Source of the DNA: Geobacter sulfurreducens PCA
Lineage (GTDB): Bacteria; Desulfobacterota; Desulfuromonadia; Geobacterales; Geobacteraceae
Assembly: GCF_000007985.2 (NCBI RefSeq)
Contig: NC_002939.5
Span: 2,370,001 to 2,402,000 of the forward strand
DNA length: 32,000 nucleotides
Reading direction: 5' to 3'
Shown here: one piece after another, positions 1-32,000 of the stretch
Layout of the letters: every line of letters begins with the position of its first letter
Numbering within the stretch: the first letter of the stretch is position 1
Made by a program: the position numbers and the translations under genes
The notes under the pieces: generated by a model
What the model was told of the DNA's origin: nothing
What the model saw: the letters and a program-made list of their open reading frames with translations, nothing else
Databases searched by the model: none

Positions 1-972
1 AGCAAACTCGCTGCATTTCTGGGACGGGCTATTCCGACCCATCAGCAGAAACAATCCTCACACCTCGGTGACCGAACCTTGTACGTCGGAGCATCCGATA
101 TTGCCGGCTGTCCACGCAAAGCGGCACTCGGCAAACAAAACCCGACCGGTCACGACATCAAAACACTCCTTCGTTTTTCCCGTGGCCACGCCGCGCAAGC
201 CATGTATGCCGATTTCTTCAGGACCGGTGGCGCTCTCTTCGAAGAAGAAGTCGAAGTGCGGCATCCGGCTATACCTGAGATCAGGTGTCACATCGACTTC
301 CTGTTCTATGCAAACCGGCAGACCAAACGGCTGCACATCGTGGAGATGAAGTCGACCGACGGCATCCCCGACGAACCCTACGCATCATGGGTGGATCAAC
401 TGCATGTCCAGATGGGCCTGCTGCAACTCACCCTTGATCCGGCAGTGGAAATCGGTGGTTCGATCCTGGTGGTGGACCTCAATGCGGGATCGTACCATGA
501 GTTCAACAGCTATACACCCAACAGACTGGTATTCGACCAGCTTGTGGAAAAGGGAAAGCATATCCTTGCAGCAGCGCGAGGCGAGTGCGCTCCCCGAACC
601 GAACCAGGTATTCTCTGCGGTTACTGTCCGTTTCGCACCGGCTGTCCTTCCCATGCCGTCGCCCTGGATCTCCCCCGGGAGATACTTGATACCGGCAGGA
701 AGTATCTGGAGCTGAATGAACAAAAGAAGGCTCTCGAAAACCGACTGGACGTCCTGAAGAACGACATTCTCACCTTTGCGGATGGCACGTTCAAAGGGGC
801 TTCGGACGGAATACTGATCAATGTCACCTCAGTGGCTGATTCGACAACCATCGACAGCTACAAGCTCAAGAGAAACTATCCAGATATATACGATCAGGTA
901 ACGAAACCGAAGTCAGGTTACGTCAAACTTGAAATCAAGCCATTCACGCCGCTCGCAGCTCAAGCGGCTTGA
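1..972 (+). CDS. PD-(D/E)XK nuclease, Cas4/RecB-like with four-Cys cluster (5' end may lie left of the window)
   Basis: Frame 1 has no stop from nt 1, so the TTG at 79 used by the ORF track need not be the start. The translation shows an N-terminal Cys (SDIAGCPRK) and a D...ExK core (HIDFLF ... IVEMKS). The C-terminal CGYCPFRTGC (C-x2-C-x5-C) completes the Cys arrangement of Cas4/AddB-type Fe-S nucleases. Confidence 0.7.
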   Translation, partial: SKLAAFLGRAIPTHQQKQSSHLGDRTLYVGASDIAGCPRKAALGKQNPTGHDIKTLLRFSRGHAAQAMYADFFRTGGALFEEEVEVRHPAIPEIRCHIDFLFYANRQTKRLHIVEMKSTDGIPDEPYASWVDQLHVQMGLLQLTLDPAVEIGGSILVVDLNAGSYHEFNSYTPNRLVFDQLVEKGKHILAAARGECAPRTEPGILCGYCPFRTGCPSHAVALDLPREILDTGRKYLELNEQKKALENRLDVLKNDILTFADGTFKGASDGILINVTSVADSTTIDSYKLKRNYPDIYDQVTKPKSGYVKLEIKPFTPLAAQAA

Positions 973-1056
973 ACCAACCCCACCAGGGGGCATCACGCTC
1001 CCCATGGGAACTCTCCATTCATGGAGGCGTGCGCCCCCATTGAAAGGAGATTATCG

Positions 1057-1260
1057 ATGAAAATCTATCGTACCGGCACGTTACCGCCTGACCTCAAGTC
1101 CTTCACCCGCGAGAACAGATTCGAAGATCTGAAGGAGGCTCTTCAGACCATAGCGTCGCTGATCCTCATAGCTGTAATGCTCTTCGTGTTCATGTTTGCC
1201 GCTGCAACTCCACCGGAACCCCAGGTTTATCCAAAGGGCTGGGAGGAGGTACGAGGATGA
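1057..1260 (+). CDS. small membrane protein, unknown function
   Basis: Internal ATG at 1057 is preceded by AAAGGAGA. There is one hydrophobic helix (LILIAVMLFVFMFAAA). The stop overlaps the next start (ATGA at 1257-1260). Confidence 0.45.
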   Translation: MKIYRTGTLPPDLKSFTRENRFEDLKEALQTIASLILIAVMLFVFMFAAATPPEPQVYPKGWEEVRG

Positions 1261-1526
1261 ATGGACCGGGCAACATTATCTGCTCAGGAGATGAAATACA
1301 TCTTCCTGCTGTCGCCATGGAAGAGGTCAACCTGTCACTGCATGGGGCAAACCGCTTCCTGGAGCGCGACATTCCGCTTGAGGCCGTCGAAGGTGTCCGT
1401 CACCTTCTGCCGCTCCTCAACGAGAAGCCGCTCAGATTCAGGTACAAAGGGGTACTTGTCGTTGCCCGACTGGTCAACGGTTCACCCAGGATCATCACTG
1501 CCTGGAAAGTCCCTCCCTCAGCATAG
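1257..1526 (+). CDS. hypothetical protein, weak DUF4258-like (toxin-fold) resemblance
   Basis: The ATGA overlap with the upstream gene suggests translational coupling. The segment LHGANRFLERDIPLEAVEGV ... VVARLVNGSPRIITAWK resembles the H-A-x-x-R-x-x-x-R-x-I pattern of DUF4258 proteins. The similarity was judged by eye only. Confidence 0.45.
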   Translation: MNGPGNIICSGDEIHLPAVAMEEVNLSLHGANRFLERDIPLEAVEGVRHLLPLLNEKPLRFRYKGVLVVARLVNGSPRIITAWKVPPSA

Positions 1527-1566
1527 CAATCACACGGCAGCACACTGCCGGAACAAGGAGGCCATT

Positions 1567-1971
1567 ATGAGCCCAAAGATTCCACGGCCAAAGGCTGTTA
1601 CCGGTTTCACCATCGAACGCCGGTCGTCATGCGGCAAAATCTACACTACGGTAACACTCTCTCCGGGCACCGCTGTTCCCATGGAAATATTCGTGCGCTT
1701 TGGCAAAGCCGGAGGGTGCGGTTCCGCCATGGCCGACGGCATTGCCCGGCTGGTCTCGTACGGTCTCCGTTCGGGACTTGAAGCAACCGATGCTGTCAAA
1801 GCATTGAGCGGTATCGGCTGTCATCTGGGGAGCAATACCTGTCTCAACTGCGTTGCCGAATCAATCCGCCTGGTACTTGTACATCTTGATACCGGACGGG
1901 ATCTGAACGACTTGATTGAGGAAGCGGCTCTTGCAGAGGCAAACGCCGTAAGCGCCCACGAATTCAACTGA
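1567..1971 (+). CDS. TSCPD-domain protein (stand-alone homolog of the class II ribonucleotide reductase C-terminal domain)
   Basis: ATG at 1567 is preceded by AAGGAGG. GKIYTTVTL...EIFVRFGKAGGCGSAMADGIARLVSYGLRSG...NTCLNCVAESI matches the TSCPD domain layout. The canonical T-S-C-P-D motif is replaced by N-T-C-L-N. The longer ORF-track start at 1261 has no RBS and overlaps the previous gene. Confidence 0.6.
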   Translation: MSPKIPRPKAVTGFTIERRSSCGKIYTTVTLSPGTAVPMEIFVRFGKAGGCGSAMADGIARLVSYGLRSGLEATDAVKALSGIGCHLGSNTCLNCVAESIRLVLVHLDTGRDLNDLIEEAALAEANAVSAHEFN

Positions 1972-2069
1972 CACACACTACCCATCGACACCTGGCAGGG
2001 AGAGCACGACATCCCTGCAGGGGAGTCTGTCTCCCTGTCCGGTTACCACACACTGCACAGGAGGCAGAC

Positions 2070-3011
2070 ATGAACTACGAAATCAGAAGCACGTTCAATA
2101 TCGACGCGCCCAAATCCGTCACCATCAAGGGAAGAACACCGGGACATCCGGCGGTTCCCCAACAGGATCTCCAGTACATTTTCCGGCAGTCAACCCTGTC
2201 CGACCTGTTCACCTGGTATCTCCTCGGTGAACGCTCACTCTATCTCACCGGCCCGACCGGCTGCGGGAAATCCTCTGTCATCATTGAGGTTGCCGCACGG
2301 CTCAACATCCCCCTCTGGAATGTCGTCGCCCACTCCCGGCTGGAAACTCCGGAACTGATCGGCGGCTATCGGCTCAATGCCGGCGGAGGAATGGATTTTG
2401 TGCATGGGCCGCTCATCATTGCCATGAAGGAAGGTGGCTGGTTTCTGATCGATGAAATCGATCTGCTCGATCCTTCCACTGCTGCGGGACTGAACGGTAT
2501 TGCCGAAGGCCGCCCCATCACTATTCCGGAAACGGGAGAAGTGGTAACGGCTCATCCGGACTTCCGTTTCATCGCCACCGCCAACTCAAATGGAGCCGGT
2601 GACGCTACAGGCCTCTACCAGGGGATACTGCGGCAGAACCTGGCTTTCCTCGACCGCTTCTACATGATCGAGGTCGGTTATCCCGACCAGGACATTGAAA
2701 AGAAAATCCTGACCGAAGTGGCGCCATCCGTCGGCAGCGACATCAGAGACCGCATGGTGGCAATCGCTAACGAGATCAGAGCCCTGTTTGTCAAAGGGGA
2801 GACGGAAGTCACCCTCTCGACCCGCACCCTGACCCGGTGGGCACGCATCACCGCCTTCCAGGGACGGGCCGCGGCCAGCCAGGGAATGTCCAACGGCGAA
2901 ACACTTACCAAGGCCTTCGACCGGGCTCTCGGCTTCCGGGCTGAACCCGATACCCGAACCGCCCTGCACGCTGTATTGCAGCGTCACTTCGGGGACAGGA
3001 GGTCGCCATGA
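2070..3011 (+). CDS. CobS-like AAA+ ATPase (AAA_5/MoxR clade)
   Basis: Walker A is GPTGCGKS and Walker B is WFLIDEID. CobS-like blocks are present: VPQQDLQYIFRQSTL, FRFIATANSNGAGDATGLYQGILRQNLAFLDRF. RBS is CAGGAGG. Confidence 0.85.
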   Translation: MNYEIRSTFNIDAPKSVTIKGRTPGHPAVPQQDLQYIFRQSTLSDLFTWYLLGERSLYLTGPTGCGKSSVIIEVAARLNIPLWNVVAHSRLETPELIGGYRLNAGGGMDFVHGPLIIAMKEGGWFLIDEIDLLDPSTAAGLNGIAEGRPITIPETGEVVTAHPDFRFIATANSNGAGDATGLYQGILRQNLAFLDRFYMIEVGYPDQDIEKKILTEVAPSVGSDIRDRMVAIANEIRALFVKGETEVTLSTRTLTRWARITAFQGRAAASQGMSNGETLTKAFDRALGFRAEPDTRTALHAVLQRHFGDRRSP

Positions 3012-3421
3012 GCAGATACCGGGCACTCAAATCATCCGTGGATCTGCACCTGCAGGATCTGATCAGGAATCACGACAAGGTCTATCACCTGGCGGTATTC
3101 GAACGTAACGACGGCGGCTATGACGTCCTGTACGGATACGGGCGTCGTGGCGCATCCATGCGCCTCGGCATTCTGAAGGGTGGTGAGAACCTCCGTGATT
3201 ATCAGACAGCCATCCGCCTCATGCACAAGAAAGAAACGGAACAGGTTCAGGGCGACGGGTATCAGTACGCCGACGGCATCACTCCCGGCGTCTGGAACAA
3301 CCTGATGCCGAAACCTTCTGCGGCGCCAACCGCACCTGCTACCCCACAACCAAAAGAGCCGGGACCGGAGGCAACCGAACCGCACATAGGCGGTAACGGA
3401 CCGAAGTCATGGTTCTGGTAA
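3008..3421 (+). CDS. WGR-domain-like protein with Pro-rich tail ending in WFW
   Basis: An ATGA overlap couples it to the ATPase gene. KVYHLAVFERNDGGYDVLYGYGRRGASMRLG...YQTAIRLMHKKETEQVQGDGY follows the WGR pattern, with YGRRG in place of WGRIG. The tail is PSAAPTAPATPQPKEPGPEA...KSWFW followed by the stop. Confidence 0.6.
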   Translation: MSRYRALKSSVDLHLQDLIRNHDKVYHLAVFERNDGGYDVLYGYGRRGASMRLGILKGGENLRDYQTAIRLMHKKETEQVQGDGYQYADGITPGVWNNLMPKPSAAPTAPATPQPKEPGPEATEPHIGGNGPKSWFW

Positions 3422-3450
3422 CTAACTACAGTCCCACGAAAGGAGACATC

Positions 3451-4407
3451 ATGAATAACACTACCATTAGCAAAGTACTCCAGGGTCTGGTCCTGGTTCA
3501 TCTCAGCTTCTCCGTCTGGTCCGGCAAGAAGAAACTCCGGCCGGAAGATTTGAAGGGTGCGAATCTGCCACCCGACAAGCTCGCCTCTCTCGGGTCAAAG
3601 CGCATTTTTGATCCTGATGCCCTCAAGGTGTTCGCCACCCTGAAGCGCCAGGCTGAACGCGCCTGCGAAGAGGTAGGAGTCAGATTCCTTGGTGGCTATG
3701 CCATTCCCGAGGAAAAGCTGGCTCCCCTTATGGAGAAGATGGAACAGGTCGAACAGAGCTTTGCCACGGCAAAGACGAATTTCCTGTCGGCATACGACGA
3801 CAATCTCAAGGACTGGCTCGCCGAAGCCGGTGAATGGTCTGAGATCGTCGCTCGTGCCGTTGAACCGGCTAACCGTGTCGCCGAACGGCTCTCCTGCGGT
3901 TTCACTGCCTTTAAGGTGGAAGCACCCGGAGAAACTGTTTCAGCGGTACAACCTCTGGAACGACAGGTTGGCGGTCTCGCGGATCAACTGATCCATGAAA
4001 TCGGCGCCCTGGCAAAATCAACCTGGGAGGAATCGTACCGGGGTCGCACTTCCGTTACCCGGAAGGCTCTTCGCCCACTGAAGGCAATCCTCGACAAACT
4101 ATCAAGCCTGACCTTCGTTGGCCCTGACAAGATCAGCGGCCTCGTTGCCAACGTACATGCGGCACTCGCCACCGTACCCAGATCCGGACCGGTCACCGGG
4201 GCAACCCTGATGGGCCTGGTCGGAGTATTGTGCGAGCTGTCAGACATTGCCGGTTTCATCACGACCGAGGAACGGGAAGAAATGCTGCAACCGCTCCCCG
4301 AACCAGAAGTCGAACCGGAACTATCTGCACCTCTTCCACCAAAGACCGTAACGATCATGCCGCAGCCGGTACAGCAGATTGAAGCGCCGGCTGTCTGGTT
4401 CTGGTAA
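3451..4407 (+). CDS. DUF3150-like protein with Pro/Glu-rich tail ending in WFW
   Basis: ATG at 3451 is preceded by AAAGGAGA. The N-terminal block LVHLSFSVWSGKKKLRPEDL...LPPDKLASLGSKRIFDPDALKVF...GVRFLGGYAIP resembles my recollection of DUF3150 proteins that accompany CobS/CobT-like pairs on plasmids and ICEs. The tail is LPEPEVEPELSAPLPPK...APAVWFW followed by the stop. Confidence 0.55.
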   Translation: MNNTTISKVLQGLVLVHLSFSVWSGKKKLRPEDLKGANLPPDKLASLGSKRIFDPDALKVFATLKRQAERACEEVGVRFLGGYAIPEEKLAPLMEKMEQVEQSFATAKTNFLSAYDDNLKDWLAEAGEWSEIVARAVEPANRVAERLSCGFTAFKVEAPGETVSAVQPLERQVGGLADQLIHEIGALAKSTWEESYRGRTSVTRKALRPLKAILDKLSSLTFVGPDKISGLVANVHAALATVPRSGPVTGATLMGLVGVLCELSDIAGFITTEEREEMLQPLPEPEVEPELSAPLPPKTVTIMPQPVQQIEAPAVWFW

Positions 4408-4416
4408 GGAGTCGCC

Positions 4417-6144
4417 ATGAAAACACGACCTCTTGCCCTGATCGCCAAAGTACTTGGCCGGAAATACGATGTCACCATAACCATTGCCGGACAGGTTGCC
4501 TGCACCAGCGGGAAGGAAATCACTATCCCGGTCGTGTCAGGCCCCCATGCCGAAGCGCTTGCCCATGGTTATATCGATCATGAAGCGGCGCATGTCCGGT
4601 ACACCGATTTTTCCGTACGTCTCACGGACGATTTCGCGGGGGATCTGCTCAACATCCTTGAAGATGTGAGAATCGAACAGGCAATCGGCCAGGAGTATCC
4701 CGGCTGTATCGCCAACCTCCGCGAGCTGACCCGTCTTCTGGTCGAACAGGAAGGCGTATTCAGACCAGACCCGTCCCATCCATCCCAAAGCATCCTCGCC
4801 TGGATCATGGCCGTGATCTACATGGCAGTACTTGGTCATGACTCGTTGCGGCAAACCAGGGACAGCGCCGAACCTTTGGTCCGGCAGGCTCTGGGGAGAA
4901 ACTTCAACCAGGCTTTGTTGCTGCTGGATCGTGCCGGGGCACTTACATCGACCCGTGAAGCAGCGGCACTCCGGGATGAACTGATGAAGCTCATCCGTGA
5001 CTCCGCACACCAACAACCGAAAAACGGGCAATCCCGGCCTTCCCAAAGTCAACCCGGCAGTCACGGAGATCAAAACGACGGGACAGGCAGCGATAACTCC
5101 CGGCAACAGAATGGAACCGGCAGTAACGGTAGTCGACAGGCACAGAACGGGGATAAGCAGCAAATCTCCTCACAGCCTGCCGGCTCCGGACAGGATAAAT
5201 CATCCGGACACTCTTCTCAGGGACAATCCGGGGCGTCTGATTCACCATCCCAGGAATCTGTCCGCCAGGCATTAGCGGAAGCTTTGTCGGGCAAGAGTGT
5301 CGGCTCCTTCGGGAACGTGGGAGAAAAACTGGCCGAACTGCTCTGCCAGAACGCTACCGAAAGTTCATTCAACGGGACAGCCGCAGCAGCACCACGGCTG
5401 CCAACTGCCCAACTACTGAACCAAAACGGCGGATACGATGATCTTTCCGCGCTTCGTGTCCACACGGCAGCCTTGCGAGCCCGGCTTCAGGGGCTTGTCC
5501 AGGCATCGAAACAGAAACGATCCACCCCGGTTAGCGTCGGGCACCGACTGGATTCACGTGTACTGACCCGTCTTCGTATCTGCGACACTCGGGTTTTTAC
5601 CAGGAAAGAGGAAAAACGGGCGGTCAATACGGCTGTCTGTATGCTTCTGGACAGTTCCGGAAGCATGGGCAACACCACCATCCTCAACAAGATGGGCATC
5701 GCCTCCCGCGCCTGCTTCGTGGCGGCAGAGGCGCTCTTCTCCATTCCCGGTGTCCGCACGGCGATTGCCACCTTCAAGGGGCACGACAATCACGTCTTCC
5801 CCATGGTCAACTTCGGGGAAAAGCCTGATCACAGCAGATTCAACATTACCGGTTCCGGTGGCACCAGACTCGGCCATGCACTTTGGTGGGCATGGGGCGA
5901 ACTCAGCCTGCGCCGGGAAACACGCAAGATCTGTATCGCCTTCTCCGATGGCGACACCGGCGATGGCCCTGTCACTCAAGCCGCTATCAAGCGGATGAGG
6001 GAAGAGGGAATCGAGGTGATCGGGATAGGTATTCAGGACAACAGCATCAAGCAGTATCTGCCTGACAACCATCGGATCATCAAGAACCTTGACCAGTTCA
6101 CCCCGGCGCTGCTGGAACTGCTGCGGGAAAAACTGGTTGCCTAA
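4417..6144 (+). CDS. CobT-like protein: N-terminal HExxH region, Q/S/G/N-rich linker, C-terminal VWA domain
   Basis: HEAAH lies at nt 4579-4593, followed by EDVRIEQ. A long polar low-complexity stretch spans about nt 5011-5258. The MIDAS-type motif LLDSSGSMG sits at about nt 5641-5670, followed by VWA-like strands (ICIAFSDGDTGD, EVIGIGI). RBS is AAGGAG. Confidence 0.8.
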   Translation: MKTRPLALIAKVLGRKYDVTITIAGQVACTSGKEITIPVVSGPHAEALAHGYIDHEAAHVRYTDFSVRLTDDFAGDLLNILEDVRIEQAIGQEYPGCIANLRELTRLLVEQEGVFRPDPSHPSQSILAWIMAVIYMAVLGHDSLRQTRDSAEPLVRQALGRNFNQALLLLDRAGALTSTREAAALRDELMKLIRDSAHQQPKNGQSRPSQSQPGSHGDQNDGTGSDNSRQQNGTGSNGSRQAQNGDKQQISSQPAGSGQDKSSGHSSQGQSGASDSPSQESVRQALAEALSGKSVGSFGNVGEKLAELLCQNATESSFNGTAAAAPRLPTAQLLNQNGGYDDLSALRVHTAALRARLQGLVQASKQKRSTPVSVGHRLDSRVLTRLRICDTRVFTRKEEKRAVNTAVCMLLDSSGSMGNTTILNKMGIASRACFVAAEALFSIPGVRTAIATFKGHDNHVFPMVNFGEKPDHSRFNITGSGGTRLGHALWWAWGELSLRRETRKICIAFSDGDTGDGPVTQAAIKRMREEGIEVIGIGIQDNSIKQYLPDNHRIIKNLDQFTPALLELLREKLVA

Positions 6145-6225
6145 TCACAACCCACATCCCGACGGGGAATGCCATTCCCCTCGGGGATATGTGCGTTCTC
6201 CGTCGGTACTACACGAGGAGAACCC

Positions 6226-6789
6226 ATGAAAATTACCATTTCAAACGACAAGGCTTCAGCAACGGTCATCTGCCGGGATCTGATCCTGGATGATTCCGTT
6301 GCCGGAGCCCGCAATCTCTTCTACCTCACCGCCTACGGCCCCACTCAGGAGATCCGGGCATTCGCCCAGATTCTTGCCATGAAGGGGTCACTTGAATGCC
6401 ACGGAAAAGAAGACCGATCAATCAACATCTGGAGCAACCATCACCTGCGGGTCATACCGAAGATGGGCGAAGGGTATTCGGGGGTGTACATCACACCGTC
6501 GTCCGACTCGTCGTTTCTGATCGGCAGCTCGAAGGCGGATTGTTACCAGGTCTTTACCAGGATTCTCGATCAGCGGGAGTTTGTCCATCGCGATTGGTAC
6601 GAAGTGCTGTTCAACGAGGTATCCACGGAAATCGAGCCCTTTGTTGGAAACAAGCGGTGCTGGAAATTTCGGGGCCACGAACTCAAGTCGGAGATAGTCA
6701 ACCGGCTCAAATACGGCGGGCTCAAGATGCCTCCAGCAACAGCGCACTTCACCATCGAAAAGGAGGAACGCCATGCGTTATCCAATTGA
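6226..6789 (+). CDS. hypothetical protein
   Basis: ATG at 6226 is preceded by GAGGAGAA. I recognised no motif. It is on the same strand and close-packed with its neighbours. Confidence 0.5.
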   Translation: MKITISNDKASATVICRDLILDDSVAGARNLFYLTAYGPTQEIRAFAQILAMKGSLECHGKEDRSINIWSNHHLRVIPKMGEGYSGVYITPSSDSSFLIGSSKADCYQVFTRILDQREFVHRDWYEVLFNEVSTEIEPFVGNKRCWKFRGHELKSEIVNRLKYGGLKMPPATAHFTIEKEERHALSN

Positions 6790-7042
6790 ACAGGTATCGG
6801 ACAACTGGGAACGCCGGATCATCAATAACGGCTACGTTCAGCACCGTGAAGTCTACCGTAACGGTTCTCGCGGAGAGTGGCAGTTTTACATATCCGGCTT
6901 CGGACCCACGGTGGAAGGAGGAACGGGACGCTGTACCGTCCTTAAGGAAGGCGGCAGCTATGATCATTTCGTCCCCATCGATGCCAACAACCGGATCAAG
7001 ATCAATGGCCGCTGGTATGACCGGCGCTATTGGGATCACTGA
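6773..7042 (+). CDS. hypothetical protein
   Basis: ATG is preceded by AAAAGGAGGAA and overlaps the upstream gene by 17 nt. No motif recognised. Confidence 0.5.
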   Translation: MRYPIEQVSDNWERRIINNGYVQHREVYRNGSRGEWQFYISGFGPTVEGGTGRCTVLKEGGSYDHFVPIDANNRIKINGRWYDRRYWDH

Positions 7043-7151
7043 GACGAAGAAGTAATTAATTACTATCCCTCTGCGGGTAGGCGGTTTTAACCTCCTCCCC
7101 GAACGGAGAGGGTGTTATCTCCGCCTGCCCCCTGTTACCAAGGAGACAGGC

Positions 7152-10100
7152 ATGGAACTTACCACTACCATCAACAGCTCGTTTTCCCGCACCCGGGGGA
7201 ATGAACTGAACAAGGGGTACTACCCGACCTTTCCATCTGACGTTCAGACGGTACTTCGTATCCTGGAGCCGTCATTCGGTTGGAAAAGCCGGCGCTACAA
7301 TGCCCTGAAAACCATATCAGTCCTTGACCCCTGCGCGGGTGAAGGCGAATTCCTGACCACAGTGACTCGCTGGCTCAAAAGGCGCTTTGCCGCCTCCAAC
7401 GGTTCACCTCACGAAATCCTCTCCTATGCCGTTGAACTGGATGCCGGCAGGTTCGCCAGGATTCACGGGACAACCCAGAAACTCAACTCGTCGTTCTTCG
7501 ACGTGGAGCTTTCCGGCAAGTTCAATCTGATCTTGCTGAATCCGCCTTACAACAAGGCCGCCGGCAACGAACTGGTCACCTGGATGGAAAAGACAGCGCC
7601 CCTGCTGGCCTACGAAGGAGTGATGGTTCTCATCATTCCCGAGTATGAACTGAAAGGGAGGCTGCTGGACATCATCCAGGGTACGTTTACCTTTGCCTAC
7701 GCCTTCCAAAGCGAGGAATACGCCCGCTTCAAGCAGGTTGTCGTATTTCTGGCAAAGAATCAGGACAACAGCAGCGAAATCTATCATCAGTATGTCCGTT
7801 ATCAGAGTTGGCCCGCTGCCAACCTGGGGGATGGAGCGGTACGGGGGAAGTACACCGTGCCGGGCAAACGCCAGACTCTTTCCCTTGGCGGCAGCAATGG
7901 CAGCAACCGCCCGCTCATGACGGCCCGCGACCTCACGGAGTTTTACCGGGAGTGCGAGGACCGGCTCGACAAGGCGGCGGGCATGGTACTGGACAGGCAG
8001 TATCCGTCGTCTTATGACACCAGCATCCAGCCCATCTCAACCCTGCGAACTGCGCACGCCGTCCAACTGGCAGCCATGAACAGCCAGATCGAATCTATCA
8101 CCATCAACTGCGACTTCTTCCTGGCTAAATTCATGGTCATCACCAAAAACGAGACCTTCAAAGATCCGGAGAACAACTGCGAGACGATGGTCTGCAAGCC
8201 CACCGTCGAAGCATTTCTGATGGACCGCCACGGGTACGTGAAACCGGCCCGGGAACACGGGTTCGATTATTACGAACTCAACAGCCGGCTCTCATCGGTG
8301 CTTCTGCAGAAACTCTCACGGCTCTACCAGCCCCTTCACGAAATCGGCCAGGACGAAGCATACCTGGTTGATGAACTGCAGGGGATCGGTCTGCTCCCCC
8401 CGCAACGGGAAGCGGTCAAGGCCGTCATCAAAGCCTACCGCTCAGGACGCCGGGGTATCGGCATTCGTGCCAATACCGGCACCGGGAAAACATGGATGGC
8501 GAAAGCGGTGAAGTACCTGACCAATGCGAAACGCACGGTGATGGTATCGGAACCGCAGCTTATCCCCCAGTTGGCACGGGAATACGCCAACGAGGGGTTC
8601 AATGTGCATGTCATCGACTCCTGGGAAGTCTTGAAGGAACTTGCCGCAACCAGGCCGCACGGTCTCTACCTGATCGCTTACACACGGCTCAGGATGCACC
8701 CGAAATACCGGCTATGCATCAGGAGTCGTAAAACCATCGTCAAGAAGGATGGCAATAGCTCCGTGGAATTCACGGAGGTATGTCCGTCCTGCCGTTCGCC
8801 TCTGACCGAGAAGATCCGCAAGGGTGACAAACCCAAGTGCTCATATTGTGGCGAACCGCTCTTTACCTATATTCCTGAAAATGACCGCACAGCCATGACC
8901 TATCGCCGCTGGATCAGCGAGATCGAGAACAACGGCACCGCCACGGAAGCACGGACGCACAACAAACAGTTGCCGTACATCCGATTCCTCAAGCGGATTC
9001 CATTCGACCTCGCCATCTTCGACGAAGTTCATAACGCGGCCAACCTGATGAGCAATCAGGGGACCGCGTTCATCCGGCTTGCCGCAACTGCTGCCAAAGT
9101 TCTCGCCCTCACCGCCACCGTGACCAACGGTATGGCGAAATCAGTCTACAACATCCTGTGGGGGCTGAATCCGAAGCAGATGCGCGACTCCGGCTGGGAG
9201 ATGAAGTCAGCCACAGATTTCCAGACAAAGTACGGAGCATTCAAAGAGGTCAGGAAAACCGATGAAAAGAACCGTCACCGGGAATCGGAACGTGTCACCA
9301 CCTACGATACCGCCGGAATCTCGCCGGCAGCCCTGATCTATACGCTCCCCAACTTCGTCAATGTGGACAGTGACGACTTCGATGACCTGCCACCAGTGGA
9401 ACGGGAGGTCATCAAGTGTCCGTCACACGCTCTGGTGGAAACCTGTCACCGGAGCATCGAAAACATCATCGAAAAGGCAGACCTGCCACCGGAAGACCTT
9501 CTTGCCGCCGCAGCCGTCCGCAATGCCGCTTTTCTGCGTGTCAGCGACACGTTCCGGCATTACAACGACGAACTGAAGCTGCGGGATGTTCCGCTCGGCA
9601 CGCTGCACCGGCTGTCGCTTCCCGACGGGGAGCTGCTGCTGGAAAAGGAAGAAAAACTCATCGCTATCGCCCAAGGGGTGATTGACCGGGGAGAGCGTCT
9701 ACTGGTCTATACCGGGAACACGCAGAAGATCGACATGCGCCCCGTCCTGAAACGCATCCTTCGGGATAACGTCCAGGGCGCCAGCATCGAGATCCTGCCC
9801 GACTCGGTTGCACCTGAAAAGCTGGTTGGATGGTTCGAGCAGGTAACGGCTCAAGTCGTTGTCGTCTCGTTCCATCGCGTCGCCACGGGTCTCAACTTGT
9901 CCCAGTTCAATAACCTTGTCTGGTACGACTACACGTCCAATACCAGACTGGCCGAACAGGGGGACGGGAGAATCCGTCGCGTCAACACTGCTGACATCCA
10001 CCGGGCTCAGTTCGGGGAAGTTCGTCCCGTCCGTTATTGGTATCTCACCTCTTCAGAAGTCCAGGCGTTGCAGCTTGCCTACACCCTGGAGAAGAGGATG

Positions 10101-10508
10101 GTCGCCAAGCTGGCGGAGGGGGAAACACCAGACATCGACCCGGCGGAATGCAGCAGCAGCCAGTCGTTTTCATCCCTGATGACCAAGGCGCTCAAGGAGG
10201 GGAACTTCAACTACTCCGACCCGTCGGCACTGTTGAAGAAGATGACCCAGCACGAGAACGCCCGCGTCAGGGGGGACAACAAGGCCGCATCGCCGGTCAG
10301 AAACAACGTCATCCAGCTGCCGGTCACCAGACCGGAACCCGTTCCCGTTCCATCATCCATTGCCGTCATCCACTGTGAAGGGGGCAAGGAAATCACCCGG
10401 GAACTGCCGTTCGGCACCTACCAGACCTTACTGGATACAGGAGCGCTGGAATTCACCCTGTTCGGCGTCTATCTGCGCCAACCCGCTCCCATGCGGAAGC
10501 GGGCCTGA
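7152..10508 (+). CDS. fusion of N6-adenine-type DNA methyltransferase and SF2 (DExH) helicase with inserted zinc ribbon
   Basis: The N-terminus has the SAM motif VLDPCAGEGEF and the catalytic motif LLNPPYNK. The helicase part has Walker A RANTGTGKTW, motif II FDEVHNAAN, motif III LTATVTNG and motif VI QGDGRIRR. CPSCRSPL...CSYCGEPL forms a C-x2-C ... C-x2-C ribbon. RBS is AAGGAGA. Confidence 0.85.
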   Translation: MELTTTINSSFSRTRGNELNKGYYPTFPSDVQTVLRILEPSFGWKSRRYNALKTISVLDPCAGEGEFLTTVTRWLKRRFAASNGSPHEILSYAVELDAGRFARIHGTTQKLNSSFFDVELSGKFNLILLNPPYNKAAGNELVTWMEKTAPLLAYEGVMVLIIPEYELKGRLLDIIQGTFTFAYAFQSEEYARFKQVVVFLAKNQDNSSEIYHQYVRYQSWPAANLGDGAVRGKYTVPGKRQTLSLGGSNGSNRPLMTARDLTEFYRECEDRLDKAAGMVLDRQYPSSYDTSIQPISTLRTAHAVQLAAMNSQIESITINCDFFLAKFMVITKNETFKDPENNCETMVCKPTVEAFLMDRHGYVKPAREHGFDYYELNSRLSSVLLQKLSRLYQPLHEIGQDEAYLVDELQGIGLLPPQREAVKAVIKAYRSGRRGIGIRANTGTGKTWMAKAVKYLTNAKRTVMVSEPQLIPQLAREYANEGFNVHVIDSWEVLKELAATRPHGLYLIAYTRLRMHPKYRLCIRSRKTIVKKDGNSSVEFTEVCPSCRSPLTEKIRKGDKPKCSYCGEPLFTYIPENDRTAMTYRRWISEIENNGTATEARTHNKQLPYIRFLKRIPFDLAIFDEVHNAANLMSNQGTAFIRLAATAAKVLALTATVTNGMAKSVYNILWGLNPKQMRDSGWEMKSATDFQTKYGAFKEVRKTDEKNRHRESERVTTYDTAGISPAALIYTLPNFVNVDSDDFDDLPPVEREVIKCPSHALVETCHRSIENIIEKADLPPEDLLAAAAVRNAAFLRVSDTFRHYNDELKLRDVPLGTLHRLSLPDGELLLEKEEKLIAIAQGVIDRGERLLVYTGNTQKIDMRPVLKRILRDNVQGASIEILPDSVAPEKLVGWFEQVTAQVVVVSFHRVATGLNLSQFNNLVWYDYTSNTRLAEQGDGRIRRVNTADIHRAQFGEVRPVRYWYLTSSEVQALQLAYTLEKRMVAKLAEGETPDIDPAECSSSQSFSSLMTKALKEGNFNYSDPSALLKKMTQHENARVRGDNKAASPVRNNVIQLPVTRPEPVPVPSSIAVIHCEGGKEITRELPFGTYQTLLDTGALEFTLFGVYLRQPAPMRKRA

Positions 10509-10584
10509 CCATCACCCACAACCCTCGCGGGGACCGACTCCCCGCAGGGGTGATCGGTCTCCGCAACCAACAAGGAGACCGGCA

Positions 10585-10980
10585 ATGACCGAGACAAACA
10601 CCGTAAAGCGCCTCATCATCCCCATGCACGACAACAGCGAGTTCTTTTCCGACAATGCTGACTACGCCATCATCGATCTTGACGCCGCCCTCATCGAGCG
10701 GATCAAGAAGCTGGCGGTGGTCGTGAGACAGATGAAGGCCAACAAGATCAGCGAATTCAACCATACCTGCGACTTCAGGACTGTCGATTGGGATGCCGAG
10801 CCGGACAACGGCAAGGTAGCCATGAAGGAGTTCGAGGGACGGATGGAGTGTTCCACTCTGAACGTCACCGACAGCGATTTCTTCTGGTCGGGCTACTACA
10901 AGCACACCGATGTCCGGTGGGAAACCGACACGGTGCTGATCAAGTCGCTCGACGAACCGGACATCCTGGATGAGCGGTAA
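10585..10980 (+). CDS. hypothetical protein
   Basis: ATG at 10585 is preceded by CAAGGAGA. The ORF-track start at 10360 overlaps the helicase gene and reads as low-complexity sequence. Confidence 0.5.
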   Translation: MTETNTVKRLIIPMHDNSEFFSDNADYAIIDLDAALIERIKKLAVVVRQMKANKISEFNHTCDFRTVDWDAEPDNGKVAMKEFEGRMECSTLNVTDSDFFWSGYYKHTDVRWETDTVLIKSLDEPDILDER

Positions 10981-11006
10981 GCGTGCGGAGAAGAGGAGGA
11001 CGCAGC

Positions 11007-11528
11007 ATGAGCCCTCTCGACCGACAGACTGACGAACCGACCAACGAGGAACGTGCCGGCAGGATTGACACTGTCATGCAGGCCTACTGCCTGACCCTCG
11101 AAAACCGGGATTTCGACGGCGACGAAGACGACGTGAAGGACATGCTCACCGACCTAATGCACTTCTGTGAGCGGATGGAGATCGATTTCGAAGAGAATCT
11201 CCGCGTCGCCCGCAACAACTACAAGCATGAACGGCTCGCGGAACAAGGCGATACCGGCCAGCTTGGCTGCCCGGTGTGCGGCTGCTTTCTGGAGGTTACC
11301 CGGACCGATACCCTGTTGGGGATCGACCGGGAGTTGTACGACTGCCAGGAATGCGACGAGATCTTCATCCGGGAGCTGAATGCCCCGGACAGTCCACTCC
11401 AGCGAGCAGTCAAATGTGTCGGCTGCGGCAACATGATTCCGCAGGCCTCGGCGCGCATCCTGTACCAGCGGGACGACTACGCCCACTTTATCGGCGAGTG
11501 CTGCTGGGACGAACGGCTGCGTGAGTGA
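11007..11528 (+). CDS. hypothetical acidic protein with two Cys pairs (putative zinc ribbons)
   Basis: ATG at 11007 is preceded by GAGGAGGA. Cys pairs are CPVCGC...CQECDE and CVGCGN...ECCWDE. Confidence 0.5.
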   Translation: MSPLDRQTDEPTNEERAGRIDTVMQAYCLTLENRDFDGDEDDVKDMLTDLMHFCERMEIDFEENLRVARNNYKHERLAEQGDTGQLGCPVCGCFLEVTRTDTLLGIDRELYDCQECDEIFIRELNAPDSPLQRAVKCVGCGNMIPQASARILYQRDDYAHFIGECCWDERLRE

Positions 11529-11541
11529 AAGGAGGCTTGCC

Positions 11542-12057
11542 ATGACCCTGAACACGACGTTGCAGGCGGCACGAGATATGGGCGTGCCGGAGCGTTACGC
11601 GGTAATGCGCCGGCTGGCCTTCCTGCAGCCGCAGATCAAGCATCTGGAGCGGGAAATCTGGGGAGCGCGACGGCGGACGGATCGCAGTCGCGACCTGCTG
11701 ATCAAGGCCCTGTCCGAATCCCTCATCAGAGACCAGGAAAAGGAGCTTCGCCCCATGAAACGTGAGGCGACGGCGCTCCTGAACCATGTCAACGGCAAGG
11801 AGACTGTGCAGGCGCCCGGCGGAATCACCCAGGAGATGATCGACCAGGCCCGGCAGTATCCCATCACCAGCATCATCGAATTCTCCAAGGGGCGGTACCG
11901 CTGCTGTCCGTTTCACGAGGACCGCAATCCGTCCATGGCCTTGTACGAAAACCACGTCCACTGTTTCGTCTGTAACCGGACCTGGGATTCGATCAGTGCC
12001 ACGATGGCGCTGGATGGCGTGACTTTCCGGGAAGCCGTACTGGCTCTCCAGAGCTGA
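11542..12057 (+). CDS. CHC2 (DnaG-type) zinc-finger protein lacking a primase catalytic domain
   Basis: ATG at 11542 is preceded by AAAGGAGG. CCPFHEDRNPSMALYENHVHCFVCNRTWDSISATMALDGVTFREAV matches the zf-CHC2 pattern (CPFH-x-E-x-x-PS ... CF-x-C). The protein ends right after the finger. Confidence 0.7.
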   Translation: MTLNTTLQAARDMGVPERYAVMRRLAFLQPQIKHLEREIWGARRRTDRSRDLLIKALSESLIRDQEKELRPMKREATALLNHVNGKETVQAPGGITQEMIDQARQYPITSIIEFSKGRYRCCPFHEDRNPSMALYENHVHCFVCNRTWDSISATMALDGVTFREAVLALQS

Positions 12058-12135
12058 ACAAAATCTATCTCAAACCCTATGGGGGCGATGACTGCCCCCC
12101 CAAGGGGAGGTCCGCCCCCGCTATCGGAGGAGGAT

Positions 12136-12627
12136 ATGAATCTTAATCTCTTCGGTGAACCGGTACCGCCGGTCACCAAACGAATCATGGTGCGCTCAAT
12201 CGAGGCCCGCTACAGAAACGAAGTCGTGCGTGACGATGCCCCGGAATGGGTGTCGATGCGCTTCACGAAACCCGAGCAGGTCTATGAGATGTTCCGGGAT
12301 CTCCGACGTGAGACGAAGGAGCATTTTGTGGTGTTGCATCTCGACGGCAAGAACCGGATCGTCTGTTTCGACCGGGTCTCCATCGGTTCGCTCAACCAGG
12401 CCATTGTTCATCCTCGGGAGGTGTTCAAGACGGCATGCCTGTCCAATGCGGCGGCCATTCTGCTTGTGCACAACCATCCGACCGGTGATCCGAACCCCAG
12501 CAGCGAAGATATCGCCATCACCAAGCGTCTCAAGGAGAGCGGCGACATTCTCGGCATCCGGGTACTGGATCACATCATCGTCGGTGATGACGAGTTCCTG
12601 AGTTTTGTCGAACAGGGACTCTTGTAA
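12136..12627 (+). CDS. radC: RadC-like JAB/MPN domain protein
   Basis: The JAMM-like motif LLVHNHPTGDPNPSSEDIAITKRL is present, followed by GIRVLDHIIVG. ATG at 12136 is preceded by GGAGGAGGA. Confidence 0.85.
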   Translation: MNLNLFGEPVPPVTKRIMVRSIEARYRNEVVRDDAPEWVSMRFTKPEQVYEMFRDLRRETKEHFVVLHLDGKNRIVCFDRVSIGSLNQAIVHPREVFKTACLSNAAAILLVHNHPTGDPNPSSEDIAITKRLKESGDILGIRVLDHIIVGDDEFLSFVEQGLL

Positions 12628-12684
12628 ATAACGGGGGAGCGGCGCTTCAAGCGCCCTCCCTCGACTCTTCCCCCCTGCTCAAGA

Positions 12685-12732
12685 GGGTTCCCTAGAGCCA
12701 CCGTCCCGGCGGTGGTTGTAGGGAGCCCTTTT
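12685..12732 (+). terminator. compound stem-loop with short T-tract downstream of radC-like gene
   Basis: The outer stem pairs GGGTTCCCTA with TAGGGAGCCC (one G-U pair). The inner stem pairs CCACCG with CGGTGG, followed by TTTT. A second hairpin lies at 12635-12660. Confidence 0.4.
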
Positions 12733-12766
12733 GGGCCACCAACACTACATCAAGGGGGATAGAGTC

Positions 12767-12904
12767 ATGTCAGTCAGAGCACGTATCAACGGTAGGGAAT
12801 TCACGCTGAGCTGGGAGGAATTTGAGAAGGCGCTGCACCGGAACAACATTGTCGGTGGCGAATTCGAGGTTCTTGCCATATATGCCGGCGGGAGACCCTG
12901 CTAG
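12767..12904 (+). CDS. possible 45-aa ORF, unknown function
   Basis: It falls below the ORF-track length cutoff. ATG at 12767 is preceded by AAGGGGGA. The translation is MSVRARINGREFTLSWEEFEKALHRNNIVGGEFEVLAIYAGGRPC. Two hairpins follow directly, the second being a canonical terminator. Confidence 0.35.
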   Translation: MSVRARINGREFTLSWEEFEKALHRNNIVGGEFEVLAIYAGGRPC

Positions 12905-12939
12905 CATCTTCAGACCGGATACCCGTCCGGTCTGGATAG

Positions 12940-12970
12940 AGGCGGCCCATGTGGTCGCCTTTTTATTTTT
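12940..12970 (+). terminator. rho-independent terminator
   Basis: Stem AGGCGGCC / GGTCGCCT (one G-U pair), loop CATGT, then TTTTTATTTTT. It is preceded by a 9-bp hairpin, CAGACCGGA-TACCCG-TCCGGTCTG, at 12911-12934. Confidence 0.6.
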
Positions 12971-13059
12971 ATACCTATAGAAAGCACCATTCCCTATGGC
13001 GGCCCCGGTTTTCTTGGACACGAAAATGAGGTAAATCTAGGTGTTCAAGGAGGTCGTCA

Positions 13060-13422
13060 ATGGAAAAGGATGTCAGTGTCTCCGGTGCGGCGGAAGGAGA
13101 GCGTAGCTCGACTGGAGCAGCACCGGAAGTCAAACGTTGGAGCGCCAACCGCAAAAAGGAGGTTGTCCTGCGGTTGATGCGCGGTGAACCAATCGATGCC
13201 TTGTCCCGTGAGTTGGGCATCGAAATCTATCGCCTGGAAGAGTGGCATCAGAAAGCACTCCAGGGGATAGAATCTGCTCTCAAGGCTCGTGAAGGTGATC
13301 CGTTGGCAGCGGAACTCGATGCAGCCTTCAAGCGCATCGGTGAGATCACCATGGAAAACGAGCTACTGCGGGAGAAAGCGAGGCGTGCCCACCCTTTGGC
13401 CCAGAGGAGATCGAAGAAATGA
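13060..13422 (+). CDS. IS3-like transposase OrfA (HTH plus leucine-zipper-like region)
   Basis: KRWSANRKKEVVLRLMRGEPIDALSRELGIEIYRLEEWHQKAL is a typical IS3/IS911-type HTH. RBS is AAGGAGG. The stop overlaps the orfB start (ATGA). Confidence 0.8.
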   Translation: MEKDVSVSGAAEGERSSTGAAPEVKRWSANRKKEVVLRLMRGEPIDALSRELGIEIYRLEEWHQKALQGIESALKAREGDPLAAELDAAFKRIGEITMENELLREKARRAHPLAQRRSKK

Positions 13423-14309
13423 GTGCTACGATCTCCCCTGCCACCGGTAAAGCCTATGGCGTTCAGCGCGTCTGCCTTGCCTGGGGAGTGCCCCGCTCGT
13501 CGTTCTATAGCCGTGCAGGCAGAAAAACATTGCCTGCTGTACTGCTCAAGCGTGGTCCAAAAACACCGCTCTCTGACGACGAGGTACTTTCTCTCATCCG
13601 GACCGACCTGGAGACATCCCCCTTTGTCGGCGAAGGGCACCGTAAGGTCTGGGGACGACTACGCTTCGTCAAAGGGATAAAAGTCGGCCGCAAACGAGTG
13701 TTGCGTCTCATGCGGGAGAACAATCTGCTCTCCCCTCACCGGGTTGTTCAGGGACAGCCCAAGGACCACGCCGGCAAGATCATCACGGCGGCCCCCAACG
13801 TCATGTGGGGTACCGATGGCACCAAGATCTTCACCCTGGAAGAAGGGTGGTGCTGGTTGTTTACCGCCGTCGAGCATTGGAATGCCGAGTGCGTCGGTTG
13901 GCATGTGACCAAGAATGGCGACCGGTTTGCCGCATTGCAGCCGCTCGCCATGGGAATCAAGGCCCGTTTCGGCTCGGTCGGTGCCGCTGCTGCTCGAGGG
14001 TTGGCACTGAGGATGGATCACGGCAGCCAATACCTCTCAGAGCATTTCCAGAATCAGATCAAGTTCTGGGGAATTGCCCCAAGTTTCTCATTTGTTGCCG
14101 AACCGCAGACCAACGGGGTGACGGAACGGTTTAATCGGACTATCAAAGAGCAGGTCATCTATGGCCGCCATTACCGCACAATCGAAGAAGTAAGGATGGC
14201 AGTAGCTGACTTCATGGATCGTTACAACCGGCTGTGGCTGGTTGAAAAGCTCGGGTTCAGAAGCCCACGACAGGCTTTCGAGGAGTATCAACTCAAGAAG
14301 GCTGCGTGA
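13419..14309 (+). CDS. IS3-like transposase OrfB (rve/DDE integrase core)
   Basis: DDE candidates are WGTDGT, MDHGSQY and TNGVTERFNRTIKEQ. The frame is -1 relative to orfA. Confidence 0.85.
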   Translation: MSATISPATGKAYGVQRVCLAWGVPRSSFYSRAGRKTLPAVLLKRGPKTPLSDDEVLSLIRTDLETSPFVGEGHRKVWGRLRFVKGIKVGRKRVLRLMRENNLLSPHRVVQGQPKDHAGKIITAAPNVMWGTDGTKIFTLEEGWCWLFTAVEHWNAECVGWHVTKNGDRFAALQPLAMGIKARFGSVGAAAARGLALRMDHGSQYLSEHFQNQIKFWGIAPSFSFVAEPQTNGVTERFNRTIKEQVIYGRHYRTIEEVRMAVADFMDRYNRLWLVEKLGFRSPRQAFEEYQLKKAA

Positions 14310-14450
14310 CTCTTATCTTGTGTCCAGGGTACCGGGCGCGCTACATCTCTTTCTCCGTCTTCACGTCGTCGTTCGCCATGGAGAACCCTGCGACCGCGAC
14401 AAGAAGCAGCATCAATCCGCCAACCATCATGGTCCTACCGTTAATGATCT

Positions 14451-15050
14451 TCACTTCTCCTCCTTTCGATGTTCTACGATTTCCACACGCCGGTTCAGGC
14501 GTTTGTCGGTCGAAACAGGGCAGCACTTGCCTTTTCCCTCCACAGTCACCACATTAAAACCATTAGATTTCATTATCCCTGCTACATGATTCGCTCTCCT
14601 GATCGACAACCTCTCGTTGTAGTCATCCGTCCCAATCGTGCAGGTGTAGCCCTTCAGCCCGAACATGCCCTGCTTCGTCAATCCCGCCAACAGCCCATCG
14701 AATCTCAATCGCTCGTGACGTGACAGCTGTTCGCTGTCGAAGTCGAACTGCACGCTTGTGAGCTGTATTTCTGTCTCGATGGCGCCGTGGGTGGATGACT
14801 GGACAGGCTTTGTCTCAAGGGCAAGTTGCGGCTCCGGCTTGACCGGGTCGGAGAGTCGCATGGCAAGCATGGGTTTCACCGGCAGGAGGGAAAGCCTGTG
14901 ATCTGGGCAGTCGGAACAGACGACGAACTGGTCATCCTGTTTAGCCGCAACTGCATCGAGCGAATAACTGAATGGCCGCTGGCGAATCTCTGCGGCATGG
15001 GCTGTTAGCGGAAGAATCAACGCCAGTACGGTGATGCTGAGCGATTTCAT
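14451..15050 (-). CDS. OmpA-family (peptidoglycan-binding C-terminal domain) exported protein
   Basis: The signal peptide is MKSLSITVLALILPLTAHA. OmpA_C motifs are VQFDFDSEQL, GYTCTIGTDDYNERLSIRRA and NRRVEIV. The start at 15050 is preferred over 15086 because it gives a clean signal peptide and fits the upstream motif spacing. Confidence 0.8.
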   Translation of the reverse strand: MKSLSITVLALILPLTAHAAEIRQRPFSYSLDAVAAKQDDQFVVCSDCPDHRLSLLPVKPMLAMRLSDPVKPEPQLALETKPVQSSTHGAIETEIQLTSVQFDFDSEQLSRHERLRFDGLLAGLTKQGMFGLKGYTCTIGTDDYNERLSIRRANHVAGIMKSNGFNVVTVEGKGKCCPVSTDKRLNRRVEIVEHRKEEK

Positions 15051-15093
15051 CAAGGGGAACAGGCCTCCTGAAGGAGTGTGCTTCATTCACATA

Positions 15094-15112
15094 ATCTATA
15101 GGGGGGGCAGGT
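15094..15112 (-). promoter_or_regulatory. copy 1 of the 20-bp motif ACCTGCCCCCCCTATAGAT(AT), oriented toward the OmpA-like gene
   Basis: The reverse complement reads ACCTGCCCCCCCTATAGAT. It ends 44 nt before the ATG at 15050. It contains a -10-like TATAGAT. Confidence 0.45.
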
Positions 15113-15228
15113 TCAGGCGTCGTCACTGATCCGAGCAGCGCCATATCTGGTTCATCTGCTCAATTACGACTCTGATGAGGACTGTTGGTGGGGTATGTGG
15201 CGGAACAACCGGAGCAACAGGGTGCGGA

Positions 15229-15365
15229 ATGAACATCTACATCTTCGGTGATGGTCAGGTTGAAGGGTTGGCTGAGATGAAAAACTGCTGGGCGGCAAGG
15301 TAGTCAATCTGGCGGAAATGATCAGTACCGGCCTGCCGGTCCCCCCGGTGTGGACACCCTCAATG
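15229..15365 (+). pseudogene. frameshifted N-terminal fragment of a pyruvate phosphate dikinase / PEP-utilising enzyme
   Basis: MNIYIFGDGQVEGLAEMK, then (after a +1 shift at an A-run) KLLGGKVVNLAEMISTGLPVPPVWTP. This resembles the conserved PPDK/PpsA N-terminus (LLGGKGANLAEM..GLPVPPGF). Similarity stops after about 45 codons. Confidence 0.5.
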
Positions 15366-15449
15366 TGTCCTGACCTTTCCAGTACATAATTTTTTTCAGC
15401 CGAATTATTAGTAAGTTATACGGTTTTATCAGGGCAGATCACGAATTGC

Positions 15450-15470
15450 ACCTGCCCCCCTTATAGATAT
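15450..15470 (+). promoter_or_regulatory. copy 2 of the 20-bp motif (ACCTGCCCCCCTTATAGATAT), oriented toward the alpA-like gene
   Basis: It ends 38 nt before the ATG at 15509. It is the same length as the other copies, with one C-to-T change. Confidence 0.45.
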
Positions 15471-15508
15471 TAGAGACAGGGAGAAACACCAAGAACGGAG
15501 GAAAGGCA

Positions 15509-15682
15509 ATGGAAGCACTTTTGAGGCAGCGTGACCTGATGGAAATCATGAACGTATCGCGTGCAACACTCTGGAGGATGCTGAGATACCAGGATTTTCC
15601 CAAGCCGGTCATCCTGATGGGATGCAAGCGTTGGAGGTCCGAAGATGTCGCTGTGTGGATCGAGGCGCGAAAAAGTGTCTGA
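15509..15682 (+). CDS. AlpA-family HTH protein (excisionase/regulator type), 57 aa
   Basis: It falls below the ORF-track cutoff. The translation is MEALLRQRDLMEIMNVSRATLWRMLRYQDFPKPVILMGCKRWRSEDVAVWIEARKSV. It fits the AlpA pattern (vSrsTlyR...FPkPv.lg.r...W...ev..Wi). RBS is GGAGGAAAGG. Confidence 0.8.
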   Translation: MEALLRQRDLMEIMNVSRATLWRMLRYQDFPKPVILMGCKRWRSEDVAVWIEARKSV

Positions 15683-15726
15683 GGGCAACACCATAGTATC
15701 AATGAGGATGAATCGGGAGGTTCCGG

Positions 15727-16566
15727 TTGCCTGACCACCTTCAACCGACGCTGTTCCAGGACGCCGGAAAAACACAAGCGTCCGACACGTTTCAGGAACT
15801 GCTGGCAAGTATCGCTGCCAGACCCAAATACCTGCCAGACTGGCCGGAGAGTCACCGGGCTTTGCCCAATGAGATTCTGCGGTCGGCGTTATTCAATTGC
15901 CGTAATAGGAACCTGCCTCGCATGTTCCTGAAGGAGGTTGAGATCGCAGTGATTGGAGATGGTCAGGTTATTTATCGAGGGGAAGAGCTTCGGCAGGATG
16001 ACGAGCTGGTCTGGATGCACCTGATGCATTTGATCAAGAAGAGCCCGCTGGGAGAGTGCGTTGAGTTTACCCCTTATTCGTTCATCAAGGCGCTCGGATG
16101 GCCCATCAAGGGCCAAAACTATGATCGGCTCCGGAATTGTCTGAGTCGCATGCAGGCTACGGCGCTGCGCATACAGTCCAAGCGCCTGCATAGCTTCGTC
16201 AGCATTTCATTGATCCAGAAATTCCTTTCCAGAAACGAGCGGAACGAGAGCCTGACCCGATGGCAGGTATGGGTCGGGAAGGAGATGCAGTTGCTGTTCG
16301 ACGAGGAGTTTCTGACCAGGGTGATGTGGGAGACCAGGCGGTCGTTACCAGACGGCATTGCTTCAAAACTGTTCGGCTACTGGGCCAGTCATCGGAAACC
16401 GTACCCGGTTAAAGTCGAGACCCTGCTGAAGCTGTGCGGTTCCGGCATGCAGACAAAACACTTCAAGATTGAGCTGAAAAGGGCTCTCGATCTTCTCAAG
16501 CAATCAGGATTTCTGGAAGCATGGGAGCTTAAGGATGAACTTGTTGTGGTTGTTCGGAGACATTGA
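15727..16566 (+). CDS. trfA: TrfA-like plasmid replication initiator
   Basis: TTG start is preceded by GGGAGG. LPDWPESHRALPNEILRSALFNCRN...IYRGEELRQDDELVWMHLMHL...VEFTPYSFIKALGW...NYDRLRNCLSRMQATALRI follows the conserved TrfA layout. An iteron array follows immediately. Confidence 0.75.
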   Translation: MPDHLQPTLFQDAGKTQASDTFQELLASIAARPKYLPDWPESHRALPNEILRSALFNCRNRNLPRMFLKEVEIAVIGDGQVIYRGEELRQDDELVWMHLMHLIKKSPLGECVEFTPYSFIKALGWPIKGQNYDRLRNCLSRMQATALRIQSKRLHSFVSISLIQKFLSRNERNESLTRWQVWVGKEMQLLFDEEFLTRVMWETRRSLPDGIASKLFGYWASHRKPYPVKVETLLKLCGSGMQTKHFKIELKRALDLLKQSGFLEAWELKDELVVVVRRH

Positions 16567-16690
16567 CCTATGACCGACCTGACATTGACTTTTGACCGAC
16601 TGACTATTGACCTATGGCCGACCGGTACTGACTTTTGGCCGACCGAACTATTGACTATTGACCGACCGAACCCATGACTTTTGGCCGACC
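16563..16690 (+). repeat. six direct 17-bp iterons (oriV-like)
   Basis: The copies are TTGACCTATGACCGACC, TTGACTTTTGACCGAC, TTGACCTATGGCCGACC, CTGACTTTTGGCCGACC, TTGACTATTGACCGACC and ATGACTTTTGGCCGACC. They start at 16563, 16585, 16607, 16628, 16651 and 16674, giving spacings of 21-23 bp (about two helical turns). Confidence 0.85.
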
Positions 16691-16732
16691 GCCACTGTCC
16701 TGATTTCAATGAACAATTGATTGGTTAGAAGG

Positions 16733-16741
16733 TTATCAACA
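16733..16741 (+). promoter_or_regulatory. DnaA-box-like nonamer within an A/T-richer stretch next to the iterons
   Basis: TTATCAACA matches the TTATCCACA consensus at 8 of 9 positions. It lies inside an inverted repeat, GGTTAGAAGGTT ... AACCTTCTTCTAACC. Confidence 0.3.
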
Positions 16742-16806
16742 CCCCGCTAACCTTCTTCTAACCATTTTTAACCATAAGAGGCGTCGGATTGACAGGAAGG
16801 AATACG

Positions 16807-17124
16807 ATGAACTGCCCATTCCCGGATGAAGCAATGAAAACAGTGGTTTCGTATTTGCGCCGTTCAGGCCAGACCGTTGTCTTTTCGGAAAGTTCATTTG
16901 TCCTTGCGAAGGGGAATCCGAATATCTCCGTCATCGAACAGGCATGTGCGGACGGAGCGGTATCCCTTACCGAGGACGGGTCGATTCAGGTGTGCGGAAC
17001 TAGGATAATGGCCGAGTTGGACACAGTTAAACTCCGCAGAAGAGTTGAAGACCACTTACGAAAATCGGCTACCAAGCAGGACATCATCCGCATTGCAGCA
17101 TGTTTGGGGATCAGGCTGAAGTAA
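16807..17124 (+). CDS. hypothetical protein
   Basis: ATG at 16807 is preceded by AGGAAGGAA. No motif recognised. Confidence 0.5.
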   Translation: MNCPFPDEAMKTVVSYLRRSGQTVVFSESSFVLAKGNPNISVIEQACADGAVSLTEDGSIQVCGTRIMAELDTVKLRRRVEDHLRKSATKQDIIRIAACLGIRLK

Positions 17125-17258
17125 CTGCTGATCCCCGTTTCCCCTGAATAAGTTTTCCCCTAGGGCAGTATCGCGTCTGTTTTCGGCCTGAAGCCGTTTC
17201 AGCCGCTGAATCGAATATTCATTCTGGCACGGCCTGGCTCACACAGATGAGCACAGGC

Positions 17259-17301
17259 AAAGCCGGTCATCGGAGCACGACTTCGAGGCCGGCTTTTTTT
17301 T
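17259..17301 (+). terminator. rho-independent terminator in the 16807-gene / sigma-gene spacer
   Basis: Stem AAAGCCGG / CCGGCTTT is followed by a run of eight T. It is preceded by a strong hairpin, GCCTGGCTCA-CACAGA-TGAGCACAGGC, at 17232-17258. Confidence 0.5.
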
Positions 17302-17316
17302 ATTCGGAGCGAGACC

Positions 17317-17874
17317 ATGGATTTTGACAAGGCAGTTGCGTGGGTCGAAGAAAATAAGGCGATGATCAAGGGATATATCGCCAAGTACCGGAATTTTTCA
17401 CCGTATGAAGAACGTGATTACATGCAGGAAGCCTACGAATCTGCTTTCGTAGCCGCATGTCGCTGCGGTGAGAAGAAGATCAAATTCGAGGCTGCCTTCT
17501 GGAAAGTATTTCGGAATCAGATCAGTGTCATAACGCCAGCGCCGGATATTCTGACCCATGGATCGAATTCGATTCCCTCACATTTCTGTTCTGACGACCT
17601 TTCGGCTGTTGCTGAAAAACGCTCACAAGAAAGACAGAAAGAGCCCGACATCGAGGCGATATTCCAGTCGGTGCGCCATCACCTCACGGAAAAGGAGCAA
17701 CAGGTCCTTTATTGGGCTCTCGGAATCGGTATGGAAGGACAGATGTCGAATTACGAGATTGCTGATCGGCTTGGATGCGTTGTTTCGAACGTCAGAGATA
17801 TCCTCAGCAGAGCACTCGACCGGATCAAATCCCTTGTCGAGAAAGGCAGCATCGATCCCAAGAATTTGGTCTGA
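17317..17874 (+). CDS. sigma-70 family (group 4/ECF-like) RNA polymerase sigma factor
   Basis: A region 2-like segment is ERDYMQEAYESAFVAA. Region 4 HTH is LTEKEQQVLYWALGIG...MSNYEIADRLGCVVSNVRDILSRALDRIKSLV. RBS is GGAG. Confidence 0.7.
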   Translation: MDFDKAVAWVEENKAMIKGYIAKYRNFSPYEERDYMQEAYESAFVAACRCGEKKIKFEAAFWKVFRNQISVITPAPDILTHGSNSIPSHFCSDDLSAVAEKRSQERQKEPDIEAIFQSVRHHLTEKEQQVLYWALGIGMEGQMSNYEIADRLGCVVSNVRDILSRALDRIKSLVEKGSIDPKNLV

Positions 17875-17912
17875 TGTTGCAGCATATGCTTCATCACGAA
17901 AGGAGATGCACC

Positions 17913-18401
17913 ATGAACCTGGAACAGGCAGCACAGCAGTATAAACCAGTACCACTGAAAGCCCTTAAACGAATGGTTAGCGAGGGGCTGTTGACTGAGC
18001 TTTTGGATGAGAAAGATCAACATGCGCTGCAACTGCTTTCCCGCATTTGGTCGGATGAATGGTATGTCGCCCGAATGAACATGTCTTTCAAATCAGACAA
18101 GAGAGCGCTGATGCTCGCATTCCCGAACTTCGGCAAGATAGAGCGCTATATTCTGTGTTCATACCTCCCGAAAGAGCACGGACCCAGGTACAGGGTATCG
18201 GTGCGCGATGTTGCCAATAACCTCCGCGCCTTTTTCCACATCGAGTACCCGGAGTTCAAGATCAAACGTATCCGTCAGATTGCCTACAACATGTTGCGCA
18301 GCTGCAGGGGAGAGAGTCGGAGACTGTACCTTTCCTTGACGGCTTTGGAACATCAGTCGATGGAAAATCAGCGCAGGAAATCTGTCAAATATTCCAACTA
18401 A
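17913..18401 (+). CDS. hypothetical protein
   Basis: ATG at 17913 is preceded by AAAGGAGA. The longer ORF-track start at 17775 overlaps the sigma gene. Confidence 0.5.
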   Translation: MNLEQAAQQYKPVPLKALKRMVSEGLLTELLDEKDQHALQLLSRIWSDEWYVARMNMSFKSDKRALMLAFPNFGKIERYILCSYLPKEHGPRYRVSVRDVANNLRAFFHIEYPEFKIKRIRQIAYNMLRSCRGESRRLYLSLTALEHQSMENQRRKSVKYSN

Positions 18402-18440
18402 CAAACTTTTCTAAGGAAAAGTCTTAATAGAAAAGTTTGT
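18401..18440 (+). promoter_or_regulatory. perfect 13-bp inverted repeat (operator or hairpin)
   Basis: ACAAACTTTTCTA (18401-18413) and TAGAAAAGTTTGT (18428-18440) are separated by 14 nt. The repeat lies between two genes, just upstream of the RBS of the next gene. Confidence 0.4.
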
Positions 18441-18460
18441 ATTACGACAAGGAGCCAGCA

Positions 18461-19093
18461 ATGAAAGTTGAAGATATCGAAGAACTGCTCAACACCCGGA
18501 TCATCGAAGCGTTTTTGAGAGGATTCAGTGTCGTTGAGATCACCAGGGCGCTGAGGAAAACTACCGCAACTTCGGTCTATAATCTGCTGCGCGATACTGG
18601 CCGTATCAAATCTATGGCTAGAAGCGAGTACCGCCGCCAGTACGATATCGACCCGAGGTTGGCGACCGCATGCCGGCAAAAGGGATTCTCCTTTGGACGA
18701 TGGTGTCTCAGTTGGCGGCTTGATCCGCATATGGCCGTAGCTGAGCTGAAATCTGCCCCTGACACTGAGGAAGAGAGTGCTGCTCATGTGGCGCTGAAGA
18801 GAGATTTCCCGGATATCTATCTCAGGCTGTACAATGGGGCAAAGATCAAATCGGAGAAAAAGGGTAAATACCGGTCCAAGCCTGCTTCTCTAATGATCGA
18901 ATGGAGTTCGGAGCGGAAAGCGTTTTTAGCGACTGTCCCGGAATGTCCAGGCATCGAGGCCAGTGGCAAGAACTGGGATGATGTTTTCTCCGCCATAAAG
19001 TCGGTGCATCTGATGCACGAACATGTGAAACGGATTGACTGGCTTCTCAGCAGATCTGCCGATGAGTTTTGTCCGGCCAGTGGAGCCGAATAG
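18461..19093 (+). CDS. HTH protein with C-terminal HicB/UPF0150-like domain
   Basis: ATG at 18461 is preceded by AAGGAG. The N-terminal HTH-like segment is FSVVEITRALRKTTATSVYNLL. The C-terminal segment LMIEWSSERKAFLATVPECPGIEASGKNWDDVFSAIKSVH matches the HicB-like pattern (y.a.vPdlPGc...G.t.eea). No HicA-like gene was seen nearby. Confidence 0.5.
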   Translation: MKVEDIEELLNTRIIEAFLRGFSVVEITRALRKTTATSVYNLLRDTGRIKSMARSEYRRQYDIDPRLATACRQKGFSFGRWCLSWRLDPHMAVAELKSAPDTEEESAAHVALKRDFPDIYLRLYNGAKIKSEKKGKYRSKPASLMIEWSSERKAFLATVPECPGIEASGKNWDDVFSAIKSVHLMHEHVKRIDWLLSRSADEFCPASGAE

Positions 19094-19106
19094 TCACATC
19101 TCCGTA

Positions 19107-19203
19107 TTTGCGCCAAATTTGGTACCAAGTTTGTTACCAAATATGCGCCAAGTTCCGGAGGTGGCAAATTTGTCACCAAATATATCCCCATATTTGCCAC
19201 CGG
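19107..19203 (+). repeat. parC-like centromere: tandem 11-12-bp units TTTG-NNN-CCAA(A/G)
   Basis: The clear units are TTTGCGCCAAA, TTTGGTACCAAG, TTTGTTACCAAA, TATGCGCCAAG, TTTGTCACCAAA and TTTGCCACCGG, with two degenerate units among them. The array lies immediately upstream of the parM-like gene. A TTGCCA-N17-TATAGA promoter overlaps its 3' end. Confidence 0.6.
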
Positions 19204-19204
19204 T

Positions 19205-19225
19205 ACCTGCCCCCCCTATAGATAT
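19205..19225 (+). promoter_or_regulatory. copy 3 of the 20-bp motif (ACCTGCCCCCCCTATAGATAT), oriented toward parM
   Basis: It ends 45 nt before the ATG at 19271. Together with TTGCCA at 19194-19199 it forms a sigma70-like -35/N17/-10 arrangement. Confidence 0.5.
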
Positions 19226-19723
19226 TTTGTATGGAGGCGTACCCGCCTTACAAAATTTCTGGGGGTTGATATGAATGTGCTGGTGTGTGATCTCGGATTT
19301 TCTTCGGCCAAGTGGATTTACGGGGAGCGCAAGGGAAGGATCATTTCTGCGTTCAGCTACAACGGCGATAATCTGCTCATCGGAGAAGATTCCCTGATGG
19401 CGTCGGGTTCTTCCTATCTGAAAACGATGGAAGAGCTTGTGCGCTACTATCCGGTATTTGTGGAACAGTGCCTGAAGCAGGCTGGCTGTGAGGGGGACAT
19501 TCTTCTTGCCGTCGGGCTGCCATACTCCTATTGGCAGGAACAACACAAGCCGGGCGGCGCCGTGCCGGCATTGGCCAAGTCACTGACCGACGGAGCAATC
19601 AAGGATGTGGCTGTGTTCCCGCAGGGACTGGGAGGTTTGAGGGATTATCTCGATGGACTTCCGGAGCGCCCGACCGGCAATGTTCTCGGTATCGATATCG
19701 GCTTCAACACCATCATCTTCACC

Positions 19724-20963
19724 CACTGCTGTCCCATAGTTTCTAAAGCAGCACCAGTTGTGGCGAAGCCTCTACTTTCGGTGGTTTGAATAGGCTTTCA
19801 AGGTCTCGCCGCTCGAACAAATTCAGCTGTAATAACCGTAATATCTGCTGCATCGACGATCCGATCTTTGACAGAAACGTCAAGTATGCCAGTACCAGAT
19901 ACACGCACAGGGCAATCCAGATCTGTGTGAGTACGGCATTCTCCGAGGTGCCGAGGAAGGTCTTGATCTTCAGGTTCTGTTTGATCCACTTGAAGAACAG
20001 TTCGATCTTCCAGCGCTCTTTGTAGAGATCCGCCACGATTGCTGCTTTCAGGTGATGCGCATTGGTCACGAAGCGGTAATCGTTGCCGTCATCGGCGATG
20101 AACTGGACAAGCCGCAGTTTGTCCTTCATCCCTTTGAGCCGAATCTCCTGGTCAAGAATGACGCCCGTTGCTTTCCTGCCGGGACGCTTCTTGAAGTATT
20201 CCACCAAGGCGTTCTCTTTCAGCCGGGTTACGAAGAAGATGCCGTTGGTCGTTAGTTGCTGCCACCAGTCGTAATCGGTGAAGCCCCGGTCAAAGACGGC
20301 CAGTGAACCGGCAGGCAGTTGTAGCATCCTGGCCCAGGACATCTCGTGCTTCTTGCCTTCGGTCACATCGATGAACTCAGGCAGATAGCCGTCAGCATCA
20401 AGACCGACATGCATCTTTATGGCACCCTTCTTCTGCCGGTAGGTGGCCCAAGGGAACGCCTCCAGACAGAGATTGATGGTGGTGGCATCCAGCAGATAGA
20501 CTTTTTCATCGATCTTGAAGCGATGACTGGGTGCAACTGCCTTGCATCGATGCAGCATTTTGTAAAAGAGCTCTTTGTACAACTCATGCGGCTGTTCATC
20601 GTTCACTCTGGCCAAGGTGGTACGGGAAACCGTCTTCATGCCCAGATGATAGAGCTTGTGGCCTTGGGCCTTGAGGTTTTCCACGATATCCCGCAGACTT
20701 TTTCTGCCGGAAAGTTGACAAACCATCATCGCCATGAACTGCGACCAACGGTTAAAAGAACGAAACTTCTGCCCGATGTGATGCTTGCGGGCAAGGGATT
20801 CAAATTCATGTCTCTTGAAAAAACCGACAACTTGGTTAAGGACTGTGTTACAATGTGCCACGGCTCTGATCTCCTTGTTAATATTGGTGTTTTGGCGAAC
20901 TCAATATATCACAAGTAGCTCTCAGGGCCTCTCTTTATTCAGTTAAACTATGGGACAGCAGTG
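19724..20963 (-). mobile_element. IS4-family insertion sequence, 1240 bp, apparently intact
   Basis: Perfect 19-bp terminal inverted repeats CACTGCTGTCCCATAGTTT lie at 19724-19742 and 20945-20963. A 9-bp direct target duplication ATCTTCACC lies at 19715-19723 and 20964-20972. Confidence 0.9.
19743..20861 (-). CDS. IS4-family DDE transposase
   Basis: The 372-aa ORF fills the IS. It has the N-terminal DUF4372-like region (FESLARKHHIGQKFRSFNRWSQF), DDE residues (LLDATTI, VFDRGF) and the IS4 signature Y-x2-R-x3-E-x6-K in YKERWKIELFFKWIK. Confidence 0.9.
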   Translation of the reverse strand: MAHCNTVLNQVVGFFKRHEFESLARKHHIGQKFRSFNRWSQFMAMMVCQLSGRKSLRDIVENLKAQGHKLYHLGMKTVSRTTLARVNDEQPHELYKELFYKMLHRCKAVAPSHRFKIDEKVYLLDATTINLCLEAFPWATYRQKKGAIKMHVGLDADGYLPEFIDVTEGKKHEMSWARMLQLPAGSLAVFDRGFTDYDWWQQLTTNGIFFVTRLKENALVEYFKKRPGRKATGVILDQEIRLKGMKDKLRLVQFIADDGNDYRFVTNAHHLKAAIVADLYKERWKIELFFKWIKQNLKIKTFLGTSENAVLTQIWIALCVYLVLAYLTFLSKIGSSMQQILRLLQLNLFERRDLESLFKPPKVEASPQLVLL

Positions 20964-21408
20964 ATCTTCACCCTGTTCTCACCACAGAAAAAGCAGATCA
21001 TCCATGGCAAGACCCTCAACAAACGGGGCGTTCACCAGATGGCAACCAGCTTTCTGCTGCCACGAATCAAGAACCTCGCCCCATCAGGCACCTTCACTCC
21101 CGTGGAGATTGCCTTCCTGATCGAGAAGGGCTATTTGCAGTACGGCTTCGAGCGGCACGATGTCACCCGTGAAATCCAGGAAGCCGGCGTTGCGTATATC
21201 GAGCACATCATCCGTGACATTCAGGGTGAGTTGCAGGCCCATGTCGGCATGCATGCCGATTTTGATCGTGTACTGCTGTTCGGCGGTGGTGCCGCCTTCC
21301 TGAAGAACGGCCTGCCTGCCAGAAACATCGAGGTTATTGTCCTACCGGAACCGGAATTTGCCAATGCCAGGGGATTCCAGACACTCGCCTTTGCCAAGGG
21401 GGTGTGAT

Positions 21409-21723
21409 GTGCCCCTGTACTCGCTCAAGCTTTCCATCTATGACCCGGAAATCATCGCAGCCTTTGAACGGCTGCGCAAAAGCAGAAAGCAGGCGACGTT
21501 CACCCACGAAGCGATCAAGCAATTCCTCGCGACGGAACGGGGAAAGCAGGTGCTGGCCAACATGGATGGGGGCACATCAGATCAGCAATTGCCGGCTCTT
21601 ACTTCCATGGCGGTAAATAAACCTGCCGATAAGCCGCCGAATGAGACGATGTCTGGGGAAGGTGCTTCCGGATTTGTTCAGGACGTCGATTACGCCGATG
21701 TTTTGAACAGTATCCTTGAGTAA
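21409..21723 (+). CDS. ParR-like small DNA-binding partition adaptor (putative)
   Basis: GTG at 21409 is preceded by AAGGGGG, directly after the parM stop. The N-terminal LKLSIYDPEIIAAFERLRK is compatible with a ribbon-helix-helix fold. The position matches parR in parMRC loci. The assignment rests on position and size. Confidence 0.45.
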   Translation: MPLYSLKLSIYDPEIIAAFERLRKSRKQATFTHEAIKQFLATERGKQVLANMDGGTSDQQLPALTSMAVNKPADKPPNETMSGEGASGFVQDVDYADVLNSILE

Positions 21724-21831
21724 GACTATGTCCTTGTTCGCGCTTCACTCCAAGCGATAACTCCACAAAAACAACTTTAACTTTATAAATATTGCATTAC
21801 GTGGTATGTATTTTCAAGAAACTGACAATTC

Positions 21832-23319
21832 ATGGGGATACCGATGGCGCTTAACTTGAAAAAATTACCGATCCTGTTCCTCTCAGATTCGACAACATCA
21901 GTTGCGATCAGCCGTGAAGCGAAGGCCGGGCGCATCAGGAAGATCGGACCACGTCTCTATACGTCCAACACCAGTGACGATCCGGCATATATCATTCGGC
22001 AAAACTGGCTGCAGGCGTTGACATTACTATTTCCGGGCTGTGTCGTCAGCAACCGGACAGCACTCGAAAGCCGGGTTTCCCCTGCTGGCCGCGTGTATGT
22101 AACCGGTGACTATGCTCGAACTCTCGAATTGCATGGGACAAAATTCGTTCAGGTTAAAGGGTCTCCACCGGTAGAAGGTGATACCCCATTGTTAGGCATT
22201 TTCATGGCATCGCGTGCACGCGCCTTGCTGGAAAACCTGACGCCCTCCAGGGAGCGAAGCGGCGGTGAACTGAAGAACCTCCCCAGGGAAATGATCGAAC
22301 GTCGGCTTGCCGAATTGTTGAACGTCGAGAAGGAGGACTCTGTCAACCGACTGCGAGACCAGGCCCGCCAGATTGCTCCGCTGTTGGGGCTGGAGAAGGA
22401 GTTCGACGAACTGGACGACCTTATCGGGACGTTATTGAGAACCCGCAAGGCAACTCTTGCTGATCCGGTAGCCAAGGCGCATCAGTTGGGTACACCGTAT
22501 GATCCCCATGCGTTGGAGAGGGTTGAAACGCTCTGGTCAGTCCTTGCGTCGATGCCACATAACTATCGGCCTACAAACGCCGGAACCGGAACCCCATTTT
22601 ATACCGTTTCCTTCTTTGATGCGTACTTTTCAAATTATATTGAGGGTACTCGGTTCAAGGTCGATGAGGCAAAGGAAATTGTCGACTCGGGAGTGATCCC
22701 TGCAATACGTCCGGCAGATGGCCATGACATTCTTGGAACCTATCGAGTCGTCAGCAGCTTGGAGAATATGAGGAGAACGCCCAAGAATCCTGATGAGTTT
22801 ATCGAGCTGCTGCAATCAAGACATGCTGACATCATGGTGGGGAGACCGGACAAGCGACCGGGTGAATTCAAGGAAGAAGTGAATTATGCTGGCGCCACGC
22901 GTTTTGTTGACCCGGATCTGGTAAGAGGAACTTTGTCTCAAGGTTTCAGCTTGTATAAGTCACTTGAACACCCTTTCGCTAGGGCACTGTTGATTATGTT
23001 TCTCGTTGCTGAAGTACACCCGTTTGACGATGGCAATGGCAGGGCAGCGCGGGCAATGATGAATTCCGAGTTGATTACCGCAGAAGAAACACGCATCATC
23101 ATTCCCTCGGTTTTCAGGAATGAGTATGTGGCTTCGCTCAAGAGGATGACCAATCACTTGCAACCTGAGTCATTCATCAGCGTGATGTCGTTTGCTCAGG
23201 AGTTTGTATCCAGGATTTCATTCGACAGTTATGCCTCAGCACGGGTACAAATGGAAGGGTGCAATGCCTTCGATGATCCGGCAGATGACAAGAGATTGCT
23301 TCAACCGAGCATTTCCTGA
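21832..23319 (+). CDS. Fic-domain protein (class II, internal inhibitory helix) with N-terminal wHTH-like domain
   Basis: The Fic motif HPFDDGNGRAAR lies at nt 23017-23052. The upstream inhibitory-type motif S-N-Y-I-E-G ([ST]xxxE[GN]) lies at nt 22630-22647. The N-terminal ISREAKAGRIRKIGPRLYTS resembles AbiEi-type wHTH. An alternative start at 21844 has a better RBS. Confidence 0.85.
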   Translation: MGIPMALNLKKLPILFLSDSTTSVAISREAKAGRIRKIGPRLYTSNTSDDPAYIIRQNWLQALTLLFPGCVVSNRTALESRVSPAGRVYVTGDYARTLELHGTKFVQVKGSPPVEGDTPLLGIFMASRARALLENLTPSRERSGGELKNLPREMIERRLAELLNVEKEDSVNRLRDQARQIAPLLGLEKEFDELDDLIGTLLRTRKATLADPVAKAHQLGTPYDPHALERVETLWSVLASMPHNYRPTNAGTGTPFYTVSFFDAYFSNYIEGTRFKVDEAKEIVDSGVIPAIRPADGHDILGTYRVVSSLENMRRTPKNPDEFIELLQSRHADIMVGRPDKRPGEFKEEVNYAGATRFVDPDLVRGTLSQGFSLYKSLEHPFARALLIMFLVAEVHPFDDGNGRAARAMMNSELITAEETRIIIPSVFRNEYVASLKRMTNHLQPESFISVMSFAQEFVSRISFDSYASARVQMEGCNAFDDPADDKRLLQPSIS

Positions 23320-23400
23320 ATCCAAAGAAACAGACAAGAATATTTCTTAGATAACCGTGACATAGAAATTTATGTTTATTAGCAATATGTTACGCAGATT

Positions 23401-23422
23401 ACGGATGCAAAAACGGATGCTA
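23401..23422 (+). repeat. copy A of a doubled 11-bp repeat (ACGGATGCAAA-AACGGATGCTA)
   Basis: It lies in an A/T-rich noncoding spacer between the Fic gene and the tRNA. It repeats at 23560-23581. Confidence 0.6.
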
Positions 23423-23559
23423 TGAACTTCCTGCAGGGATGACAGACTATATTTTGAGTATTACGCAGTTGCTTGGCCTGTGAATTCAATACAATTTTAC
23501 GTAAATGTTGCACCTTGTTTCACTGGGTTATATGGTGATTCACGTTCGTTCAATTACAA

Positions 23560-23581
23560 ACGGATGCAAAAACAGATGCAA
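23560..23581 (+). repeat. copy B of the doubled 11-bp repeat (ACGGATGCAAA-AACAGATGCAA)
   Basis: It matches copy A at 20 of 22 positions, lies 159 bp to its right and sits about 60 bp from the tRNA 3' end. Confidence 0.6.
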
Positions 23582-23594
23582 AGCGGTCATTGAC

Positions 23595-23637
23595 AAAAAA
23601 GAAGGGGCTAGACACACTGTCTAACCCCTTGTTTTTA
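23595..23637. terminator. bidirectional rho-independent terminator
   Basis: Stem AAGGGGCTAGAC / GTCTAACCCCTT (one mismatch), loop ACACT. It is flanked by AAAAAA on the left and GTTTTTA on the right. On the minus strand it directly follows the tRNA. Confidence 0.65.
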
Positions 23638-23638
23638 T

Positions 23639-23713
<75 letters not shown>

Positions 23714-23732
23714 TCGATAGAGAGGTATGTAT

Positions 23733-25025
23733 TTAGCGCAGGGGCTCGGGAGTTGTCAACTGTTTTTTGGCCAGATAGCGCTGTGCCTCGGCGCGGGTGC
23801 GTACTTCGCCGGTGCTCTGGGCTGCGCGGAGCAGTTCAATGGCTTCCCCCACCTGTCTGCCCGGAGGCAAGCCGAGAAGGATCATGATGTCGTCGCCGGT
23901 GAGGAGGAGCCGTCCGCCGCGGGGGATGTGCTGGCGTGTCAGGTAGGCGGCAAGGTGGCGGCATCTGTCCTCAGGCAGAATGCCTTCCGCCAAGGGAAGG
24001 ATGAGCTGTTCGCAACCGGCCGGTTCGCGGTGGCAGAAGAGAGTAAAGAGGGCGTGCGGGTCCGGCGCGGCGGCAGGGGCAGGCCAGGTAAGGCGGGCCG
24101 AGGAGCAGAGGAGTTCCAGAAGCCGGGTGGCGGCCTTGCCGAGCATGAGCCGTTGCGATGCGATGCCTGCAGGTATGCCCGCGCCGTTCAGGAATGCGGC
24201 GAGTTTCGCCAGGGCGCGGATGGTGATGCCGGGCTGGACCTCCTGCCGTAGCCGTGCCCGAACCGGCTCCGCCTCGGTGCCGAAGGCCGAGAGATCGCGG
24301 CAGAGGGACTCGACCCGGTCAAGGGCGCCGGCGGCGGTATCGGCGGGAAGGTCGTCGGCCCCGAAGATGGCGCCCGTCACGCCGGCACAGGACATCTTAA
24401 GGACATAGGGAACTGCGTGCGGCAGATCGAGCATCCGGAAGAGTTCGTCCCTAATCCGCTCTCCGGCCACGGTGGCCAGGAGCGGTGCATGATCGGGGAT
24501 AAGCGCCAGGGTTGCGGCGTGGATCTCGAAGTCGAGATGGGCGGCAAAACGGTAGGCACGCACGATCCTGAGCGGATCGGCGGCAAAGGCCCCGGCAGAG
24601 CAGGCACGGATGACGCGCTGCGCCAAGTCGGCGGCTCCGCCCAGCGGGTCCAGCAGGTCGTCCGAACCACAGGACACGGCAAGGGCGTTGATGGTGAAGT
24701 CCCGCAGGGCGAGGTCGGCAGCGATGGTTCCGCCCTGGAGGGGAGCGAAGTCGCAGCTGGCGCCCTCCCCTTTCAGTACAACGCGGGCATGGCCCCGCTC
24801 TTCGTCGAGCGGGAAGAAGCTGCCGCCGATCCGGGCGGCAACGGCCCGGGGCAGGTCTTCCCCGCCGGGGCCGACCACGATGTCGATGTCATTGGATGGC
24901 CTCGCCAGCAGGGCATCGCGGACGCACCCACCCACAAACCACGCACCGAAGCCTCCGTGACGGGCAAGGGATGCAATAAGGGAGGGCAATGGCGCGGAAA
25001 TGAACGAAAGGAGGCGGTGGTCCAT
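23733..25025 (-). CDS. cca: CCA-adding enzyme / poly(A) polymerase family tRNA nucleotidyltransferase
   Basis: The N-terminal signature GGCVRDALLARPSNDIDIVV (GGxVRDxLLxxxxxDxD) is present, followed by RDFTINALA. Length is 430 aa. Confidence 0.8.
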   Translation of the reverse strand: MDHRLLSFISAPLPSLIASLARHGGFGAWFVGGCVRDALLARPSNDIDIVVGPGGEDLPRAVAARIGGSFFPLDEERGHARVVLKGEGASCDFAPLQGGTIAADLALRDFTINALAVSCGSDDLLDPLGGAADLAQRVIRACSAGAFAADPLRIVRAYRFAAHLDFEIHAATLALIPDHAPLLATVAGERIRDELFRMLDLPHAVPYVLKMSCAGVTGAIFGADDLPADTAAGALDRVESLCRDLSAFGTEAEPVRARLRQEVQPGITIRALAKLAAFLNGAGIPAGIASQRLMLGKAATRLLELLCSSARLTWPAPAAAPDPHALFTLFCHREPAGCEQLILPLAEGILPEDRCRHLAAYLTRQHIPRGGRLLLTGDDIMILLGLPPGRQVGEAIELLRAAQSTGEVRTRAEAQRYLAKKQLTTPEPLR

Positions 25026-25061
25026 GATTCGAGCTTACCGCCCGACCGGGGCGGAGGCAAC

Positions 25062-25087
25062 AAAAAAGCCCGCGCAAGGCGGGCTTT
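25062..25087 (-). terminator. rho-independent terminator after flgM
   Basis: On the minus strand: AGCCCGCC-TTGC-GCGGGCT followed by TTTTTTG. Confidence 0.6.
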
Positions 25088-25111
25088 CACGTAGCGAATG
25101 TGCGGAGTCCG

Positions 25112-25420
25112 TCAGGCGGTGACCCCGTTGCGCATGCTGATGAGCATCTTTTCCGCCACATCCCGGGCGCTGACATTGTACTCGCCCGCTGCGATCTGCT
25201 TTTTAAGTTCTTCCACCTTTTCGACCCTGACGTCGGGCATGGTACGCAGGGTAGCATTGGCCTTGACGAGCCGTTCCGCATTACGGGAAAGGTCGACCGT
25301 ATCGGTCGCCTGACCGCCGGCGGCGCCCGTTTTGCGCGCATCGGCACCCGAAGCTGCCTGGGACGTCTCGCCCTTGACTTGGTTAACGGTCGTTACAGGG
25401 GGATTGGTATCAATTTTCAT
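25112..25420 (-). CDS. flgM: anti-sigma-28 factor FlgM
   Basis: It begins MKIDTNPP. The C-terminal EKVEELKKQIAAGEYNVSARDVAEKML is the typical FlgM sigma-28-binding region. The start at 25420 lies 10 nt after GGAGG. The longer start at 25450 lacks an RBS. Confidence 0.75.
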   Translation of the reverse strand: MKIDTNPPVTTVNQVKGETSQAASGADARKTGAAGGQATDTVDLSRNAERLVKANATLRTMPDVRVEKVEELKKQIAAGEYNVSARDVAEKMLISMRNGVTA

Positions 25421-25463
25421 GGCGCACATGCCTCCCTCGCCTCCATTCATGCTTTTGATTACT

Positions 25464-25491
25464 ATATCGGCATGCCTCCAAAAAATCTTTA
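25464..25491 (-). promoter_or_regulatory. sigma-28 (FliA)-type promoter upstream of flgM
   Basis: The minus strand reads TAAA-N16-GCCGATAT. The consensus is TAAA-N15-GCCGATAA. The spacer is one nt longer than consensus. Confidence 0.4.
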
Positions 25492-25543
25492 GAAAAAAAT
25501 GACACGGCCCAAAAATTTTTTTCCCGAAAATGCCATTTTTGCG

Positions 25544-26713
25544 TCAATTCGCCGACACATCTTGATCCCCGTAGCCGGTGAGCTCAACATAACCTGACCC
25601 GGCAATCCCTTTACCGGTGTTGCTTCGCACCTCCACGGCACCTTCCCAGTAGCGGACGGTGGTGAACAGTTCCTGATCCGGCAGGCGCGGCACAATGTCC
25701 AGATCAATCCCCTCGGCAGGGATGCGCAGGCGCCAGCGCGAGGGGTAGCGGGCTCCACCCGCAGGGCTGGCCCACCAGGACAGGGTTTCGAGTGTTGCGG
25801 CAGCGGCCGCCAGGTGCCGGTAGGAGCCGTCGGCGGCCACAATGGTGCCGGCGCTGGCCGGGTCGGTGGTCCCGTCCCGACGCCGGAGTCGATAGTACAT
25901 GAGATCGCGGCCGTCGTTCAGGTGGAGGGCTAACCAGTCCCAGCCGGCCTGGTCCGGGGCGAGGGCACTGGTACTCCACTCCCGGTCGAGCCAGGAAAGA
26001 CCCGAGACGGTGAAAGTCGTGCCGCCGGCACGAACGGTGCCGGATGTCTCCATGCGGGGCAGCGAATAGTAATAGGAGGCGTTGCCCGGCTCCCCCCCCT
26101 TCCGGCTGAGCCCCCCTGCCCCGTTGAGGACCTCTGGCTTCACGGCCCGCAGGGTCAGGTCGATCCCCCAGTCTCCCCCGTTGCCCGTGAGCCGCACGGC
26201 CCAGGGGCGGGCCGCCACTTCCACGGCCTGCCAGTCTTCGAGCCATACGCGCAGGGGGCGGCCGCCGGCACCGGCGAGCCCCAGTGCTTCACGGCTCAGG
26301 CGCTCGGCATGCCGGAAACGCCTGCCCGCCACGTCGGTGAGGGCGAGGTGGGCCATCCAGACCTCTCCGGCACCCCAGCGCGAGTCCCGCGCCACGGGCC
26401 GGGGCCGGAGCGCCACCCGGAAAAAGGTGAGCTGGTACCCGAACGATCGGCCCTCGGCATCGGCCAGATTGCCGGTGAAGTACCACCACTCGTTGCGAAA
26501 GCCGTCATGGGGGCCGTGATCGTCGGGAAAGCTGAAGCGACGTGGCTCCAGTGCCCGGAGAAAGCCATCGGGAGAAGCGCCGCCCAGTGCCCGCGCCACG
26601 GAGAGCCGGGCCGGCGCCGGTTCGGGCCGCTGCTGCCGGAGAACCAGTGCCAGCCCGACCGCCAAGGCGATCAGGACGATACCTGCAACCAGAAACCTGG
26701 CGGGAGCGCCCAT
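25544..26713 (-). CDS. AttH/CrtC-like lipocalin-domain protein associated with the ABC exporter
   Basis: FPDDHGPHDGFRNEWWYFTGNL...GYQLTFFR is the hallmark N-terminal block of AttH/CrtC-like proteins. An N-terminal anchor FLVAGIVLIALAVGLALVL is present. The start at 26713 lies 1 nt after the permease stop. The ORF-track start at 27025 would overlap the permease by about 300 nt. Confidence 0.75.
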   Translation of the reverse strand: MGAPARFLVAGIVLIALAVGLALVLRQQRPEPAPARLSVARALGGASPDGFLRALEPRRFSFPDDHGPHDGFRNEWWYFTGNLADAEGRSFGYQLTFFRVALRPRPVARDSRWGAGEVWMAHLALTDVAGRRFRHAERLSREALGLAGAGGRPLRVWLEDWQAVEVAARPWAVRLTGNGGDWGIDLTLRAVKPEVLNGAGGLSRKGGEPGNASYYYSLPRMETSGTVRAGGTTFTVSGLSWLDREWSTSALAPDQAGWDWLALHLNDGRDLMYYRLRRRDGTTDPASAGTIVAADGSYRHLAAAAATLETLSWWASPAGGARYPSRWRLRIPAEGIDLDIVPRLPDQELFTTVRYWEGAVEVRSNTGKGIAGSGYVELTGYGDQDVSAN

Positions 26714-26714
26714 G

Positions 26715-29234
26715 CTACTCATTCTCCTTGAAGGCAAGGGCCGGGGGGACGCGAGCGGTAGCCAGGGCGGGCACGATCCCCGCCACGATCGCGGCGCCGA
26801 CCGCCAGCACGATGGCCTGCCAGAAGATCGACGGGGACAGGGAGAATTCCATTGTCCAGCCGAAGGACCGGCGGTTAATGGCATAGATGAGGACAGCGGC
26901 CTGAAGGATGCCGAGCGGCAGCGACAGAAGCCCCGCCGCGAGCCCCACGAGCCCGGTTTCCCCGCAGACCACCCCCCAGAGTTCGGCCGGAGTGAGTCCC
27001 ATGGCCCGCAGCACGGCCAGCTCACGCGCCCGCTCCACCTGCATGGCCATGAGGGCCGAAAGGATGCCGACCACGGCCACCACCACGGTCAGCAGGCGCA
27101 GCACGCCGGTGATGACGAAGGTCCGGTCGAACACTGCCACGGATGCCTCATACAGTTCTCGGCTGGAAATAATGCTGACCCGGGCGCTGCCGCTGCGGGC
27201 GCGGACCGCCTCGGCCAGTTGCGCTGAGGAGATGCCCGGCGCCGCGTACAGCCCCATGCCGTCCACGCTCCGGTCGTCCCAGTAGCGGTTGAAGGCGCCC
27301 CGGTCCATGGCCACGAAACCGCTGTCCGAGCCGTAATCGTAGAACACGCCGGCCACGGTGAAGTCCCGTTCGCCCCGGTCGGTCCGCAGCCGCACGGCAT
27401 CGCCGAGTCCGAGACGGTGACGGAAAGCGAAGGGCTCGGACACGATGATCCCTTCGCCGCTGCTGAAGGACTGCCAGGCCCGGTCCGGCGTTCCCTCCTT
27501 AAGGCGAAAACCGTCAAAGGTACGCCGGGGGATGCCGAGCACCAGCAGATCGGTCTCCCCTCCGGCCGACTGGATGGTGATCCTCCGGGTGGTACTGACC
27601 GCGGCTGCGCCAGGAACCAAACGGAGCCGCTCCACCAGGGCCGGGTCCAGCGGCGGTTTGTCGCGCCCCGTGCCGGTGCCGGCGGTGGTCACGTAGATAT
27701 CGGCCTTCAGCCGCCCGGCCAGCCATTGCTGCACGGTGTGGCGGAAGCTGTCCACCATGATCCCCACGCCAATGGTGGCCGACACCGCCACCACCAGGGC
27801 AGCCGTGGCCACGCCGGTGCGGGAGAGTGAAACAACGACGCCCCGGGCGGCCATGCGGCCCAGGTTGCCGAAGAGCAGCCCCATGGGCGGTTTCATGGCG
27901 CGGGCCACCAGGACCGTGCCGAAAGGAACCGTCAGGGCATAGCCGAGGATGAGCGCGAAAAGCCCCGTGAACCCCGCCGCGAGCCCGCCGAATCCCGTTG
28001 CCAGGAGCAGTGCGCCCCCGAGCATGGCCGCCAGCCCGGCAAGGGCCGCACGGGGTACGTGCCGACGGGTACGGGCCTCGATGAATGAGCGGGACAGGAC
28101 GGCGCGCGGCGGCGCAGCAGTCGCCTCCAGGGCGGGCGGAACCGCTGCCGCCACAGTGGCCGCGATGCCCAGAAGACACCCCTTGGCCAGGGTTGTCGCC
28201 GAAAGCGCAACCTGCTGCACCTCCAGTACGAAGTAGAGATCATTGATGGTGCGGGTTACGAGACGGGTGAGCACTTCCCCCAGGGCGAGGCCGAGAGCGA
28301 TCCCCGCGGCGGTGCCGATGAGGCCGGTCAGCAGGGCTTCGACGCAGACCTGGCCGAAGATTTCCCTGCGGGTGACCCCCATGGCCCGCATGAGCCCAAT
28401 CAGGCGCCGCCGGCGGACCACGGCAAAGGTGGTGGCGTTGTAGATGAGGAACATCCCCACCAGCAGGGCCAGGAAACTGAGGGCGGTGAGGTTGAGGCGG
28501 AACGCCCGGGTCATCCGGTCCATTGCTCCGGCCCGGGCACCGGCCGGGATGAGCGTGGCCCCCGGAGGCAAGGCGCCCACCCCTTTCCCGTCGGCCAGGA
28601 TCAGGTCGATGCGGGAGAGCCGCCCCGTCATGCCCAGAAGTTCCTGGGCCGTGGCAATGTCGGTCACCAGCACCGATGCCAGCCCCTGGCGGGCCAGTTC
28701 ATCGCCGGCCTCCAGATAGCCGACCAGCACCACGGAACGGGAAACGCCACCCACGTCGAGCCGGAGAGGCTTGCCCACTGCCGCGCCGACACGTTCCGCC
28801 GTCTCCCGCAGGAGCAGGCCCGTTGCCGGCGTTCCCATGAGGGCCGCCAGATCGACGCGGCCCCCGACCGGGGCGGTATGGGAGCGAAAGGGGGCCTCAA
28901 CCAGGGGATCGATGCCGATCAGGTGAAGAGTGGTGCCGGGACGGCCCGTGACCGAGACCACTCCTTCCACCACGGGAGCTGCCGGCCGGACCCCGCGCTC
29001 GACTCGGATAATGCGGTAAAGATCCTCGTCGAGCCCCCGGGGCCCGCCCACGATCTGGTGGCTGGCTTTCCCCGCCGCGGCCTCGGCAGCCAGCTGAAAG
29101 GCCCGGTGCGCACTCTCGTTGGCCACGTCCACGGCAGTGACCACCGCCACCCCCAGGGCCACGCCGATGACCGACAGGAAGGCGAGCAGTGGATGTCGCA
29201 GCAGGTGTCGTGCGCCGGCGCGCCACAGAATCAT
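26715..29234 (-). CDS. ABC transporter permease with two FtsX-type domains (AttF/G-, MacB-like)
   Basis: It is 839 aa with an N-terminal TM helix, a large periplasmic-type segment and then TM clusters, and this pattern occurs twice. It overlaps the ATPase gene by 4 nt. Confidence 0.8.
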   Translation of the reverse strand: MILWRAGARHLLRHPLLAFLSVIGVALGVAVVTAVDVANESAHRAFQLAAEAAAGKASHQIVGGPRGLDEDLYRIIRVERGVRPAAPVVEGVVSVTGRPGTTLHLIGIDPLVEAPFRSHTAPVGGRVDLAALMGTPATGLLLRETAERVGAAVGKPLRLDVGGVSRSVVLVGYLEAGDELARQGLASVLVTDIATAQELLGMTGRLSRIDLILADGKGVGALPPGATLIPAGARAGAMDRMTRAFRLNLTALSFLALLVGMFLIYNATTFAVVRRRRLIGLMRAMGVTRREIFGQVCVEALLTGLIGTAAGIALGLALGEVLTRLVTRTINDLYFVLEVQQVALSATTLAKGCLLGIAATVAAAVPPALEATAAPPRAVLSRSFIEARTRRHVPRAALAGLAAMLGGALLLATGFGGLAAGFTGLFALILGYALTVPFGTVLVARAMKPPMGLLFGNLGRMAARGVVVSLSRTGVATAALVVAVSATIGVGIMVDSFRHTVQQWLAGRLKADIYVTTAGTGTGRDKPPLDPALVERLRLVPGAAAVSTTRRITIQSAGGETDLLVLGIPRRTFDGFRLKEGTPDRAWQSFSSGEGIIVSEPFAFRHRLGLGDAVRLRTDRGERDFTVAGVFYDYGSDSGFVAMDRGAFNRYWDDRSVDGMGLYAAPGISSAQLAEAVRARSGSARVSIISSRELYEASVAVFDRTFVITGVLRLLTVVVAVVGILSALMAMQVERARELAVLRAMGLTPAELWGVVCGETGLVGLAAGLLSLPLGILQAAVLIYAINRRSFGWTMEFSLSPSIFWQAIVLAVGAAIVAGIVPALATARVPPALAFKENE

Positions 29235-29929
29235 GGCGGCGCCCCCCCGGCCATCCTCTCCTCCAGCAGGCCGTCGCGGATACAGACCACCCGGTCGGCG
29301 AGGCGCGCCACCTCGTCGCTGTGGGTCACCATCACGAGCGTTGTACCGCCGCGCCGGACCAGTTCCTGGAAGAGCGCCAGAACCTGCGCCCCGCTCTCGG
29401 CATCCAGGTTGCCGGTCGGCTCATCGGCCAGCACCAGTGACGGCTGATGGACGAGCGCCCTGGCCACGGCCACCCGCTGCTGTTCGCCACCGGACAACCG
29501 GTCCGGATAGCCTGCGGCCCGGTCGCCGAGCCCCACGGCATCCAGCAGTTCCGCCGCCCGTGCCCGTCCCGCCCGGTCGTCAGCGCCTGCCAGTTCCAGG
29601 GGGAGCAGCAGGTTCTCCAGCACCGTCAGGGTGGGAATCAGGTTGTAAAACTGGAATACAAAGCCGATCCGGTTCCGGCGGAACAGAGTCCGCTCCCGCT
29701 CGGTCATCCGGTTGATGGGAAGGCCGTCCACCCTTACCTCGCCCCGGTCGGGCAGGTCGATGCCGGCCATGAGGTTCAGGAGCGTGGACTTGCCCGAGCC
29801 GCTGCGCCCCAGGAGCGCCAGCCACTCCCCGCGCGCAATCCCGAGATCGGCTCCGCGCAAGACAATCCGCTCCCGGTCGCCCTCCCGATAGCCCTTGTGA
29901 ATGTGGTCAAGCAGAACAAGATGGCCCAT
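29231..29929 (-). CDS. ABC transporter ATP-binding protein (LolD/MacB-type)
   Basis: Walker A is GRSGSGKST, the signature is LSGGEQQRVAVARAL and Walker B is LVLADEPTGNLD. Confidence 0.9.
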   Translation of the reverse strand: MGHLVLLDHIHKGYREGDRERIVLRGADLGIARGEWLALLGRSGSGKSTLLNLMAGIDLPDRGEVRVDGLPINRMTERERTLFRRNRIGFVFQFYNLIPTLTVLENLLLPLELAGADDRAGRARAAELLDAVGLGDRAAGYPDRLSGGEQQRVAVARALVHQPSLVLADEPTGNLDAESGAQVLALFQELVRRGGTTLVMVTHSDEVARLADRVVCIRDGLLEERMAGGAPP

Positions 29930-30016
29930 GAAAAACGCTCCGGGGCAGGTAGTTTTGAAGATAATAGCACAGGGTGTAAACGGCTCAATTATTGTATATC
30001 AATATCAACTCACCCG

Positions 30017-30045
30017 TTGACGCAATCATGCAGAACCGCTAGAGT
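30017..30045 (+). promoter_or_regulatory. possible sigma70 promoter for the histidine kinase gene
   Basis: TTGACG-N17-TAGAGT. If it is used, the ATG at 30052 would be nearly leaderless and ATG 30073 becomes an alternative start. Confidence 0.3.
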
Positions 30046-30051
30046 GGAGCG

Positions 30052-31239
30052 ATGCTACCGGTGGCCGACGACATGAAACACTCTCAGACCGAGACTACTC
30101 CAACCAGCCATTTCGCGCCGGCCGAACGTGCCTCTGACCGCCAAGTGGCGGAGATGGGCGGACGGGTTCTCGTGGACCGCGTACTCGGTGCACTGATCGA
30201 GGCATTGCCCGACTACATCCTCGTCCTGAACCGGGAACGTCAGGTCGTGGCGGCCAACCAGCGACTCCTCGAGGCCTTTGGCCTCACGGACATGGGTGCA
30301 ATTATGGGCAAACGCCCCGGCGAAGCCTTCGGCTGTACGTTCGCCTCGGACGGCCCCGGCGGGTGTGGCACCGATCACCACTGCTCGGTCTGCGGAGCGG
30401 TCCGGTCGATCCTGGAATGCCAGGAGAACAATGCCCCCAGCAGGCATGAGTGCCGCATTACCCTCAATCGCTCGGGTGGGCTTTCCCTTGACCTGGAAGT
30501 GCTCTCCAATCCGGCCCAGGTGGACGGCATCCCCGTCACGGTCTGCATCATCCGCGACATCAGCGACCGCAAGCGGCGCACCATCCTGGAACGGGTGTTT
30601 TTCCACGATGTCATCAATACGGTGGGAGGCCTGCACGGCATCGCCGCGCTGCTGGCCGAAGGGAAAGGGATCTCGCCGGAGAAGGAAGCCGAGTACAAAG
30701 AATGGATGGTGCACCTGTCGAACCGTCTCATCGACGAAATCAACCACCACCGCAAGCTGCTTGCCGCCGAGAAGGGAGAATTCCGGCCCGACCTGGGCAT
30801 GGTGGACGTGCAGCAACTGGCGCGCGAGGTTCAGGCCTTGTACGTGAACCACGACATTGCTCAGGGACGCAGACTTGTGCTCGGTCCCCTAGCGGAACTG
30901 ACCATCGTGAGCGATCTCCAGATCCTGCGGCGCATTCTCGGCAATCTGGTCAAAAACGCCCTTGAAGCGACACCCGAGGGAGGAACCGTCACCATTGCCG
31001 CGCGCCAGGAAGGGGACGGGGTCAGCTTCACCGTTCACAATCCGGGCCTGATTCCGCCAGAGGTCCAGTTGCAGATCTTCCAGCGCTCTTTCAGCACCAA
31101 GGAGGGCACCGGCCGCGGTATCGGCACTTACAGCGTCCGCCTCTTCGGCGAACGCTACCTGAAGGGTACCATCACCTTTACGAGCACCGAGCGCGAAGGC
31201 ACCACCTTTACCGCCAGCTTCCCCAGACAGATATCCTGA
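30052..31239 (+). CDS. sensor histidine kinase with Cys-rich N-terminal sensor domain; no adjacent response regulator
   Basis: The H-box is FFHDVINTVGGL, the N-box is LGNLVKNALEAT and the G-boxes are TGRGIGTYSV. The N-terminal domain carries C-x9-C-x5-C-x2-C-x8-C (nt 30334-30420). Confidence 0.85.
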   Translation: MLPVADDMKHSQTETTPTSHFAPAERASDRQVAEMGGRVLVDRVLGALIEALPDYILVLNRERQVVAANQRLLEAFGLTDMGAIMGKRPGEAFGCTFASDGPGGCGTDHHCSVCGAVRSILECQENNAPSRHECRITLNRSGGLSLDLEVLSNPAQVDGIPVTVCIIRDISDRKRRTILERVFFHDVINTVGGLHGIAALLAEGKGISPEKEAEYKEWMVHLSNRLIDEINHHRKLLAAEKGEFRPDLGMVDVQQLAREVQALYVNHDIAQGRRLVLGPLAELTIVSDLQILRRILGNLVKNALEATPEGGTVTIAARQEGDGVSFTVHNPGLIPPEVQLQIFQRSFSTKEGTGRGIGTYSVRLFGERYLKGTITFTSTEREGTTFTASFPRQIS

Positions 31240-31245
31240 GCCCGC

Positions 31246-31962
31246 TCACCCGAGCCGCTCTTCCAGCCGGCGAAAATATTCCCCGCGGCACCAGTTCTCC
31301 ACGGACACCAGGGCCCGGAACGCGTCGGCAAAGTCCGTCTCTCCCACCGTAAAGACCCCGTGGCCATAGACCACCGCCTTGCGCGGGCCCGCGATCGCCG
31401 GCGGCACCCTCCTGGCAAGCCCGCCGGCGCCGATCTCGCCCGCCACCACCGGCGTATCGCCGAGAAACCGCACCCGGTCGCACTCCTTCCAGCAGTCGGT
31501 AATGGCGCACCCTTCTTCCGCGCACTCCATGCTCATGATCACCGCGAACTTGGGGTGACCGTGAAGAATGGTCGCAGCGCCGGTAGCCTCGTAAATCCGC
31601 CGGTGGGCCAGGAGTTCGCTGGAGGCGGTAATGCCGAAGGTGGATGAATTGTCCGTGGGGACCGGGTCGATGCAGCCGGCCAGGGAATCCAGGCTCGCCG
31701 CGGTCTGGGAGATGTAGATCACCTCGCCGGCACGGCATGAAATGTTGCCGAAGAAGGAATCCACCAGCCCCCGTTCAACCGTGTAGCGCCCCACCGTGGC
31801 GATTTCGTCGAGGATCTCGTCCCGTTCCGCCAAGGGGCCGGACCGGAAGGCGAGCCCTTCATCCGTAAGCGGCCGGAGCCACTGGCTGCGGAACGCGGCA
31901 AATGCCTCCGCCTCCCCCGGCAGGATGAAGCCGTGGTGAAGCACATCCTGGAGATACTTCAC
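31246..31962 (-). CDS. class II aldolase/adducin-domain protein
   Basis: FGNISCRAGEVIYISQT, HGHPKFAV and VYGHGVFTVGETDFADAF match the class II aldolase/adducin N-terminal domain pattern. The listed start is a GTG. The frame stays open to the window edge, so the true start could be further right. Confidence 0.65.
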   Translation of the reverse strand: MKYLQDVLHHGFILPGEAEAFAAFRSQWLRPLTDEGLAFRSGPLAERDEILDEIATVGRYTVERGLVDSFFGNISCRAGEVIYISQTAASLDSLAGCIDPVPTDNSSTFGITASSELLAHRRIYEATGAATILHGHPKFAVIMSMECAEEGCAITDCWKECDRVRFLGDTPVVAGEIGAGGLARRVPPAIAGPRKAVVYGHGVFTVGETDFADAFRALVSVENWCRGEYFRRLEERLG

Positions 31963-32000
31963 GAAGGTCGAATGAAATACCGAGGAGTAGTTGATATAGG

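Follow-up and report, generated by a model that had tools for sequence, protein, structure and literature searches.

Gene content of the locus

The window (the whole stretch of 32,000 nucleotides of the Geobacter sulfurreducens PCA genome that was analysed) carries near its beginning a series of packed genes (Table 1). The initial annotation had described six same-strand genes, flanked by a Cas4-like nuclease on the left and a methyltransferase-helicase on the right. All six ORFs, their coordinates and domain calls, as well as both flanks, were confirmed. The junctions are exact as well: the ATPase and WGR-like genes overlap by 4 nt (ATGA, 3008-3011), the DUF3150 gene starts at ATG 3451 after a 29-nt gap (an alternative ATG lies upstream at 3409), 9 nt precede 4417, and the fifth and sixth ORFs overlap by 17 nt (6773-6789).

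Table 1. Coordinates of the cassette genes and of the flanking genes in the window.
Feature	Position	Strand	Basis
PD-(D/E)XK nuclease, RecE-like C-terminal region, truncated at the window start	79..972	+	Pfam PDDEXK_1, PHROG 434
MoxR/CobS-class AAA+ ATPase, 313 aa	2070..3011	+	Pfam AAA_5, CbbQ_C; Vcrx089 homologue
WGR-like small adaptor, 137 aa	3008..3421	+	Pfam WGR below gathering score; Vcrx090 positional equivalent
DUF3150 protein, 318 aa	3451..4407	+	Pfam DUF3150 (7e-97)
CobT-like adaptor/effector, HExxH + VWA, 575 aa	4417..6144	+	Pfam CobT, VWA, CobT_C
Conserved hypothetical protein (fifth gene), 187 aa	6226..6789 (ORF open from 6169)	+	Third-position substitution bias
Variable small ORF (sixth gene), 89 aa	6773..7042	+	Coding status weakly supported
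DUF6094 methyltransferase-ResIII/SF2 helicase fusion, 1118 aa	7152..10508	+	Pfam DUF6094, ResIII, Helicase_C

The last two ORFs had been described as lacking any recognisable motif, and they gave no matches in Pfam, NCBIfam, PHROGs or PADLOC; the DUF2201_N profile suggested earlier did not match either. The most likely start of the fifth gene is ATG 6226 and not 6169, because homology in its relatives begins there and the homologues measure 179-199 aa. This gene is truly coding, since in comparisons with ten relatives the third codon position carries 28-63 substitutions and the first or second 3-22. None of its 47 homologues has a Pfam domain. At two related loci (L090 and L091) the next gene downstream of it is the DUF6094-helicase gene, and the AAA-WGR-DUF3150-VWA genes are 6-8 kb away. 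Judged by this arrangement, it goes with the downstream methyltransferase-helicase and is not a cassette gene. The sixth ORF is present in only two of the ten close relatives compared (L017 and L018) and absent or replaced in L007-L013 and L016, with a different 88-aa ORF in its slot in L007. It probably belongs with the methyltransferase-helicase, as a variable occupant of a cargo slot lying between this gene and the fifth one. The view of the six genes as one unit therefore has to be abandoned.

Regarding the flanks, the methyltransferase-helicase matches DUF6094 (5e-12), ResIII (1.5e-11) and Helicase_C in Pfam, and its architecture recurs in L065, L081, L090 and L091. By this distribution it moves separately from the cassette that it adjoins, and it probably has another establishment or anti-restriction function. 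The nuclease matches PDDEXK_1 (4e-5) and the RecE-like exonuclease PHROG 434 (7.7e-16). Its ORF runs past the window start, and the homologue in L007 starts just upstream of the point equivalent to window position 1, preceded by TraF, TraH, SSB and a 318-aa protein, in that order. Hence, the nuclease of the "Cas4-like nuclease operon" stands, but the better reading is an exonuclease, encoded by the last gene of an upstream recombination module (ssb/putative annealase/exonuclease).

A four-gene cassette of conjugative elements

On the basis of gene order, the conserved unit is made up of four genes (AAA+, WGR-like, DUF3150 and HExxH-VWA, 2070-6144). The same-strand order AAA, DUF3150, VWA was found in essentially all of the approximately 86 loci with enough flank, which form 21 clusters at 85% identity. 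Such core-gene synteny across more than 80 independent loci is far more than expected by chance. The carriers are IncC, IncP-type and other MOBH plasmids, SXT/R391-type ICEs (51 SXT-type loci share the cassette at ≥85% identity) and Geobacter elements. Among plasmids with a DUF3150 match, 972 of 1150 are conjugative; all typed cassette plasmids are MOBH, and MPF_F is the mating-pair system wherever one was typed. The neighbours are F-type tra genes (TraF, TraH, TraN, TraG) and, almost always, ssb, an annealase (RecT, Bet or ERF type) and an exonuclease, from which the cassette is separated in L090 and L091. Neither the window nor the related loci examined contain cobN or any other cobalamin gene. 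As for the earlier question of whether the block is conserved and mobile, the four-gene cassette is both, on conjugative plasmids and ICEs, and never beside cobN. From these comparisons, the block 2070-6144 would lie in a conjugative element that has inserted into a Geobacter-type genome and be a member of the family of the IncC "hde" operon and the SXT/R391 AAA/DUF3150/VWA genes.

The ATPase and its CobT-like partner

The ATPase matches AAA_5 (1.4e-21) and CbbQ_C (1.3e-10) in Pfam, with Walker A GPTGCGKS at residues 61-68 (nt 2250-2273) and Walker B within FLIDEIDLL. It is 41% identical over its full length (E 5e-81) to the AAA ATPase in the Vcrx089 position of IncC. Sequence matches in the PDB include the AAA modules of Midasin (1.6e-67), CobS (1.3e-26), CbbQ and NorQ, and the phage "CobS" family PHROG 249 also matches (2.5e-60). 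By homology, this protein would form a hexameric motor of the MoxR/CobS type.

The CobT-like protein presents the CobT N-terminal domain (2.4e-8), VWA (6e-8) and CobT_C. An HExxH motif (H55-H59, nt 4579-4593) lies in the M48C-like N-terminal domain, residues 204-273 are a disordered Q/S/G-rich linker, the MIDAS of the VWA domain is intact (D412-x-S414-x-S416 at nt 5650-5664, T483 and D511), and the C-terminus is KLVA. Across 59 homologues, the HExxH and MIDAS are invariant, and the IncC counterpart is 31% identical over the full length. The profile of this family also matches the chelatase CobT 9uka_G (2.4e-39), where SMALR occupies the position of HEAAH in the window protein; the Glu of the downstream ED-R-E motif is present in the chelatase too. 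The retention of an invariant HExxH that is absent from chelatase CobT is a new finding. Since the HExxH zincin motif, which the chelatase does not have, is kept along with an intact MIDAS, the CobT-like protein may be a protease as well as an adaptor, and conservation of the HExxH alone is no proof of proteolysis.

The AlphaFold2 model (pLDDT 78) is closest in fold to the VWA domain of NorD in NorQD complexes and to the MIDAS domain of Rea1; the search is dominated by the VWA domain, and these matches apply to that part of the protein. The C-terminus is VA or AA in 63 of 120 homologues. In previous work, the M48C-peptidase-like N-domain of CobT binds the CobS small subdomain and the CobT shaft enters the ring (preprint 10.64898/2026.07.21.739949), and in NorQD the complex depends on the NorD C-terminus (L-V-A), which is docked on the NorQ ring (PMC13036017). 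By analogy with these structures, the CobT-like protein could be the fixed partner of the motor: its N-terminal domain would bind the small subdomain of the ATPase, the shaft before the VWA domain would enter the pore, and the hydrophobic -LVA end would dock on the ring.

The DUF3150 and WGR-like proteins share a C-terminal tail

The DUF3150 protein is composed of a mainly helical folded domain (residues 1-270), a disordered linker and a tail ending in AVWFW (WFW codons at 4396-4404). Its AlphaFold2 model (pLDDT 85.5, pTM 0.76) is of low confidence from about residue 270 onward (block mean pLDDT 47-58 for 271-318). The predicted fold had no match in the PDB (best E 0.6) and is shared by eight uncharacterised phage proteins; tblastn of DUF3150 against phage records found no genuine phage, only one Salmonella plasmid record filed among them. 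The IncC counterpart is 31% identical, and the last residue is F or W in 109 of 120 homologues.

The WGR-like protein is arranged in a similar way, with a WGR core, a Pro-rich linker and a tail ending in KSWFW (WFW codons at 3410-3418). Its match to Pfam WGR (2.7e-3, 18.2 bits) is under the 22-bit gathering score, which is cleared by its relatives of 36-39% identity (31-41 bits; P0289 and P0291 among them), and the next relatives are fusions of WGR with ATP-dependent DNA ligases. BLAST detected no Vcrx090 homologue in the window. However, profile-profile comparison with the N-terminus of the Vcrx090 family gave a probability of 82% (E 1e-5) over about 56 columns. The protein is the positional equivalent of Vcrx090, and a closer link between the two is suggested by position, tail and this profile match.

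The tail is the same in both proteins of an element, WFW in the window, and its sequence varies from element to element, being acidic residues followed by [FY][FY] in IncC. Over the last four residues at 13 loci, 34 of 52 positions are identical within the locus, where 15.9 ± 2.6 would be expected; the observed value was not reached in any of 100,000 permutations, a significance that is overstated because the loci are not phylogenetically independent. In independent loci added afterwards, the tails are identical in 7 of 7 residues (MEGFVLF) in L088, they are TWFW and VWFW in L090, and they match in part in L089. Apart from the DUF3150 and WGR-like genes, no ORF in any of the six frames of the window and 12 relatives ends in W[FWY][FWY] or [FWY]W[FWY]. 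There are two exceptions to the rule, L006, where neither protein has an aromatic tail, and L087, where DUF3150 ends in CGLW without a partner. Furthermore, Bet and Exo of IncC and Exo of SXT also carry the DUF3150-type tail. A covariation scan for the tail receptor gave one weak hint, beside the MIDAS.

These matching tails are also a new finding and suggest how the machine is assembled. The label "adaptor-like" that had been given to the two embedded proteins is strengthened by them. Both could be exchangeable clients or adaptors that are built alike, the folded domain being followed by a disordered linker and by the shared aromatic tail, which would tether them to a common site on the AAA+/VWA hub.

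A possible role in establishment and anti-restriction

A direct experimental precedent comes from IncC. Vcrx089 and Vcrx090 expressed in the recipient protect incoming plasmid DNA from type I restriction (PMC7498323, PMC11602122). Their deletion lowers transfer into a type I R-M+ V. cholerae recipient 25-fold and is complemented only from the recipient, not from the donor (PMC7498323), and it increases EcoKI and EcoBI restriction 400-900-fold (PMC11602122). The anti-defence reading proposed in the initial annotation gains support from this homologous system. Its term "uncharacterised" no longer fits the ATPase family, for which this phenotype is published, but it does fit the mechanism, on which the literature is silent, and the DUF3150 and VWA proteins, on which nothing has been published. 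As a known defence system the cassette found no backing, since no defence-system model in PADLOC matches it.

Regarding these data, the reading that we favour, with a probability of roughly 0.6, is that of a four-gene establishment and anti-restriction cassette, in which an ATP-driven AAA+/VWA hub docks tail-tagged, DNA-acting adaptors and protects incoming DNA. The WGR domain, whose nearest relatives are the ligase fusions, would target the hub to sites where DNA that has just entered the cell is nicked or broken. At these sites, host nucleases (type I restriction enzymes, for instance) would be removed, remodelled or degraded by the motor, and/or the incoming DNA would be passed to repair proteins. 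The phenotype demonstrated for the IncC homologues Vcrx089-090, which in the recipient protect against type I and some type II restriction, may by analogy extend to the window locus. The IncC transcript extends through the DUF3150 gene. Nevertheless, the IncC TnSeq screen flagged only vcrx089-093 and not the DUF3150 and VWA genes (PMC7498323), so the VWA/DUF3150 half of the cassette may do something else.

A possible but clearly less likely explanation is that the cassette is a general accessory of the recombination/repair module of the element, in which the hub would act on element DNA during entry or replication by loading, unloading or regulating the annealase, the exonuclease and a nick sensor, and anti-restriction would be an indirect result of break repair. 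The almost constant neighbourhood of the recombination genes, the tails on Bet and Exo and the ligase fusions of the WGR relatives are consistent with it, as is the Vcrx089-090 effect, which seemed partly dependent on ssb/bet/exo in IncC (PMC7498323). However, the IncC ssb-exo deletion leaves transfer into a restricting strain unaffected without a CRISPR target, whereas the vcrx089-090 deletion lowers it (PMC7498323), and therefore the two functions are separable. Moreover, the nuclease and upstream proteins of Geobacter-type elements lack the aromatic tail, and in L090 and L091 the cassette stands apart from the recombination genes.

It is unlikely that the cassette is a defence system, that is, a MoxR-vWA conflict module directed against phages or competing plasmids to protect the host or the element, where the WGR protein senses invader DNA and the zincin/VWA protein is the effector. 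MoxR-VWA pairs and WGR domains are known from predicted conflict systems, defence cargo is frequent on mobile elements, and there are weak matches to bpMoxR (0.0066), to a WGR_XIII candidate (6.8e-4) and, via the P-loop only, to IetA/IteA. Against this, the only PADLOC hits of the four proteins are weak or trivial (P-loop), IncC/SXT-type elements (including the 51 SXT-type loci) carry the cassette as part of their backbone and not as variable cargo, the homologous IncC ATPase works for the incoming plasmid in the recipient, and the phage copies sit among early genes.

It is more improbable still that the tails are type IV secretion signals, read by the coupling protein and not by the AAA+/VWA pair, and that DUF3150, the WGR protein, Bet and Exo travel together with the DNA through the F-type conjugation channel. 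C-terminal signals are common on T4SS substrates, the typed plasmids are MOBH and, where the mating-pair system is typed, MPF_F, and the element-specific variation of the tails is what a coupling-protein code might show. Complementation from the recipient only speaks against export, and no other ORF in the 32 kb carries the tail, conjugation-related proteins included. The DUF3150 tail occurs in essentially every cassette, always with the ATPase and the VWA protein, which fits an internal receptor, and it was lost jointly from both L006 proteins.

Finally, the assignment of the ATPase and VWA protein to CobS and CobT of aerobic cobaltochelatase, found in many automatic annotations ("cobaltochelatase CobT") and based on Pfam CobT and CobT_C matches and CobS similarity, can be rejected, as already anticipated by the initial annotation, given scores far under the equivalog cutoffs (CobS 88.9 vs 558 bits, CobT 20.9 vs 759), the lack of cobN, the HExxH, the obligatory DUF3150 and WGR partners and the conjugative plasmid and ICE contexts.

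Comparison with known systems

In CobS-CobT(-CobN), the ATPase is similar and the partner shares the M48C-like N-domain, the disordered linker and the VWA domain with MIDAS. The window cassette differs in the sub-cutoff scores, the missing CobN, the mobile context, an intact HExxH where the chelatase has SMALR, and two additional obligatory proteins with putative docking tails. NorQ-NorD and CbbQ-CbbO resemble it in the AAA_5 + CbbQ_C motor, and NorD also in the VWA fold and in the -VA/-AA end of the window-protein family, like the L-V-A that docks on NorQ. In contrast, those systems act on one metabolic enzyme (metal insertion or reactivation) and lack DUF3150 or WGR clients, and their partners have no HExxH domain.

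Lambda Red/RecET-type ssb-annealase-exonuclease modules adjoin the cassette, are co-transcribed with it in IncC and share the DUF3150 tail class in IncC Bet and Exo and SXT Exo, but the cassette itself encodes neither an annealase nor an exonuclease and also occurs apart from these modules. Phage "CobS/CobT" pairs (Roseobacter phage CRP-810, PHROG 249) are annotated as auxiliary metabolic genes. The CobT-like protein of CRP-810 matches the window VWA-family profile over its full length (2e-91) and keeps the HExxH, its ATPase matches at 1.5e-50, and phage proteins with the DUF3150 fold exist. CRP-810 differs in having no separate DUF3150 gene and no aromatic tail, and in a 300-aa N-terminal extension of the ATPase.

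The closest system is the IncC "hde" operon (pVCR94, pKAZ3), together with SXT/R391, where Orf70 is the Vcrx089 homologue. The IncC middle protein has 302 aa versus 137 aa in the window, with no BLAST similarity between them; ssb-bet-exo lies between the middle gene and DUF3150, whereas the recombination genes are upstream in the window; and the window system belongs to another host lineage (Geobacter/Desulfuromonadales). Both share the AAA_5 + CbbQ_C ATPase, 41% identical over the full length, a gene 3' of it with a WGR-like N-terminus and an aromatic C-terminal tail, the DUF3150 and HExxH-VWA genes that follow on the same strand, and a location in a MOBH/F-type conjugative element beside ssb, annealase and exonuclease genes.

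Gene content of the block and its flanks

The four genes at positions 2070-6144 are read here as an establishment/anti-restriction cassette in which an AAA+/VWA hub would work with tail-docked adaptors, and the probability given to this reading is about 0.6. The initial annotation had proposed a candidate conflict system with a role in DNA entry, defence or anti-defence; the finding is real and the direction was right, and it is developed here as a computational hypothesis.

The six open reading frames described there are all on the forward strand, at the coordinates and with the overlaps and gaps claimed. Profile searches reproduced the domain calls, and DUF2201_N, which had also been suggested, gave no match. 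The Pfam gathering thresholds are 24.9 bits for DUF3150 (PF11348) and 22 bits for WGR (PF05406). Searches of Pfam, NCBIfam, PHROGs and PADLOC gave no match for the fifth and sixth frames. The start of the fifth gene is almost certainly at 6226, giving a protein of 187 aa, and it is truly coding, since its substitutions with respect to ten relatives are strongly biased to the third position. A promoter and terminator scan returned counts no higher than those in shuffled sequences.

Features of the window discussed in the text
Feature	Position	Strand	Evidence or remark
Nuclease ORF	79-972		interrupted by window edge
Stand-alone TSCPD protein	1564-1971		
AAA_5 + CbbQ_C ATPase	2070-3011	+	Pfam AAA_5 1.4e-21, CbbQ_C 1.3e-10
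WGR protein, sub-threshold match	3008-3421	+	Pfam WGR 18.2 bits
DUF3150 protein, full-length	3451-4407	+	7e-97, 324.1 bits, model positions 1-257 of 257
CobT-type N-domain + VWA domain protein	4417-6144	+	profile searches
Fifth gene	6226-6789	+	
Sixth ORF	6773-7042	+	89 aa
DUF6094 methyltransferase-helicase	7152-10508		
Zinc-ribbon protein, CHC2 (DnaG-type) zinc-finger protein, RadC	10576-12627; CHC2 11521-12057; RadC 12079-12627		3' of helicase
IS3-type transposase, two ORFs	13060-14309; HTH 13060-13422, rve 13419-14309		after RadC
TrfA replication initiator	15727-16566		
IS4-type transposase	19743-20861	-	
Fic protein	21832-23319		
tRNA-Gly(CCC)	23639-23713	-	

The zinc-ribbon, CHC2 and RadC genes that follow the helicase are of kinds typical of ICE establishment. 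The TSCPD protein is also found in three related loci (L089 10015-10488, L090 8605-8991 and L091 15131-15520). Near the cassette it is often accompanied by an anaerobic ribonucleotide reductase (NrdD) gene or fragment (L001, L088, L089), and its best NCBIfam match is the C-terminal part of B12-dependent ribonucleotide reductase.

Conservation and spread of the cassette

At the nucleotide level, megablast found no counterpart of the block in plasmids, which left protein-level searches as the only informative ones. By tblastn, the DUF3150 protein matched 1150 plasmids; 972 of them are conjugative, and most belong to IncC. For the locus scan, a seven-sequence DUF3150 alignment was too divergent and a three-sequence alignment succeeded. 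The loci compared (six annotated plasmid, 80 genome and five metagenome loci) form 21 clusters at 85% identity, with one SXT/R391-like cluster taking 51 of them. In essentially every locus with enough flank, the ATPase, DUF3150 and VWA genes are on the same strand and in that order, and the ATPase and VWA genes are adjacent or near-adjacent in almost all. In one metagenomic element (L087) a Fic-domain gene (8066-8812) lies between the DUF3150 and VWA genes; the Fic gene of the window is 15 kb off. The cassette is very widespread, being present in Geobacter, Vibrio, Klebsiella, Pseudomonas and Xanthomonas, with relatives in phages.

The interval between the ATPase and DUF3150 genes holds a short WGR protein in Geobacter-type elements and in Geoalkalibacter pGSUB1, and a 256-302-aa protein in SXT and IncC elements, to which IncC adds ssb-bet-exo; it is empty in Pseudomonas IncP-type and Citrobacter plasmids. 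An alternative reading, in which the cassette is an accessory of a recombination module, is considered unlikely.

Beyond this element the gene order is kept for four genes. The idea of a single six-gene unit was rejected: four genes make up the cassette, and the fifth gene forms a unit of its own with the methyltransferase-helicase. The slot between the VWA gene and the helicase (6145-7151) is variable in the close relatives L007-L018. About 660 nt more are present ahead of the fifth-gene homologue in L007-L010, L012 and L016, encoding in L007 a protein of ~217 aa with CxxC pairs (~12780-13430). Of these relatives, only L017 and L018 have the sixth ORF; L011 and L013 lack it, L007 has an unrelated ORF of 88 aa in its place, and in L014 everything from the fifth gene through the helicase is missing. 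In two more distant elements (L090 and L091) the gene directly before DUF6094-helicase is the homologue of the fifth gene, and the four-gene cassette is 6-8 kb away, so the fifth gene goes with the methyltransferase-helicase and not with the cassette.

Relationship with the IncC anti-restriction genes

The window ATPase is 41% identical over its full length (E 5e-81) to the ATPase at the Vcrx089 position of IncC, and the VWA and DUF3150 proteins are each 31% identical to their IncC counterparts. The setting, seen through the relative L007, is also that of the published IncC 'hde' operon: a conjugative element, beside ssb, a putative annealase and an exonuclease. Vcrx089 (AAA_5 + CbbQ_C) and Vcrx090 are required for transfer into type I R-M+ V. 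cholerae, are complemented from the recipient only and lose their importance once hsdR is deleted (PMC7498323). In E. coli, their deletion increases EcoKI and EcoBI restriction 400-900-fold (PMC11602122). The protection of incoming DNA when they are expressed in the recipient has been shown only for IncC plasmids (PMC7498323, PMC11602122), and the authors state that the mechanism is unknown. The IncC hde transcript reaches through vcrx094, which is inferred from consecutive numbering to be the DUF3150 gene by gene order. In the literature searched there is no mention of vcrx095, and DUF3150 appears only in an unrelated preprint.

The assignment of the middle gene is less direct. The window protein scores 18.2 bits against the 22-bit WGR threshold and shows no BLAST similarity to Vcrx090. 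The WGR assignment is supported because its relatives P0289 (39% identity, 31.3 bits) and P0291 (36%, 41.5 bits) pass the threshold, because same-position proteins also pass it (37.3 bits in L081, 23.2 bits in pGSUB1), and because the short WGR-like profile matches the N-terminus of the Vcrx090/SXT-type profile in hhalign (82%, E 1e-5, ~56 columns). Its next relatives are WGR-ATP-dependent DNA ligase fusions. The protein stands at the Vcrx090 position and has a C-terminal aromatic tail of the same kind, and it is probably, if not securely, a positional and distant homologue of Vcrx090.

A defence system would be another way to read the four genes. The matches to PADLOC-DB 2.0 are weak or P-loop only (IetA, 7.5e-4 over 31 residues; WGR_XIII, 6.8e-4) and the DUF3150 and VWA proteins have none, which makes this alternative improbable.

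As a side observation, the IncC SSB (L002 6096-6626) carries the canonical acidic tip DDDIPF followed by nine residues (MRLHHLAGG), which take the tip away from the C-terminus; in L088 and L090 the SSB has DDDIPF at its very end, the usual position.

A shared aromatic C-terminal tail

DUF3150 proteins are predicted to have a confidently modelled fold, a disordered linker and then a short aromatic C-terminus, whose last residue is F or W in 109/120 homologues. Within each locus, the protein encoded downstream of the ATPase and the DUF3150 protein have near-identical last residues, and in some elements Bet and/or Exo carry the tail as well.

C-terminal tails of the proteins of the cassette and of the recombination genes
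Element	Middle protein	DUF3150	Other
Window	SWFW	VWFW	
pGSUB1 (L001)	SNWF	VNWF	
IncC (L002)	DHFF	DYFF	Bet SYY, Exo FYW
V. owensii plasmid (L005)	DSYF	DCYF	Bet GNYF, Exo SAYF
SXT-type (L024)	NYYF	SFYF	Exo SFYF
Related locus L028	GVWF	VVWF	
Related locus L064	AWDF	FWDF	
Related locus L078	DEWF	SEWF	
Related locus L080	TWFF	GWFF	

Over 13 loci the two tails are identical at 34/52 positions, versus 15.9 +/- 2.6 expected if the DUF3150 tails are exchanged at random among loci. The observed value was not reached in any of 100,000 such shuffles, which is not a strict probability because the loci are related. Among the test loci fetched later, L088 matches at 7/7 residues (MEGFVLF), L090 has WFW in both proteins and L089 matches partially. 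L087 is a failure, since neither of its two small upstream ORFs has a tail to match that of DUF3150 (CGLW), and in L006 the tail is absent from both proteins. Such a motif is found at the end of no other six-frame ORF of at least 50 aa, either in the window or in 12 relatives.

The simplest reading is that the tail is a short docking peptide for a common putative receptor, drifting between elements. A covariation scan over 20 loci, for which the further paired sequences all came from the window's own clade, gave as its top column, with a weak signal, the residue after the 'DGx' of the MIDAS of the VWA protein (T514 in the window), which is Pro in 16/16 F-ending loci and non-Pro in 3/4 W-ending loci. 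That the tails are T4SS signals instead is very improbable.

The ATPase/VWA pair and its distance from cobaltochelatase

In the ATPase, Walker A (GPTGCGKS) is intact and Walker B is the DE of FLIDEID. In the VWA protein, H55, E56, H59, E82, D83 and R85 are invariant in 59 homologues, down to 22% identity, as are the MIDAS residues D412, S414, S416 and D511, with T483 nearly so. Judged by motifs and adjacency, the two proteins qualify as a MoxR-class AAA+/VWA pair. The predicted model of the VWA protein has strands at 20-37 (small sheet), a helix at 45-62 bearing HExxH, a 70-residue disordered linker and the VWA domain, and PHROG 459 'peptidase' matches residues 53-97.

Chelatase CobT shares E82, and its N-domain is reported to have an M48C-peptidase-like fold and to bind the CobS small subdomain, with a shaft that enters the CobS ring (preprint 10.64898/2026.07.21.739949). 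At the position where chelatase CobT has SMALR (GLGDSMALRQARH), the window protein has HEAAH (GYIDHEAAHVRYT), so a potential metalloprotease site, absent from the chelatase, is present in this clade. A zincin/M48-like fold is thus predicted for the N-domain by analogy with the chelatase CobT literature, on which the claim leans because the whole-protein fold search was dominated by the VWA domain (top matches: NorD in NorQD complexes and the Rea1 MIDAS domain). A haptoglobin match of the N-terminal 120 residues in the PDB was discarded as spurious.

The initial annotation had judged a cobaltochelatase role unlikely, and the equivalog scores agree (CobS TIGR01650 88.9 bits versus 558.55; CobT TIGR01651 20.9 versus 759.05). 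The window has neither cobN nor other cobalamin genes. The large neighbours in related loci are TraG/TraG_N, TraN, methyltransferases, ribonucleotide reductase and DUF6094-helicase and none is CobN, so the homologous blocks do not lie next to cobN. On these scores, the HExxH in place of SMALR and the neighbours, a chelatase pair, as the CobS/CobT resemblance might suggest, was rejected as next to impossible.

In NorQD, the C-terminus of NorD (L-V-A) docks on the ring and is essential (PMC13036017). The window VWA protein also ends in -LVA, and 63/120 of its homologues end in VA or AA. Together with the NorD fold matches, this end gives indirect support to a putative ATPase/VWA complex in which a shaft or finger would sit in the pore and the C-terminus would dock on the ring. 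Such ends are common in these elements, in the PD-(D/E)XK nuclease (AAQAA in the window; -AA in L006, L088 and L089), most VWA proteins and NrdD, with 20/252 called genes versus 15/607 uncalled six-frame ORFs. In proteins other than the VWA protein, such ends might reflect composition, act as a ClpX-type degron or represent a second class of docking signal.

DUF3150 fold and phage relatives

The predicted DUF3150 model is confident (pLDDT 85.5) and has no credible analogue in the PDB (best E 0.6, TM below 0.25). Eight uncharacterised phage proteins resemble this fold. The phage relatives surfaced only by the DUF3150 fold and via the VWA protein, and a scan of viral_contigs with the three-sequence DUF3150 alignment gave no match. 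Phages carry ATPase and HExxH-VWA pairs labelled CobS/CobT, such as those of Roseobacter phage CRP-810 (L092 1827-5645), whose CobT-like protein matches the family over its full length and keeps the HExxH (GYVDHEAGHVRHSDF). Its 'CobS' has 617 aa, including a 300-aa N-terminal extension. By their sequences both CRP-810 genes are placed in the non-chelatase clade, which suggests that the label 'porphyrin or cobalamin auxiliary metabolic gene' is wrong for such phage genes.

The mobile element carrying the cassette

The window DUF3150 protein has homologues with 91-98% identity in Geobacter/Desulfuromonadales genomes and MAGs, for example in Geobacter hydrogenophilus. In L007, which is ~91% identical to the window, the genes directly upstream encode TraF, TraH, SSB, a 318-aa protein and a PD-(D/E)XK nuclease homologous to that of the window. 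Downstream, the window encodes the CHC2 zinc-finger protein, RadC, IS elements, TrfA and Fic, and the tRNA-Gly gene sits exactly at a G+C step from ~50% to 68-70% (~23.7-24 kb). The Tra and SSB genes of L007, the mobile genes downstream and the tRNA at the step therefore place the block in an integrated F-type conjugative element. Past the tRNA the genes look chromosomal (CCA/poly(A) polymerase, CrtC, MacB-type ABC transporter, histidine kinase, aldolase), and the tRNA-Gly/G+C step is probably the integration site and the right end of the mobile DNA.

The segment at ~14400-23600 has ~50% G+C versus 55-60% in the cassette region. It resembles a second element, of plasmid origin, or else a mosaic insertion, placed between the ICE part and the tRNA. 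Besides TrfA, the IS4-type transposase and Fic, it encodes OmpA, a sigma-70 region-4 protein and a protein with a weak ParM/ALP-like match.

Proposed role and comparison with known systems

The establishment/anti-restriction reading joins the observed homology, synteny, motif conservation and tail co-variation to two points from the literature: the IncC homologues have an anti-restriction phenotype, and the architectures of CobST and NorQD have been described. In this reading the ATPase would join the VWA protein in a motor-adaptor hub, to which DUF3150 and the WGR protein, plus Bet and/or Exo in some elements, may be tethered by their tails. The WGR domain would target nicks or breaks, and the hub could remove, remodel or proteolyse host nucleases and/or coordinate repair.

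A stronger version, put forward tentatively as a computational hypothesis, combines an active zinc protease with an address tail, the hub degrading or extracting restriction enzymes. The AAA+ ring would carry a VWA subunit doubling as a candidate active zinc protease, and an element-specific aromatic 'address tail', read by the hub, would mark interchangeable clients (WGR nick sensor, DUF3150, annealase, exonuclease), which may bring the hub to newly entered DNA at breaks or where nucleases have stalled. If true, it would explain the Vcrx089-090 anti-restriction phenotype and give DUF3150 a role, and many phage and plasmid 'cobaltochelatase CobS/CobT' annotations would be anti-defence genes; the cassette is routinely mis-annotated as cobalamin biosynthesis. 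It is uncommon for several proteins encoded in one operon to be organised by a shared, element-specific C-terminal docking code, and such a code could be used for finding further clients.

The kind of system is already known, being that of the Hde/Vcrx089-090 anti-restriction genes, which raise transfer into restricting hosts up to ~900-fold and have been cited both in a 2026 survey of phage anti-defence and in a paper on tools for finding anti-defence systems. The present comparison places Vcrx089-090 in a conserved four-part machine (AAA+ motor, WGR-type adaptor, DUF3150 and HExxH-VWA partner), and turns a phenotype without explanation into a set of direct tests of mechanism. With respect to the literature searched, three features are new descriptions: the short-WGR variant in Geobacter-type elements, the four-part cassette including DUF3150 and the HExxH-VWA protein, and the tail common to DUF3150 and the middle protein.
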